A stretch of DNA of 64,000 nucleotides from Oceanispirochaeta sp. (lineage in GTDB: Bacteria > Spirochaetota > Spirochaetia > DSM-2461), in the NCBI GenBank assembly GCA_963666275.2, contig CAXXOA010000002.1:1-64000 (forward strand). The letters run 5' to 3'. Positions 1 to 64,000 of this stretch are shown here, piece by piece. A program made the translations under genes and the position numbers. Numbering within the stretch: position 1 is the stretch's first letter; each line of letters starts with the position of its first letter. Under the pieces are notes generated by a model. That model had not been told where the DNA came from. It saw nothing but the letters and a program-made list of their open reading frames with translations, and searched no databases.

Positions 1-972
1 CTGAAGGCGCAAGGATTTAAAGAGGGAACAATCCGGACAAGGAAGGCCCATCTTACCCCCTTCTTTACCTTTTTGGATGAAACTGCCGCAAAAGACATCC
101 GGGATGTAAAGAGGAGTGATATTGTCTCCTTCCTTTCCTGGCTGCAGGAGCATCCCGGAGAGAGGGGAAGAGGCTACAAGGATAGTACCCGGATGAGTAT
201 TTTCACCTCGGTGAAGAAGTTCTACCTCTGTCTGTATGAGAACAACCTGGTTCTGTCCTCTCCGGCGGAGACAGTCCGGTTCGGGAAACGGCAGGAGCGG
301 CTCAAGGAGATCTTGAGCGAGGAAGAGACTTGCCAGTTTCTGGATTCCATCGATATTCACCAGCCCCTGGGACTCCGGGACAGAGCCCTTTTCGAGCTGA
401 TCTACTCTTCCGGCCTCCGGTCCTCCGAAGCGGCCCGTCTGGATGTAAAAGACTACGATCCGGACAGCCGGTTATTGTGGATCCACCAGAGCAAGTTCTC
501 CAAGGACCGGCGGGTGCCCGTTACCAAGGCGGCCGCCTGGTTTCTGGACAAGTATCTGGAAGGCGTGAAGGCATCCCACCGGCCTCTTATCCTTTCCGGA
601 GGCTACCGGTTTACTCACGGAGGGATCAACAAACGGTTCAAACTGCTATTGGAGCGTGCCGGTCTCTATCGAGAGGGCTTAAGCCCTCATTCCCTACGGC
701 ATGGCTGCGCTTCCCAGCTGTTGGCCCACGGAGCGGAGATCCGGTATGTTCAGGAGCTTTTGGGGCATGAATCGGTGGAAACCACGGTTGTGTACTCCCG
801 ACAGAGCGAAGAGAATATCAAGGCTTCCTACCGGCAGTTCCATCCCAGGGAGAATTTCCATTTCGCCGAAGTAACAGATTCTTACCTTGATTCACTGGAA
901 AACCTGGTTCGGGACAGCTTGAGGCAGAGAGAGAAGAATAGAAAAGCGCTTGCCCGTAAGATAGGTAAATGA
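1..972 (+). CDS. Tyrosine recombinase (XerD-like), 5' end lies before the window; identical to 9164-10135
   Basis: Catalytic motifs YSSGLRSSE, K, HSLRH, LGH, VVYS; translated ORF identical to that of the downstream copy. Confidence 0.93.
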   Translation: MKAQGFKEGTIRTRKAHLTPFFTFLDETAAKDIRDVKRSDIVSFLSWLQEHPGERGRGYKDSTRMSIFTSVKKFYLCLYENNLVLSSPAETVRFGKRQERLKEILSEEETCQFLDSIDIHQPLGLRDRALFELIYSSGLRSSEAARLDVKDYDPDSRLLWIHQSKFSKDRRVPVTKAAAWFLDKYLEGVKASHRPLILSGGYRFTHGGINKRFKLLLERAGLYREGLSPHSLRHGCASQLLAHGAEIRYVQELLGHESVETTVVYSRQSEENIKASYRQFHPRENFHFAEVTDSYLDSLENLVRDSLRQREKNRKALARKIGK

Positions 973-1606
973 TAGTTTATTAACAGATTATGGTTGCTAC
1001 CCGGGGAATTCCAGTTTCAATGCCTCCTTGCAGATCTCCTTTTTACAACGATTTAGGGGAAGAGGGTGATTATTACTTTAATGCCAGGTGGTATGATGCT
1101 TCTACCGGTAGATTCATCTCAGAAGACCCCGCCCGGGACGGGCAAAATTGGTATGTTTACGTTTCAAACAATCCGCTAAAATACATTGACCCAACCGGTA
1201 TGATGAGTGATTCAGCCGCTTTTGCAGCAGCACAAACAAGACTGGATATTGAAAACTCTGATAGTCAATATGGTCATACTTATATTCGTGATGAATATGA
1301 TTACAAAGATTTCTCTAAAATGCTTGAACATATAGAAAAGAGCAGTGAATTAAAAATCGAGAACAATGAAAAAAGAATAGATGAATTAAAAGGTCAAATA
1401 CAATCAACTGAAATAGAAAAAAGATCTAAAGCTGCTGAGAATTTTGGAGATATTGCTAAGCTGGGAATTACATTTGATAATGGATCTTTTCAAGATATTG
1501 CTGAATTCGTTGCTGATTCTCAGTTGGAACCTCTAGATTATAATTTAGATTTGTCAGAGGAGAATAAAAAGATTTTTGGAAGAATTAAAGAAATTTTCAA
1601 TTTGAA
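1..1606 (+). repeat. Direct repeat copy 1 (matches 9164-10769, offset 9163)
   Basis: Same start sequence CTGAAGGCGCAAGG at 1 and 9164; identical translated ORFs; match ends at ...TTTCAATTTGAA. Confidence 0.95.
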
Positions 1607-1763
1607 AAAAGAAAACAATATGTATGAAAATGGAGCAGAAGGCGCTCGTGACTTATTAGATGATATCCATGAAAATCAAAATACAGAAAAAAATAATTCT
1701 GAAAAAGATGATTCTAATAATGAATCAGGAGAGGATAAGAGTGAGGATGATGTGAATGAATAA
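990..1763 (+). CDS. Orphan Rhs repeat-associated core plus variable C-terminal (toxin) tip
   Basis: YYFNARWYDASTGRFISEDP...NWYVYVSNNPLKYIDPTG core, then a 187-aa AT-rich tip; no upstream YD repeats; start codon uncertain. Confidence 0.88.
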   Translation: MVATRGIPVSMPPCRSPFYNDLGEEGDYYFNARWYDASTGRFISEDPARDGQNWYVYVSNNPLKYIDPTGMMSDSAAFAAAQTRLDIENSDSQYGHTYIRDEYDYKDFSKMLEHIEKSSELKIENNEKRIDELKGQIQSTEIEKRSKAAENFGDIAKLGITFDNGSFQDIAEFVADSQLEPLDYNLDLSEENKKIFGRIKEIFNLKKENNMYENGAEGARDLLDDIHENQNTEKNNSEKDDSNNESGEDKSEDDVNE

Positions 1764-2280
1764 TTTAAAAAACAGCAATTCGCAGATTAATAAAAATGAA
1801 ATTGGGAATAAATTTAAATTTGTATTAATTACATATTTTATTATTCAATTTACGCTGCTTATCTTCGAAGTAATTGGTATTTATCAGATTAATGAAGCTA
1901 TTCTTTCTATTACTGTTCTTTTCCTGATAGGAAAACTACTTGTAATAACGGGAGTAATAGTGCTTCTTTCTTTTCTTTTTTTTAATAGAAATGAAGCCTT
2001 TAAATTTGTGTGTAGCGTAATTCTAATTGCTAGAATTATATATGAAGTAATTGCATTTCTGATAAGTAACTTTTTATTGGGTTCAGGAAGTCTTTATTTA
2101 CTATTGTTTTGGTATTTGACCATTTTTATAACATTACTAGTATTAAGGAATCGTATTCATTTCAAAAAAATTACAGTCCATATTATTAAATCTATTTTAT
2201 TTGTTCTTAGTTTTATTGTTCTTTCAAATCTAGGTTTTCTATTAATAAGAAGTATTCTACAATTTGTTAAAAGCTCATAA
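1756..2280 (+). CDS. Putative immunity protein, multi-pass membrane
   Basis: Overlaps the Rhs-tip stop codon, AT-rich, about 4-5 hydrophobic segments. Confidence 0.6.
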   Translation: MNNLKNSNSQINKNEIGNKFKFVLITYFIIQFTLLIFEVIGIYQINEAILSITVLFLIGKLLVITGVIVLLSFLFFNRNEAFKFVCSVILIARIIYEVIAFLISNFLLGSGSLYLLLFWYLTIFITLLVLRNRIHFKKITVHIIKSILFVLSFIVLSNLGFLLIRSILQFVKSS

Positions 2281-2333
2281 CACCATTGTTCTGCTGTGAC
2301 CGAAGGGAAACGGCAGCAACATACTTGTTATGA
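2275..2333. repeat. 59-bp attC-like imperfect palindrome, copy 1
   Basis: TCATAAC-N5-TGTTCTGCTGT...ACGGCAGCAACA-N5-GTTATGA; left end overlaps the stop codon of the upstream gene. Confidence 0.65.
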
Positions 2334-2409
2334 CAGGATTTATTTTTCGCCGGAATGACTTTTCTCACGTGAAGAAGTTTTTCCGGCAGTAATCGCAGGC
2401 CGAACCTCC

Positions 2410-2472
2410 GCCGTCGTGGCTCCGGTTCTGATCAGAAAATCCGTTATCTGCAGCTGCCGTCCCTGGCAGCTG
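2410..2472. repeat. REP-like hairpin doublet
   Basis: GCCGTCGTGGC at 2410 and CAGCTGCC-GTCCCT-GGCAGCTG at 2451-2472. Confidence 0.4.
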
Positions 2473-2529
2473 TCCGCATTCGCCATATAACGAATTCTCT
2501 GTTCACCTGCTTTTAGTGGTAGAGTTATA

Positions 2530-2613
2530 GCAAGTGAACAGAACGAGATCTTATCGGAAGCGTGCTTAGGATAAGATTTGTTCTGTTTAACGACCGCAGG
2601 GAGTGGGCTTGCG
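2530..2613 (-). repeat. Long hairpin repeat, copy A (inverted relative to copies B and C)
   Basis: AACAGAA..ATCTTATC...GATAAGAT..TTCTGTT stem; its reverse complement aligns to 11693-11782 and 16339-16419. Confidence 0.8.
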
Positions 2614-2777
2614 TTTACTGCCTATGGAGCTTTTTCTTCGGAATCAGCTCTGGCCGGGACCGGTGTTTCATTGTTTCATTCCCGTTATTACTCGATAAAT
2701 TCCGAAAAATTCCGTTTTGAAAATCTTTCCTCTACCGATTGAAGCGTAAAAGCTTTTGTGTTGGCGCCTCTCTGTCT

Positions 2778-2806
2778 TTGCAAAATTGTAGTTACAATAG
2801 TATAAT
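2778..2806 (+). promoter_or_regulatory. Sigma70 promoter with palindromic operator for brnTA
   Basis: TTGCAA-N17-TATAAT; spacer contains ATTGTA-GT-TACAAT; ATG lies 6 nt after the -10 box. Confidence 0.75.
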
Positions 2807-2812
2807 TATATT

Positions 2813-3100
2813 ATGACCTTTGAATGGGATGAAGAAAAAGACATAATCAACCGAAAGAAACACGGATTGTCATTCAAAGACGCCAAGTATGTTTTTGCCG
2901 ACCCGTTTGCCCTGGTTCGTGAGGATTACACGGATTCAGAGCCCCGTCAGCAAATTATGGGGCATATCGGCGGCATTCTGCTGGTGCTTGTGGTTTACAC
3001 TATGAGAAATCAGCAGGATGAAGACGTTTTCAGAATAATATCTGCCAGAAAAGCGACAACGGCAGAGAGGAGGAAGTATGAAGCAGGAAAATGGTTTTAG
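2813..3100 (+). CDS. brnT: BrnT family toxin
   Basis: FEWDEEK..N..KHGLSF and RIISARKAT motifs. Confidence 0.9.
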   Translation: MTFEWDEEKDIINRKKHGLSFKDAKYVFADPFALVREDYTDSEPRQQIMGHIGGILLVLVVYTMRNQQDEDVFRIISARKATTAERRKYEAGKWF

Positions 3101-3374
3101 CCCTATGGATGAAGACACAAAGGCAAGACTCGCCAAGCTTGCCGAATTACCCGACTCTGAAATTGATACATCAGACATAAAAGAGTGGTCTGATGAGGAT
3201 TTTTCCAGGGCCGTCCCTTTTCACGATATTTACAAGCCCAGGAAAGAGCAGATAACCACCCGAATCGACGCGGACATTCTTCTCTGGCTGAAAAGTCATG
3301 GCAAAGGGTATCAGACTTTGCTGAATGATTTACTTCGAAAAGAGATGAATATGGAATGCAGTAAGCAGGGTTAG
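3078..3374 (+). CDS. brnA: BrnA family antitoxin
   Basis: DSEIDTSDI, KEQITTRIDADIL.WLK..GKGYQT; overlaps brnT; true start may be 3105. Confidence 0.88.
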   Translation: MKQENGFSPMDEDTKARLAKLAELPDSEIDTSDIKEWSDEDFSRAVPFHDIYKPRKEQITTRIDADILLWLKSHGKGYQTLLNDLLRKEMNMECSKQG

Positions 3375-3412
3375 GTTTCTTATTTTGTAATAGCCGGATA
3401 TCGAAAGAATAT

Positions 3413-3805
3413 CTATTTGGATTGATTTTCCTTTAGTTCATTCATGGCTCTCAAATCCTTGATATGTTCAAGGATTTTTTTTTGGTCTGCCGGTGGGAGT
3501 TCTTCCAGTTCTTTCAGGCGTTTTGTGATAGTGAGATTCTGTTTTCCAAGGTTTGATCCATCAAGGCCAAGAATTTTATCAGATGAAACATTCATAGCCA
3601 GTGCAAACCTTATGATCATCTCATCATTTAAATGGAGTCTTCCAATTTCATAATCAGTTACAAGAGTTCGTTTGATACCGATTTTGTCGGCCAACTCTTT
3701 TTGAGACAATCCTTGCTGTTTTCTAATATTTGCTATTCTCTTCCCAATGTTGTTATCGTCCTTATTTTGAATAGGCGGGAGTTCAACGGTCATTTTTCTT
3801 GGCAT
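3413..3805 (-). CDS. XRE-family HTH repressor
   Basis: IGKRIANIRKQQGLSQKELADKIGI...VTDYEIG HTH. Confidence 0.9.
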   Translation of the reverse strand: MPRKMTVELPPIQNKDDNNIGKRIANIRKQQGLSQKELADKIGIKRTLVTDYEIGRLHLNDEMIIRFALAMNVSSDKILGLDGSNLGKQNLTITKRLKELEELPPADQKKILEHIKDLRAMNELKENQSK

Positions 3806-3838
3806 GGTTATTATTTTAAACGATGTTTCTATTATTGC

Positions 3839-3867
3839 TTGACATAGGTGTTATGATAACACATAAT
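3839..3867 (+). promoter_or_regulatory. Sigma70 promoter with perfect 15-bp operator palindrome
   Basis: TTGACA-N17-CATAAT; GTGTTAT-G-ATAACAC at 3848-3862. Confidence 0.75.
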
Positions 3868-4071
3868 AGTTTTTGTAAAAAGTGTTACTATTTTCTTGAC
3901 ACACTTTTTGAAATATTGCCGTCGGCAATAAAAAAGCCCGTTTCCCGTACGTCGCCAAACATTCGGAAACAGGCTTAAAACCACATAGGAGTAGAACTCC
4001 ATGCACCAACAATTCTATCACAATTTACCTTCCCCGCAAATGCCGTTCTGCTCCTGGATTTGGAGTAAAGA

Positions 4072-4356
4072 ATGGAAATCCGCACCAGCGACCTGTACGA
4101 GGCCGCCTACTACCTGACTAAAGGGGTAACGCCCCACCTGGTTACCTGCCGCCTTCTGGCCGGGAACGTCACCAAAGATATCATCTGCGACTTCTACTTC
4201 GAAGGAGAAGTCATTCCTCATCTTCAAAGCGACTTTTTGAGAAGTGAAGCGGTTGTCAATCTGGTTCTCTTCCGCCGTTGTTACGGAGAGATCAACAACT
4301 ACGCCAACAACGCCAAGCGGGACTACCGGAAAAGCATGAAAGGGGGCCGCCAGTGA
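4072..4356 (+). CDS. Small hypothetical protein (DUF5659-like N-terminus)
   Basis: RBS GGAG upstream; TSDLYEAAYYL motif; stop overlaps the next start. Confidence 0.65.
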   Translation: MEIRTSDLYEAAYYLTKGVTPHLVTCRLLAGNVTKDIICDFYFEGEVIPHLQSDFLRSEAVVNLVLFRRCYGEINNYANNAKRDYRKSMKGGRQ

Positions 4357-4613
4357 AAGACAGCCTCATAACAGCCAACCTGGCCGAAGTCGCCTACCTC
4401 CTGGACCAGAAGCATAGCCTTGTCGATGTGAATCTTTGCATGGGAAACCTGGGAGCGGAAGAGCTGCTCTTTACCCTGGAAGGAGAGAACATTACCCGGG
4501 ACCGTAAACTTTTTCTGGGTACCTGCCGGACTCCTTTGAAGAAGATCCCCGAGACTCTGGAAGTGATCCGGAACCTCCTCTGGAAGAAGGAAGAGGAGGC
4601 CCAGTGTGACTAA
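4353..4613 (+). CDS. Small hypothetical protein, possible paralogue of the upstream ORF
   Basis: GTG overlaps the upstream TGA; TANLAEVAYLL resembles TSDLYEAAYYL. Confidence 0.6.
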   Translation: MKDSLITANLAEVAYLLDQKHSLVDVNLCMGNLGAEELLFTLEGENITRDRKLFLGTCRTPLKKIPETLEVIRNLLWKKEEEAQCD

Positions 4614-5361
4614 GATCGTATTTACCAACCAGAAAGGCGGGGTCGGCAAAACCACCATGACAAGAGAACTGGGCTGTTACCTGGCCCATGATAAAGGGCT
4701 GAAAACCCTTCTGGTAGACTGTGACAGCCAAGGCAACCTTTCCAGAAGTTTCTTCGACCAGCCGGGAAAAGGACTGTACGAGGCCATTACAGAAGATGAA
4801 ATTCACGTTCAAAGTGTCAGTGAGAATCTTGAGATCCTTTCCGGATCGATCTATCTCAGCCTGCTGGAAAAACAGCTTGTGGGAGAGTTCGACGGCTATG
4901 TACGGTTTAAGGAGCTTTTCGAACGGGAGGAGTTCGAATCCTACGATTTTATCCTGATGGATACTCCCCCTTCCCTGGGAATCCTCACGGGCAATGCCCT
5001 TGTAGCCGCCGATCACCTTGTGATGCCCATTACAGCCAGTCAGTACGCCCTGCAGGGAGCTTCGGACCTTCTGGAAACCATGGAGAAGATCAGGCGGAGC
5101 CTGAACCCGACTCTTTACGCCCTGGGAGTCGTCCTTAACAGCTACAACCCGGTTACCCTGATCGGCCGGGAGCTGAAAGCCGAACTGACCGGGTTCTTCG
5201 GAGGAACCTGTTTTGATACGGTGATCAGCCGTTCTATCCGGATCGAGGAAGCCATTGCCGAGAGGAAGGGCCTGGTCCAGCTGTCCGGGAACCAGTGGAA
5301 AAGGTCGGCGGAGGAAGTGAGGGCCCTGGGGAATGAACTTCTATCCCGGTGCGGTCTATGA
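4606..5361 (+). CDS. parA: ParA/Soj family ATPase
   Basis: NQKGGVGKTT deviant Walker A, DCDSQGNLS, ILMDTPPSLG. Confidence 0.92.
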   Translation: MTKIVFTNQKGGVGKTTMTRELGCYLAHDKGLKTLLVDCDSQGNLSRSFFDQPGKGLYEAITEDEIHVQSVSENLEILSGSIYLSLLEKQLVGEFDGYVRFKELFEREEFESYDFILMDTPPSLGILTGNALVAADHLVMPITASQYALQGASDLLETMEKIRRSLNPTLYALGVVLNSYNPVTLIGRELKAELTGFFGGTCFDTVISRSIRIEEAIAERKGLVQLSGNQWKRSAEEVRALGNELLSRCGL

Positions 5362-8030
5362 CTTCTTCAAAGCTGAAAGGCAGGAGTCCTTTGAAGGGGG
5401 CTTCCCTGCTGGACGAGTTTGAAAAAGACCGGATCAAGTCTCAAACCGATATTGTCAGCGTAATTACCTCCTACGGTATTGCCCTGGAGAAAAAAGGCAC
5501 TTCCTTTATGGGGCTGTGCCCCTTTCATGAGGACAAGAATCCTTCCCTTTCGGTGGATCAATCCAAGGGGCTTTTTCACTGTTTCGGCTGCGGGGCCGGA
5601 GGGGATGTCTTCGACTTCGTGATGAAGAAGCAGGGCGTGGAGTTTAAAGAAGCCCTGGCCATACTCAAGGGAGGAGACCTTTCTCCCAAACCGGCAGCCC
5701 CTGTAAAGTCGAAGGAGGCGCAGCCTTCAAAGACTGTCACGGACAAGAGAGATTCCCCTGCCATTAATGAAAGCCCTCTGGGGGACTTTGAAGATGCGGC
5801 AGACTACTATCACCGTCAGCTCTCCCATCCGGAAGCAGTTTCCTACCTGAAAAAACGGGGGATTTATGCTCCCGAGCTCCTTGGAAGATTAAAGGTCGGC
5901 TACTGCCCCGGAGACCTGAAAGACAAACTCTCAGAATCCCGGTTTCAGGAACTGAAAGAGACAGGCCTCTTTAATGAAAAGAACCTTGAAACCTTCCGGG
6001 ACTGCATCGTCTTTCCCCTTTACTCTTCTGACGGGAAGATCCAAAGATTCTATGGCAGGAAGATAAATGAAAGATCCAGGGTAAAACACCTTTATTTGAA
6101 AGGGCCGCATAGAGGCCTGTTCAATCACCAGGCATTCAAGGTTTACCCTGACCGGATGATCCTGGCTGAAAGCGTGATCGATGCCTTTTCGCTGATGATT
6201 TTGGGCCTGGAAAACGTCAGTTGCATCTACGGTACCAACGGAGTGACCAGCCACCTCATGGAAGCTTTGGAAGAGAACCGTACAAAGGAGGTTATCCTTG
6301 CCTTCGACAGTGACAATCCGGGTCAGGAAGCTGCAGAAGGTACAGCCAAAGAACTGCTGAAATCCGGCTACTCGGTGAGAACTATTTTCCCTCCGGAAAA
6401 AGACTGGAATGAGTCGCTGACCCATCTTAAAAAAGAAGAAATCCATAAACTCATAGATGCCGCCCCTCTGCAGACCCCAAAACCGAAAGAGAAGCCCTTT
6501 GCTTCACGATCTGAAGGTAAATACCTGTTTCATTGTTCTTCCCTGGATTATCGGATCATCGGTGTAAAGGAAGGATTCGTCAGCTCTTTGAAGGTGAATG
6601 TCCGCTGTCAGAAACCGGAGGATGATTCTGTAAAATTCATAGATAACGTGGATCTCTTCTCCGCCCGGAGCCGGACGCTTTTCTCTGTTGCTGTGGCCCG
6701 CCGGTTCGGTGAGGAATCCGCCAGGATAGAAAAGGATCTATTAGACATCCTGGACTACCTGGAGGAGCAGGCCAGCCTGCTTTCATCGCCCTCCGCGGAT
6801 GTCCGGGCACTGACTGCGGAAGAGGAAGAGGCAGGTCTGGCCCTTTTAAAAGATCCAAACTTGTTTGGCAGGATTGTGAAGGACACGGAAGCTCTGGGGT
6901 ATGTGGGAGAAGAGGAAAACAAGATCCTTATGTACCTGGCCGCTTCCTCCCGTCTGATGGCCGACCCTGTGAGCGTAATCGTCATTTCCCAGTCCGCCGC
7001 CGGGAAAAGCTTTCTGATCGATACGGTAAAAAAGCTGATGCCCGAAGAGGATGTGATTTCCATGACCAGCCTATCCGACCAGGCCCTGAACTACCTTCCC
7101 GATGAAGCATTATTGCACAAGTTCCTAGTCATGGGAGAGGCGGTCCACTCGGAGAGTGTAGACCACCAGATGAGGGAGATGTTATCCGGAAAGGAACTGT
7201 CCCGGCTTGTGACCACCAAGGACGAGAAGACCGGACGGATGACCAGCAAGCTGGTACGGAAAAAAGTCATTGTATCCGCCGTGATGTCTTCCACTTCGAC
7301 AGAGATCAACCCGGAGAACGCTTCCCGCTGCTTTGTGGTGAACACCGATGAGAGCCGGGAGCAAACCAGGGAGATCCACCGGAGGCAGAGGGAGAAGTAC
7401 ACCCTGGAAGCCTACCGGAAAAAGGAAGAAGAGATCCCGGAGATTATTAAAACTCATCAGGCTGCCCAAAGGCTCCTGAAGAACCGGGTGATTGTGAATC
7501 CTTTCGCCGGGGAGCTGGATTTTCCCTCTTCTATGATGAGATCGAGGCGGGACCATGAGAGGTTTGTAGACCTCATTTCCTGTGTGTGTTTCCTCCGGCA
7601 GTACCAGAAACAGGAGAAGAACGATCAGGGGAAGCATTACATAGAGTGCGACCTGGAGGATTACAAGGTAGCCTACCGGATCATGAAGACCCTTTTGTCT
7701 TCCACTTTAACGACCTTGCCTCGTTCAGCTGTCATTTTGTATGAGGAGCTTCGGGGACTTCTCAAAAGCAAGGCGGAGAAGGACGGGCTTTTTATTACCG
7801 ATATCTGGGTAACCCAACGGGAGGTCCGGGAGGTCTCCGGGTTCTCTCATGAGTTGATCAAGAAAAACATGAGACTCCTGACAGAGTACGAATACATCCG
7901 GTGCAAAGGATCGGGCCGGGGCATGACCAGGCGTTACGGACTGGCTGCAGATTCTGACCTTGTTCTCTTCGACGACTCGGTGATTCCCTCACCGGGGAAA
8001 CTGGGGACGAAGCGGGGACAAAATGACTGA
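5349..8030 (+). CDS. DnaG-like primase (CHC2 zinc finger, TOPRIM) fused to a P-loop ATPase
   Basis: CPFHEDKNPS...CFGC, ESVIDA and AFDSD TOPRIM motifs, SQSAAGKS P-loop; start may be 5358. Confidence 0.88.
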   Translation: MRSMTSSKLKGRSPLKGASLLDEFEKDRIKSQTDIVSVITSYGIALEKKGTSFMGLCPFHEDKNPSLSVDQSKGLFHCFGCGAGGDVFDFVMKKQGVEFKEALAILKGGDLSPKPAAPVKSKEAQPSKTVTDKRDSPAINESPLGDFEDAADYYHRQLSHPEAVSYLKKRGIYAPELLGRLKVGYCPGDLKDKLSESRFQELKETGLFNEKNLETFRDCIVFPLYSSDGKIQRFYGRKINERSRVKHLYLKGPHRGLFNHQAFKVYPDRMILAESVIDAFSLMILGLENVSCIYGTNGVTSHLMEALEENRTKEVILAFDSDNPGQEAAEGTAKELLKSGYSVRTIFPPEKDWNESLTHLKKEEIHKLIDAAPLQTPKPKEKPFASRSEGKYLFHCSSLDYRIIGVKEGFVSSLKVNVRCQKPEDDSVKFIDNVDLFSARSRTLFSVAVARRFGEESARIEKDLLDILDYLEEQASLLSSPSADVRALTAEEEEAGLALLKDPNLFGRIVKDTEALGYVGEEENKILMYLAASSRLMADPVSVIVISQSAAGKSFLIDTVKKLMPEEDVISMTSLSDQALNYLPDEALLHKFLVMGEAVHSESVDHQMREMLSGKELSRLVTTKDEKTGRMTSKLVRKKVIVSAVMSSTSTEINPENASRCFVVNTDESREQTREIHRRQREKYTLEAYRKKEEEIPEIIKTHQAAQRLLKNRVIVNPFAGELDFPSSMMRSRRDHERFVDLISCVCFLRQYQKQEKNDQGKHYIECDLEDYKVAYRIMKTLLSSTLTTLPRSAVILYEELRGLLKSKAEKDGLFITDIWVTQREVREVSGFSHELIKKNMRLLTEYEYIRCKGSGRGMTRRYGLAADSDLVLFDDSVIPSPGKLGTKRGQND

Positions 8031-8165
8031 GAAACGTAAATCCTTATCATTTCTAAGCTTAGACGAAAGTGGGGAAACCGGGTACACGACGACTATTCAG
8101 CCTAATGTTAAATCTGGTAACGGGTTAGGAGAAAGTGGGTACAAATTGCCGGAGAAAGACAGCGC

Positions 8166-9119
8166 ATGAACATACATAAAGACCATCAAACCCTGCTGGA
8201 CAGCTACCTGGAAGAGAAAAAAGCCCTGGGAGCTTCTTCCCAGGCCATCCGGAACGCCCACAGCCGGATACCCCACTTCCTGGCCTATCTGGAAGAAGAA
8301 GGACTGATAGCCGATCAGGCGGACATCCGGACGGCCAGGGGCTACATGGCCTACCTGACGGAACGGGGAACCGAAAACGGAGAGGACTACAGGGTCAACA
8401 CCCTGGCTTCCTACCGTCAGGCAGCCAGTTCTTTCAGCCGGTGGATGAGGGATTCGGGGAAACTGGTTTCCGATCCCTTTACCGCCGTTAAACCACCCCG
8501 TGGTGAAAGGATCATCCCCCGGGATTTGCCCACCGAAAAAGAGCTGGCCCGGCTTCTCTCCCAACTGGCTGACTTCAATGCTGTTAAAGGACTGAAGGCC
8601 CGGAAAAGGCGGTACCTGACCTATGTACTGGCCGAGCTCCTCTACGCTTCGGGCCTCCGGATCAGCGAGGCAGCAGACCTTCAGGAAGAGAACCTCAACC
8701 TGGAAAGGAAAGAGATTACAGTCATTTCCGGCAAGGGAGGATTCGACCGGAAAGTTTACCTGAACGACTACGCCGCCGGTGTGTTAAGACGGTTTCTAAC
8801 CATCCGGGATGAGATCCTGACCGGCAAGAGCAACAGGAACTGTCTTTTCGGCTCCTCTTCCGATGAACTGGGGAAAGCTTTCAACCGGGATCTGAAAGAG
8901 GCCTGCCGGGAGGTGGAGATTCCTTCTCTAACCGCCCACGGGCTGAGGCACTGTCTGGGCTATCATCTTTTGAAACAGGGCTGCCCCTTACGTCAGATCC
9001 AGCAGATCCTGGGACACCGGGCCATAGGGAACACCGAGATCTACACCAAGGTGGATGTGAAAGAGGTCAAGGAGCAGTTGGACCGCTGCCATCCCCGGCA
9101 GATGAGAGAGAAGAAGTGA
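8166..9119 (+). CDS. Tyrosine recombinase (XerC-like)
   Basis: YASGLRISE, GKGG, HGLRH, LGH, EIYT. Confidence 0.93.
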   Translation: MNIHKDHQTLLDSYLEEKKALGASSQAIRNAHSRIPHFLAYLEEEGLIADQADIRTARGYMAYLTERGTENGEDYRVNTLASYRQAASSFSRWMRDSGKLVSDPFTAVKPPRGERIIPRDLPTEKELARLLSQLADFNAVKGLKARKRRYLTYVLAELLYASGLRISEAADLQEENLNLERKEITVISGKGGFDRKVYLNDYAAGVLRRFLTIRDEILTGKSNRNCLFGSSSDELGKAFNRDLKEACREVEIPSLTAHGLRHCLGYHLLKQGCPLRQIQQILGHRAIGNTEIYTKVDVKEVKEQLDRCHPRQMREKK

Positions 9120-10135
9120 AAAGGCTCTCAAGGCAGAAAGTCCTTTCCCTTTTCGCCGGATACCTGAAGGCGCAAGGATTTAAAGAGGGAACAATCCGGA
9201 CAAGGAAGGCCCATCTTACCCCCTTCTTTACCTTTTTGGATGAAACTGCCGCAAAAGACATCCGGGATGTAAAGAGGAGTGATATTGTCTCCTTCCTTTC
9301 CTGGCTGCAGGAGCATCCCGGAGAGAGGGGAAGAGGCTACAAGGATAGTACCCGGATGAGTATTTTCACCTCGGTGAAGAAGTTCTACCTCTGTCTGTAT
9401 GAGAACAACCTGGTTCTGTCCTCTCCGGCGGAGACAGTCCGGTTCGGGAAACGGCAGGAGCGGCTCAAGGAGATCTTGAGCGAGGAAGAGACTTGCCAGT
9501 TTCTGGATTCCATCGATATTCACCAGCCCCTGGGACTCCGGGACAGAGCCCTTTTCGAGCTGATCTACTCTTCCGGCCTCCGGTCCTCCGAAGCGGCCCG
9601 TCTGGATGTAAAAGACTACGATCCGGACAGCCGGTTATTGTGGATCCACCAGAGCAAGTTCTCCAAGGACCGGCGGGTGCCCGTTACCAAGGCGGCCGCC
9701 TGGTTTCTGGACAAGTATCTGGAAGGCGTGAAGGCATCCCACCGGCCTCTTATCCTTTCCGGAGGCTACCGGTTTACTCACGGAGGGATCAACAAACGGT
9801 TCAAACTGCTATTGGAGCGTGCCGGTCTCTATCGAGAGGGCTTAAGCCCTCATTCCCTACGGCATGGCTGCGCTTCCCAGCTGTTGGCCCACGGAGCGGA
9901 GATCCGGTATGTTCAGGAGCTTTTGGGGCATGAATCGGTGGAAACCACGGTTGTGTACTCCCGACAGAGCGAAGAGAATATCAAGGCTTCCTACCGGCAG
10001 TTCCATCCCAGGGAGAATTTCCATTTCGCCGAAGTAACAGATTCTTACCTTGATTCACTGGAAAACCTGGTTCGGGACAGCTTGAGGCAGAGAGAGAAGA
10101 ATAGAAAAGCGCTTGCCCGTAAGATAGGTAAATGA
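9116..10135 (+). CDS. Tyrosine recombinase (XerD-like)
   Basis: YSSGLRSSE, HSLRH, LGH, VVYS; GTGA overlap with the upstream recombinase. Confidence 0.93.
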   Translation: MKRLSRQKVLSLFAGYLKAQGFKEGTIRTRKAHLTPFFTFLDETAAKDIRDVKRSDIVSFLSWLQEHPGERGRGYKDSTRMSIFTSVKKFYLCLYENNLVLSSPAETVRFGKRQERLKEILSEEETCQFLDSIDIHQPLGLRDRALFELIYSSGLRSSEAARLDVKDYDPDSRLLWIHQSKFSKDRRVPVTKAAAWFLDKYLEGVKASHRPLILSGGYRFTHGGINKRFKLLLERAGLYREGLSPHSLRHGCASQLLAHGAEIRYVQELLGHESVETTVVYSRQSEENIKASYRQFHPRENFHFAEVTDSYLDSLENLVRDSLRQREKNRKALARKIGK

Positions 10136-10769
10136 TAGTTTATTAACAGATTATGGTTGCTACCCGGGGAATTCCAGTTTCAATGCCTCCTTGCAGATCT
10201 CCTTTTTACAACGATTTAGGGGAAGAGGGTGATTATTACTTTAATGCCAGGTGGTATGATGCTTCTACCGGTAGATTCATCTCAGAAGACCCCGCCCGGG
10301 ACGGGCAAAATTGGTATGTTTACGTTTCAAACAATCCGCTAAAATACATTGACCCAACCGGTATGATGAGTGATTCAGCCGCTTTTGCAGCAGCACAAAC
10401 AAGACTGGATATTGAAAACTCTGATAGTCAATATGGTCATACTTATATTCGTGATGAATATGATTACAAAGATTTCTCTAAAATGCTTGAACATATAGAA
10501 AAGAGCAGTGAATTAAAAATCGAGAACAATGAAAAAAGAATAGATGAATTAAAAGGTCAAATACAATCAACTGAAATAGAAAAAAGATCTAAAGCTGCTG
10601 AGAATTTTGGAGATATTGCTAAGCTGGGAATTACATTTGATAATGGATCTTTTCAAGATATTGCTGAATTCGTTGCTGATTCTCAGTTGGAACCTCTAGA
10701 TTATAATTTAGATTTGTCAGAGGAGAATAAAAAGATTTTTGGAAGAATTAAAGAAATTTTCAATTTGAA
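9164..10769 (+). repeat. Direct repeat copy 2 of 1-1606
   Basis: Identical ORF translations at offset 9163. Confidence 0.95.
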
Positions 10770-10782
10770 TGAAAGTCAATAA
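10153..10782 (+). pseudogene. Rhs core/tip copy 2, truncated
   Basis: Identical to 990-1763 up to IKEIFNL, then the frame is lost. Confidence 0.75.
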
Positions 10783-11594
10783 TCCAGATCATGTCATGAA
10801 TGATGCTTTTGAGCAGATTAGGCGCTCGTGATACTACTGCGACTGCTAGATGGGGAGGTATCCATGGTAGAAATCCAAAATACCAAAACCAACTTGGAAC
10901 GACATTCTAATAACAGATGATCATCATAGATTACTTGAATCGGGTGGTAATCTATTGAATGATCCATGATTCTCCAGATTTACCTTTAACGAATACGTCT
11001 ACAGTAAAATTCGCAGATTAATAAAAATGAACTTTGGGAATAAATTTAAATTTGTATTAATTACATATTTTATTATTCATATTTACGCTGCTTATCTTCG
11101 AAGTAATGGTATTTATCAGATTAATGAAGCTATTCTTTCTATTACTGTTCTTTTCCTGATAGGAAAACTACATTAGTCATTGATGAAGGTGAGTAGATAG
11201 TGCAATTCTTTATATTGGCGGTTTTGGATCATTCCCTATAAAAGAAGTAAAAGAGATAGATGGAAGCCTTTGAAATTTGTGTGTAGCGTAATTACTAGAG
11301 GTTGTTTAGATATTATATATGAAGTAATTGCATTTCTGATCAAGTAACACTTTTATGTGGGTTCAGGAAGATCTTGAAGGTTTACTCATTGTTTCCAACA
11401 TTTGACCATTGGATTTATAACATTAGCTAGTATTAAGGAATCAGTATTCATTTGATAAGTAATAATTACAGTACCATATTATTAAATGTCTATTTAAATT
11501 TGTTCTGGAGAAAGAATTGTTCTTTCAATGTCTAGGTTTGGAAATCTATGTGAATAAGAAGTATTCTACAATTTGTTCAAAATAATTTTCATAA
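10770..11594 (+). pseudogene. Indel-riddled copy of the Rhs-tip 3' end and immunity gene
   Basis: Colinear fragments of 1607-2280 interleaved with many short insertions; no ORF. Confidence 0.75.
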
Positions 11595-11647
11595 CACCAT
11601 TGTTCTGCTGTGACCGAAGGGAAACTGCAGCAACATGCTTGTTATGA
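11589..11647. repeat. 59-bp attC-like palindrome, copy 2
   Basis: Two substitutions relative to 2275-2333. Confidence 0.65.
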
Positions 11648-11692
11648 CAGAATTTTATTCTTTCGCCGGAGAAGTTTTTCCGGCTGAGAACC

Positions 11693-11782
11693 CGCAAGCC
11701 CGCTCCGGGAGTCGCTAAACAGAATACATCTTATAGTAAGCTCATACTTCGCTTCCGATAAGAAAGCATTCTGTTCACTTGC
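11693..11782 (+). repeat. Long hairpin repeat, copy B
   Basis: GCAAGCCCGCTCC...TAAACAGAATACATCTTAT...CTTCCGATAAGA...TTCTGTTCACTTGC. Confidence 0.8.
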
Positions 11783-11805
11783 TGATGCTGGTTCGGTTGG
11801 TAGTT

Positions 11806-11842
11806 AAAAAGCACGCAGAGCAGTAACTTTGCGTGCTTTTTT
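11806..11842. terminator. Bidirectional intrinsic terminator
   Basis: AAAAAGCACGCAGAG...CTTTGCGTGCTTTTTT. Confidence 0.7.
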
Positions 11843-12235
11843 CAGAGCTTGATTGCCTAACATATTAATAGTATTATTATAATTGTTAGGCAATTCCTAC
11901 ATGCCCGGCAACACGAGGAACATTATGAGCGTGATTAAAGACGTGATCAAAGAAGAATACAACCGCCTCAACTCTCTGGTGGAGCTTTATGACCAGAAGA
12001 TTTCTGCTTTCCCGAAAGGCTCCCTGTCCATCAAAAAGCGGAACGGACACCCTTACTGTTACCGTGCCTACCGTGACCAGGGAAAGGTGAGATTCATCTA
12101 TCTCGGCAAGCCCGACTCTCCGGAGGCCAAGGATTTTATCCGGAAAGTGGATAAATGTGAGCACCAGTGCTAAATTGCAGAAAACCACCGGAGTGAAGTT
12201 GCAGGTTCCGGCTTGAAAAAAAGGGCAGTACTCCC

Positions 12236-13534
12236 TTGAATGGTAGTTACCACAAAAACCAGATAACAAAAGGAGTACGCCCAAAAATGCTGGAGTTACT
12301 GATGCATGAAGCTCAGATGTTAAAACAACAGGGTAAGAAGATCTTTGAAATTGCCCAAGCTATTGGAAAGAGCGAAAGAATGGTTCATTACTATCTTTCA
12401 GAACCATCCCGACCAAGAAAAAAGAGAGTCTACGAAAGTAAATTAGACCCTTTCAAACCCTACATCGATACTATACTGGAGGACGATCCTTCCATCAATC
12501 GGATGGTGTTGCTCAGGAACCTGAAAAAACAGAATTACACAGGTGGAATCACTATTCTCAGAGACTATGCTGCTGTTAAATCGGCAGAAATATGTAAAAA
12601 GGCCGTTATTCGATTTGAAACAGAACCAGGTTACCAGGCCCAGGTGGATTGGAAAGAACTGGGGATGCAAATGGTAGATGGGCAGTACAGGAAACTTTAC
12701 GCCTTCACAATGGTATTCGGCTACAGCCGAGCACCCTTTGTGATTCACACCACCAGCATGGATCAAGCGACCGTTCTGATGTGTCATGTCTTAGCATTCA
12801 AATACTTTGGCGGAGTGCCAAAAGAGATCCTTTACGACAATATGAAAACGGCCTTCATCTACTCTTCTGCTGAAGAAAAATGGAAACCGAATAAACATCT
12901 GCTGTCCCTTGCCATACACTACGGATTTACTCCCCGTAGATGTCAGGTTCGCCGACCTCAGACGAAGGGGAAAGTAGAGCGGTTTATACATTTTTATGCT
13001 CATTACTTCTGGGTTGAATACAAAGGCCAAACTTTGTTCATGGATGCGTTGAATGAAACTGTTCTCAATTGGATTTCAGAGATCAGTAAAGCTGTTATCA
13101 GAGAGCTGGGAGAATCCAGGGCTGACAGGTTCCAACATGAAAAGCAATATTTAACACCGCTTCCTGCAGGGGATTTCGATTGCCGGAGGGTTCAGTCAGT
13201 CCAAGTTTCCTGCGAATCCTTGGTCCAGGTAAAATCCAATTGGTACAGCGTCCCTCCTGTTTTCATAGGAAAGACATTAACTCTGAGAATCGACCCTCTT
13301 TCCAATATGGCCGAAATAACCAATGGACAAGAAGCCGTTAGGACGTTCCTTCTTCATACGGAGGAAAGGAATCAGAGAGATTATCTGCAAGAGCACAGAG
13401 ACGCTCTGATAGAGCTCTGGTTAAAACAAAGACAGCCACGTAAAGTTCATCGCATTAGTCGGGAACCGAATGTAACAGTACGCCATCCTGGGCAGTACGA
13501 TAAACTCTTTGGCATCCAAGGAGCTGCATCATGA
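12236..13534 (+). CDS. istA: IS21 transposase
   Basis: RFETEPGYQAQVDW, LYDNMK, PQTKGKVER DDE motifs; start may be 12287. Confidence 0.95.
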   Translation: MNGSYHKNQITKGVRPKMLELLMHEAQMLKQQGKKIFEIAQAIGKSERMVHYYLSEPSRPRKKRVYESKLDPFKPYIDTILEDDPSINRMVLLRNLKKQNYTGGITILRDYAAVKSAEICKKAVIRFETEPGYQAQVDWKELGMQMVDGQYRKLYAFTMVFGYSRAPFVIHTTSMDQATVLMCHVLAFKYFGGVPKEILYDNMKTAFIYSSAEEKWKPNKHLLSLAIHYGFTPRRCQVRRPQTKGKVERFIHFYAHYFWVEYKGQTLFMDALNETVLNWISEISKAVIRELGESRADRFQHEKQYLTPLPAGDFDCRRVQSVQVSCESLVQVKSNWYSVPPVFIGKTLTLRIDPLSNMAEITNGQEAVRTFLLHTEERNQRDYLQEHRDALIELWLKQRQPRKVHRISREPNVTVRHPGQYDKLFGIQGAAS

Positions 13535-14292
13535 ATGAGCGGTGTCAAATGATTACCTCAAGGATGGAGGAACTGGGCCTTTCATTTATGTCTGCCGGTT
13601 TTGAGAGTTTTTTAGCCAGCCAGGTAAATCAGGAAGCTCCATTAATGGAGGCAATCGGTGAGTTGATTGATCTTGAGCTGATACCCCGGAAAGAACGTAT
13701 GGCGAAAACCAGACTGAAAGTTTCTGGTATTCCACACAGCAAGACACTTGAAAATTTTGATTTGAGTTGGCCGAAAGGCGGTCTGACTCAGAAGCAGTTT
13801 AATGAAATTGCTACCCTGACATTTATAGAACGTAGAGAAAATATCATTCTTCTTGGGCCAAGTGGTCTTGGAAAGACCCATCTGATGACAGCTCTTGGTC
13901 AAAAAGCCTGTTTGAATGGATACACTGCTTACTATATCAGTTGTCTGGATCTCTTGGAGCGATTACAGCGATCTCGAGATCAGGGAAAGTTAAAACAAAA
14001 GCTGACGTGGTTTGGGAAACCCCATGTATTGCTTATTGATGAAGTTGGCTATGAGAATCTCAATTCTGAGCAGGCGGCCCTGTTTTTCCAGCTTATTAAT
14101 ACCAGATATGAGCATGGATCTATTATCCTTACTTCAAACAAGCCTTTTGGGAAATGGGGAGAAATTATGGCAGATGACGCGGTAGCCACTGCTACACTGG
14201 ATAGGCTATTACATCACTCTCATGTGATTAGTCTAAATGGGGATTCCTACCGCATGAAAGATCGTATGAAAATAGGAGTCGTTGACTTCTAA
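13531..14292 (+). CDS. istB: IS21 helper ATPase
   Basis: GPSGLGKT, LLIDEVGY, LDRLLHH, GDSYR. Confidence 0.95.
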   Translation: MNERCQMITSRMEELGLSFMSAGFESFLASQVNQEAPLMEAIGELIDLELIPRKERMAKTRLKVSGIPHSKTLENFDLSWPKGGLTQKQFNEIATLTFIERRENIILLGPSGLGKTHLMTALGQKACLNGYTAYYISCLDLLERLQRSRDQGKLKQKLTWFGKPHVLLIDEVGYENLNSEQAALFFQLINTRYEHGSIILTSNKPFGKWGEIMADDAVATATLDRLLHHSHVISLNGDSYRMKDRMKIGVVDF

Positions 14293-14500
14293 AAAATTTG
14301 ACGGAACTCTGCAATTTGATTTCGGGGATATACTGCAACTTGAGTCCGGTGTTGACAGATAAACGGCATAAGTACGAAGAGAAGAGGAAAAAGTCTCTGG
14401 AAAATCTGAAAGAAGTGAAGGTATTGCTCCGTGTTATCAAGAAAACATCCTTCTAAGAAATAGAATCCTTATCAATTTGATAATTATTATCGCTTGGCTA

Positions 14501-14529
14501 TTGCGATTTAACCCTAATGGGAGTATATT
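14501..14529 (+). promoter_or_regulatory. Sigma70 promoter facing the 3' end of the DUF3800 gene
   Basis: TTGCGA-N17-TATATT with no plus-strand ORF downstream. Confidence 0.55.
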
Positions 14530-14534
14530 TTAGT

Positions 14535-14607
14535 TAGACCCTGTTTTGCCGAAGTCCAACGCTGCGCGTCGGATCCGTAGTAGGCCAAGACGGGGTTAAT
14601 TTTTTTT
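14535..14607 (+). ncRNA. Candidate DUF3800-associated structured RNA
   Basis: ACCCTGTTTTG/CAAGACGGGGT stem with G-U pairs that work only on the + strand, inner TCC/GGA and ACGC/GCGT helices, T-run after the stem, promoter before it. Confidence 0.55.
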
Positions 14608-15462
14608 CTTATGGTTTTTTGTGAAAGACGGTTCAAATCTTGATTGTCTTGGAATAAACATCCAATGGGCATAGGGTAGATCAGCCCTGTCCGGATATTG
14701 GCTTGTTCCGGCTGTACTTGTTCCTATATTGAAATTAGGCTTTATTTTACAAATATGATTACGGATATGTTTGTATAGTTCTTCTTTCGCTATTGTTCTC
14801 TTCCCTCGTACCCGCTTCCCTTCAGGTTTTATTTTGTGTCTGTCATTCAACCTGAATGCCATAGATCCCAATACGACATCCAGGCACTGAAGTATAATAT
14901 GTTCATGTGAACGTGCTTCGTTTATATTTTCCCTTTTAATCTGTAATCCTGAACCTTTGAATTTAAAATCCTGCAAATTCATAATGTGATCTTTGAATAA
15001 TTCAGATTTCTCTTTCTTATCCGGAAACTGGTCGAAGAAAAACCGGAGATTCATAGAACTGTGGACAGGTTTTAGTTTGTCCAGTCCAAAGGCATTTTTA
15101 ATGAATTGATAATACAGAAGAAAGTACTGGTGTTCTTTTTGCTCGCTAGTCAAATGAATTGGAGTATGAGCATTCTGTCTGAACATGATCCTGACTTTTA
15201 GTTTCTCAGCAAATATTTCTTCAAAGAAGGCATCAATGATTTTCTTATATCCATCTAACCAATCTGGCGTAACCTTAGACCATTTTATTTCACTTCTAAT
15301 TCCCGCTTGCCCCCTGGTATTCTCCAATTTTTTTTGTATCCTCAGGTATTGAGAGGCACCGACAAGAACTCCACCATAGAAATTGGAGTAAAATTCACCT
15401 TTTGTGATTGATTCGTCACTGAATAAAATAAGTTCTTTCTCAGAGGAATAACTGTACGCCAC
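14596..15462 (-). CDS. DUF3800 domain protein
   Basis: N-terminal FSDES (DE motif) and C-terminal QCLD (QxxD). Confidence 0.8.
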   Translation of the reverse strand: MAYSYSSEKELILFSDESITKGEFYSNFYGGVLVGASQYLRIQKKLENTRGQAGIRSEIKWSKVTPDWLDGYKKIIDAFFEEIFAEKLKVRIMFRQNAHTPIHLTSEQKEHQYFLLYYQFIKNAFGLDKLKPVHSSMNLRFFFDQFPDKKEKSELFKDHIMNLQDFKFKGSGLQIKRENINEARSHEHIILQCLDVVLGSMAFRLNDRHKIKPEGKRVRGKRTIAKEELYKHIRNHICKIKPNFNIGTSTAGTSQYPDRADLPYAHWMFIPRQSRFEPSFTKNHKKKN

Positions 15463-15528
15463 AATAAAACAATATTACAGCAATATGACAATAATTACTA
15501 TAAAGATCTTAACCCCAGCTATTTAAAC

Positions 15529-15587
15529 TCACAAAATCCTTATTCTGCTTTGACCGTAGGGAATCAATAGCAAATTTCTTGTTTTGG
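15529..15587. repeat. 59-bp attC-like palindrome, degenerate copy 3
   Basis: Ungapped alignment to copy 1 (TTCTGCT.TGACCG.AGGGAA...AGCAA....CTTGTT). Confidence 0.55.
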
Positions 15588-15644
15588 CAGATTATTATTT
15601 TCCGCCAGAATGCCATTTTACGTTGAAAAGTTTTTTCAGCTTCC

Positions 15645-15673
15645 TTGATCGCTATACGTCATTGGCGTATACT
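15645..15673 (+). promoter_or_regulatory. Sigma70 promoter with palindromic operator
   Basis: TTGATC-N17-TATACT; TATACG-N7-CGTATA; GTG lies 6 nt after the -10 box. Confidence 0.65.
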
Positions 15674-15679
15674 TTATCT

Positions 15680-15981
15680 GTGAAGTTTGAATGGGATTCG
15701 GTAAAGAACGAATTAAACAAACAAAAACATGGAATATCATTCGACGAGGCTTTGAGCTGTTTAATGTGCCATCTCATTTGATTCTTGTACAATACGATTT
15801 TAAACACAGCCTTACAGAAGACCGGATAATCTCGATCGGCCCAATCAACAGAGGTATAGTGATTGTTATTTCCACTGAAAGGGATTAAGGGGATGTGATT
15901 CGGCTGAGAAGTGCGAGATTCGCAACTACTTCCGAAAAGGGATTGTATGAAAAGACAATCAAAGGTGAAGCATATGAATGA
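15680..15981 (+). pseudogene. BrnT-like toxin with a frameshift and an in-frame stop
   Basis: KFEWDSVKNELNKQKHGISFDEA, frameshift near 15750, TAA at 15886, then VIRLRSARFAT. Confidence 0.8.
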
Positions 15982-16267
15982 TTCGAATATACCAGAACTA
16001 GACTCAAAAGACTTTTCCAGAATGATTCCCCGGGATCAGAGGAAGCGTTTGATTGAAGGAAACTGGGAAGCAGGAGATATAGCGGCACTTCGCAAGTACC
16101 TGGGACTGACTCAAAGCCAATTTTCCAAAACGATTGGAATCAGTTTAAGGACTCTTCAGAATTGGGAGCAAGACCGTCGGCATCCAGATGGTCCGGCAAA
16201 AGCCCTTTTGACAATTCTTGCAAAACATCCCCGCCTGATTTTACAGGATCTCAAGCATGTTTCATAA
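15974..16267 (+). CDS. HTH (XRE/HigA-like) antitoxin
   Basis: LGLTQSQFS..IGISLRTLQNWEQDRRHPDGPAKALL. Confidence 0.85.
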   Translation: MNDSNIPELDSKDFSRMIPRDQRKRLIEGNWEAGDIAALRKYLGLTQSQFSKTIGISLRTLQNWEQDRRHPDGPAKALLTILAKHPRLILQDLKHVS

Positions 16268-16338
16268 TCTCTTGCATTCAGAGAGATTTCAAGGAAAGTA
16301 ACTTTTTCTGTTGAAGCAGTTTTTCCTACTGAGAACCT

Positions 16339-16419
16339 GCAAGCTCGCTCCGCAGCTGCTAAACAGAATACATCTTATCGTAAGTGAACTTCCGATAAGA
16401 TGGCATTCTATTCACTTGC
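16339..16419 (+). repeat. Long hairpin repeat, copy C
   Basis: GCAAGCTCGCTCC...TAAACAGAATACATCTTATCG...CTTCCGATAAGATG...TTCACTTGC. Confidence 0.8.
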
Positions 16420-16434
16420 GGGGCTGGTTCACCG

Positions 16435-16689
16435 TTAGACGTCTTTTCTATGCTTTACCTTTACAATTTCAATAGTAAGAATATTATCCATCAGTTCAAA
16501 TAGAACACGGAAATTCCCGACTCTTAATCTGTAGGAATTTTCAGAACCAACAAGTTTCTTAACTTTTGGATTCCGGGGATTATCAATAAGCCCCTCCACA
16601 GCTTGAAGGATAGCTATTCTATCTTTTCTCTCAAGGTTCCGAACTTCTTTTTTTGCTGAGTTCTTCCAAATGAGTTTATAGGAGGCCAT
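16435..16689 (-). CDS. relE: RelE/ParE family toxin
   Basis: KKLVGSENSYRLRVGNFRVLF...KHRKDV. Confidence 0.88.
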   Translation of the reverse strand: MASYKLIWKNSAKKEVRNLERKDRIAILQAVEGLIDNPRNPKVKKLVGSENSYRLRVGNFRVLFELMDNILTIEIVKVKHRKDV

Positions 16690-16873
16690 CAGATTTCAGC
16701 TCAGCAAGGAAGTCCTCATGAGAGGTTGTTGGTTCATCTCTTCTTTCGGCAATAACTGCCAGATCCTCGAGATCTTCCAGTAGTTCATAGAATTCCTGAA
16801 TAGGGAGTAGTACGGAAGTTTTTTTTCCCTGTTCATCCAATAAGAACTGGGGATGTAATTGTGCTTTTTCCAT
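16676..16873 (-). CDS. Antitoxin (RelB/DUF-type)
   Basis: DEQGKKTSVLLPIQEF..LLEDLEDL...RRDEP; overlaps relE. Confidence 0.78.
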   Translation of the reverse strand: MEKAQLHPQFLLDEQGKKTSVLLPIQEFYELLEDLEDLAVIAERRDEPTTSHEDFLAELKSDGLL

Positions 16874-17008
16874 AAAATTTATTCTAACAGAAATTGACCA
16901 TTCTTTCACCTCTGAAAGAACCCGATACTTGATCAATTATTTCATTAATCCAGTAATCCATCTCATATCAGTTCCACCTGGAAATATCTGATTCTACCTG
17001 AGTAAAGA

Positions 17009-17035
17009 AAAAAGGAGCCCGGTTGAGCTCCTTTT
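17009..17035. terminator. Intrinsic terminator after trpB
   Basis: AAAAAGGAGC-CCGGTTGA-GCTCCTTTT. Confidence 0.75.
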
Positions 17036-17058
17036 CGATGGAAAGTATTTCCCGGGAA

Positions 17059-18264
17059 TCAGTGAATCCCGTACTCCTTCCCGTATTTCTCCACTACAAA
17101 ATCGATATCCTTATCCCCTCTTCCGCTGAGGTTTACAAGGATGGACTGGCGGGGTTTCTCCTGAGCCAGCTTGCAGGCATAGCCTACGGCATGGGCGCTT
17201 TCCAGAGCAGGGATGATCCCTTCCAGTCTGCTCAGTTCAAAGAACGAATCCAGACAGTCCTTGTCGCTGGCGGTTACATAGTTGACCCTTCCCATATCTT
17301 TCAACATGGAGTGCTCGGGGCCGACTCCGGGATAGTCCAGTCCGCTGGCAATGGAATAGACAGGTGCGGGTTCGCCCTTTTCATCCTGCAGGTTGTAGCA
17401 TTTGAAGCCGTGGATCATACCGGGAACCCCTTTGGTCATGGTGGCCGCATGGTCTCCCAGGTTCAGTGAGCGGCCCGAAGGTTCCACGCCGTAGATTTCA
17501 CACTCCTGGTCTTCGATGAAGGCGGAAAAGATTCCCATGGCGTTGGAACCGCCGCCTACGCAGGCCACCACATTGTCAGGCTGTTCTCCGGTCATGTCAA
17601 AAAACTGCTCTTTTGCTTCCACACCCACAACCCTCTGAAAATCCCTCACCATCATGGGAAAGGGATGAGGACCGACAACGGAACCGATACAGTAGATAGT
17701 ATTCACAGGATCCTTCAGGTAGGCTTCGAAGGCCGAATCCACCGCTTCTTTCAGAGTTTTCAGACCATGGGTGACAGGAACAACTTCCGCACCCAGGATT
17801 TTCATCCTGACCACATTGGGATGTTCCTTGGCGATATCCACCTCGCCCATGTGAATTTCACACTCCAGACCGAAATAGGCGGCTGCGGTGGCCAGGGCCA
17901 CCCCGTGCTGACCCGCACCGGTTTCGGCGATGAGTTTCTTCTTTCCCAGGTATTTTGCCAGAAGGGCTTCCCCCATACAGTGGTTGAGTTTGTGGGCTCC
18001 CGTATGATTCAGATCCTCTCTTTTGAGATAGATCCTTCCTCCGTATTTTTCACTGAGACTTTTGGCATAATAGACAGGTGTGGGCCTGCCCTGAAAATGT
18101 TTCCTGATAGACCGCAGCTCCGTAATGAAGTCGTGGGATTTACTGATGGAAAAGTAGGCATCCGTGATCTTGTCCATTTCCGTCTGGAGCTGGGGCGGGA
18201 TGAAAGCTCCCCCGTACTCTCCGAAATTTCCCTTACTGTCCGGGTTGTTTTTAAAATATCCCAT
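17059..18264 (-). CDS. trpB: Tryptophan synthase beta chain
   Basis: [37 protein letters not shown]. Confidence 0.97.
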
Positions 18265-18478
18265 TGTATGTTCCTCTTTCTGGTGTATTTTTTTGACTTT
18301 ACGGAAACATTGTAACCGTTTCTATGCATAGAATCAACAAAAAATTTCAAATCATTATTTAGCTGATACCTCTGTTTCTCAGAGTCTGAAAGATCCGGAA
18401 GATTCCTCCCTGAAGACCTGTTAAAAATCCGGCTTTGTATTAAGATATCCTGTCGGGTATATAAGAAAGGAACATAAT

Positions 18479-19957
18479 GTGATCATATCTATTATCCAGC
18501 CCCCGGTGCGGGACTTCTACCAGACTCCTCATCGTCATGCGGCCCTGGGAGCCAACACGGTAGGAAAGATCCTGGAGCAGGGGGGACATGAGGTTCATCT
18601 CTACAATTTCCCATTCGGGGGAAAAGTTGTCAGTACACCTCCCCTTCCCCGGGAGCTCTCCTATTTAAAGCCCTTTCTGATTCCCGGAGAAACCGGGCCG
18701 GTCAGCTGGTTCACCCAGCGAAAGCACTTCGGCCCTACTTTTGAAGAGTGCGCCCGTATCTGCTTGAAGGATCATCCTGATCTGGTGATGATCAGCTGTT
18801 TTGCCTGGGGTTACGCGGAAGAGTCCCGGCAGACAGCCCTCGCTATAAAAGAACAATCTCCCGGAACCCCCATTGAAATCGGAGGAGCCGGAGTCTCGGT
18901 CAATCCGGGGTGGTTTGAAAGTACCGGCCTTTTTTCCCGGATTCGGACAGGTCCGGCGGAAGAGAATCTGAAAGACTTTCCCGGGGTATCCGCATCCCTG
19001 CCTGCGATAACGCCAGTCATACAGGAAACTCCCCGATTCAGGGGAAGGCCCCAGTATGCGGCCATGCTGACCCGGGGCTGTCCGGCCCGGTGCTCCTTCT
19101 GCGCCAACTACCTGACCCTGGGCCGGGAATTCCGGAAAGTCCCTTCCCGGGAGATCCTTGATCTTCTGGAAAAGACGGGAGAGAGGGCCTTTCATCTGAA
19201 CCTGGAAGATGACAATCTGCTGTCGGACAAAGAGTATTTTCTTTCCTTTCTGGAGGAGTTTCATAACCGGTTTCCCGAAGCCACCCTGTCGGCGGAAAAC
19301 GGGCTGGACTATCAGAAGCTGACGATTTCTCTGGCGGATATACTGATAGAACAGGGATTTACAAGGTTCAATCTTTCCATGGCTTCCTCAGACAGCCGGA
19401 TCCTGGCTGCCCAGAAACGGAGCAGCCGGCTGGACCATCTCACGGCACTTCTGCACCATCTCGCAGAGAAGGGAATACCTGCCGTTACCTACTTTATTGC
19501 GGGCCTTCCCGGAGATACGGTGGAATCGGTGCTGGCTAATCTTGTATTTCTGTCCCGGGTTCCCACAGAGATAGGAATATCTCCCTTTTATGCCGTACCA
19601 GGCCTGCCGGGGTTTGAGCATCCCGGAACAAACGGCCTTCCCGGCTCCCCGGTTCTTTACTGCGGCTCCTCGGTCTATCCCTGGAACGGGAACCTCACCA
19701 CGGCCCAGCTGATCTCAGCCTTCCGGCTCAGCCGTCTGACAAATCTCATAAAACTTATGAGCATAACTCCGGCAAGGGACGCAGATCTGCGTCCCCCACA
19801 TTCTCCTGAGGAAAAACTCCATAAAGATCTGATCGGCAATATCTTTCAGTCCCGCAGACTCCATTCCATTACCGGAAAGGGGAAAAACCGGCAGTTGATC
19901 CCGGTGCCCCATATGGATGATGAGATGGTAGAGCGATTTTTACAGGAGATAGCGTAG
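18479..19957 (+). CDS. B12-binding domain radical SAM protein
   Basis: TRGCPARCSFC, EDDNL, N-terminal IGGAG region. Confidence 0.85.
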   Translation: MIISIIQPPVRDFYQTPHRHAALGANTVGKILEQGGHEVHLYNFPFGGKVVSTPPLPRELSYLKPFLIPGETGPVSWFTQRKHFGPTFEECARICLKDHPDLVMISCFAWGYAEESRQTALAIKEQSPGTPIEIGGAGVSVNPGWFESTGLFSRIRTGPAEENLKDFPGVSASLPAITPVIQETPRFRGRPQYAAMLTRGCPARCSFCANYLTLGREFRKVPSREILDLLEKTGERAFHLNLEDDNLLSDKEYFLSFLEEFHNRFPEATLSAENGLDYQKLTISLADILIEQGFTRFNLSMASSDSRILAAQKRSSRLDHLTALLHHLAEKGIPAVTYFIAGLPGDTVESVLANLVFLSRVPTEIGISPFYAVPGLPGFEHPGTNGLPGSPVLYCGSSVYPWNGNLTTAQLISAFRLSRLTNLIKLMSITPARDADLRPPHSPEEKLHKDLIGNIFQSRRLHSITGKGKNRQLIPVPHMDDEMVERFLQEIA

Positions 19958-19994
19958 GGGACGCCGGTCTGCATCCCCCGCTGATCCTACGGAT

Positions 19995-21035
19995 CTACTG
20001 GCCGGCGAAGCTGTCGAAATAGCGCTCCAGATCGCCGATGAACTTTTTCTGAAGCATCTCTTCCATAGAACGGTATCCTTTGGACACAGCCGCATCACGG
20101 GAAATTCCGGTTTCCCGTTTCTGCTCCTCCATGGTGACGACCACTTTACCCGACTGATCCCGCATTTCCATATAGAGGGTCCAGCGGATATTTTCGTAAC
20201 CGTTATCCAGATTGGCGTCTTCCATGGAGGCCTGACCGGACACGGAAAGGGGGGCATCCGTTTCGGACAGGGAAAATCCCCGTCCTGTAAGGACCTGGGA
20301 AACCATGTCGCTCAATCTTCCCTCCGGATCACCTGCAATGCTGACTGAAAAGGCCATCAGTGAGGCTGTATCCGAATAGAGACTGTAGAGCGTATCAGGC
20401 TGATAATCCAGCATGATCGACCGTCCCGAAGGGGCATGAATGATATCCAGCTGATCCAGCATCATCCTGGTATTCTGATCCATCACGACAGCCGCATCCA
20501 GAAATCCGAACTGTTTCAGAAGATCACTCTGCCGGGAGGATTCGGAAATAAAATTCGCTGTCCGCTGGCTGTCGTCCTGGATCCTTTTTCTGTAAATCTG
20601 AGCGGTCTCCATGCGGTCTATATAGGCCACCACATAGGTCCGCCCCATATCGTCGGTCCAGGATTCACCGAAATGGACATTGATTAGGGTTTCATCAGAA
20701 AGCTGGGTAATTGTATCATCCACAGTAGTTTCCATGCTGGCGCCCTGACTGTTCCTGCCGTCGGAAAGTTCCATATACCTGGTGCGGACTGTACTGTCCA
20801 CTTTTACGGTTGTCCGAAAGATCTGACTGAGCGACATAAGGCCGTTCTGTTTCGCATCTTTCAGGGAGGTTCCCTCTCCTATCTCAACCAGATACTCACT
20901 TTCAGGATACACACTGTGTTTGTCATCCACCCAACCGGGCCGCCGCCCCCCGGAGGTACTGTTTCCCCCGGTGGCACAGGATGCCAGTATCAGTACTGCC
21001 GCTGCCATCAGGGACAGGGCTGTTATTCGTCTCAT
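19995..21035 (-). CDS. LPP20-like lipoprotein
   Basis: Lipobox LASC, RPGWV, YLVEIGEG. Confidence 0.7.
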   Translation of the reverse strand: MRRITALSLMAAAVLILASCATGGNSTSGGRRPGWVDDKHSVYPESEYLVEIGEGTSLKDAKQNGLMSLSQIFRTTVKVDSTVRTRYMELSDGRNSQGASMETTVDDTITQLSDETLINVHFGESWTDDMGRTYVVAYIDRMETAQIYRKRIQDDSQRTANFISESSRQSDLLKQFGFLDAAVVMDQNTRMMLDQLDIIHAPSGRSIMLDYQPDTLYSLYSDTASLMAFSVSIAGDPEGRLSDMVSQVLTGRGFSLSETDAPLSVSGQASMEDANLDNGYENIRWTLYMEMRDQSGKVVVTMEEQKRETGISRDAAVSKGYRSMEEMLQKKFIGDLERYFDSFAGQ

Positions 21036-21103
21036 AAAAAACTCCTCGTAAGGGGATAATTCTCTTTCATACCTGTAACAATAGACACTGCCGGATCTGC
21101 TCT

Positions 21104-22513
21104 TTATTCAAGGACAAAAGACTCGACAAGTTCCAGCTCTCCCGGTGCAACCTTTACAAGGCCTACATTATCCCTGTAAATCAACTGGGAACCGCTGTAA
21201 TACTCCAGCTGCACCGTGTGATTTCCCGGTCTGACAGGAACATCCAGGGCATGGGCATAGGCGGGAAAGTAGCGGGAGATCCTGAGGTCTGCATTTTCCG
21301 TGGCATCCACAGCCACATCGGCGGCAATCCCGATCAGAGCGCCCGCCAGCATACCACCCACGGACCCGTCCAGCTGATCTTTCACAGCCTCCTTCCCCGT
21401 TTCTTTAAGAACGCCCTTGGCAACGGTCCTCAGAATCGCCTTTCCCACCACAAGGGGCTGTTTCAGAAGGAAGATCTCCTGGGCGATGGTCTCCATATCC
21501 TCAAAAAGAGGGACCTGCGTCATGGACACTCCGTCAATGATCAGTTCTATCCGGTCAATCCGACTCCCCTGCAGGTCCATCCGGGGGTACTGAAACTTGA
21601 AGTGATGGCCCGGAGTCATGCCCGGCATAAACAGGAAGTTGAATCCCATGATCCGGTTCACATAGTCGTCGTCCTGACTGACCGAAGTGATGAAAACCAT
21701 GCTGTTGCCCGTATCCAGATAGAAAGTTTCCGCCATTTTGCGGGGGGATATACCAGTGAAAGCCATGACGCTTATGTGTCCGACTCCCTCCTGCGACTGA
21801 TTGTCAGGCAGAGGGGGCAGGGCAAAATCATAGAGCTGGCTCTGTTCGTTGTAGGCCTCCCGGATCTCCTGCAGTTCGATCCGGGCATCATCGAAAGAAC
21901 CTTCTGCCCGATACAGCAGAAGCCCCAGAAACCGGGCCAGAGCGGAGTTGTAGAACCGGATCTCTCTCGGCTCCAGCTTTCCTTCCGCAGAATCCGACTC
22001 ATTGTACTCTTCTATGAGCTGTCTGTACTTGTCTTCCAGAAGGTTCAGTTTGATATGGACCCGGCGGATCTCTACCAGAGCGCTTTCATTGTTCCCCAGA
22101 GCGATAAAATTGAGGGCTTTGAAAATATTCAGATAGATATTCTCATAATCCTCGCCCGAATAGTCCAGGGCATTGTCATTGAGGACACCCGAGGTCACGG
22201 ATTTGGAAATACTCTTTGTATAGAGTTCCTCAATTCCTCTCTCCGCTTCGCTCAGAGCCTGGTTGCTCTTTTCATACTCTCTGGCATAGTGATAGAGCAT
22301 TCCCAGATCCAGATAGTAGAGAACCCGGTCCTTCTGTTTGTAGTAAACCTCTCTGCTGTCCTCAATGACCTGTCCTGCCGCCGCGAAATTTCTGTTTTCC
22401 ACAAATTCCTGGGCATCCATATACTGAGACTGCTGGGTAACCGTGCTGGCGCAGGAGAATAAGAGAAACAGAAGCCCTGCGCCTGCAATAAAACGTATAT
22501 GTATCTTTACCAT
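21104..22513 (-). CDS. TPR-like lipoprotein (COG3014-like)
   Basis: Lipobox LFSC, DRVLYYLDLG, YSGEDYE, ADLR; adjacent to lpoB. Confidence 0.75.
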   Translation of the reverse strand: MVKIHIRFIAGAGLLFLLFSCASTVTQQSQYMDAQEFVENRNFAAAGQVIEDSREVYYKQKDRVLYYLDLGMLYHYAREYEKSNQALSEAERGIEELYTKSISKSVTSGVLNDNALDYSGEDYENIYLNIFKALNFIALGNNESALVEIRRVHIKLNLLEDKYRQLIEEYNESDSAEGKLEPREIRFYNSALARFLGLLLYRAEGSFDDARIELQEIREAYNEQSQLYDFALPPLPDNQSQEGVGHISVMAFTGISPRKMAETFYLDTGNSMVFITSVSQDDDYVNRIMGFNFLFMPGMTPGHHFKFQYPRMDLQGSRIDRIELIIDGVSMTQVPLFEDMETIAQEIFLLKQPLVVGKAILRTVAKGVLKETGKEAVKDQLDGSVGGMLAGALIGIAADVAVDATENADLRISRYFPAYAHALDVPVRPGNHTVQLEYYSGSQLIYRDNVGLVKVAPGELELVESFVLE

Positions 22514-23106
22514 GAGGCCTTTGACTGTTTAATATCCTTCTTCACTTTAAATCCATTGAGCCAGACTTTCTCATTCGTTTCCAGGTCAATCAGCTCCATA
22601 TCTACATTATAGGTAACAACCCGGCGGCCTTCGATGGCATCGGTAATGGATGTGATGACTCCCTGGAGCATAAAATCCGCACCGGTTTCCGCAGCCAGGG
22701 CCGACATGGTATTCTCAGTGGCATTGGACTGCTGGTCCTCCCTTTCCGCCCGGATTTCCTGCCGTTCCGCACTGCTGGCAACAAATCTTACTTTGCCGCT
22801 GTTAATAAGTTCCCTTTCAATATCTTTCACAAACGTAGCGGTTTCAATATGTTCGGAACTTTTATTCCGGACAGATCCGACGATTACAACAGGTTTCCCC
22901 CCTTCATTCATCATGAAATCATCCAGCCAGGGGCGGCTGAGAACATCGGCAACCATATCTTCTGCGGTCAGACGGGAATCCGTATCATTCCAGCGGCCGC
23001 TCAGATCAATGACTTCATCAGTGGAAGTCCTTTGTACAGAGGTAGAAGCACAGCCTGTCAGAACAAGAATGACAGCAAGAAACATCAAAACCCATTTATT
23101 TTTCAT
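22507..23106 (-). CDS. lpoB: Penicillin-binding protein activator LpoB family lipoprotein
   Basis: LTGC lipobox, DLSGRWNDTD, NKSSEHI, GADFML. Confidence 0.82.
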   Translation of the reverse strand: MKNKWVLMFLAVILVLTGCASTSVQRTSTDEVIDLSGRWNDTDSRLTAEDMVADVLSRPWLDDFMMNEGGKPVVIVGSVRNKSSEHIETATFVKDIERELINSGKVRFVASSAERQEIRAEREDQQSNATENTMSALAAETGADFMLQGVITSITDAIEGRRVVTYNVDMELIDLETNEKVWLNGFKVKKDIKQSKASW

Positions 23107-23364
23107 TTTACGTTAACTCCTTGATTTCCACAGAATATACTGTTTGAATTACTTTATATTGTAATCCATAATCCAACAATATCCACCCGGATTTTCCTCT
23201 AATTCATATCCCTTGCGCAATGGTTTCACCTCTTGCATAAAAGGTTGTCATATCTGATAATCCCTTTAACGATTATAGAGGTAAATTCTGTCATTGAATA
23301 ATGATAAAAAAATAACTAATAGGGATCCCAAGGAATCCCTCCAGCAATTTAGGAGTGTTTAGAT

Positions 23365-24684
23365 ATGAGCCAGAATGAAAGATTTGGAATTGCCCTGGTG
23401 GGCTGCGGAGTCGTAGGAGGCGGAACAGCGACCCTACTGACCCGGGACCAGGACTTTCTGCAGGAGAGAACAGGTCTCCCCCTGGTACTGAAATATATTG
23501 TGGAAAGGGATTTTTCCAATGCCAGAGCCCTTGGTATTGACGAGAATCTTTTTGAAGAAGATTACAACAAAGTACTGGCGGATCCGGAAGTGAAAGTCGT
23601 TATCGAACTGATCGGAGGGCTGACTGTTGCCAAGAAAATGATGACCAAAGCCCTGGAAGCGGGAAAGCATGTTGTCACAGCCAACAAAGCCCTTCTGGCC
23701 CACTACGGACCGGAACTCTTCGCCCTGGCCAGAGCCAACGGCGTCTCCATCGGTTTCGAGGCCAGCTGCGGCGGAGGAATCCCCATTATAAAAGCCCTGA
23801 CCGATGGTCTTCTGGCAAACAGGATCGAAGCCCTGTTCGGGATCGTCAACGGAACCTGTAACCATATCCTCACGGAGATGACCGAAAAAGGTCAGAGCTA
23901 CAAAGAAGCCCTTGCTTCCGCTCAGGCCGCCGGTCTGGCTGAAGCCGACCCCACCCTGGATGTAACCGGTATGGATTCAGCCCACAAAATCACAATTATG
24001 GGATCCATTGCCTATGGCGAGAAAGTCAGTCTGGATTCTGTTCCTGTCCAGGGTATTGATAAAATAGACCTGTACGATATCAAAACCGGCCAGGATCTGG
24101 GCTATATCATGAAACTCCTGGCCATTGCCAGAAAGACAGAAAAGGGTCTGGCCCTGAGTGTCTCCCCTGCGTTTCTGCACAAGGACCATCCCCTGGCACG
24201 GATCAGCGGAGCCTTCAATGCGGTCAGTGTCTACGGCCATGCCGTGGGACATACCATGTATATGGGAAGAGGCGCCGGAAGCTCCCCCACCGCATCAGCG
24301 GTTGTAGCGGATATCATTGCCATTGCCCTGGGTATAACAGACAGCGCCTTCAACCAGCTCTCCTTCTGGTCTGATCTGACAGAAGATGCGGTTCAGCTGA
24401 AGCCGGAAGAACTTGTAAGCCGTTACTATCTGCGTTTTATGGTTCAGGATCAGCCCGGCACTGTGGCCAGGATAACCGGAATCCTCAGCAGAAACTCCAT
24501 AAGCATTACCTCTCTCCTTCAGCAGGAGGAGAAAAAAGATACCATTCCCCTGGTGATGACAACCCACGAGGCCAAAGCCGGGGATATAGAGAATGCTCTG
24601 AAAGAGATATCCGGCCTCAGTGAGCTGGTGGGAACACCCGTATCACTCAGGATAGTAGAAGAACATCCAGAATCGGTGGTCTGA
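23365..24684 (+). CDS. hom: Homoserine dehydrogenase with ACT domain
   Basis: GCGVVGG, VVTANKA, EASCGGGIP, GIVNGTCN. Confidence 0.96.
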   Translation: MSQNERFGIALVGCGVVGGGTATLLTRDQDFLQERTGLPLVLKYIVERDFSNARALGIDENLFEEDYNKVLADPEVKVVIELIGGLTVAKKMMTKALEAGKHVVTANKALLAHYGPELFALARANGVSIGFEASCGGGIPIIKALTDGLLANRIEALFGIVNGTCNHILTEMTEKGQSYKEALASAQAAGLAEADPTLDVTGMDSAHKITIMGSIAYGEKVSLDSVPVQGIDKIDLYDIKTGQDLGYIMKLLAIARKTEKGLALSVSPAFLHKDHPLARISGAFNAVSVYGHAVGHTMYMGRGAGSSPTASAVVADIIAIALGITDSAFNQLSFWSDLTEDAVQLKPEELVSRYYLRFMVQDQPGTVARITGILSRNSISITSLLQQEEKKDTIPLVMTTHEAKAGDIENALKEISGLSELVGTPVSLRIVEEHPESVV

Positions 24685-27074
24685 TGAAAGAAATATTTCT
24701 GAAGAAACTGGAAAACCAGTTAGGGTTGACCCGTTCTGACCCCACTTCCTTTATGTTTGTCAAAGCTCTGGCGGAGACAGCATCGGAACTGATCAGGACG
24801 GAGTGGAATGGTACGGAAAAAACAATCCGGGAGGAGAAACTCCGCCGGGTGTACTACTTTTCCGCAGAGTTTCTTACAGGACGATCCCTCCGGATGAACC
24901 TCATGAACATGGGATTATGGGAGAGTGCGGGGGAACTGGCGGCTTCCTATGGTTTCGACCTTTTGGAGCTGCTGGAAGAGGAGCCCGATTCAGGACTCGG
25001 CAACGGAGGGCTGGGACGTCTGGCCTCCTGCTTCCTGGATTCTCTGGCTTCGCTGAAACTGCCCGCCATGGGCTACGGTATCCGCTACCGTTACGGTCTG
25101 TTTTCCCAGGCTATAGAAGAGAGCCGGCAGAGGGAAAAACCCGATGCCTGGGTTGATAAAGGGGACTTCTGGGGGGTGGAACGCCCGGATGATTTCCGTA
25201 AGATCTATATAGGCGGCCATGTCCATATGAGCCAGGACCAGAAGGGAAAACTCCAGTTCCGGATCGATCCCTCGGAGGTGATCCATGCCTATCCTTTCGA
25301 CTACCCTATTACAGGAGCCGACGGAAAAAACATTGGTACCATGAGACTCTGGGAAGCCAGGTCTCCCCAGGGATTCAATCTGGACCTTTTCAACAGAGAG
25401 GAACATATTCCCGCCTGGAGCGATGATGATCAGGCAAGGAGCCTTTCCGCTGTCCTCTATCCGACAGATCAGGGGGTCAAGGGAAAACACCTGAGGCTGA
25501 AACAGCAGTATTTCTTTGTCAGTGCCTCCCTTCAGGATATGACGGAACGGTTTAGGAGAGACTTTGCCGGGGACTGGCAGAAGTTTCCGGAACAGCACGT
25601 GATTCAGCTCAACGACACCCACCCGGTACTGGCCATTCCCGAACTGATGCGTCTGCTTATGGACCGGGAGGGACTGCCCTGGGAAACCGCCTGGGATATC
25701 TGTACCCGGACCTTCGCCTATACCAACCATACCGTCCTTTCGGAAGCCCTGGAAACCTGGCCGGTGACGTTTATCCATGACCTGTTCCCCAGGATCGCCA
25801 TGATCATTGAGGAGATCCACAAAAGGCTTGAAAATGATCTCTCCGCCCGGGAGAACGGGAATTCCTATAGAATCATCCGTAACGGACTGATTCACATGGC
25901 CCCTCTGGCCATCTACGGATCAAAATCCGTCAACGGAGTGGCAGCTCTCCACACGGAGATACTCAAAGACTCTGTTCTGAAAGACTGGTATGCGGTCTAT
26001 CCTGACAAGTTCAACAATAAAACCAACGGAATAACCCACAGACGCTGGCTGATCCATTCCAATCCGGACCTGACGGCTCTTATCGACAGGGGAATCGGAA
26101 AAGAGTGGCACGGGAACCCGGAAATGCTTTCAAAACTGGCAGACCTTTCGGGAGATTCGGCCTTTCTGGAGGAGCTTAAAAATATCAAGGACAGGAACAA
26201 GGAGAAATTCAGCAGGTATCTGAAAAAGGAAACCTCCATTGAAACAGACCCTTCCTCCCTCTTTGACTTTCAGGTCAAGAGGATCCATGAGTACAAAAGG
26301 CAGCTTCTGAATATTCTGAATATTGCCGGACGCTACCTGGATATGAAAGATTTTCCCGGCCGGGAGATTCAGCCCAGAACTTTTTTCATCGGGGGAAAAG
26401 CCGCTCCCGGCTATTTCATCGCCAAAGAGATTATTTTCATGGCAAACCGGGTAGGAGAAACCCTGAGGAAGGATCCTCTGTGCAAGGGAAAACTCCAGCT
26501 TGTCTTCCTTCCCAACTACAGGGTGTCCATGGCGGAGAAGATCTTTCCCGCCGCTGAAATTTCCCAGCAGATATCCACAGCGGGAAAGGAAGCCTCCGGT
26601 ACCGGAAACATGAAATTTATGATGAACGGTGCTCTGACGATGGGAACCCTGGACGGAGCCAATATTGAAATTTTTGAAAAAGCCGGGAAGGAGAACAACT
26701 ATCCCTTCGGACTGGATACGCCGGGTGTGATTGAAGCGAGGTCAAACTACAGTCCCGGAGAGTTCCTGAGCCGGAACGCCGGTGCAGCCCGGATCCTCGA
26801 AGCTTTTGAGAAAGGAGTGTTCGGCCCACCAGAAGACTTTGCTCCCCTGCTCGGTCATATACGGCATAACGACGAGTATCTTGTACTGCCGGAGCTGGAA
26901 GCCCACAGGGCCGCTCTGGAAGCTACCGACCGTGGCTATGCCGATACCATGTCCTGGCAGAAGAAGAGCCTTCTGAACATAGCCGGTTCGGGATACTTCT
27001 CTTCAGACAGAACAATTGGAGACTATAACAGGGATATCTGGCATCTGTCTCCTCTGGGGTCATCCCCTAAATAG
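24684..27074 (+). CDS. glgP: Glycogen/maltodextrin phosphorylase
   Basis: GLGNGGLGRLA, QLNDTHP, KRIHEYKRQ, EASGTGNMK. Confidence 0.95.
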   Translation: MKEIFLKKLENQLGLTRSDPTSFMFVKALAETASELIRTEWNGTEKTIREEKLRRVYYFSAEFLTGRSLRMNLMNMGLWESAGELAASYGFDLLELLEEEPDSGLGNGGLGRLASCFLDSLASLKLPAMGYGIRYRYGLFSQAIEESRQREKPDAWVDKGDFWGVERPDDFRKIYIGGHVHMSQDQKGKLQFRIDPSEVIHAYPFDYPITGADGKNIGTMRLWEARSPQGFNLDLFNREEHIPAWSDDDQARSLSAVLYPTDQGVKGKHLRLKQQYFFVSASLQDMTERFRRDFAGDWQKFPEQHVIQLNDTHPVLAIPELMRLLMDREGLPWETAWDICTRTFAYTNHTVLSEALETWPVTFIHDLFPRIAMIIEEIHKRLENDLSARENGNSYRIIRNGLIHMAPLAIYGSKSVNGVAALHTEILKDSVLKDWYAVYPDKFNNKTNGITHRRWLIHSNPDLTALIDRGIGKEWHGNPEMLSKLADLSGDSAFLEELKNIKDRNKEKFSRYLKKETSIETDPSSLFDFQVKRIHEYKRQLLNILNIAGRYLDMKDFPGREIQPRTFFIGGKAAPGYFIAKEIIFMANRVGETLRKDPLCKGKLQLVFLPNYRVSMAEKIFPAAEISQQISTAGKEASGTGNMKFMMNGALTMGTLDGANIEIFEKAGKENNYPFGLDTPGVIEARSNYSPGEFLSRNAGAARILEAFEKGVFGPPEDFAPLLGHIRHNDEYLVLPELEAHRAALEATDRGYADTMSWQKKSLLNIAGSGYFSSDRTIGDYNRDIWHLSPLGSSPK

Positions 27075-27764
27075 GGAAATCCAGGGTTCAGCCAGAACAA
27101 ATAATAGTATGAGAATCAGGGCCGGAATGAAATTCGCGGTCCTGATTTTTTTTATTTTCAGCAGATTCAGTCCGATCATCATGATCAGAACGCCCCCCAC
27201 GGCAGAAACACCGTTGATCATTCCCTCATCCACATAGGGAGCCACCCATACGGCCAGAAGAGTCAGTGATCCCTGGGTGATGAGAATCGTCACAGCAGAG
27301 AAAAGGACTCCCCATCCCAGAACGGAAGCCAGCAGAATGGCGGCAAATCCGTCCATAACAGATTTGACAAGCAGGGTCTGATAGTCATGATCAATCCCGG
27401 CCTGAAAGGATCCCACAATGGTCATGGCCCCGACGCAGAAAAGCACAGAGGCGTCGAGAAAACCGGCGGCAAAGGTACTGTCTCCCATCCTGGCGGGAAG
27501 TTTCCTTTTTAGAAGATCCCCCAGAACCAGAATACGGTCCTCCAGCTTCAGCCAGGTACCGAGTATCCCCCCCAGGACCAGAGAAAAGACCATGTAAAGG
27601 GCGTTGCATTCACTCTGGGCCATATCTATCCCCAGGAGCAGGGTGAACAGCCCCAGGGCTGTAAAGATCACATCTTCGTAGTGATCATGAATCTTTCCTC
27701 TGAGAGCCAGGCCTATGGAAGACCCTAAAATAATGGTGAGAGCATTAATAATTGTTGCGATCAT
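27060..27764 (-). CDS. DUF554 family membrane protein
   Basis: LFCVGAMTIVGS, KSVMDG. Confidence 0.85.
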   Translation of the reverse strand: MIATIINALTIILGSSIGLALRGKIHDHYEDVIFTALGLFTLLLGIDMAQSECNALYMVFSLVLGGILGTWLKLEDRILVLGDLLKRKLPARMGDSTFAAGFLDASVLFCVGAMTIVGSFQAGIDHDYQTLLVKSVMDGFAAILLASVLGWGVLFSAVTILITQGSLTLLAVWVAPYVDEGMINGVSAVGGVLIMMIGLNLLKIKKIRTANFIPALILILLFVLAEPWISLFRG

Positions 27765-27893
27765 ATGCCTATCATATAGGAGTTTGAATCTGTTGAACAG
27801 AAACATTTATAGATTTCCCGCTCAAAATTAAACACCCCTTTGCCGACAATAGGGTTAGAGAGAAAGAAAATACAACAGGAGGTTTTCATCCCT

Positions 27894-28229
27894 ATGTTTG
27901 AAGAATCTTTTACGACAGTAACCAGCCCGGAAATGGGCCATCATAAAACTCCGACCCCTGAAGCGGATAAAATCTACTGCGCCAACTGCAGCAACTGCAA
28001 ACTGGTTCGGACCAGCACCGGCAAAGATAATCAGTACCAGCTGAGAGTCCGCTGTGCGGCGGGAATGTGGAAGAAAAAACTGGGAGAGGAAAAATACTAC
28101 AAGTATTTTACAGTAGCCCGGCGAAGCACTGAAGAGTGTGAATACTACGAACCCATGGGGGATACCAAAGCTTTCCTGAAGGAGTTGAAAAAAACTCTTC
28201 CCATCAAGGATGAAATTTACGCAAACTGA
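27894..28229 (+). CDS. Cys-rich hypothetical protein
   Basis: AGGAGG RBS; CANCSNC plus two further Cys. Confidence 0.7.
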   Translation: MFEESFTTVTSPEMGHHKTPTPEADKIYCANCSNCKLVRTSTGKDNQYQLRVRCAAGMWKKKLGEEKYYKYFTVARRSTEECEYYEPMGDTKAFLKELKKTLPIKDEIYAN

Positions 28230-28299
28230 CCTGAAAGAAAACAGGTTGAAACTGTATCTTCAGTAGAGTATGATGGTTCTCATATCGAAGAAGGACCAT

Positions 28300-28749
28300 A
28301 TGCGAAAACATTTACTATATTCTATACTGCTGCTTTTACTCTCTTTAATAGCGATATCCTGTCAGTCAACGCCTCAGAATGTTGATCCGGACTGGACTGA
28401 AGATCAGTTCTTCAAATCCGCTCAGGATGCCATTGATGAGGGCGAACTGGAGACAGCTCTTTTCTATTATGAGGTATTTCTGGTGAGGTATCCCGAGGAT
28501 CATGCCAAAGGGATTGCCGCCGAATACGAAAGAGCCCTGATACATAAGAAGCTCGGTGCGGAAGATCTTGCGATGACGGAACTGGAACAGATTCTGGATA
28601 AATACGAGAACAGCACCTATGTTATCCTTTACCCTCCCCGTTACAAAATACTCTCGGAAAAAGTACTGGCCGAACTGAAGGGCGAACCGCTTCCTGAAGT
28701 GGATCCGAATAAATATCCTGCCAGACAGACTGACAGCGCTCCCAGGTAG
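28300..28749 (+). CDS. TPR lipoprotein (BamD-like)
   Basis: AISC lipobox; helical TPR pattern. Confidence 0.65.
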   Translation: MRKHLLYSILLLLLSLIAISCQSTPQNVDPDWTEDQFFKSAQDAIDEGELETALFYYEVFLVRYPEDHAKGIAAEYERALIHKKLGAEDLAMTELEQILDKYENSTYVILYPPRYKILSEKVLAELKGEPLPEVDPNKYPARQTDSAPR

Positions 28750-28756
28750 ACACGGC

Positions 28757-28790
28757 AAGGGGTATGACAGGGTTCATACCCCCTTTTTTT
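28757..28790 (+). terminator. Intrinsic terminator
   Basis: GGGGTATGA...TCATACCCC followed by a T-run. Confidence 0.75.
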
Positions 28791-28962
28791 ATTCCCCTCC
28801 CGACAGCATTTATCCTATCTCCTTTTATAGAAAACCGATCATAGGGGGGAGAGGCTCTGAGAACAGAAACAGACAGGGAGATTATAAAAAATAAGTCCCT
28901 GCCGGTCAGACAGGGACATGTTTTCGATTCTATTTAACTGTAACGATAGGAGCCGTAACTTA

Positions 28963-30090
28963 TCAGTACTCTGAAGGCAGAAGGATGGGATAGATGGAAA
29001 TGCCCAGCTTGTCCGCTTCCTCATACACCAGTTCCTTGGTGATCTCACCCACCGGTTCTTCATGGGGCGGTGCATCGCCCACCTGAATGATAATGCGGTT
29101 GTCCGCCTCCCATTCAAAATTGCTGATCCCGCTGAAGATCCCTTCATAGACCGCTTCGGGGATATCACGCCCGCCGGAGACGGTGATCCTGTCCAGGAAC
29201 CATTGAATCCGTTCCAGGTCATCCTGAAAATCCACCTCTTTTGTCAGATAGGCTTCTTTGTAATCCCGGTACATGACAATACCGACACGGAACTTGTCAA
29301 AGCCTTCTATGTGAGTCTCCACAAGAGGAACAAGCTTCTTCTGAATAAAATTGATATCATTCTTCATGCTTACTGTCGTATCCACAACAAGCACAATATC
29401 GATGGATCCCCCTTTGACGGAAGAGAGGATATTGCCGATTTTATCTACCGCTTCATCCCCGTCTTCAGCCCGGATAAACTCACCACCGGTCATGAGGGCG
29501 GCTTCTTCCATGACATCTTCCAGTTCCCGCTCCACTTCCTCGACGATCACCGGGGGAGGCAGTTCCTTTATTTTTGCCGATAGAACAAAGGGGTTATCCT
29601 GATAGGCTCCGGAATAATCCGCATAGGGCATCTCGAATGAGCGGATATTCAGCCAGGTCCCCTGACGGATTTCAAGCTGTCCCTCCCGGCTCCAGGGATA
29701 GCCATAGGTTACATGGAGGGGGACAAAAATCCGGAATGCCTGATCATCCAGGATCGGATTGTATTCTGCAGAAGAATCAATCAGATAGAACATTCCTCTG
29801 TCCCGGGGGAGAAGATCTCCGTCCAGCATACGCGGTTCATCACCGTTATAGACATTGTAGTCGTAGGCTCTGAGAGCAAATGTATCCACCTGCTTTTCAG
29901 GATCCGCCGTCGACTCGGTCAAAAGGACAGAGTTTATGCCCGGTTTCTGACGAATCCAGAGATGGAACCCCTCGTCTCTCTCCATTTCAATATAGACATC
30001 TCCCGCCTCTATCTGCAGTTCCTGAGCAGCAAGGGGAGTCAAAGAAGTTAGAAGGCACAGTATAATTAATCCGAATAAACCTTTTCCCAT
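28963..30090 (-). CDS. Secreted vWA domain protein
   Basis: Signal peptide; DTTVSM MIDAS, GGRDIPEA, GDAPPH. Confidence 0.85.
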   Translation of the reverse strand: MGKGLFGLIILCLLTSLTPLAAQELQIEAGDVYIEMERDEGFHLWIRQKPGINSVLLTESTADPEKQVDTFALRAYDYNVYNGDEPRMLDGDLLPRDRGMFYLIDSSAEYNPILDDQAFRIFVPLHVTYGYPWSREGQLEIRQGTWLNIRSFEMPYADYSGAYQDNPFVLSAKIKELPPPVIVEEVERELEDVMEEAALMTGGEFIRAEDGDEAVDKIGNILSSVKGGSIDIVLVVDTTVSMKNDINFIQKKLVPLVETHIEGFDKFRVGIVMYRDYKEAYLTKEVDFQDDLERIQWFLDRITVSGGRDIPEAVYEGIFSGISNFEWEADNRIIIQVGDAPPHEEPVGEITKELVYEEADKLGISIYPILLPSEY

Positions 30091-30208
30091 ACACTCATTA
30101 TCGGTGCTGTCCGACCGATACCTGACCGGTTTCATAAAAAAACCTGAAACTTCATTTTTTTTGAATTCTCCTGCGAATCTACCCTGTTAAGAGTATTGGA
30201 GGCGGAAC

Positions 30209-31222
30209 ATGAGAAGATATATTCCTCTTTGTGCAGCATTGGGTCTGCTGCTCTCATGCTCTATGAAAGAGTCATGGGATTACGACAGGGAGCTGGATTT
30301 TTCACCCCCGGTTTTACTGGACATGGATGCCTCCCGGGGGCCTGACATCGATTTCAGTTTTGATGAACCTGTGGAGGTACCGGAGAACCTGATCCTTCTG
30401 GATAACGGAATGGAAGCCAATCTGGAAGTGAGGGATCAGAACCATCTGATCCTCACTCCTGCGGCCCCCCTGGAACCGGGGCTCCCCCGGACAGCGGAGT
30501 TGACTGTAGAGGACCTGAAAGGAAACTCTAATACCTTTCTTATCCGGTTCTGGGGCTGGAATCCCGAAATCCCAGCCACTCTGATCAATGAATTGAACCC
30601 CCAGGGGTCGGGTAACAACCCTGATACGATTGAGCTGTTCTTCACCCGGAAGGGAAATACGGCGGGAATGACCCTCTACTACGGAACCCGGAATCATTTC
30701 AGCTACCGGTTCATCCTTCCCTGTATTGAAGTGGATCAGGGGGATTACCTTCTGATACACTGCCGTCCCGAAGGTCTGAGCGAAGAGATCAATGAAATTC
30801 AGCAGAAGGATCTGTCCGGAGGAAAGCTTGCCAGCGATGCGGCCTGGGATCAGTGGCTGCCTGAAGACTCAGGGCTCTCGGGAAGCAACGGGGTGATATC
30901 TCTCTATGACTCCCCCATGGGAAACCCTCTGGACTGTGTCATCTATTCCGACAGAGACCCCGACCCGTCTGATGAGAAACTGGGCTGGACATCTGCCACG
31001 TTCGATGCGGTCTGCGATGCCTATCAGAGAGGAATGTGGAAATTTTCAAGTGAGGATATATCCCCTTCAGAGGCTGTGAGCTCTGATACAACCACAGGGA
31101 CAAGATCCCTGTGCCGCAGCAGTGCCTCGGAAGATACCGACAGGAAAGATGACTGGCATACAGTACCTACCGGTGAGAAAAGTTTCGGAGGGGTGAACAC
31201 CGACGAAGTATACACCCCCTGA
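30209..31222 (+). CDS. Lipoprotein with Ig-like and lamin-tail-like domains
   Basis: LLSC lipobox; FDEPV; LINEL...DTIEL. Confidence 0.6.
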   Translation: MRRYIPLCAALGLLLSCSMKESWDYDRELDFSPPVLLDMDASRGPDIDFSFDEPVEVPENLILLDNGMEANLEVRDQNHLILTPAAPLEPGLPRTAELTVEDLKGNSNTFLIRFWGWNPEIPATLINELNPQGSGNNPDTIELFFTRKGNTAGMTLYYGTRNHFSYRFILPCIEVDQGDYLLIHCRPEGLSEEINEIQQKDLSGGKLASDAAWDQWLPEDSGLSGSNGVISLYDSPMGNPLDCVIYSDRDPDPSDEKLGWTSATFDAVCDAYQRGMWKFSSEDISPSEAVSSDTTTGTRSLCRSSASEDTDRKDDWHTVPTGEKSFGGVNTDEVYTP

Positions 31223-31233
31223 GAGTGGAAAGG

Positions 31234-31551
31234 CTATACAAGATCCTTATACATGTCTTCTATGGATTCGCGGGGAATAACACCCACATTCTGTTTTACC
31301 ACTTCTCCCTTGTGAAAGACCATAAGAGTGGGAATACTCTGAATGCCGTATTTTCCCGCAGTTTCAGGGGCATCATCCACATTGGCTTTTCCCACAATGA
31401 TAGAATCAGTCTCTTCGGCAATCTCTGCAACAAGAGGGCTGAGCATTTTACAGGGCACGCACCATTCCGCCCAGAAATCGATCAGAACAGGTTTATCTGC
31501 TTTCAGAACTTCGCTTTCAAAATTTTCATCGGTAATTATGATTTCTGACAT
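31234..31551 (-). CDS. trxA: Thioredoxin
   Basis: DFWAEWCVPCK, IQSIPTL. Confidence 0.95.
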   Translation of the reverse strand: MSEIIITDENFESEVLKADKPVLIDFWAEWCVPCKMLSPLVAEIAEETDSIIVGKANVDDAPETAGKYGIQSIPTLMVFHKGEVVKQNVGVIPRESIEDMYKDLV

Positions 31552-31573
31552 CTATTTTTCTCCTCAAAATATT

Positions 31574-32332
31574 TTAACTCTTCTTCAGGTCTTTCAATCT
31601 AAAATCTTGTATTATATTGTCTACATATTTATAAGCCTTTTCAACCTTTTCATCAATGATTCCCCGTTCTCTTGTTTCCAGCATAAGGATTCTCAGATCG
31701 TGAAGAAAAAATGAAGCTCTTTTAATGCTCTCCTGAGCTTCTCTAAAGAGTTCAGAGGCGTATTTGCCCCGATGATTCAGCAGGAACTGATACCGTTCCA
31801 GTTCGGGAGGAACATTATCATGCCCCATAACGGTCATACGGAGCAGACGGTTCTCCAGATTATAACTCAGTTCGGACGAGTGAAAACGGCGCAGATAATC
31901 GCTCAGGGCATGCCAGTGCTCCTTATAGAGATAGCCCAGAGCTCCGTAGAGTTTCCGCACCTCCATGGAGGCATCAGGATCAAAATCTAGTTCGGGATAG
32001 GGAGCGATTCTCTGCTCCAGTTCCTCCAGAACTCTGTCGGCAAAACTCTTCTGGGGAACCTTCCGTTTCCTTTCCACCACAGGAGCCCTGTCCGCCGCCT
32101 CCCTGGCTTTCTCCTCGAGTTGTTTCAGATGAAGGATCTCTTCCTGTACAAACCGGGTCAGATCCACCCGGGCATGGAGAGCCAGAATATATCTATCCTC
32201 AAAAGCAGATTTTTCCGAGGTATCCGTCATATATGTAATGATATGGTCATCGTATTTCTGCCGAATACGAGCCAGGGCCGCTTCAATCTCTCTGGGGCCG
32301 AGCCTATCCTTTTTTTTCGGTTTAAACATCAA
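31574..32332 (-). CDS. Hypothetical protein
   Basis: 252-aa ORF co-oriented with trxA. Confidence 0.7.
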   Translation of the reverse strand: MMFKPKKKDRLGPREIEAALARIRQKYDDHIITYMTDTSEKSAFEDRYILALHARVDLTRFVQEEILHLKQLEEKAREAADRAPVVERKRKVPQKSFADRVLEELEQRIAPYPELDFDPDASMEVRKLYGALGYLYKEHWHALSDYLRRFHSSELSYNLENRLLRMTVMGHDNVPPELERYQFLLNHRGKYASELFREAQESIKRASFFLHDLRILMLETRERGIIDEKVEKAYKYVDNIIQDFRLKDLKKS

Positions 32333-32533
32333 TTTAATTATCGCTAATTAGGGCTCTCTGGTCAATTGAAAGGGAGCGAAATAGGGGGATGTCCGGGGAG
32401 AGAAAGGAAAGGAATTCAGGCTGTGACTGAGAATTCTTTTTTCGGGAATTCCATTTCGTCATTGTTTTAAAAATGCATTAGGATATACTTAAAGCTGATT
32501 AAAATCATTATATATAAGTCCGGAGAAGAGACA

Positions 32534-34096
32534 TTGAGGAACAGGGAATCCGAATCAGCCTTGGCACAGACAGAAAAACTCCCCGCAGGGACCCCGATTT
32601 TCAGACTGTTTGCCCTTATGACCCTTCTGGGGACTCCGCTGGGAATGCTCTACATGGAGTCTGTTATGGGTCTTGCCTCTGTCAGGGAGTTTATGTCCGT
32701 CCTGGCACTGGCCCCGCCTTCGGCCTGGATGGTTCTTTCCGGGATCTCCGCCCTTTTACTGGAAGGCTACTTCATGAACAGATTACGGAGGTCGGGAACC
32801 GGCATATGGCTCCTTCTGATCCGTTTTACATTTCTGATCTGGGGCATGATAAATGCGGGAGGCCTTTCCTTTTTCATCCATAGAGGAAGCGCTTATATCC
32901 CGGATGGTCTGGGTCTGTTCCTGACATGTGCGGTCAGTACAGTCCTGGGGCTGTTCCTGTCCCTGCTGACCATTGTGTGCAGTGCAGATGAACTGGAAGT
33001 GTATCTGGATGTGCGGGAGTACCGGAACTCTCCCTGGCTGGGGCTGAGGACAAAACTGTTTTTCAGCATAACCCTGGCCAATCTGGCATTCCTCTTCGGA
33101 TCGGGGGGAATCGTATTCTATTCCCAGTATGCCGGACTGCCCCTGAAAGAGACATTAATCCGATTTATCCTCTGCACCCCTCCCTTTTTAATGATGACTC
33201 TTCTTATGGTGTTCTTCCAGAACAGATCACTGGCAAAGTCCATTGGAGGGGAAGCTCCTGTGATCGCAGAGATGACCGACAGGATCGCCCTGGGAAACCT
33301 GAACATAGCATTTCATGAGGAGACACAGAGTGTCGGCATTTACAGATCTCTCGGGAATATGGCGGAAAAGCTCAGAGAGGTCATCGGAGAAATACTTGAG
33401 TTTTCCGCCACTTTGAACAGGGAAGTCAGTAGAATATCACTGACTGCGGAGAGTCTCAGCACAGGAACTTCCGACATGGCGTCCTCCTCCCGGGATATAA
33501 CAAACTCCATGGAAGAGATGCAGTCCAATATTGAAAAAAGTCAGGAAAATGCCTTAAAAACAGAATCGCTGGCGGAAAGCACCTATCGCCTGGCGCAGGA
33601 GGGACGGAATCAGGTAGAAGAAGCCGTTCAGGCCGTATCTCTTATCATTGAGAAGATCAGTGTGATAGAGGAGATCGCCAGGCAGACAAATCTTCTGGCG
33701 CTGAATGCAGCTATCGAGGCTTCGCGGGCGGGAGAGGCCGGAAAAGGGTTCTCTGTGGTAGCCGCGGAAGTCCGGAAGCTGGCGGAAAACTCCCGGGACT
33801 CGGCCAATGAGATCCGGGAGATCTCCCGGCAGACCATTGAAACAACCCGGGAAGCGGAGAAACGGATCTCCTCCATTGTTCCAGAAATAGAAGAGACCTC
33901 ACGTCTTGTCAGAGAAATTACCAGCGCCGGAAGGGATCAGACCAGCGGAAGTCATCAGATAAATCAGGCCATGACCAGGCTGGATGAGATTGCCAGGCAA
34001 AGCAGTGGGATCTCCGAAGATCTTGTGGCGTCAACTGAAATCCTTTCAAAGGGATCGGTCCGTTTACAGAGATTCATTGCTTTTTTCAAGGTATGA
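32534..34096 (+). CDS. Methyl-accepting chemotaxis protein
   Basis: [38 protein letters not shown]; multi-TM N-terminus. Confidence 0.95.
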
Positions 34097-34410
34097 TCCT
34101 GTATTATTGTACCCGAATCCCCTCTTGCCCCGTTCGTACAAGCGATAGTCCCCTCCTTATTCTGTCCTATTGGTATCATGTCCGCCAGGCTCAAGGACTC
34201 TGCCTGTTCTTTCTTTCTCAGTGATTATTCCTTCAGAAATTTCTCATTTGGACCTTTGTAACTGATGTATCAGATCAAATAACAGGAAGGATCTGCCAAG
34301 GATATCCCTGAAAAAGAGAGCTTTTTTGTAAGCTCAACACAAAGCTGTCATTGACAGGAGACATCTGCTTCTATTATAGTAGTTCTTATTAGGAACACTA
34401 TTAAAAAGGA

Positions 34411-35112
34411 GTGATTATGCCTTTGATCCAGTGGCTGAACCAGTTTGGATTAACCAATCAGGAAGCCTCCATTTACATAACCCTTCAAACCGAAGGCGTC
34501 CTTACGGGCTATGAAGTCTCAAAACTGACGGGGATATCGAGGTCGAATGCCTATACATCTCTGGCGAATCTGACAGAAAAAGGCGCTGCCAACCTGATAG
34601 AGGGAGAGAAAAAGCTCTATGTTTCCGTTCCCATAGAGGACTTCTGCGCCAGCCGGATACGAAGGCTGCAGAAAACCGGTGAAGAGCTGTGCAGAAACAT
34701 GCCGGCAAGAAAAGAAGAGTATCAGGGCTATCTGACCATTCAGGGACGGGAGAATATCATAGATACCACGATCAATATGATCCTGAAGGCGGAACAGAGA
34801 ATCTATCTTTCCCTCCCCGAGACCATAAAAGATGAGCTGAAGGAGCCTCTTCTCTCAGCGATAGAAAAAGGTTTGAAAGTTGTCATTATCACAGATAGAA
34901 CGGTGGATTTCCCGGGAGCTATTGTCTATGAGACAGAAAAAGCACTGGAAGAAATACGCCTTATCACGGATTCCCGTGAGGTTATAACCGGAGATGTGGC
35001 AGATGGAACATCCACATCACTCTATTCATCCAAAAGAAACCTGGTACAACTGTTGAAAGAGTCGCTCACCAATGAAATTGAATTGATCAGAATTCGAGGA
35101 GTAAAGAAATGA
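34411..35112 (+). CDS. TrmB family transcriptional regulator
   Basis: FGLTNQEA.IY...TGYEVSK.TGISRSNAY.SL. Confidence 0.88.
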   Translation: MIMPLIQWLNQFGLTNQEASIYITLQTEGVLTGYEVSKLTGISRSNAYTSLANLTEKGAANLIEGEKKLYVSVPIEDFCASRIRRLQKTGEELCRNMPARKEEYQGYLTIQGRENIIDTTINMILKAEQRIYLSLPETIKDELKEPLLSAIEKGLKVVIITDRTVDFPGAIVYETEKALEEIRLITDSREVITGDVADGTSTSLYSSKRNLVQLLKESLTNEIELIRIRGVKK

Positions 35113-36347
35113 AAGAACCATTCCTGACAAAAACACAGCTTGAGAGGATTGTAGAGTCATACCCCACCCCCTTCCATTTATACGATGAAAAAGGGATCCG
35201 GCAGAATGCCAGAAACCTGCATAAGGCCTTTTCCTGGAATAAGGGATTCCGGGAGTACTTTGCAGTCAAAGCCACACCGAATCCGGCTATCATGAAGATT
35301 CTAAAGGAAGAGGGCTGCGGCATGGACTGCTCCTCCTATACGGAACTCCTTCTGTCTGAGCGGGCAGGATTCTCAGGGGATCAGATCATGTTTTCCTCCA
35401 ATGTGACACCGGAAAAGGACTTCCGGTATGCCTCAGATCTGGGGGCTGTGATCAACCTGGATGACATCAGCCATATTGATTTCCTGGAAGAGGCTGCCGG
35501 GATTCCTGAAACCATCTGCTGCCGGTATAATCCCGGCAATTCCTTTACAAGCAGAAACAGAATTATGGACAGCCCTTCGGATGCCAAATACGGATTTACC
35601 TATCCCCAGCTGGTGGAAGGTTTCATAAAGCTGAAATCAAAAGGGGTCAGAAAATTCGGCCTCCATGCCTTTCTGGCCAGCAATACCTTAAATACAGTCT
35701 ACTACCCGGCTCTTGGCAGTCTCCTCTTTGAAACAGCTGTCAGTCTGTACAGGGATACAGGCATTAAGGTGAGTTTTGTGAACCTTTCGGGAGGGATCGG
35801 CATTCCCTACCTTCCGGAGGAAGAGAGTCTAGATATTTTTGAAATCGGGAAGATTATAGAAAAAGACTACAGGGAAATCCTTCTAGATTCGGGATTCGGC
35901 GATATTGATCTTTATACGGAACTGGGCCGTTTTATGCTCGGCCCCTACGGAGCCCTGATTACAAAGGCAGTCCATGAGAAAAAGATCCATAAACACTATA
36001 TCGGGGTTGATGCCTGCGCAGCCAACCTGATGCGTCCGGCCATGTACGGGGCCTATCACCACATCACCGTCATGGGGAAAGAAGAACAACCGAAGGATCA
36101 GCTCTACGATGTCACCGGAGGACTCTGCGAAAACAATGATAAATTCGCCATTGACAGGAATCTGCCTGCAATTGAAACAGGGGATCTGATCTATATCCAT
36201 GATACGGGGGCTCACGGGTTTTCCATGGGATACAACTACAATGGAAAATTGAGAAGTGCCGAAGTTCTCCTGAAAGAGGATGGATCCAGCAAACTGATCC
36301 GCCGGGCGGAAACACCCGAGGATTATCTGGCCACCCTGAATTTCTGA
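35109..36347 (+). CDS. lysA: Diaminopimelate decarboxylase
   Basis: YFAVKATPN, ELGR, CENND, GAHG.SM..NYN. Confidence 0.93.
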   Translation: MKEPFLTKTQLERIVESYPTPFHLYDEKGIRQNARNLHKAFSWNKGFREYFAVKATPNPAIMKILKEEGCGMDCSSYTELLLSERAGFSGDQIMFSSNVTPEKDFRYASDLGAVINLDDISHIDFLEEAAGIPETICCRYNPGNSFTSRNRIMDSPSDAKYGFTYPQLVEGFIKLKSKGVRKFGLHAFLASNTLNTVYYPALGSLLFETAVSLYRDTGIKVSFVNLSGGIGIPYLPEEESLDIFEIGKIIEKDYREILLDSGFGDIDLYTELGRFMLGPYGALITKAVHEKKIHKHYIGVDACAANLMRPAMYGAYHHITVMGKEEQPKDQLYDVTGGLCENNDKFAIDRNLPAIETGDLIYIHDTGAHGFSMGYNYNGKLRSAEVLLKEDGSSKLIRRAETPEDYLATLNF

Positions 36348-36569
36348 AATCGGTGCCTGCTGTTAAAAAGCTTCCTGGAGTATAGGATTCATAATTTCAG
36401 TCAGTCCTCTTTCAAGATTGTTGAAAAAGGACTCTGTATATAAAATTCTGAGCCGCAGAAAATTATTTTTCAAAAAAAAGTCCAGAAACACGTTTCGGGA
36501 CGATTCATGTACTGAAAAAATGTATCTCTTATCTGTTATTAAAAGACTCGTTTATAACAGATAGGAGAA

Positions 36570-38264
36570 ATGAAAATGAAAGTAATGATCAGAGCCTTAC
36601 TCTTGGTAATGATAGCAGGGCTGTTCACTACAGCCTGCAGTCTGCTCTCACCCAATGAAGATCCCTCAGAGAGGTATTCTGAGATGTCCGTGCTTCAGGG
36701 TGACAGCGTATTGGAAAGCGGCAGCGGCGCCTATGCGTTTCAGACCACCATGCTTTCGACAGAAAAAATCGCGGAGTTTACCATCAGCAGCAGCGGAGAC
36801 AAGGCGCTGAAACTGACAGGCACCCCCCTGGTGGAGATATCCGGAACCGATGCGGCCCTGTTCAGTGTGACCCAGCCGGGAGACGCCGAGATAGCCACGG
36901 ACTCTGCACTGACATTTCAGATTACCTTCAAACCCGACAGTGTGGGATCCAAAAGTGCGGTGGTCTCGATTGTAAACAACTCTGGAACAAGCCCCTACAG
37001 CTTCAGTATCAGCGGCCTTTGCTCCACCAATGTGGTGACAGCACCGACTGCAAGCCTCACAGAGGGAGCCTATAAGGCTGATGAGATCTCCAACCTGACA
37101 CTGTCCAGTACCACGGCGGGAGCCTCTATCCGCTACACTCTGGACGGAAGCGATCCCGATGAAGTGACAGGAATTCTTTATGACGGGAATGTGGACCTGA
37201 CAGGTCTGTTCGGCGCTCATATGAAAGCGGTAGCCTATAAGGCGGGCATGGTAGCCTCAAACCTGCTGGAAGCGGATTATACCTACAAATCCAATACGAC
37301 GTCTCTGGTAGACGATGCAAAAAATGCCTCATCCTATACAATAGATATGATAATAGACAGTTCAGACAAGATACATATTGCCTATACGTATCAATACAGT
37401 TACTTGAAATATCTTACCAATGAAAACGGGGCATGGAACAGCTCCGTCCTTAATAATGAAGACTCAGAGAATCCCTCGCTGGATATTGACAGCAACGGAA
37501 AGATTCATATTTCCTACTGGTATTTTAACTCAAGGGATCTACGCTATATGACGAATGCCTCAGGCTCCTGGAGTAAGAGTACGGTTTACTCCGATGAGGA
37601 TTCAGGGCGGTACAACAATATCCATATCGACAGTAACGGATACCCCATGGTTCTTTTTAATAAAGATTATACCAGTGATTCCATAATGTTTTCCCAGTTC
37701 GATGGATCAGTTTGGCATAGCGAAACGCTCGCAAATCCCAGTAATTTGTTTCATCTCAATTCAGTGCAGGACATGAACGGGATGCTCCATGCAGTCAGTG
37801 ACATTCAAAGCAGCATCAAATACTTTACCAATACTTCCGGAGCCTGGACCTCTGAAACAGCTTTTGGTCTGGGGGGAACCGGAGCCTACATGACAATGGC
37901 ACTGGCAGTGGATTCAGATGGGTATGTCCATATTGTATGTGATAACATCTCAAAAGAGACCTATTATGTAAGCAATAAAGGCGGATCCTGGAACAGCACA
38001 AAGATCGGAACAAGCAACGCTATAAATAATATAGATAATCCCCTCTCCATTATTAATGATCCTGAAGATAAGCAGAGGATCGTCTATTTTGATAGCACCG
38101 GAAAGATGATCATGGCCGACAATGGAACCGGATCCTGGGTCAAAACCACCCTGGAAGCAGACACAACCGAACCGTCCTGCCCCAACCTGGGCTATGACTC
38201 ACAGGGCAAACTGCATATTGTTTATCAGGATAACGGCTCCATCCGCTACCTGACATCCTGGTAA
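36570..38264 (+). CDS. Surface lipoprotein with Ig-like, chitobiase-C/FN3-like and repeat (propeller-like) domains
   Basis: Lipobox TTAC; IRYTLDGSDP; repeated DSxGKIHIxY...YxTNxxGxW. Confidence 0.75.
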   Translation: MKMKVMIRALLLVMIAGLFTTACSLLSPNEDPSERYSEMSVLQGDSVLESGSGAYAFQTTMLSTEKIAEFTISSSGDKALKLTGTPLVEISGTDAALFSVTQPGDAEIATDSALTFQITFKPDSVGSKSAVVSIVNNSGTSPYSFSISGLCSTNVVTAPTASLTEGAYKADEISNLTLSSTTAGASIRYTLDGSDPDEVTGILYDGNVDLTGLFGAHMKAVAYKAGMVASNLLEADYTYKSNTTSLVDDAKNASSYTIDMIIDSSDKIHIAYTYQYSYLKYLTNENGAWNSSVLNNEDSENPSLDIDSNGKIHISYWYFNSRDLRYMTNASGSWSKSTVYSDEDSGRYNNIHIDSNGYPMVLFNKDYTSDSIMFSQFDGSVWHSETLANPSNLFHLNSVQDMNGMLHAVSDIQSSIKYFTNTSGAWTSETAFGLGGTGAYMTMALAVDSDGYVHIVCDNISKETYYVSNKGGSWNSTKIGTSNAINNIDNPLSIINDPEDKQRIVYFDSTGKMIMADNGTGSWVKTTLEADTTEPSCPNLGYDSQGKLHIVYQDNGSIRYLTSW

Positions 38265-38334
38265 AAGGCTCAGCCTCAAAGCAATGCCGGAAATCGCGTC
38301 AGAGTTTTTATTGATTCGACTTCTTTGACAGGTC

Positions 38335-38371
38335 TATACCCGGTACAGGAGATACTCCCGTACCGGGTATA
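38335..38371. terminator. Strong hairpin between convergent genes
   Basis: TATACCCGGTAC...GTACCGGGTATA. Confidence 0.6.
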
Positions 38372-38422
38372 TTTTCAGAAATATCGTAAGCATTCAGAAT
38401 GACTCAGAGATTCTATCCTCCC

Positions 38423-38842
38423 TCAGAACTCACTGATCGAATAGGGCCCCAGACCAGAGGGGGGATGCTGGTTCCGATAGAGAAAAAGGAGGTGCATGTT
38501 GATCAGATCACTGCCGTATTCCATATAGCTGTTGTCCCAGTTCAGGGGAGAACCGTTCACAATAATATCGTAGCGCCGCCGGTGCCCGGGGGGATAAGTT
38601 TCATCGTATCCTGTCAGTTCGGACCAGACCGTTTCCACCTGAACAACCCTGTACTGGTCTGTATCATCCTTTTCCAGATAGCGGCTGCCTTTCAGAATGC
38701 TGATGCAGTAGATGGCACTCTCCGCATCAACCGAAAAAGGCTCGGGATCGGGATAGAGCACAGTCCCGGAACCGTTCGGTTCTTCAGGGTGGGAGTAAAC
38801 ACTCAACAGAGTAAATAGGAAAAGGTATATAAAAACTTTCAT
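38423..38842 (-). CDS. Secreted hypothetical protein
   Basis: Signal-peptide-like N-terminus. Confidence 0.55.
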   Translation of the reverse strand: MKVFIYLFLFTLLSVYSHPEEPNGSGTVLYPDPEPFSVDAESAIYCISILKGSRYLEKDDTDQYRVVQVETVWSELTGYDETYPPGHRRRYDIIVNGSPLNWDNSYMEYGSDLINMHLLFLYRNQHPPSGLGPYSISEF

Positions 38843-38987
38843 CAGTACTTTCTACTATACCGCAACTTGATCCTTTACCGCTGAATATTTACAAAATCAA
38901 AATGACATCCCGTGAATTTAAGAGTAATCTGAGAAGAAGTCGGACTGTTCGGGAGAACATGCTCTGCATTACTGAGAAAGAGAGACA

Positions 38988-39908
38988 ATGAGCCGCATAT
39001 ACCAGGTCAAAGAAAATGAACTCTACCTTGTGGGCAAGGCAATGGCCTCCCCTCTCCGTATCAATATACTCAAGCTCCTGGAGCACCATCCTCTGAACAT
39101 AAACCAGATTGCCGAGCATCTGGATATCCCCCAGTCCTCCTGTGTTTTCCACATCAAGATACTTGAAAAAGCAAAACTCATAGAGACCGAAATCCTATCT
39201 GCAGCCAAGGGAACCCAGAAGATCTGCCATCTGGCCTATGATGAAATCGTTTTTCCTCTGAGGTCAAAAAAGAACTTCACCGATGACAACATCATGATCT
39301 CGGATATCCCCGTTGGCATGTACAGCAACTACAGCATTCAGCCCCCCTGCGGGATTCTGTCTGAAACCGGAGCCATTGGTTTTATCGATCAGGAGGATTC
39401 TTTTGATGATCCCCTGCGGAGTTCGGCCGGGCTGCTCTGGTTTACCCGGGGATTCTGTGAATACAGGTTTCCCGATACACGGATTTTCCCCGGCAGAAAA
39501 ATCAGAAGTATTGCTGTTTCCATGGAACTATGCTCTGAATTTCCCGGGCACAACAACAACTGGCTTTCCGATATAACCCTGTGGTTCAATGAGTTTGAGG
39601 TGGGCACATGGCGAAGTCCCTCAGACTGCGGTGGAGAGTACGGGACTCTGACTCCCCGCTGGTGGAGTATCGACAATACCCAGTTCGGTTTTCTTAAAAG
39701 CTGGAAGATAACCCGGTCAGGATCTTTTATTGATGAGGAAAGAGTGTCCGACATATGTCTGGCTGATCTGGACCTGGAAAGGGCAGATTACTCCACAATA
39801 CGGATAGGCATCAAAGACGATGCCGAGTATCAGGGAGGAATCAATCTCTTCGGAAGGGGATTCGGTAATCATGCTCAGGATATCCGGTTCACCATAGAAT
39901 TCCAGTAG
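38988..39908 (+). CDS. ArsR-family HTH regulator (sugar-associated, long form)
   Basis: KAMASPLRINILKLL...HIKILEKA; ELCSEFPG, W.SDIT, G.LTP.WW. Confidence 0.85.
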   Translation: MSRIYQVKENELYLVGKAMASPLRINILKLLEHHPLNINQIAEHLDIPQSSCVFHIKILEKAKLIETEILSAAKGTQKICHLAYDEIVFPLRSKKNFTDDNIMISDIPVGMYSNYSIQPPCGILSETGAIGFIDQEDSFDDPLRSSAGLLWFTRGFCEYRFPDTRIFPGRKIRSIAVSMELCSEFPGHNNNWLSDITLWFNEFEVGTWRSPSDCGGEYGTLTPRWWSIDNTQFGFLKSWKITRSGSFIDEERVSDICLADLDLERADYSTIRIGIKDDAEYQGGINLFGRGFGNHAQDIRFTIEFQ

Positions 39909-39988
39909 AAAAACAAATCCCTGCAACAAGGGGTCTTCACGGGGTCCTACTCCCGGCGAAACCCCTTATTGAGGGAAAACAGCACACA

Positions 39989-41008
39989 CTAGCTCTGCAT
40001 GGCTCTCTTTTTTGCGATTTTTGTGGAATTCCTGGATAGGTAGTTCTGGATCAGTATAAAAACCATAACCAGCAGTCCCACCAGGATCTGTGCCCACCAC
40101 TCCCGGAAAGAGGAGATATAGGAAGGAAGCTTGAAAACGAGCCCGTAGATCAGGACTCCGAAGAAGCTTCCCACCACGTACCCCGAGCCGCCGGAAAGGA
40201 GAGTTCCCCCGATCACCACTGAGGCGATCACATCCAGCTCCAGTCCCAGAGCGTTATGGGGTTTTCCCGAAGCCATATGTATCGTAAAGACGACCCCTCC
40301 CAGGGCACTGAGGAATCCGTTTATTGTATAGATGGCGATCTTTGACTTTGTCACGGGAAGCCCCATCATGACGGCGGATTTTTCGTTCCCGCCGATGGCA
40401 TAGACTGTCCGTCCGAACCGGGTGTAGCGGCCCACGAGAATCCCCGCAATAAGGACTATGAAAAAAATCATGACATAAAGGCTCAGATTGGCAGGCCCCA
40501 TTTTAATCCCTGTCTTTTTCATAAAGGAAATGAAAGGGTCATTCTGAATACTGAGGGTTCCCTGATGGATCATGTAGGCCAGCCCCCTGAGAAGGAACAT
40601 ACCCACAAGAGTCACAAGGAAGGGGGGAAGCTCAAAGAGTGTAATCAGACTGCCGAAGAGGAAGCCCATCAAGATACCAATGGCAAGGCAGATCAGGATC
40701 GAGATCCAGGAAGGCATCATATAGACATTGGTCAGTTTGGCTATAAAGATCGAAACAAAGGCCACCATGGATCCCACAGACAGATCAATTCCGCCCGAGA
40801 GAATGACAAAAGTCATACCCACCGCAATGATTCCGATATAGGCTATGGCTTTGAAAATGTTCACAAAGTTGTAGACTGACAGAAAACCCGGAAAAATCGT
40901 CGATGCCGTTCCGTACATGATTATGAAAATCAGGATAGTCGTCAGGATGGGTATGTTATTGACCGTAATATGGCTTCCGAGATTTTTAAAAGATTTAGCG
41001 AGCTTCAT
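39989..41008 (-). CDS. Sugar ABC permease (YjfF-like)
   Basis: GMTFVILSGGIDLSVGS, FGRTVYAIGGNE, ELDVIASVVIGGT. Confidence 0.9.
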   Translation of the reverse strand: MKLAKSFKNLGSHITVNNIPILTTILIFIIMYGTASTIFPGFLSVYNFVNIFKAIAYIGIIAVGMTFVILSGGIDLSVGSMVAFVSIFIAKLTNVYMMPSWISILICLAIGILMGFLFGSLITLFELPPFLVTLVGMFLLRGLAYMIHQGTLSIQNDPFISFMKKTGIKMGPANLSLYVMIFFIVLIAGILVGRYTRFGRTVYAIGGNEKSAVMMGLPVTKSKIAIYTINGFLSALGGVVFTIHMASGKPHNALGLELDVIASVVIGGTLLSGGSGYVVGSFFGVLIYGLVFKLPSYISSFREWWAQILVGLLVMVFILIQNYLSRNSTKIAKKRAMQS

Positions 41009-42077
41009 TGACGGGCTCCTCATCGGCTGTTGATTTTTTTTGATTCTTTGCCTTGTAGTTTGATATTTTTGCCCGGAACTGATCCGACTGGATAAGTGCC
41101 ACAAATATAATGACCACCGCTTTGAATACAAGTGAGTACTCATAGGGCCAGCGCTGGAAGTACACGGTAGTGGTCAGACTCTGAATAATCAGGGCACCTA
41201 TAAGGGACCCGACGAGAGTAAACCGGCCTCCATTGATGGAACCACCGATGATGACGGCTGCAATAGCGTCCAGTTCTATCATAAACCCCGTATTGTAGGG
41301 ACTTGTGCTGGATTCGCCCGACACATGTACCAAACCGGCCACTCCCGCCATCAGAGCGCAGAACACATAGGTTCCCACAGTGATGGTCTTTGTCCTGATG
41401 CCGACAAAGCGGGATGTCTTTCTGTTTTCACCTGTTGATTCGATAAAAAGACCGATGGCCGTCCTTTTTGTTCCGATCAGGGTCAGAGCAAAAATGGCAA
41501 GGGCGATCCAGACCGGGATAGGCATAGCCAGGAAGTACCCTGTACCGATTTTGGTAAAAGGAACGCCGTAGTAGGTGGGAGTCTGCCCTTCAACCATAAG
41601 GACGGCCAGGCCTCTTGCCGTATACATCATAATCAATGTGGCAATGATTGGCTGAACCTTCACCACCGCCACCATAATCCCGTTGATAAGCCCCAGAAGC
41701 ATCACGATCAGCAGGGGAATCAGGATAATCACAGCCATATGAGGCTGGGGATCAAGCACAGGCATTCCCTGGAGGTATCCCGGACGGATCAGAAGGGCAG
41801 CCATTGCCCCCGCTACAGCCATTATAGAACCGACGGACAGATCAATTCCGCCGGTGGCATAGACCAGGGTCATCCCGGAAGCCAGGATAATCAGCCTGGC
41901 TCCATTATTCAGAATACTGATAAGGTTTCCATGTAAACGCCCCTCTTCCATCATAGAGACCTGAAAGAACTCAGGAGAGATGATAAGATTGAGTAAAAGG
42001 ATTCCTATAAGCCCCAGGAGAGACCAGAGGATCCTTTTCTGTATGGGGTCACTGTTGTTTAATAATTTATCTTTCAT
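40995..42077 (-). CDS. Sugar ABC permease (YtfT-like)
   Basis: GMTLVYATGGIDLSVG, QPIIATLI, ELDAIAAV. Confidence 0.9.
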   Translation of the reverse strand: MKDKLLNNSDPIQKRILWSLLGLIGILLLNLIISPEFFQVSMMEEGRLHGNLISILNNGARLIILASGMTLVYATGGIDLSVGSIMAVAGAMAALLIRPGYLQGMPVLDPQPHMAVIILIPLLIVMLLGLINGIMVAVVKVQPIIATLIMMYTARGLAVLMVEGQTPTYYGVPFTKIGTGYFLAMPIPVWIALAIFALTLIGTKRTAIGLFIESTGENRKTSRFVGIRTKTITVGTYVFCALMAGVAGLVHVSGESSTSPYNTGFMIELDAIAAVIIGGSINGGRFTLVGSLIGALIIQSLTTTVYFQRWPYEYSLVFKAVVIIFVALIQSDQFRAKISNYKAKNQKKSTADEEPVNEAR

Positions 42078-42094
42078 AGTTTGATTGCCTCAAC

Positions 42095-43596
42095 TCAGGA
42101 ATCCGCAATGGTCTGCATCACAGATTGCTCATCAATTTCCACACCGTTTAATTCATTCACGATTTTTCTGTCTTTCAGAACTGCCACTCTGTTTGAAATA
42201 CGGACAACCTCTTCCAGTTCCGAGGAAATAAAGACGATGGAAAGGCCTTTGTTCTTTAGATCCAGAATGGCTTTCTGGATTTCAATTTTTGCTCCCACAT
42301 CAATCCCTCTGGTAGGTTCATCAAGAATCAGAATGTCAGGATTGGCCACCAGCCAGCGGGCCAGTATGCATTTCTGCTGATTACCGCCGCTCAGCGATTT
42401 TATGCTTGTATGAATGTCAGGTGTCTTGATTTTAAGGATATCCACATATTTCCGGGCAATACTGTCCCGTTCAGCCGGCTCATTAATCGGAATGTTCCCT
42501 TTTTAGCCTGCTGAGCCAGAATAATATTGTCTCTGACACTGAGTTCCTGCAGAAGCCCCGACTCTTTCCTGTCTTCCGGGCAGTATCCCATACCATGGGA
42601 AATGGCATCTTTCGGATTCCGAATGACCCCTTTCTTCCCTTTTATATAAAAATCCCCTTTATCGGGACTAATAATGCCGTACATGATATTTGCCACTTCG
42701 GTTCTTCCGGAACCGAGTAAACCGGCCAGGCCGAGGACTTCCCCTTTATTGAGATTCAGACTGAATTCTTCAATGTAGCCTTCCTTCCGGATATTCCTGA
42801 GAGAGAGGAGTTCTTCCTTTTCCCTCTGCTCTTCATTTGTCCACAGGGATTTATCCAGCTGCTTCAGTTCCTGCCCGAGCATATTTGAAATTAAATCTAT
42901 CTTTGAAATATTCTTTGTCTCATGCAGACCGACAAACTGCCCGTCTCTCAGGACAGTAATCCGATCAGTAATTTCAAACACCTGATCAAGAAAGTGGGTG
43001 ATAAATATGATGCTGATCCCCTGCCCTTTCAGCTTTCTCATAACCTTAAATAACTGATTGACTTCCTGCACATCCAGGCTGGATGTGGGCTCATCCAGAA
43101 TAAGAACTTTGGCACTGATATCCAATGCTCTGGCAATCGAAACCATCTGCTGAATGGCAACGGAATAGGTATTCAACGGCTGGGTAACATCGATATTGAG
43201 ATCCAGCAATGCCATGGCCTTCCGGGCCCTTTCATTCAGATCTTTCCAGTCGATCCCTTTCAGAAAACCGCTCCTGCCCGGCTGCCTTCCGAGAAAAATA
43301 TTCTCTGCAACAGACAGCATGGGGATCAGGTTGACTTCCTGATAAACAGTACTGATTCCCTTCTGAACAGCCTCATTGGGCGAATGAAAATCGATGATGT
43401 CCCCGTCAAAGGCAATGTCCCCGCTGTCTCTTCTGTAGATGCCGGTGATTACCTTGATAAGAGTGGATTTTCCGGCACCATTTTCGCCCATCAGGGCATG
43501 GATCTCACCCTCATCCAATGAAAAATCAACATTGGAGAGAGCTTTCACTCCGGGGAAGTTTTTGTCTACGTTTCTGACGCTAAGAATTTCTCCCAT
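42095..43596 (-). pseudogene. Sugar ABC ATPase (YtfR-like) with a 1-nt frameshift near 42475
   Basis: GENGAGKST in the 5' ORF; LSGGNQQK and LDEPTRG in the overlapping 3' ORF; adding one base restores SRAERDSIARKYVDILK. Confidence 0.85.
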
Positions 43597-43619
43597 CTGT
43601 TTCCTCTTACTTTTTAAAG

Positions 43620-43644
43620 AGGGACCTCCTCGATAGAGGTCCCT
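43620..43644 (-). terminator. Intercistronic hairpin after the binding-protein gene
   Basis: AGGGACCTC...GAGGTCCCT. Confidence 0.6.
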
Positions 43645-43671
43645 GAACTTTTTAATTTTTACCTTTGAAAA

Positions 43672-44625
43672 TCAGAAACCACCGGTGGGGTGATCCTTGT
43701 AATTGGTAGTGTCATACAGACTGTCGGGAGTAATAATGTACTGATCAACAGGTTTGCCTTCGATAGCCGCGAGAAGAGATTCAAATCCGAGGGGTCCCAG
43801 AAGAGGGCTGCATTCTACAGTGGCATTCAGATCGCCTCTTTCCATGGCTTCAAAAGCAGCCTTAATGGCATCAACAGAGATGATTTTCACATCCGAACCG
43901 GGTTTAATTCCAGAGGATTTCAGGGCTTCGATGGCACCGAGAGCCATACCGTCATTGTGAGCATAGATAACATCAAAATCTACGCCGGCGGCAATCCAGG
44001 CTTCCACAACCTGACGTCCTTTATCCTGGCTCCATTCTCCGGTTTTGGATTCTACAACTTCGATGCCGTCATAGGTATCGATAACTTCCATAAAACCCTT
44101 GCTGCGGAGAATGGCGGGATCTGCAGCGGGATCTCCGAAGAGTTCAACAACTTTTCCATTTCCATTCAATGCGTTGGCCACCCATTTTCCGGCTTCTCTG
44201 CCTTCAAAAGCAAAATCGGAAGAGATCTGGGTAACCCAGAGATCTTCGGGAGAATCCAGTCCTCTGTCCAGAAGGACAACAGGGATACCCGCAGCTTTTG
44301 CTTCGCCCAGAACTTCATCCCAACCGCTTCTGGTCTGGGGAGCCAGTAAAATACCGTCTACTTTCTGTGCAATGAAATCCCGAATGGCGGAAATCTGACC
44401 AGCCTGATCTGTGACTGACAGCTTCAGGTCTATACCGAGCCTTTCAGCTTCCTGCTGGACTGAATTTGTCTCGGTTGTTCTCCAGGGGCTGTCCTCCTTG
44501 ATCTGCGCAAACCCCACTTTCAACTGACCATTGCCCTTTTCCTGAGCTCCTCCGGCAAATACCGTTGAAGAGAGAGCCAGAAGCATGGAGATCACCAGAA
44601 CTGAAGAAACCAATACTTTTCTCAT
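43672..44625 (-). CDS. Sugar ABC substrate-binding protein (YtfQ-like)
   Basis: VGFAQ...WRTTET, PVVLLDR, AHNDGMALGAI, ATVECSP. Confidence 0.9.
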   Translation of the reverse strand: MRKVLVSSVLVISMLLALSSTVFAGGAQEKGNGQLKVGFAQIKEDSPWRTTETNSVQQEAERLGIDLKLSVTDQAGQISAIRDFIAQKVDGILLAPQTRSGWDEVLGEAKAAGIPVVLLDRGLDSPEDLWVTQISSDFAFEGREAGKWVANALNGNGKVVELFGDPAADPAILRSKGFMEVIDTYDGIEVVESKTGEWSQDKGRQVVEAWIAAGVDFDVIYAHNDGMALGAIEALKSSGIKPGSDVKIISVDAIKAAFEAMERGDLNATVECSPLLGPLGFESLLAAIEGKPVDQYIITPDSLYDTTNYKDHPTGGF

Positions 44626-44662
44626 AAGAATTCTCCTTTGATTGAAATAATGTTTTTTAATA

Positions 44663-44678
44663 TGCAAATGACATACCA
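44663..44678 (-). promoter_or_regulatory. Sigma54 (-24/-12) promoter of the sugar ABC operon
   Basis: Minus strand TGGTATGTCATTTGCA is GG-N10-GC, about 40 nt before the ATG. Confidence 0.7.
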
Positions 44679-44899
44679 ATTGTTTACTAAATAAAATTAA
44701 AACTTTCTATTTCCATATATTGCAATATATTAAAAAATTCCCTATTTTTCATATCGAAAATATTGGATACAAATAAGCCGGTTTTTACCCGCTAAATACA
44801 CATTATGCCACAGGAATCGTATAGCTATTACACAAATTCTGCTTTTTAAGATAAGACTTGACAAGTCCATGGAGTGATGCAAAAATTTTTCCACCCTTT

Positions 44900-46192
44900 A
44901 TGAAAAATAAAATATTAATCATTGATGATAATGAAAAGCTCTGTGAGAGCCTGGAAATGAATCTGATGCACCTTGGATACAGATGCGACTACAGAACCAA
45001 CGGCCCGTCATCCCTGAAATTCCTGGATGAGGAATCCCCCGATTTAATACTGCTGGATTTGTCACTGGGCGAAGAGAGCGGATTGGAAATACTGGAATGC
45101 ATAAAGGGTAAGAACGCCTTTATTCCTGTTATAATGATAACAGGATTCGGCACGATTCATACAGCAGTTCAGGCCATTAAGGCCGGAGCGGTCGACTATA
45201 TTCAGAAACCCCTGAATTTTACACATCTTCTCAAGAAAATTGAAAACACTTTGAAAACAGAATCTGTAGTCATGCCCGAATCCTTCATAATTCAGAGTCC
45301 TGAAATGAAGAAGCTCATGGAAAAGGCGGAAAAGCTGGCTAAAACGGATTTTCCCATTCTGATTACCGGAGAGAGCGGTACCGGGAAAGAACGGCTGGCC
45401 CATTTCATTCATGAGAATTCCGCCAGAAAGGATGAACCACTTCAGATCATCAATTCTGCAGCGTTTCCTGAAAGCCTGCTGGACAATGAGCTTTTCGGCC
45501 ATGAAAAAGGAGCCTATACCGGAGCGGATGCCCGGTTTATGGGTATTTTTGAGCGCTCTGACAAAAGCTCCCTGTTTATGGATGAAATTGGAGATATGAC
45601 CCTGCAGACCCAGGTGAAAATACTCAGGACCCTTCAGAACAGTGAAATCCGGAGAATCGGCGGGAACGAGGTCCGGAAGGTGGATGTCAGATTTATCGGC
45701 GCGACAAACAGAAATCTGCTGGAGATGATGCAGAACAAGAGATTCCGGGAAGATCTCTATTACAGGCTCAGCACGGCGGTTCTCCATGTCCCGAGTTTAA
45801 AAGACCGAACCGAAGATATCATCCCTCTTGCGGAGTATTTTCTCCGCAGCAGTTTCAAAGAAAGGAATATGACCCTGACTGAGGAGGCCCGGGAAGGACT
45901 CCTCCGCTATCAGTGGCCGGGGAATATACGTGAGCTTAAAAACTCCCTCCAGTATGCAGGAGCCCTGGCTTCGGAAAACAGAATACTTCTCTCTGATTTC
46001 CCCGGAAATATCCAGACGGCTGTAAACAGGGATTCCGCTCCGGTCCAGACCCTCGAAACAAGGGAGAAAGAGGCCATACTCAGCGCCCTTGAGCAAGCGA
46101 ATCACAATAAGACCGAAGCGGCGGAACTGCTGAATATAAGCCGGAAAACTCTTTATAATAAAATAGCCAAATACGGACTGATCAATGAGTGA
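44900..46192 (+). CDS. Sigma54-dependent response regulator (NtrC family)
   Basis: REC domain, GESGTGKE, ELFGHEKGAYTGA, WPGNIREL, Fis-type HTH. Confidence 0.95.
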   Translation: MKNKILIIDDNEKLCESLEMNLMHLGYRCDYRTNGPSSLKFLDEESPDLILLDLSLGEESGLEILECIKGKNAFIPVIMITGFGTIHTAVQAIKAGAVDYIQKPLNFTHLLKKIENTLKTESVVMPESFIIQSPEMKKLMEKAEKLAKTDFPILITGESGTGKERLAHFIHENSARKDEPLQIINSAAFPESLLDNELFGHEKGAYTGADARFMGIFERSDKSSLFMDEIGDMTLQTQVKILRTLQNSEIRRIGGNEVRKVDVRFIGATNRNLLEMMQNKRFREDLYYRLSTAVLHVPSLKDRTEDIIPLAEYFLRSSFKERNMTLTEEAREGLLRYQWPGNIRELKNSLQYAGALASENRILLSDFPGNIQTAVNRDSAPVQTLETREKEAILSALEQANHNKTEAAELLNISRKTLYNKIAKYGLINE

Positions 46193-47966
46193 TACAGCTC
46201 TGGTGGCATTGAGAGACGTCTCTCTGGTAATACAAAGTAGGAAAATTATAAGTTCTCTCAATATGGATATCTATCCCGGACAGATCCATGGACTCATCGG
46301 AGACAGGGGATCCGGAAAAACATCCATCGGCACCCTCCTGTCTCTGGATACGATTCCCGACAGGGGAAAAGTTTTCTGGAGAGGCGAAAAGATCGATCAC
46401 TACTCCTACAGGAGCCTGCAGAATCCGGGAATCCAGATGATCTATCAGGACGGAGGGCTTCTGGGCCATTTTACTGTAGCGGAAAATCTGTTCCTTCCCG
46501 AAAAGATTCTTCGCCCTTTTCCGTTCAACCGCAGAAAAAAAATGCAGAACGCCGCGGGACAGCTGATACGGGAGTACGGATTTGATATCGATCCGAACCA
46601 TCTGTTCATAGATCTGACCATGTCGGAACAGGTTGTGATTGAAATCCTGCGGTGCATTATCAAAGAGCCTGACTTTCTTGTGATTGATGAAGCCCTTGAA
46701 AAGCTCAACGGGGAAGATTACGAGAAGATTGTGACTGTCCTGAAAAAAGAATCCCGGGCGGGATTGAGTATTTTGTGTATCAGCCACAGGATTGATGATA
46801 TCTATGGTTTTGCCGAGACAGTATCGGTGGTCAGGAACGGATCCATCCTTCTGACGGATTCCACAAAAAAGATTGACCGCCTGAACCTGATCAAGCTCTG
46901 CTATACCCAGGTAACCCGGAACAAAAAATCGGAAGATGTGAATAAGGAGTTCTATCAGATCCTCAGATACAATGAGGCGATCCTGAAGAGCCTTCCCATT
47001 TCTCTTGTTGTGGTGGATGAAAAAAACAAGATCAAAATGATCAATGACCAGGGGCTGCTCTTTTTTAAAGTCGGCAGTGATGAGTATCTGAATCTGGATC
47101 TGAATACAATCATAAAGGATGAAGAGTCGTTCCGCCGTATCCAGGACAGCATTAACAGGGAAGCCACCCTCTATAACCTGAAAATTGAGAAAACCATCTG
47201 CAATATCAAGGTTTTCCCTATATTTGACGGGAAATTCTCCATCGGAAACATCATCATTCTGGAGGATATCTCAGAGCAGGAGGAGATGCGCCACAGGCTG
47301 AACCTCTCGGAAAACCTGGCATCCCTGGGGCTTCTGGCGGCCGGAGTGGCCCATGAGATAAACAATCCCCTGGAGATTATCTACAACTATCTGAATTTTC
47401 TGAAAATGGATCCGGAAGAACAGCAGCAGAAGAAGGTCGTCCGGCTTCTGGAAGAGGAGATGGACGGCATCAAGTACATCGTTTCCAACCTCATGTCCTT
47501 TTCGGGAAAACCCGAAGCCAACTTCGAGGACTTTGACCTGAACCAGCTTGTGAAACAGACCTTTTCCCTGTTGAAGCCCTCTGCAAAAGAGCGGAACATT
47601 GACTGCAGGTTCCTCACATCCCGGGAGGAGATTATTGTGGGGGCCAGTAAAATAGAGATTAGGCAGGTCCTTCTGAATCTCATTAAAAACAGCTTCGAGG
47701 TACTGAAATCAGACGGCTGTATCGAGGTGGAAACAGAGCAGGATTCCCAGTCCACCATCCTGAGAGTCAGAGACAACGGCCCGGGCATCCGGGAAGACAA
47801 TATCAGGGACATCCTCCTCCCCTTCTATTCCAACAAGAAAGAAGCCAGAAACATGGGGCTGGGTCTGACTGTCAGCTACAATATAATTAAAAAATATGAG
47901 GGAGAATTCTCCTTCAATAACCTTCAGGATCGGGGATGCGAGTTTGTAGTGAAGCTGCCCCGGTAG
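46185..47966 (+). CDS. Fusion of sugar-ABC ATPase domain, PAS-like domain and histidine kinase
   Basis: GDRGSGKT, MIYQD, FLVIDEA, ISHR; then LAAGVAHEINNPL, QVLLNLIKN, DNGPG, GLGL. Confidence 0.88.
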   Translation: MSDTALVALRDVSLVIQSRKIISSLNMDIYPGQIHGLIGDRGSGKTSIGTLLSLDTIPDRGKVFWRGEKIDHYSYRSLQNPGIQMIYQDGGLLGHFTVAENLFLPEKILRPFPFNRRKKMQNAAGQLIREYGFDIDPNHLFIDLTMSEQVVIEILRCIIKEPDFLVIDEALEKLNGEDYEKIVTVLKKESRAGLSILCISHRIDDIYGFAETVSVVRNGSILLTDSTKKIDRLNLIKLCYTQVTRNKKSEDVNKEFYQILRYNEAILKSLPISLVVVDEKNKIKMINDQGLLFFKVGSDEYLNLDLNTIIKDEESFRRIQDSINREATLYNLKIEKTICNIKVFPIFDGKFSIGNIIILEDISEQEEMRHRLNLSENLASLGLLAAGVAHEINNPLEIIYNYLNFLKMDPEEQQQKKVVRLLEEEMDGIKYIVSNLMSFSGKPEANFEDFDLNQLVKQTFSLLKPSAKERNIDCRFLTSREEIIVGASKIEIRQVLLNLIKNSFEVLKSDGCIEVETEQDSQSTILRVRDNGPGIREDNIRDILLPFYSNKKEARNMGLGLTVSYNIIKKYEGEFSFNNLQDRGCEFVVKLPR

Positions 47967-48275
47967 AAGATTAAGCCATAGAACGGAGTTTCTGTTGATT
48001 CCCGATCCGGCCTATCCTATTTATACTTCACAATAAGAACTGTTACCGATCCAGCCTCCCACAGCAAAACTATTTCCGGATTTGTCGAAACAGATGTCAT
48101 GCAACATACTCTCCCGAATGGTTCCGCGGCTTGTAATGGAAAGGTCTTCGCTGCTGGACTCCGCCGGTGCCTCAGAAAGAAAAGCAGTATTGTTGATAAT
48201 TCCTCTCGATAATTGACTTTTTATACGCAGATTAGCATAGTATGGTCAAAATAATACGAAAATCGGAGAATCAGA

Positions 48276-49013
48276 ATGAATTTCACTAAACTGATTACAG
48301 CTTTAACAATCCTTTTCATAGCCCTGACAGGCTGTACGGAAAAAAAAGATAGAATCGTGATGGGAACCAATGCGGCGTTCCCCCCCTTTGAATTTATAGG
48401 CGGAGAATCGGGCGATGAGGTCGTCGGATTTGATGCGGAAATAGCAAAGGAAATTGCTGCGGATCTCGGCAAAGAACTTGTGATTGAAGATATGGAGTTT
48501 GATACTCTCCTCACAGCTTTGAACGCAGACAAGGTGGATTTTGTCATTGCAGGTATGACTATTAATCCCAAGAGAGCGGAAAGTGTCGATTTTTCAGAGC
48601 CCTACTACGAAGCGACCCAGGCCGTAATTGTAAAAAAAGGCCAGGATGCGATCAGAGCCATTGAGGATCTCAGAGACAAGAAGATCTCGGTACAGCTTGG
48701 AACTACCGGAAACGATATGGCAAGCAAGTATACAACCGAAGAAAACATCACGGCGTTCAATACAGGTTTTGAAGCTGTTATGGAGCTGAAAAACAGCCGT
48801 GTGGACTGTCTAATTATCGATCAGCAGCCTGCTCTCAGCTTTATCAGCAAAAATCCCGAACTTGAAATTCTGTCCTTTGATTTTGAACCCGAATACTATG
48901 GTATAGCCATTAAGAAAGGCAACAGGGAACTTCTTGACTCTGTAAACAGGACTCTTGAAAGACTTCAATCCACAGGGAAGTATGACGAACTGCTTTCTCA
49001 GTTCATGAAATAG
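48276..49013 (+). CDS. Amino-acid ABC substrate-binding lipoprotein
   Basis: LTGC lipobox, GTNAAFPPFE, VQLGTTG. Confidence 0.92.
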   Translation: MNFTKLITALTILFIALTGCTEKKDRIVMGTNAAFPPFEFIGGESGDEVVGFDAEIAKEIAADLGKELVIEDMEFDTLLTALNADKVDFVIAGMTINPKRAESVDFSEPYYEATQAVIVKKGQDAIRAIEDLRDKKISVQLGTTGNDMASKYTTEENITAFNTGFEAVMELKNSRVDCLIIDQQPALSFISKNPELEILSFDFEPEYYGIAIKKGNRELLDSVNRTLERLQSTGKYDELLSQFMK

Positions 49014-49022
49014 GAGAGAACC

Positions 49023-49703
49023 TTGATAGATGCCGTAAAAAGAACTCTTTTTGAAGAGCTTTGGGAATTCGGTCCCAACGGCATAACCCTGATGTTCAAC
49101 GGTCTTAAGGTCACCCTGGTGGTGACCTTATTTGCCGTCTTACTGGGTGTTGTGCTGGGAACGGTCATAGCTCTGATGAGGATGTCCAGAAAAAAAGTAT
49201 TCAACCTGATTGCAAGAGCCTATACGGAACTGATCAGAGGGACTCCTGTTCTTGTTCAGCTCCTGATTATCTACTTTGTTGTCTTTCAGGCTTTTGACAT
49301 CAACAAAACCATGGCTGCCGTCATAGCATTTGCAATAAACTCTGGTGCCTATGTATCTGAAATCATCAGAGCGGGAATACAGGCGGTATCAAAGGGACAA
49401 ATGGAAGCGGCCCGCTCTCTCGGTATGCCCCACCGTATGGCAATGAAGGAGATCATTCTGCCTCAGGCCGTAAAAAACATCCTTCCCGCCCTGGGGAATG
49501 AATTTATTGTGCTGCTGAAAGAAACATCCATCATTGGCTTTATCGGAGGCAACGATCTGATGCGGGCCGGCAATAAGATCAGAAGCATAACCTATGAAGC
49601 GACAACACCTCTTATTGCAACGGCGATTGTCTATCTTATACTCACTCTGACCCTTTCCCATATACTTTCAAGAGCCGAACGGAGAATGAAAAACAGTGAT
49701 TAA
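49023..49703 (+). CDS. Amino-acid ABC permease
   Basis: [19 protein letters not shown]. Confidence 0.92.
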
Positions 49704-50418
49704 AGTAGTTGATCTTCATAAATATTTCGGAGAACTGGAAGTCCTCAGAGGCATAAGCGAACAGATTGATCAGGGAGAGGTCATAAGTGTTATCGGTCCA
49801 TCGGGAAGCGGAAAGAGTACCTTCCTCAGATGTTTGAACCGTCTTGAAGAACCCACATCCGGGAATATCTTTATCGAAGGGACAGAGATCACCGATCCTG
49901 CCACAGATATAGATAAACTCCGGGAAAAAGTGGGCATGGTTTTTCAGCAGTTCAACCTTTTTCCTCATAAAACCGTACTGGAAAATATAATCCTTGCCCC
50001 CGTAAAACTGGGAAAAATGGGAGTGGAAGAGGCAAAGGTAAGGGCTGCAGAACTTCTCGAACGTGTAGGCCTGGCGGATAAAAGGGATGAATATCCCAAC
50101 CGTCTCTCGGGAGGTCAGAAACAGAGAGTTGCAATCGCAAGGGCTCTGGCGATGAATCCCGATATTATGCTTTTTGATGAACCCACCAGTGCGCTCGACC
50201 CGGAAATGGTCGGAGAAGTCCTTGATGTGATCAAACAGCTGGCATCAGAAGGAATGACCATGGTTGTGGTCACTCATGAAATGGGTTTTGCACGGGAAGT
50301 AAGCAACAGAGTCCTCTTTATAGATGAAGGGATTATTGTTGAGAACAGACCGCCCGAGGAACTGTTCAGCAATCCACAAAATGAAAGGACAAGAGATTTC
50401 CTCTCAAAGGTATTGTGA
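49696..50418 (+). CDS. Amino-acid ABC ATPase (GlnQ-like)
   Basis: [28 protein letters not shown]. Confidence 0.95.
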
Positions 50419-50545
50419 GGGAGTGAACAATATGCCCGGCGCCATAGCCCGGGTATGTCTCATGGTTTGATAGGAATCCAGCTTTACCCCACAAAATGAC
50501 AGAGAGAACAGAAATCAATACCAGGATGGAATCTCTAAAAAGTCC

Positions 50546-51220
50546 TTACTCCCCGCCTGATTCTATAAGCCTGTTTCCCTCTTCCGGAAGCATGGGGCCT
50601 GCAATTTTTCCGAGGAGAACTCTGTCCGCCGCAGCATAACCTTCCCGGTTTTTCCTTTTCTGTATGGCTCCCTTCTTTTCCAGAGAAGCAAGATTCCTTG
50701 TGAGATGCCTGTAGCTGCATCCCATCCATTCGGAAAGCTGCCCCAGGTTCTGGGCCATCAGAGCGGGATCCTGTAAAAGCAGGTAGTAGTGGGCCAGTCT
50801 GACCTCCAGGGGATAGCTTGTGTTTATGGCTTCTGAAATGGAATTTTCATGCACCTTCCTGGCCAGCCCCTGTCCGAGAGCGAAAATCAGATCGCGATAC
50901 TGATCCCGCTTTAACTGTATATCAGCAATGGGGAGAACCAGAGTCCGGGCTTTCTCTGCGCATTGAACCGAACAGGACGCGGAATCACTGCCAAGGAAAA
51001 CTTCCAGATCCCCGATAACAGCACCGGGTGAATAGATGCGGTAGAGCTTTTCCCGCCCGTTGTTCATGGTTCTGAAAACTCTGAATTTGCCTTCAGTTAT
51101 AAAATAGAGTCCCCCGATCCTGTTCCCCTCTCTGCACAGAAACTCTCCCTTATGCCATTCCTGAATTTCCGACCTTGAAGATTCCAGAAATATTCTTTTA
51201 ATTTCACCTGACTGGGACAT
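50546..51220 (-). CDS. Crp/Fnr family regulator
   Basis: cNMP-binding fold (GDLE) and C-terminal HTH GCSYRHLTR. Confidence 0.88.
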   Translation of the reverse strand: MSQSGEIKRIFLESSRSEIQEWHKGEFLCREGNRIGGLYFITEGKFRVFRTMNNGREKLYRIYSPGAVIGDLEVFLGSDSASCSVQCAEKARTLVLPIADIQLKRDQYRDLIFALGQGLARKVHENSISEAINTSYPLEVRLAHYYLLLQDPALMAQNLGQLSEWMGCSYRHLTRNLASLEKKGAIQKRKNREGYAAADRVLLGKIAGPMLPEEGNRLIESGGE

Positions 51221-51226
51221 ATGTCC
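51215..51226. promoter_or_regulatory. Perfect palindrome, putative operator of the Crp/Fnr regulator
   Basis: GGACATATGTCC overlapping the regulator start codon in a 66-bp divergent gap. Confidence 0.6.
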
Positions 51227-51286
51227 TACCCCCTGTGCAAGATTCTAGGATAGCATCGTCTCCATATACAAGCAGGAAGGACAGGC

Positions 51287-52207
51287 ATGCCTTTTATATT
51301 ATCCGTTATTACGGGATTTTCAGTGGCTCTTATGATACAGATGAATGGGGTTCTGCAGATAGCTGTGGGGGGAATCCCTGCTCTGCTGGCCATACACCTC
51401 AGCGGCCTGACAGGGGCCCTTGTATTTCTGCTTCTGATGCAGAAAAGGATGCAGGGGGATTCTTCGGAAAAGACTCCGGCAGTCTATCTGACTGCGGGAA
51501 TGCTGGGAACTCTTCTTGTCTATCTTGCCAGTGTGATCTTTGAAAAAGGAGGGATACTCTTCTCCCTGAGCGGTTCTCTGGCGGGTCAGACTCTTGCAGC
51601 TGCATTGGTGGAAAGCCTCTATCCGACTGACCGCAGCCGCTCGCCCAGACTCCAGAGATTCCTTTCTCCGCTTCTCCTTATCCCCGGCTCTGTCATCATC
51701 GGGATAAAAGCCGGAGCCGGCCCGTTATGGATTCTCATATCCTGGACCCCGGGTGTTATCCTTATGGTTCAGCAGGTAATGAACTCCCGGAATACAGCCC
51801 GCTACGGAACTCCCCGTACCATTGTTTTCAACTACCTGTCAGCCCTGGTGATTATAATCCCCCTGTTCCTTTTCCGATCCGGTAGCCCCGTTACAGGCAC
51901 AGGCCTTGCCGGACAAGTGATACAGCTGCCCTGGTACGTGACTGCCGGGGGCGGCCTGATCGGGGTGTTTACAACGGGAATGATAGCCTATCTGCTTCTG
52001 GTTTCACCGGCCCTTACAGTGACTCTGGGCATCTACGCTGGAGAGCTGGCAGGGGGATTGATTCTGGATCTCTTTTACGGAAGGGAAATTGAAGCTCTGA
52101 AGCTGGCAGGAGTGCTTATTATTGCTGTCGGACTGATGACAGGAAAGATTAGAAGTCCCCGGAAAGAAAGACCACAGAGACTGGAGCAGGCAAACCACTC
52201 TCAATAA
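51287..52207 (+). CDS. DMT family transporter
   Basis: About 10 TM segments in two repeats. Confidence 0.75.
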   Translation: MPFILSVITGFSVALMIQMNGVLQIAVGGIPALLAIHLSGLTGALVFLLLMQKRMQGDSSEKTPAVYLTAGMLGTLLVYLASVIFEKGGILFSLSGSLAGQTLAAALVESLYPTDRSRSPRLQRFLSPLLLIPGSVIIGIKAGAGPLWILISWTPGVILMVQQVMNSRNTARYGTPRTIVFNYLSALVIIIPLFLFRSGSPVTGTGLAGQVIQLPWYVTAGGGLIGVFTTGMIAYLLLVSPALTVTLGIYAGELAGGLILDLFYGREIEALKLAGVLIIAVGLMTGKIRSPRKERPQRLEQANHSQ

Positions 52208-52391
52208 AAAGCTATTTGCTGTAGCCCTTTCAATCGGACCTGAAGTGTTATCCCTCAGGAACCCTATTCTCTTTTTCTGATCAGAAAATATCCCTGAATT
52301 CAGACATTTTCCAAAAATTTACTGAAGACTCTTCTATTTTTAAACATCATCGTTTTGGTAGAAACAATATGATTAGATGAGGGATATAATT

Positions 52392-53666
52392 CTATTCCTG
52401 CTGTTTCTCACGGAATTCTCTGGGCGTCATACCCTCATTCTGCTTAAAAACCTCTGAAAAGTATCTTTTGTTTTTAAACCCTACCTCTCTGGCAATATCG
52501 CAAATAAGTTCTGAGCGATCTGAAAGCATAGACTTCGCCTTTTCAATCCTTAGATCCCTGATATAACTTGCTATATTCATACCTACTTCTCTGTTGAAAA
52601 TACTGCTCAGATAAGACGGGCTTACATGAATCTGATCAGCTATAAAAGTCAGAGAGATGTCCCATCGACAATAACTGATCTTGATGGTGCTGAGAGCGAG
52701 CTGGGTAATACGGCTGAATCGCTGCTCCCTCCGGGTAATGATTTCAATACACTCAGCAAATAGATCATGAAGAGCTTCAGTAAACATCTCTATAGAAGGA
52801 TAGATTTCGGCATCAAAAGCCGAATCGATACCATCACTGACCGGAATATCATAGGCTCTGCTGCATTGCAGATAAAAACGTTTGAGGAGAAGTGCTGTAT
52901 CATGCAGCAGATAGCTATCAAAACTGTATTTGATTTTTCCCAGCATCAGATCCAAGAGATTGTTTTTAAAAGTCTCAAAATCTCCGAGATTGACTGCTGA
53001 AATAACTCCCTGGGTCAATTTCTGAATATCCGATGCATCAGGAAAAACACGAATCTGTGCAAGCTTTTCCGGCGTGAGTGTCATTGGTTCCATAAGAAAA
53101 TATTTCTTCCCGGAAAGCATCATGAGTTCTGATAAAACTGTCGGCAGATTTTCCATACTCTGACTGTCTCTGGTGAAATAGGTCTGATTACAGTATCTGG
53201 CATCTTTTAAGAAGGTCTCGCAATACTGCTTCTGCAAAAACTCCTGGGCCAGACTGAAAAGCCTGTCCAAAGAGAGACCAGAGTGGGAACCGGGGCTGAC
53301 AATCATTATGATCTGTTTATCAGCATAGAGGTGCAGAAAAATCTCCCCCGTATAACCGTATCTTGAAAATAGATCCTGCATATGCTGCTCAAACTGAATG
53401 TAGAGCTCCATGTAGTCATTGGTACTAAGTCCGTAAATACCGGAGTAAACAGCTTTCCTCAAACCCAGAAGGCAGATACGGCAGTCTTCAGGATGAAAAC
53501 GGAGGGGAGGTTCTTTTTCTTTAATAAGCAGGTCATCAAGATAACTTCTATTCTGCCCGGAAACCAGCTCGTTGAGAAAGACAAGGCGGGTATAGGAATT
53601 TCTTGATTCTCCGACAATTTGATAATACATACAATAAAAGTATAACCGGGAAACAGAGCTGTTCAC
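52392..53666 (-). CDS. AraC family regulator
   Basis: C-terminal HVSPSYLS.IF...VGF....YFS.VFK...GMTP.EFR; start uncertain. Confidence 0.9.
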   Translation of the reverse strand: MNSSVSRLYFYCMYYQIVGESRNSYTRLVFLNELVSGQNRSYLDDLLIKEKEPPLRFHPEDCRICLLGLRKAVYSGIYGLSTNDYMELYIQFEQHMQDLFSRYGYTGEIFLHLYADKQIIMIVSPGSHSGLSLDRLFSLAQEFLQKQYCETFLKDARYCNQTYFTRDSQSMENLPTVLSELMMLSGKKYFLMEPMTLTPEKLAQIRVFPDASDIQKLTQGVISAVNLGDFETFKNNLLDLMLGKIKYSFDSYLLHDTALLLKRFYLQCSRAYDIPVSDGIDSAFDAEIYPSIEMFTEALHDLFAECIEIITRREQRFSRITQLALSTIKISYCRWDISLTFIADQIHVSPSYLSSIFNREVGMNIASYIRDLRIEKAKSMLSDRSELICDIAREVGFKNKRYFSEVFKQNEGMTPREFREKQQE

Positions 53667-53708
53667 AGTCAGAGTTCCATGAACAGACTGCTTCCCGATA
53701 AATGCTGA

Positions 53709-55619
53709 TTATTTCATTGCCTCTTCGCCGGCGATACGTCCGAAAGTGATGATATCTGCAATAGCATTTCCTCCCAGACGATTAGCGCCGTGGATGCCTC
53801 CAGTGACTTCTCCCGCAGCAAACAGCCCGGGAATAACATTGCCGTCCCGGCCAATTACCTGGGCGTTCCCGTTAATCTGAATTCCTCCCATAGTATGATG
53901 AACTTTGGGAGTTACATAGATAGCATAGAAAGGACCTTGCTCTATGCGGATTCCAAATACCTGACGTCCCAGCTCATCAGACTGCACATCAACCGCCTGA
54001 TTGTAATCGGAGATCGTCTGCTGAAGTACAGCAGGATCCATTTCAAGCTGCTCTGCCAGATTCTGGATGGTATCCGCTTTAAACATCAATTCTCCATCAA
54101 TAAGATCATTAATCACAAATCCAGCATAGGTTTTTCCACCAAGACGGCCGTCAGCCTCCTGAGTATCAGTGATCCAATAACAGCTTGCTCCTGTCTGAGC
54201 CAGTGTTGCCGAGGCTATCTCATCACGGCGTCCATCCTCTTTGACATAGCGACGGCCCTCTTTATTCACATAAATCATATTGTTGATGGCAGCGGAAAAA
54301 TCCTGCTTATCAGCATTTGTCAGGAGCTGGATCCATTCCATGCCCACAAGGTTGGCATCAGCAGTCAGAGCGATACTGATACCATCTCCTGTAGCAGAGG
54401 GAACATTCGTGGTTTTCACATCCGGTCCGAGATCAGGCCAGTGTTTATTGTACTTCTGTCTCATGTCTACATTCGCCCCAAAGCCTCCAGTAGCAATAAT
54501 AACGCTCTTGCCTGCCCGGGCTTCAAAGGTATCCCCTTCAGCAGTCTTGCCGGAGACACCCACAACTTTACCGTTATCCATGAGCAGGGTATCAGCTCTG
54601 TGATACAGTTTCACCTGACCGCCCAGTTCCTGAACCTTGGCCCACTGGGGCAGAACAAATGCGGCACCTTTTGTTCCCCAGGGTTCGGGTTCAGGCATAT
54701 GGCTGCGGCTCCAGGTAGCTCCAATGGCTGCAGTGACATTCTCTTTCCACCGTGTACCCAGTTCTTCCATAAACTTGACACTTTCAGCAGCGCCTTCGCA
54801 GTAGCGGTCCACAAGAGCAGGGTCTGCGACATAATCACCGCCGATGTATGTCTGGAGCTTATGAAGATCCGTTGAATCGTAAAGATAGGTAGCGCCTTCG
54901 GCAATATGCGCATCCAGACCTTTTCGAACAGAGGACTGCCATTTGGCCATCCAATCGTCATGAGGTTCCAGAGCCAGGATTGCCTGGATCTTTTTGATCT
55001 CCGACTCGGACATGGGCATATTTTTCTGACGATCCGGATCGGCACCGTTGAGAGCACTTCCTGCAGCAATTGTATTTCCGCCTACAGCTCCGGTCTTTTC
55101 AATAAGCAGAACGGAACCTCCCGCACTGAGAGCTTTGTAAGCAGCAGTGATACCAGCCCCTCCGGCTCCTATAATGACCACATCAGCCTCATATTCCAGA
55201 TGTTCACTGGCTTTCTTTTCATCCGCCGCAGCTTCTCTCGAGATGACAGCCTCACTGGCTCCAGCCAACAGTAGAGCTGCCTTGACCGCACCGAGAATAC
55301 CTTTACTGGAATAGGAAGCTCCTGAGATAACATCCAGAGCAATAGTCTGTTTTTCGATGATTCGTCCGGGCAACTCATTAAATGCAGGATCAGAGATTCC
55401 GATACTTTCCTTATGATCCTTAAATGTGATTTCCTCAATACGGGAGTCACTGACTGTAACGACAGCTGTAACCGGCCCATTCATCCCCTCCGCAGTCCCT
55501 TCATAGGTTCCGCTCTTAAATATAGCTTCTACGCTTTTTTCAGATGATTCTGATCCGCATCCTATAAGCCCGAAGGTTAGAATGACGCTAATCATCAACA
55601 GCAAGATTCTTTTAGTCAT
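53709..55619 (-). CDS. Lipoprotein flavocytochrome c/UrdA-like reductase with FMN-binding domain
   Basis: LIGC lipobox, DVISGASYSS, IGAGGAG, HHTMGG, GANRLGGNA. Confidence 0.88.
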   Translation of the reverse strand: MTKRILLLMISVILTFGLIGCGSESSEKSVEAIFKSGTYEGTAEGMNGPVTAVVTVSDSRIEEITFKDHKESIGISDPAFNELPGRIIEKQTIALDVISGASYSSKGILGAVKAALLLAGASEAVISREAAADEKKASEHLEYEADVVIIGAGGAGITAAYKALSAGGSVLLIEKTGAVGGNTIAAGSALNGADPDRQKNMPMSESEIKKIQAILALEPHDDWMAKWQSSVRKGLDAHIAEGATYLYDSTDLHKLQTYIGGDYVADPALVDRYCEGAAESVKFMEELGTRWKENVTAAIGATWSRSHMPEPEPWGTKGAAFVLPQWAKVQELGGQVKLYHRADTLLMDNGKVVGVSGKTAEGDTFEARAGKSVIIATGGFGANVDMRQKYNKHWPDLGPDVKTTNVPSATGDGISIALTADANLVGMEWIQLLTNADKQDFSAAINNMIYVNKEGRRYVKEDGRRDEIASATLAQTGASCYWITDTQEADGRLGGKTYAGFVINDLIDGELMFKADTIQNLAEQLEMDPAVLQQTISDYNQAVDVQSDELGRQVFGIRIEQGPFYAIYVTPKVHHTMGGIQINGNAQVIGRDGNVIPGLFAAGEVTGGIHGANRLGGNAIADIITFGRIAGEEAMK

Positions 55620-56166
55620 TAGATCTCTCCTTATCGATATTTATTTACCTAAACTACCATGAGAGGATTGCCATCACAAGTGAGAATTTTTTTGGAAAGG
55701 TGCCAAAAATTTTGGATCAATAATTATATCCCATAAATTTGTCCGCATTTTTCATCAAAAATCATACTGGGAAATACCCTCTGCTTCCGGTTTCGGAGTC
55801 AGGCATTCATTCAAGTAGGGGATGATTCTGCCTTGGATTGCTCAAAATCATCCCTCTCCGGACAAGAAATCGGAAGATATTCAAACATTCCCATAAAATA
55901 TCAAACATCCTTGCCCTTCAATAGGTCGTCTCGGATTTTTACGAAAATTCTGTACCCAACTGAAGAAGATTCCTCATGTACTTCTGAAACGGCCGCCCCT
56001 AAGATAAGCCATACGGTGTTGCACCGGAAAAATGATTAAGACAGTGACAGGCTGAAGCGAACGCACTGAATCAGAATAGGATCGTCCGGAGGCTAATCTC
56101 TCTGAATGATCTTCAGCCTGCAAACATTGTGTTAATCCCACCTACGTATTTTCTAAGGAGGAATAT

Positions 56167-57153
56167 ATGAAGAAGATTTTGTGTATGCTGATTGTATTAT
56201 CAGCGCTGGGTTCGGTAACTATGTTCGCCGGCGGACAGACCGACTCGAATTCGATTAAAGTCGGAATTGTGAACCTGCCGCCCGAAGAATCCGGTTACAG
56301 ACAGGCCAATGTGGACGCCATGAACAGTGTCTTTTCAGCAGAGAAAGGCTATGACGCAAAACAGACCAATACCGGAGACAACAGTGAGCAGATCGCCGCA
56401 GCCAAAGGGTATATCCGGGACGGAGTGGATTATCTTCTCATTTCGGCAGCCAATGCATCCGGATGGGACGACACCCTGAAGTCCGCAAAAGAAGCAGGTG
56501 TAAAAGTTATCCTTTTCGACCGCCTGATCGATACAAGTGAATCAAACTATCAGGCAGCCCTGGTTTCCGATATGGCTTATGAAGGCAAAATGGCAACAGA
56601 TTGGGTTCTGAACCTGGGTCTGAATGAAATCAATCTGGTTCTGATCCGGGGCCAGTTGGGATCTGCCGCAGAAATCGGCCGGAGCAGCGCCGTCCTCGAG
56701 GCAGCTGCCGCCAATAAACTCAATATCGTAGCGGATGGAACAGGTGGAGACAGCTGGAGCCTTGAAGAAGCCCGGAAAGTGGTGGAAGCCGCCATTGCGG
56801 CAGGCAAAGATTTCAACGTGATCTACGCTCAGAATGACGGTATGGCCCAGGGAGCTGTTCAGGCTCTTGAAGCAGCCGGTATCACCCACGGTAAAGACGG
56901 TAAGGTCAAGGTTATCGGTTTTGACTTCAACCGCTTCGCCCTGAGGAACGTACAGGAAGGTTACTGGAACGCCAATATGCAGTGTAATCCCCGCCAGGCA
57001 GCAGAGATCGCCAGGTGGATCGAAAGCGGTTCGCTCCCCAGCGGAATCCAGTATCAGGAAGAACTGCTGGTTACTACAGACACAATATCCGATGAAATTA
57101 TCGACCAGTGGGGAATCAATGCCGATCCCGGAAAAGGTGTGATAACCAGGTAA
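56167..57153 (+). CDS. Sugar ABC substrate-binding protein
   Basis: ESGYRQAN, VILFDR, AQNDGMAQGA, QCNP. Confidence 0.9.
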   Translation: MKKILCMLIVLSALGSVTMFAGGQTDSNSIKVGIVNLPPEESGYRQANVDAMNSVFSAEKGYDAKQTNTGDNSEQIAAAKGYIRDGVDYLLISAANASGWDDTLKSAKEAGVKVILFDRLIDTSESNYQAALVSDMAYEGKMATDWVLNLGLNEINLVLIRGQLGSAAEIGRSSAVLEAAAANKLNIVADGTGGDSWSLEEARKVVEAAIAAGKDFNVIYAQNDGMAQGAVQALEAAGITHGKDGKVKVIGFDFNRFALRNVQEGYWNANMQCNPRQAAEIARWIESGSLPSGIQYQEELLVTTDTISDEIIDQWGINADPGKGVITR

Positions 57154-57268
57154 TCGCGATCATTGCACGATTTTACCTATCGGAACTTGTATGTGCGGTG
57201 CGCTGTGCGGGAATCTTTCGCGTACAACGTACCGCAATGAATTTGAAAAGAACCAAGGAGGATCCGGA

Positions 57269-58771
57269 TTGGAGCCTTTAAACATACTAGAAATGGAAGG
57301 CATCAGCAAATCGTTTCCCGGGGTACAGGCACTGGATGCCGTTGACTTCTCGCTCCGTAGGGGTGAGATCCATGCCGTGATGGGCGAAAACGGTGCGGGC
57401 AAGTCAACCCTGATAAAGGTCATAACCGGAGTCTACGAAAAGGACACCGGCCGTATTGTCCTGGATGGAGAGCCGATTCACTTCAAATCGCCCCAGGAAG
57501 CTCAGAACTCGGGGATAGGCACAGTGTATCAGGAAATAACCCTATGCCCCAATTTGACCGTGGCGGAAAACATGTTCATCGGCCGCGGGAACAGCCCCTT
57601 CATCACGTGGAAACATATGAACGAAAAGGCGGCCGGGCTGCTGGACTCTCTCGGGATTCCCGCCAGTCCGACCCAGGAACTGACCAGCTGTTCCATCGCC
57701 ATCCAGCAGATGATAGCCATTGCCCGGGCAGTCGATATGGACTGCAAAATACTCATTCTGGATGAGCCGACCTCCTCACTGGACGATGACGAAGTGAATA
57801 AACTCTTCATCCTCATGAGAGAGCTGAAAGCCCGGGGAGTGGGAATCATCTTCATAACCCACTTTCTTGAACAGGTCTATGAGATAACAGACAGGATCAC
57901 GGTCCTCCGCAATGGACAGTTGATCGGTGAATATGAAACTTCATCTCTTCCCCAGATCGAACTCATTGCGAAAATGATGGGAAAAAACCTGGATGATGTC
58001 ACAAAGATAAAAAAGCACGAGCCTCTGCTCTCCGGATCAGATGCCCCTGTTTACGAAGCAAAAACTCTTTCCAGCGACGCCGGGGTTCGGCCCTTCGACT
58101 TCACCATACAAAAAGGAGAAGTGAACGGGTTCGCAGGTCTCCTGGGCTCCGGACGCAGTGAATGTGCACGCGCCATATTCGCTGCCGACAAGGTGACAGG
58201 GGGCGAAATCAAAATGAAAGGCAGGAGCTTAAAGATTAGGACCCCCCTGCAGGCCATGAAACAGGGGATCGGATACCTGCCTGAGGACAGAAAAAGGGAC
58301 GGGATTGTGGATGAACTTTCAGTCCGGGACAATATCATTCTGGCTTATCAGGTTCTGAAGGGCTTTTTCAAGCCCCTCTCGCAAAAGATGGCTGAAGAAT
58401 TTGCAGATGAGTTTATTGAAAAACTTAAAATCAAAACGCCTTCCTCGGAGACCCCGATCAAGTCGTTATCCGGCGGCAATCAGCAGAAGGTTATTCTGGC
58501 CCGCTGGCTGCTGACCCACCCTGAGTACCTGATCCTCGATGAGCCCACAAGGGGGATAGACGTGGGGACCAAAGTGGAGATTCAAAAACTGGTGGTCAAA
58601 CTCGCCGAAGAGGGAATGAGCCTGACCTTTATATCTTCTGAAATTGACGAAATGATCCGAACCTGCTCCCGCATGATCGTCATGAAAGACCGGGAAATTG
58701 TAGGGGAGCTCAGTGGAACGGATATAACGGAAAACGATATCATGCAGAAAATTGCCCAGGGAGGTGAGTAA
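57269..58771 (+). CDS. Sugar ABC ATPase (two NBDs)
   Basis: GENGAGKST, LSGGNQQK, LDEPTRG; TTG start after AGGAGG. Confidence 0.93.
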   Translation: MEPLNILEMEGISKSFPGVQALDAVDFSLRRGEIHAVMGENGAGKSTLIKVITGVYEKDTGRIVLDGEPIHFKSPQEAQNSGIGTVYQEITLCPNLTVAENMFIGRGNSPFITWKHMNEKAAGLLDSLGIPASPTQELTSCSIAIQQMIAIARAVDMDCKILILDEPTSSLDDDEVNKLFILMRELKARGVGIIFITHFLEQVYEITDRITVLRNGQLIGEYETSSLPQIELIAKMMGKNLDDVTKIKKHEPLLSGSDAPVYEAKTLSSDAGVRPFDFTIQKGEVNGFAGLLGSGRSECARAIFAADKVTGGEIKMKGRSLKIRTPLQAMKQGIGYLPEDRKRDGIVDELSVRDNIILAYQVLKGFFKPLSQKMAEEFADEFIEKLKIKTPSSETPIKSLSGGNQQKVILARWLLTHPEYLILDEPTRGIDVGTKVEIQKLVVKLAEEGMSLTFISSEIDEMIRTCSRMIVMKDREIVGELSGTDITENDIMQKIAQGGE

Positions 58772-58773
58772 CA

Positions 58774-59850
58774 ATGCGTAATGTGAAAGCAAAGTTCTCT
58801 CATCTCTTCCTTCCCCTTTCCGTGATGGTGCTGCTCATAATTATAAACCTGATCAAGGGTGCTGATTACTTCACCATCACAGTGGTTAACGGAGCCTTTT
58901 ACGGCAACATACCGAACATCCTGTTCGGGGCGTCCGAGCTTGTGATTCTGACCATCGGCATGACCCTGGTAACAGCGGCGTCCCAGGGCCAGGACATCAG
59001 CATCGGAGTAGCCTCCACCATTACATCCGCAGTCTTTGTCATGGTCGTCCTGAAATCCGGCGCCGATGTCACCCTTATAACCATACTGGGGGCGTTTCTC
59101 ATAAGCTGCGTTGCCGGGCTTCTTGTGGGAGCCTTCAACGGAGCTCTGGTTTCGGTATTCAATGTTCAGCCCATGGTAGCAACACTCATACTTTTTACCG
59201 GAGGCCGGTCCATCGCCTTCATGATCGATGGCAAACTGTCTCCCATACTGGCGAATGATATCTCGAACCAGATAGGGACAGTCATACCCGGAGTGCCGAT
59301 ACAGACTCCCATCATCCTGACCGCCCTCTTTATTGCCATCGTCGCCGTCGTGCTCAAGACGACCAATCTCAGGCTCTATGTGGAATCCGTCGGCATCAAT
59401 CCGAATGCAGCGCGTTTAAACGGCATCAATCCGAAAAGAATCATATTCCTTACATTTCTGATTATGGGGATCTGCACGGCAATTGCGGGATTCATCGCCG
59501 TGAACAAAGCGGGCCGCCATGACAGTGTCAATCTGCTCAAGCTGATTATGATGGATGCGATCCTTGCCGTGGCCATCGGGGGAAACTCTCTCGGGGGCGG
59601 CAGATTCAGCATCACCGGAGCAATTATAGGAGCCTATACCATTGAGGTTTTGAACAGGACCTTGCTCCGACTGGAGGTTTTGCCCGAAACAATTCCGGCG
59701 TTTAAAGCGGTCTTCATCATCATCCTCATGGTGGTGGCGTCTCCCGTGGTGAGAGCTTTTGCCAGAGACACTATTGACAAGGTCAGGGCCCGGGGAGTTT
59801 TCAAAATAAATTCCAAGGGCACCCCAGACCCCACTTTAAAGGAGGAGTAG
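58774..59850 (+). CDS. Sugar ABC permease (YtfT-like)
   Basis: GMTLVTA...DISIG, QPMVATLI, DAILAVAIGG. Confidence 0.9.
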   Translation: MRNVKAKFSHLFLPLSVMVLLIIINLIKGADYFTITVVNGAFYGNIPNILFGASELVILTIGMTLVTAASQGQDISIGVASTITSAVFVMVVLKSGADVTLITILGAFLISCVAGLLVGAFNGALVSVFNVQPMVATLILFTGGRSIAFMIDGKLSPILANDISNQIGTVIPGVPIQTPIILTALFIAIVAVVLKTTNLRLYVESVGINPNAARLNGINPKRIIFLTFLIMGICTAIAGFIAVNKAGRHDSVNLLKLIMMDAILAVAIGGNSLGGGRFSITGAIIGAYTIEVLNRTLLRLEVLPETIPAFKAVFIIILMVVASPVVRAFARDTIDKVRARGVFKINSKGTPDPTLKEE

Positions 59851-59851
59851 A

Positions 59852-60928
59852 ATGGAATCCAATACCAAAACCAAATCAAAACTGTCGAATTCCAATCTTC
59901 TGTTTATCATTGCCTCAGGAATTTTTGTCCTGATGTATCTGGCAGCGATCATAAGCTTTCCGGGCAGTTTCCTGCAGTTTCAGACTTTTTTTGATCTGTT
60001 CAGCCTGAATGCGCCCCTCATCATCATGACCCTGGGTTTATGTATCGTTATGATCGGAGGAGGCATAGACATTTCCATCGGTTCGGTATGCGGACTGGTG
60101 ACCATGGCCAGTGCGGTATATCTTGAATCGGGAATGGGCAATATAGGGGGGGCGATTCTTCTCTCTGTCGGGATCGGCATTGCCTTTGGTGTTCTGCAGG
60201 GATATCTCATAGCCTATCTTGAGATACAGCCCTTCATCATCACCCTATCGGGGCTGTTCCTGGGAAAAGGACTCCTCACGACCCTCCACAAAGATCCTAT
60301 CAATGTCACTATGGCGCAGTTCATCTCCCTGCGGGATTTCAATTTTGTGGTTCCCTGGCTGGGCCGGGTTAACAGACTGGGGATTTTCATCCCTCTGAAG
60401 ATCAAACCCGGCTTTATCCTTGTGGTTGTCCTGGTGGCCTTTTTTGCTGCGTTTATGAAATGGTCCCGATTCGGACGCAACGTCTATGCAGTGGGAGGGA
60501 ATGAATACAGCGCCAGGATGCTGGGTATCAATGTTAAAAGGACCAAATTTTTTACCTATGTGATTTGCGGACTCACCGCGGGCATATCCGGTTTTGTGTT
60601 CATCATGACCACGGGAGCCGGGAATATCGGAAACGCAGTGGGCTTTGAAATGAAAGCCATAGCCTCGGCGATCATCGGCGGTACCCTGCTCAACGGCGGC
60701 GTCGGGAACCTGATTGGAGCGCCCATTGGCACATTGACCCTGCTGATCATAAATGAACTGATCCGGGCCGGCGGAGTCCAGTCGAACTATCAGGCGATCA
60801 TCAGCGGGCTGTTGCTCTATCTTTTCATTGTCCTTCAGAGTGTGGTCATGGCCATGCGGGATAAAGGGCAAATCAAAATGGCCCTCCCCCCCTGGCTCAC
60901 AGGCAGCAGAAAAGCTGTGGACCAGTGA
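59852..60928 (+). CDS. Sugar ABC permease (YjfF-like)
   Basis: GGIDISIGS, FGRNVYAVGGNE, IASAIIGGTLL. Confidence 0.9.
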   Translation: MESNTKTKSKLSNSNLLFIIASGIFVLMYLAAIISFPGSFLQFQTFFDLFSLNAPLIIMTLGLCIVMIGGGIDISIGSVCGLVTMASAVYLESGMGNIGGAILLSVGIGIAFGVLQGYLIAYLEIQPFIITLSGLFLGKGLLTTLHKDPINVTMAQFISLRDFNFVVPWLGRVNRLGIFIPLKIKPGFILVVVLVAFFAAFMKWSRFGRNVYAVGGNEYSARMLGINVKRTKFFTYVICGLTAGISGFVFIMTTGAGNIGNAVGFEMKAIASAIIGGTLLNGGVGNLIGAPIGTLTLLIINELIRAGGVQSNYQAIISGLLLYLFIVLQSVVMAMRDKGQIKMALPPWLTGSRKAVDQ

Positions 60929-60932
60929 AAAA

Positions 60933-62528
60933 TCAGTCCGAAGTCCGGTTCGACGATCTGAACCGGCTTGGCGACACTCCGGCATTCTTTCGGAAGATAT
61001 AACTGAAATAATGGGGATCGCTGTAACCGACTTCGAAGGCGATGTCAGAACACTTCATCTGATTGTTTATGAGGAGCTGCTTGGCTTTGCCTATACGGAC
61101 TGAAGTCAGATACTCTATGAACGTCTCTCCCGCCTCCTGTGAAAATATCGTACTGAAATGGTTCGGGCTGACATTGACATGGGAGGCAACGTCGTAGAGC
61201 GACAGATCCTGCCTTGCAAATTCCATATCGATAAATCTCTTTGCTTCCAGGATCCTCAAATGGTGCTTCGTATGAATCTGGGAATCCCTGTAGGCGATCC
61301 ATTTTTCAATCATCCTGAACGCTCTTTCTGAAAACGTCTCATCCGTAAAAGACACTTCGGCAATATGGTTCCGGTCGTAGGATTCGGGAACCACATCCCG
61401 GGGATTTCCCTGAAGATCTTCAATCAGCAAACACACCGAATCTATGATGTCGCAGTAGGCAATGGCAAAATAGCTTGAATTGATCGAGCCTCTCGATTTT
61501 TCACCGGCAATATCCATATACTGGGCTATGATCTCCGGGATATCCTCCAGGGAAGCGAAGCGGATCCTTTCGGTCAGATGATCTCTCTCCGAGGGAAGAG
61601 GTCCATCGGTTCTGCTCCACTTCATGTCGCCCGCGCTGATGATGTTCTTTTTCCCCGTAAGCCTCATATAACGGATCGCTTTATCCGCATCCGTATAGGA
61701 GTGGATGATTTCTCCAATGTGTTCCACTATCGAACCGATTCCGATAGCCAGTTGGCATTGGCTGTTCCTTTCGGTCTCGAATTTAATCCCCTGTGCCAGG
61801 GTATAAATGATGTCATCCTTCGTCTCTTCTGAAACATTTTTGGCCAGGATTATAAGCTTTTCCATGCTCTGGGGAAACAGAAGAAAATCCTGACGGTTCT
61901 GCAGCATAGCCTCGATAATCTCCCTGACCAGAGCAAACTGGGAGTAATCCCCGGAAACTGTGAATATTTCGACAGCCATGATCACATAGCCGTTGGCGAT
62001 CAGATCGATGTCGGCTTTCCGGGCCATTTCTATGGCATCGACAGTATCGATCTGTCCTGTGATGAGGTCGCATAACCATTTCTCCCGGAGGATATCCTCG
62101 GAGGTCTGGATCCTCTGTTTCAGGTTTTCGATACTGGCCAGCCGAAGCTTTTCTTTTTCGATCTCCCTTGTCACCTTCTCCAGGGATGAGATCATATCCT
62201 GCACGGACACAGGCTTGAGAAGATACTCATCGACGCCGATGGAAATTGCCTGTTTGGCATACTCGAACTCATCATGCCCGGACAGTATGATGATCTTGAT
62301 CCATGGCTGATCCCTCTTGATGATGCGTGCCAGAGCGAGGCCGTCCATAAAAGGCATTTTTATATCCGTAATAAGAATGTCGGGCTTGATCTCCCGAAGC
62401 GCGGGCAGGGCTATTTCACCGTCCGGAGCCTCTCCCGCAAGGGTAAAGGGTGTGGTCTTCCAGGGGATGCTGTTCCTGATACCTTCCCTGGTCACAATTT
62501 CATCCTCTACTAAAAAAACGCTATACAT
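60933..62528 (-). CDS. Response regulator, REC-AraC type (YesN-like)
   Basis: TDIKMPFMDGL, SGHDEFEYA, C-terminal AraC HTH. Confidence 0.93.
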   Translation of the reverse strand: MYSVFLVEDEIVTREGIRNSIPWKTTPFTLAGEAPDGEIALPALREIKPDILITDIKMPFMDGLALARIIKRDQPWIKIIILSGHDEFEYAKQAISIGVDEYLLKPVSVQDMISSLEKVTREIEKEKLRLASIENLKQRIQTSEDILREKWLCDLITGQIDTVDAIEMARKADIDLIANGYVIMAVEIFTVSGDYSQFALVREIIEAMLQNRQDFLLFPQSMEKLIILAKNVSEETKDDIIYTLAQGIKFETERNSQCQLAIGIGSIVEHIGEIIHSYTDADKAIRYMRLTGKKNIISAGDMKWSRTDGPLPSERDHLTERIRFASLEDIPEIIAQYMDIAGEKSRGSINSSYFAIAYCDIIDSVCLLIEDLQGNPRDVVPESYDRNHIAEVSFTDETFSERAFRMIEKWIAYRDSQIHTKHHLRILEAKRFIDMEFARQDLSLYDVASHVNVSPNHFSTIFSQEAGETFIEYLTSVRIGKAKQLLINNQMKCSDIAFEVGYSDPHYFSYIFRKNAGVSPSRFRSSNRTSD

Positions 62529-63993
62529 TTATTTTCTCCGGAAGTCCGATAGAGACTGATGTCCCTTCAGAATAGACACTTGAGATTTCAAGACTTGCTT
62601 TGCCGTTATAGTATAAATCGAGCCGCTTGCTGACATTGTAAAGGCCATAAACATCATTGATTGCGGAGGCATCGTTACTGCCGGCTATCTGTGTTTTGAT
62701 GTCTTCCAGACGCTCGGCAGTCATGCCGATGCCGTCATCTTCCACGGTAAACCAGAGGTATCCCTCTTCTTTCCATCCGCGGATAGAGAGCTGCCCCCGC
62801 CCCCGTTTGTTTTTAATCCCATGGTACAGAGCATTCTCGACCAGAGGCTGAAGAAGCAGTTTCAGCATCTGTATATCATCCATAATGTCATCGCAGCTGA
62901 TAGAAAACTCGAGGATATCCCGGTACCTGACTTTCTGGATGGAAAGATAATTCCTTATGTGCTTCAATTCATCCTGTACCGTGGTCCACTCCTTTCCCCG
63001 GTTTAGAGAAGTCCGGAAAAAACTGGAAAAGTTCCTGGTTACCGATATGACCTGGTCGTACTGCTTTCCTTCGGCCAGCCAGATGATCGAATCCAGTGTG
63101 TTGTACAGGAAGTGGGGGGTAATCTGAGCCTGAAGGGCCTTCATCTCTGATTTCTGAAGGTTTTTCTGCTCCTGGATGTTGGTATCAATGAGTTCCTTGA
63201 TTTTTTCAGCCATGATATTCAGATTCAAAGTCAGATTGTCCAGTTCTTTTACATTCGGAATATTCGCCCGGGCGGACAGATTCCCGGCGGCTATCTGACT
63301 GGACAGGTATTCCAGGTCCCGGATCGGTTTATTGATATTGCCGGTTACCGACCGCTGCGCCAGAATAGAAAAGAGCATTACGAAAACAACGATGATAATC
63401 TGAATGACCGACAGAATGACAGCGATTTGTTTGATCTGCTCGTTGGTGACAGCGGCCGATTCAATTTCAAGCACGATGAAATCCTGCAGGATTTCCAGGA
63501 CGAGACCGGAGACCCCCCTGATTTCATCCAGTATTTTCATGTTCTCGGTAACGGGATAGTCATTTTCCATCTGCATTCCGAGCATATCCACATATTTCGT
63601 CAGGGTATCCATGGCTCTTCCCGCGACTTCGAGCAACTGCCGGCTTTCGATCAGTTGGGTATTCTGAAAAATTTCATCGAGATTTGCGTTAATGTCACTG
63701 ATGATGTCGTACTGAGACCCTTCCTGGAATTCCTTGTTCCCGGCCACAATATCCCATATCTCATTGGATATATCTGTCTTTACCTTCTGGTTCAGTCTGT
63801 TTGTCCGGCTCACATTTGTGATGATCCTGTCATAGCGCAGGGTCTGAAACCAGGAAGAGGCAAGACTGATGATTGGAGGAATGACCATGAGAATGATGAT
63901 GATCACATAGGAGGTCTGAATGATTTTGCGAATACTTGAAGTTCTGAAGGATTTCTGGAACAGGACGTCCGGGAGAGCGAATAGCCTCTTCAC
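62521..63993 (-). CDS. Sensor histidine kinase (YesM-like)
   Basis: Two TM segments, HAMP, LQAQITPHFLYNTL, QPLVENALYHG. Confidence 0.93.
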   Translation of the reverse strand: MKRLFALPDVLFQKSFRTSSIRKIIQTSYVIIIILMVIPPIISLASSWFQTLRYDRIITNVSRTNRLNQKVKTDISNEIWDIVAGNKEFQEGSQYDIISDINANLDEIFQNTQLIESRQLLEVAGRAMDTLTKYVDMLGMQMENDYPVTENMKILDEIRGVSGLVLEILQDFIVLEIESAAVTNEQIKQIAVILSVIQIIIVVFVMLFSILAQRSVTGNINKPIRDLEYLSSQIAAGNLSARANIPNVKELDNLTLNLNIMAEKIKELIDTNIQEQKNLQKSEMKALQAQITPHFLYNTLDSIIWLAEGKQYDQVISVTRNFSSFFRTSLNRGKEWTTVQDELKHIRNYLSIQKVRYRDILEFSISCDDIMDDIQMLKLLLQPLVENALYHGIKNKRGRGQLSIRGWKEEGYLWFTVEDDGIGMTAERLEDIKTQIAGSNDASAINDVYGLYNVSKRLDLYYNGKASLEISSVYSEGTSVSIGLPEKINV

Positions 63994-64000
63994 GTCAGTA

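What the first reader, a model, noticed from the sequence alone, without database searches (positions are those of the whole stretch)
1..10782. Tandem dual-recombinase/primase element that appears to deliver Rhs toxin tips
Seen: a 9,163-bp repeat unit carries a repressor switch, an orphan ParA, a primase-ATPase and two intact tyrosine recombinases. About 100 bp after the second recombinase stop, an Rhs core begins abruptly, followed by a toxin tip and a putative immunity gene. The unit has no capsid, relaxase or conjugation genes. Known: Rhs toxins diversify by exchanging the region after the conserved core (DPxG). Inference: the element excises, replicates as a circle and integrates at the conserved rhs core. 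That would fuse its tip to a resident rhs gene and push older tips downstream, making it a dedicated toxin-swapping element that can amplify in tandem.
Basis: partly seen in the sequence, partly recalled or inferred. Interest (0 to 1): 0.88.

Follow-up and report, generated by a model that had tools for sequence, protein, structure and literature searches.

The report
Mobile element that swaps toxin tips
This is a small mobile DNA element that inserts itself at the joint between the delivery body and the variable tip of bacterial competition-toxin genes, installing its own tip and pushing the old one aside; this genome, however, has no intact toxin gene for it to re-arm.

Summary
The 9,163-bp unit is real (window 1071-10233): Rhs core tail, tip, membrane gene, BrnTA, Xre, ParA, DnaG primase fused to an MCM-like helicase, and two intact tyrosine recombinases. 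Two corrections apply. The element's own tip sits at its LEFT end. This genome has no full-length rhs: the left end (contig C3) follows a LysM gene. The 10770-11670 stretch is probably a consensus mosaic, and tandem versus circle is unresolved.

An Rhs core and tip follow 43 of 62 homologous recombinase ends (motif control: 7 of 2000). One genome carries near-identical copies at three loci; the two with intact left ends share one tip, while all three downstream tips differ. Three spirochaete genomes show in-frame fusion to 3,400-3,600-aa Rhs. Crossovers map to 7-14 bp. Distant single-recombinase cousins sit at Rhs and CdiA junctions in Proteobacteria, and an E. coli empty/filled pair shows the old tip displaced behind the element.

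The neighbourhood was noted in 2007 and a tip-carrying circle predicted in 2009; nine searches found no description of this element. Recombinase activity, circles, toxicity and transfer route are untested.

The parts
1..972 (+). 3' part of the second recombinase of an upstream copy (or of a circular form), at the contig start
   Evidence: identical to 9164-10135; window = start of G000:C2
973..1070 (+). element arm (P arm, 98 bp) before the junction; holds an in-frame ATG 27 codons before the core
   Evidence: absent from the true left end on C3
1071..1082 (+). junction inside the Rhs core (codons YYFN); left end of the 9,163-bp unit; crossover inferred within the first 3-8 nt
   Evidence: C3 identity starts exactly here; bounds from relatives
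1071..1763 (+). Rhs core tail (to DPTG) plus 186-aa acidic, helical tip A carried by the element; toxin activity not shown
   Evidence: TIGR03696; no tip homologue; tip GC 0.30 vs backbone 0.53
1756..2280 (+). putative immunity gene, 174 aa, five hydrophobic segments, overlapping the tip stop
   Evidence: only self-hit among 640 candidates
2275..2341 (.). 67-bp hairpin after the immunity gene, attC-like in shape; recurs at 11589 and in relatives' cargo regions
   Evidence: (z -3.39 top strand)
2813..3374 (+). BrnT/BrnA toxin-antitoxin cargo
   Evidence: Pfam PF04365, PF14384
3413..3805 (-). Xre/RstR-like repressor, divergent from the replication-recombination operon
4072..4613 (+). two small ORFs; the first is conserved across the family; weak DUF5659 resemblance only
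   Evidence: 2 of 12 proteins scanned hit PF18903 at E 0.1-0.16, below cut-off
4606..5361 (+). ParA-family ATPase without ParB
5349..8030 (+). CHC2-toprim (DnaG-type) primase fused to an MCM-like AAA+ helicase
   Evidence: model pLDDT 77.8; top Foldseek hits are MCM subunits, best E 2.9e-12
8166..9119 (+). tyrosine recombinase 1, catalytic residues intact
9116..10135 (+). tyrosine recombinase 2, catalytic residues intact, 27% identical to recombinase 1
10136..10245 (+). P arm and right-hand junction (attR-like)
10234..11670 (+). final core-tip-immunity cassette; identical to tip A up to 10769, then a gapped mosaic; probably a different, displaced cassette overwritten during consensus building
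   Evidence: expected word share 0.909 if the mosaic is absent from the runs, 0.91 observed in 3 of 3 holding runs
11671..16936 (.). backbone-less cargo of an older insertion: 96-aa ORF, IS21 (istA/istB), DUF3800, HTH antitoxin-like gene, RelE/RelB
   Evidence: 11671-11900 is 94-96% identical to cargo regions in G409

Best explanation
A small integrative element (repressor, ParA, primase-MCM helicase, tyrosine recombinase pair) whose attachment site lies inside the conserved Rhs core. Its left arm carries the rest of the core, a tip, an immunity gene and TA cargo.

Shown by comparison: insertion fuses the element's tip in frame to whatever lies upstream, and leaves the previous tip and immunity gene behind the recombinases. 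Repeated insertion at the regenerated core builds tandem arrays. Arm-plus-tip modules without a backbone exist, as orphan cassettes.

Inferred: the recombinases catalyse this through a circle, the primase-helicase replicates it, and Xre keeps it silent. In this genome it sits at a core-like site after a LysM gene and re-arms nothing, because no full-length rhs is present.
For: Family-wide association: 43 of 62 homologous last-recombinase ends have an Rhs core and tip within 1.6 kb (38 by motif, 5 more by tblastn); the motif control gave 7 of 2000.

Tip travels with the element: G408 has the same 9,157-bp element with the same left tip at two loci with unrelated left flanks (99.99% identical). 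A third copy is cut by a contig end, and all three downstream tips differ.

Short crossover: downstream cores are only 73-83% identical to the element's own core, and the switch falls within the first 3-8 nt, which argues against extended homology.

In-frame fusion: 3,580-, 3,443- and 3,390-aa frames at left ends in G404, G403 and G422; RHS_repeat confirmed for all three, for G404 on its last 1,978 aa.

Distant cousins: Aureibacter has an 8-bp overlap and an 8,169-bp tandem. In E. coli, the empty allele (Ec-U9-1) carries on its intact rhs the tip and immunity gene that lie behind the last xerC in SCU-113, with a 14-bp shared junction. The same backbone follows CdiA/TpsA tips.
Against: No full-length rhs in G000 or G402. 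19 of 62 ends show no Rhs core in the sequence held. The Leptospira-like copies have ParA/ParB after the recombinases, and the three such regions were left out of that count. Junction position differs between lineages. No conserved inverted-repeat binding site was found across lineages. The two small circular records could be homologous loop-outs or collapsed tandems: the Shigella one equals one repeat unit of an E. coli array. No empty/filled pair was found within the window's own lineage, and the E. coli cousin has one recombinase and about 33% primase identity. Tip toxicity is not shown. No transfer genes are present.
Confidence: 0.75

Rival explanations
1. Same mechanism, no dedicated weapon role: a selfish island uses rhs cores as a safe, repeated landing site and carries a replacement 3' end, as tRNA-targeting islands do. 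Tip exchange is a by-product. (Compatible with the best explanation's chemistry; differs in purpose.)
For: The element persists in G000 and at three loci in G402/G408 with no full-length rhs. It carries TA addiction cargo. Tip A has no known toxin domain.
Against: The replacement end is not a copy of the old one but a different tip with its own downstream gene, kept in frame across phyla and across Rhs and CdiA scaffolds.
Confidence: 0.35
2. Homologous recombination moves a core-tip circle (Jackson 2009 model); the recombinases serve only dimer resolution or are hitch-hikers.
For: Some lineages share 60-100 codons of core on both sides of the element. The Shigella circle joins between backbone copies and holds a 482-bp core segment.
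Against: Shared sequence at the switch point is 8 bp, 14 bp or under 15 bp, with 73-83% identity beyond it in G408.
Confidence: 0.1
3. Narrower rival, about this locus only: the tandem in the window is an assembly product of one integrated copy plus a circular or concatemeric form, not two chromosomal copies.
For: The assembly breaks inside the element on both C2 and C3, and 10770-11670 looks like a consensus mosaic.
Against: Identical tandem copies occur in other assemblies: 9,800 bp in G422, 8,169 bp in Aureibacter and 8,394 bp in Enterobacter. These could share the same artefact.
Confidence: 0.4

Closest known systems
Prim-Hel/cHTH/SymE neighbourhoods near RHS and haemagglutinin genes (Kawano et al. 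2007, PMC1891008; two passages seen)
   Same: DnaG-type primase fused to an MCM-like AAA+ helicase, with a cI-type regulator, in mobile islands beside RHS/haemagglutinin genes
   Different: The passages seen name no integrase or recombinase (0 occurrences), attachment site or tip exchange. The window's version has ParA and two recombinases and no SymE.
C-terminal displacement model for rhs (Jackson et al. 2009, PMC2935791; 12 passages seen) and cdi orphan arrays (Ruhe et al. 2016, PMC4927057; 5 passages seen)
   Same: An incoming tip displaces the incumbent downstream through a single crossover with a circle.
   Different: [quoted passage not shown] Ruhe suggests site-specific recombination without naming a vehicle. 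Here a self-contained element with its own recombinases and replication gene fits the role.
PICMI phage satellites (PMC10803314; 12 passages seen)
   Same: Small, integrase plus regulator plus primase, no capsid genes
   Different: No AlpA, a different primase family, no fis site; several copies per genome here versus never more than one PICMI.
Gene-restoring integrative islands (tRNA/tmRNA islands, PMC4383910, listing and abstract start only; SCCmec, PMC7581432, listing and abstract start only; SCCmec recombinase details recalled)
   Same: Integration splits a target gene and the element supplies a 3' end; SCC elements also pair two recombinases with replication genes (recalled).
   Different: The supplied 3' end encodes a different variable domain; tyrosine rather than serine recombinases.
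XerC/D-like recombinases beside polyimmunity loci (Zhang et al. 2012, PMC3482391; two passages seen); rAID arrays (recalled)
   Same: A tyrosine recombinase is linked to accumulation of conflict modules.
   Different: Those are immunity arrays; 'primase' has 0 occurrences in the 300,000 characters held, and no fusion to a toxin scaffold is described in the passages seen.

Membership tests
Rhs polymorphic toxin locus | Rhs-associated core ending in PxxxxDPxG | tested here: met
   TIGR03696 55.3 bits vs cut-off 32.5
Rhs polymorphic toxin locus | full-length YD/RHS-repeat body fused to the tip | tested here: not met
   G000: longest core frame 450 aa, no PF05593 match; met in relatives G403, G404, G422
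Rhs polymorphic toxin locus | toxic tip neutralised by the adjacent gene | not testable with these tools
   no family, homologue or confident fold
Tyrosine-integrase integrative element | intact catalytic R-K-H-R-H-Y set | tested here: met
   both recombinases
Tyrosine-integrase integrative element | short shared overlap at both ends; empty and filled alleles | tested here: inconclusive
   shared core start at both ends in G000 and relatives; empty/filled pair only for the E. coli cousin
Tyrosine-integrase integrative element | excised circle formed by the recombinases | tested here: inconclusive
   no read-level data for this genome; two small circular records of cousins have other explanations
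ICE / IME | relaxase and/or type IV secretion genes | tested here: not met
PICMI | int + alpA + prim, integrated at fis | tested here: not met
   definition; no AlpA hit; left flank is a LysM gene
Prophage / PICI | virion or packaging genes; presence among viral records | tested here: not met
   PHROGs; no match in 50,697 phage records; 0 of 58 pattern hits confirmed in IMG/VR
Integron | integron integrase next to attI and an attC array | tested here: not met
   element recombinases score 89 and 103 bits vs cut-off 265; a true IntI lies elsewhere (C1:1063760) with no array detected nearby

The most novel reading that the evidence does not exclude
A cross-phylum, so far unnamed toxin-exchange system. 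Self-replicating elements have retargeted their recombinases, lineage by lineage, to the conserved joint of Rhs, CdiA and other polymorphic proteins. They are a main source of orphan tip arrays, and the backbone-less arm-plus-tip modules are cassettes mobilised in trans, like integron cassettes. In some lineages the arm also gives the displaced tip a new start or export signal.
Probability: 0.4. Interest if true: 0.93.

Novelty: new variant of a known kind. Interest (0 to 1): 0.82.

Why it matters
How Rhs and CDI toxins acquire new tips and accumulate orphans has been open since 2009, when an episomal tip-carrying circle was predicted without a known integrase. This family supplies a concrete candidate with defined ends, enzymes and an empty/filled pair. 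A cousin occurs in 56 of 5,426 complete E. coli genomes, so the mechanism can be tested with reporter substrates in laboratory strains. It also offers recombinases that recognise short protein-coding targets and keep the reading frame.

Tried and rejected
Full-length rhs at the left end or elsewhere in G000: not found.

Tip A function: Pfam, NCBIfam and PHROGs gave the core only; the Atlas gave no usable hit; no longer homologue among 1,056 candidates; the single-sequence model was too poor to search.

An inverted copy of the core in the P arm is seen in the window's lineage only, with 3 mismatches in 14, and is not general; rejected as a family feature.

The true sequence of the last cassette was not found in the genome or in fetched loci. 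No read-level test of tandem versus circle was obtained.

The K-12 rhsE region was fetched as a candidate empty allele but not aligned; Ec-U9-1 and A34 were found instead. Phage and viral collections gave no match. Run X4 (share 0.00) was not used as evidence.

Earlier scan notes: nothing shown in 5 look-ups. Passages of PMC10210955 and PMC11278526 held nothing on this element. No complex prediction was sent, since a recombinase pair would probably pass by likeness to solved structures.
Full report
OBSERVATION. The window is the first 64 kb of contig C2 of a 5.27-Mb, three-contig genome. Bases 1-1606 equal 9164-10769 exactly. The unit encodes an Rhs core tail with a 186-aa tip, a 174-aa hydrophobic protein, BrnT/BrnA, a divergent Xre repressor, two small ORFs, ParA, a CHC2-toprim primase and two tyrosine recombinases. 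Both recombinases keep the full catalytic set and are 27% identical to each other. The primase's C-terminal half was modelled at pLDDT 77.8, and its best structural matches are MCM helicase subunits. No capsid, relaxase or conjugation family passed. The closest named relatives are labelled Oceanispirochaeta (91-94% primase identity), so this is a spirochaete element.

THE ENDS IN THIS GENOME. Contig C3:1-6141, reversed, equals window 1071-7211, so C3 holds the true left end. It is a LysM gene, a terminator and about 20 bp, then the core starting at codons YYFN. In 6 of 9 genus relatives the LysM gene is followed by genes found at window 18.4-21 kb, so C3 and C2 join through this island. There is no full-length rhs here or elsewhere: five core hits, longest frame 450 aa, and no RHS_repeat match, in a genome 97% complete. 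The unit therefore runs 1071-10233, tip first and recombinases last.

THE RIGHT END. The last cassette equals tip A to 10769 and then becomes an insertion-rich mosaic. If that mosaic were absent from the sequencing runs, 0.909 of the 31-mers of 2300-11900 would be held; 3 of 3 holding runs show 0.91 (one sample, one study). This is indirect. It suggests a different, older cassette overwritten by tip-A reads. The DNA just behind it matches cargo regions of element copies in G409 at 94-96%, fitting an older insertion that lost its backbone. Whether the repeat is two chromosomal copies or one copy plus a circle cannot be told without reads.

THE FAMILY. The helicase half hit 30 of 401 phylum genomes and gave 33 genome and 80 metagenome loci, the latter being the best 80 of 182. 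Gene order is strongly conserved. I took 64 last-recombinase ends with at least 400 bp downstream, leaving out three Leptospira-type regions where ParA/ParB follows. Of these, 40 had the core-end motif plus a tip within 1.6 kb, two of them the window's own. Five more had tblastn core hits, giving 43 of 62 outside the window. The same motif test hit 7 of 2000 random genome windows. These loci are not independent. Of the other 19, several show variable ORF pairs starting at non-Rhs motifs, and some show only TA-type cargo in the sequence held. The junction position is fixed within a lineage but differs between lineages.

DIRECTION AND PRECISION. G408 carries the element at three loci. Two copies are 99.99% identical over 9,157 bp including the left tip, with unrelated left flanks; the third is cut by a contig end. 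The tips after the recombinases differ in all three. The tip thus travels on the left arm, and the right-hand tip belongs to the target. Left junctions differ at nt 3 and right junctions (in G409) at nt 8, and downstream cores are only 73-83% identical to the element's, so the switch lies in a few bases. Left ends are fused in frame to 3,580-, 3,443- and 3,390-aa RHS-repeat proteins in G404, G403 and G422. G422 has two identical 9,800-bp copies, then a different tip. Other left ends have only 267-489 aa of open frame before the core hit, or short remnants after host genes. G402, the same coordinates as G408 and counted once, has no core frame above 330 aa. Orphan tips preceded by the element's arm but no backbone occur in G424 and G409.

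DISTANT COUSINS. The helicase half matches 37 plasmid records and no phage record. In Aureibacter, a full rhs is followed by two identical 8,169-bp two-recombinase units and a different tip, with an 8-bp overlap. Single-recombinase versions follow CdiA/TpsA tips and an FG-GAP Rhs. In E. coli the cousin is in 56 of 5,426 genomes, median four copies. Strain Ec-U9-1 has an intact rhs ending in the tip and immunity gene that in SCU-113 sit behind the last xerC, the two alleles sharing 14 bp at the DPIG codons. That is direct comparative evidence of displacement, though for a relative with about 33% primase identity. Two small circular records (8,758 and 11,289 bp) carry arm-core joins. The first equals one repeat unit of the E. 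coli array, so it does not prove site-specific excision.

MECHANISM. Shown by comparison: element boundaries, tip on the left arm, in-frame fusion, displacement, multi-locus and tandem occurrence. Inferred from family knowledge: recombinase catalysis through a circle, replication by the primase-helicase, repression by Xre, maintenance by TA pairs. Unknown: why two recombinases, the role of ParA, tip toxicity, and the route between cells. Hitch-hiking on plasmids is possible, as 9 of the 37 records are typed conjugative or mobilisable. In this genome the element can at most give immunity and addiction.

PRIOR KNOWLEDGE. Kawano 2007 drew the primase-MCM/SymE neighbourhoods next to RHS and haemagglutinin genes (passages). 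Jackson 2009 proposed displacement by an episomal circle through homologous recombination (passages). Ruhe 2016 suggested site-specific recombination at cdi loci (passages). Zhang 2012 noted XerC/D genes near polyimmunity loci (passages). PICMI criteria (passages) are not met. Nine full-text searches listed no paper describing this element. The library omits most subscription papers, only listings were seen for most hits, and no supplements were read; those of Zhang 2012 may list such neighbourhoods.

VERDICT. A real, widespread and apparently unnamed integrative element that targets the toxin core/tip joint. Novelty: new variant of a known kind (a new family of integrase islands). Interest 0.82.

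Noticed in passing
window 2275-2341, 11589-11655, 15529-15595; G000:C1:1485974-1486046: A 67-bp hairpin starting at the immunity gene's stop, shaped like an integron attC (resemblance recalled). It recurs in relatives' cargo regions, and the genome has an integron integrase at C1:1063760 with no array detected nearby.
   Followed up: partly
window 2529-2613, 11693-11783, 16339-16419: A second palindromic repeat of 80-90 bp (z -4.69), found in this genome only in the cargo regions; also matched in G421 and G409.
   Followed up: partly
window 990-1070; G424 arms: The P arm holds an in-frame ATG 26-27 codons before the core in two lineages whose arms are otherwise dissimilar; it could restart displaced tips.
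   Followed up: partly
L185:15178-16041, 31966-32820: In the Enterobacter CdiA version, the element arm supplies a lipoprotein-signal-like N-terminus fused at VENN to the displaced tips (annotated 'adhesin').
   Followed up: partly
G424 region positions 69344 and 70818; L166:1030-1300: Orphan tips preceded by the element's P arm (in L166 also by the last codons of recombinase 2) but with no backbone.
   Followed up: partly
L002:9900-13516 (G000:C1 about 1.79 Mb): Two truncated rhs cores beside a prophage tail region; the first breaks off just after the same YYFNA junction.
   Followed up: partly
L003:11300-13859: Orphan core-tip-immunity cassette after the V-ATPase K gene, starting at the same junction, followed by a transposase-like ORF.
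   Followed up: partly
L001:6142-6207; L174, L175: The host sequence before the left junction resembles the post-LysM spacer of relatives, suggesting insertion at a chance core-like site. A degenerate core-like stretch near window 16937-16952 may mark the island's right edge (seen by eye, weak).
   Followed up: partly
L191; G061, G114, G354 regions: Leptospira-type copies place ParA/ParB after the recombinases and form 12-18 kb tandems; their target was not worked out.
   Followed up: no
G281:C5, G289:C11/C17, L013; L088, L096, L111, L114: Backbones followed by variable ORF pairs that begin at shared non-Rhs motifs, possibly other polymorphic protein families; no Pfam hit for the three such ORFs scanned (L096, L111, L130).
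   Followed up: partly
window 17059-18264: This trpB lies between the island and the genes that directly follow LysM in relatives; in 8 relatives it is 45-110 kb from LysM.
   Followed up: partly
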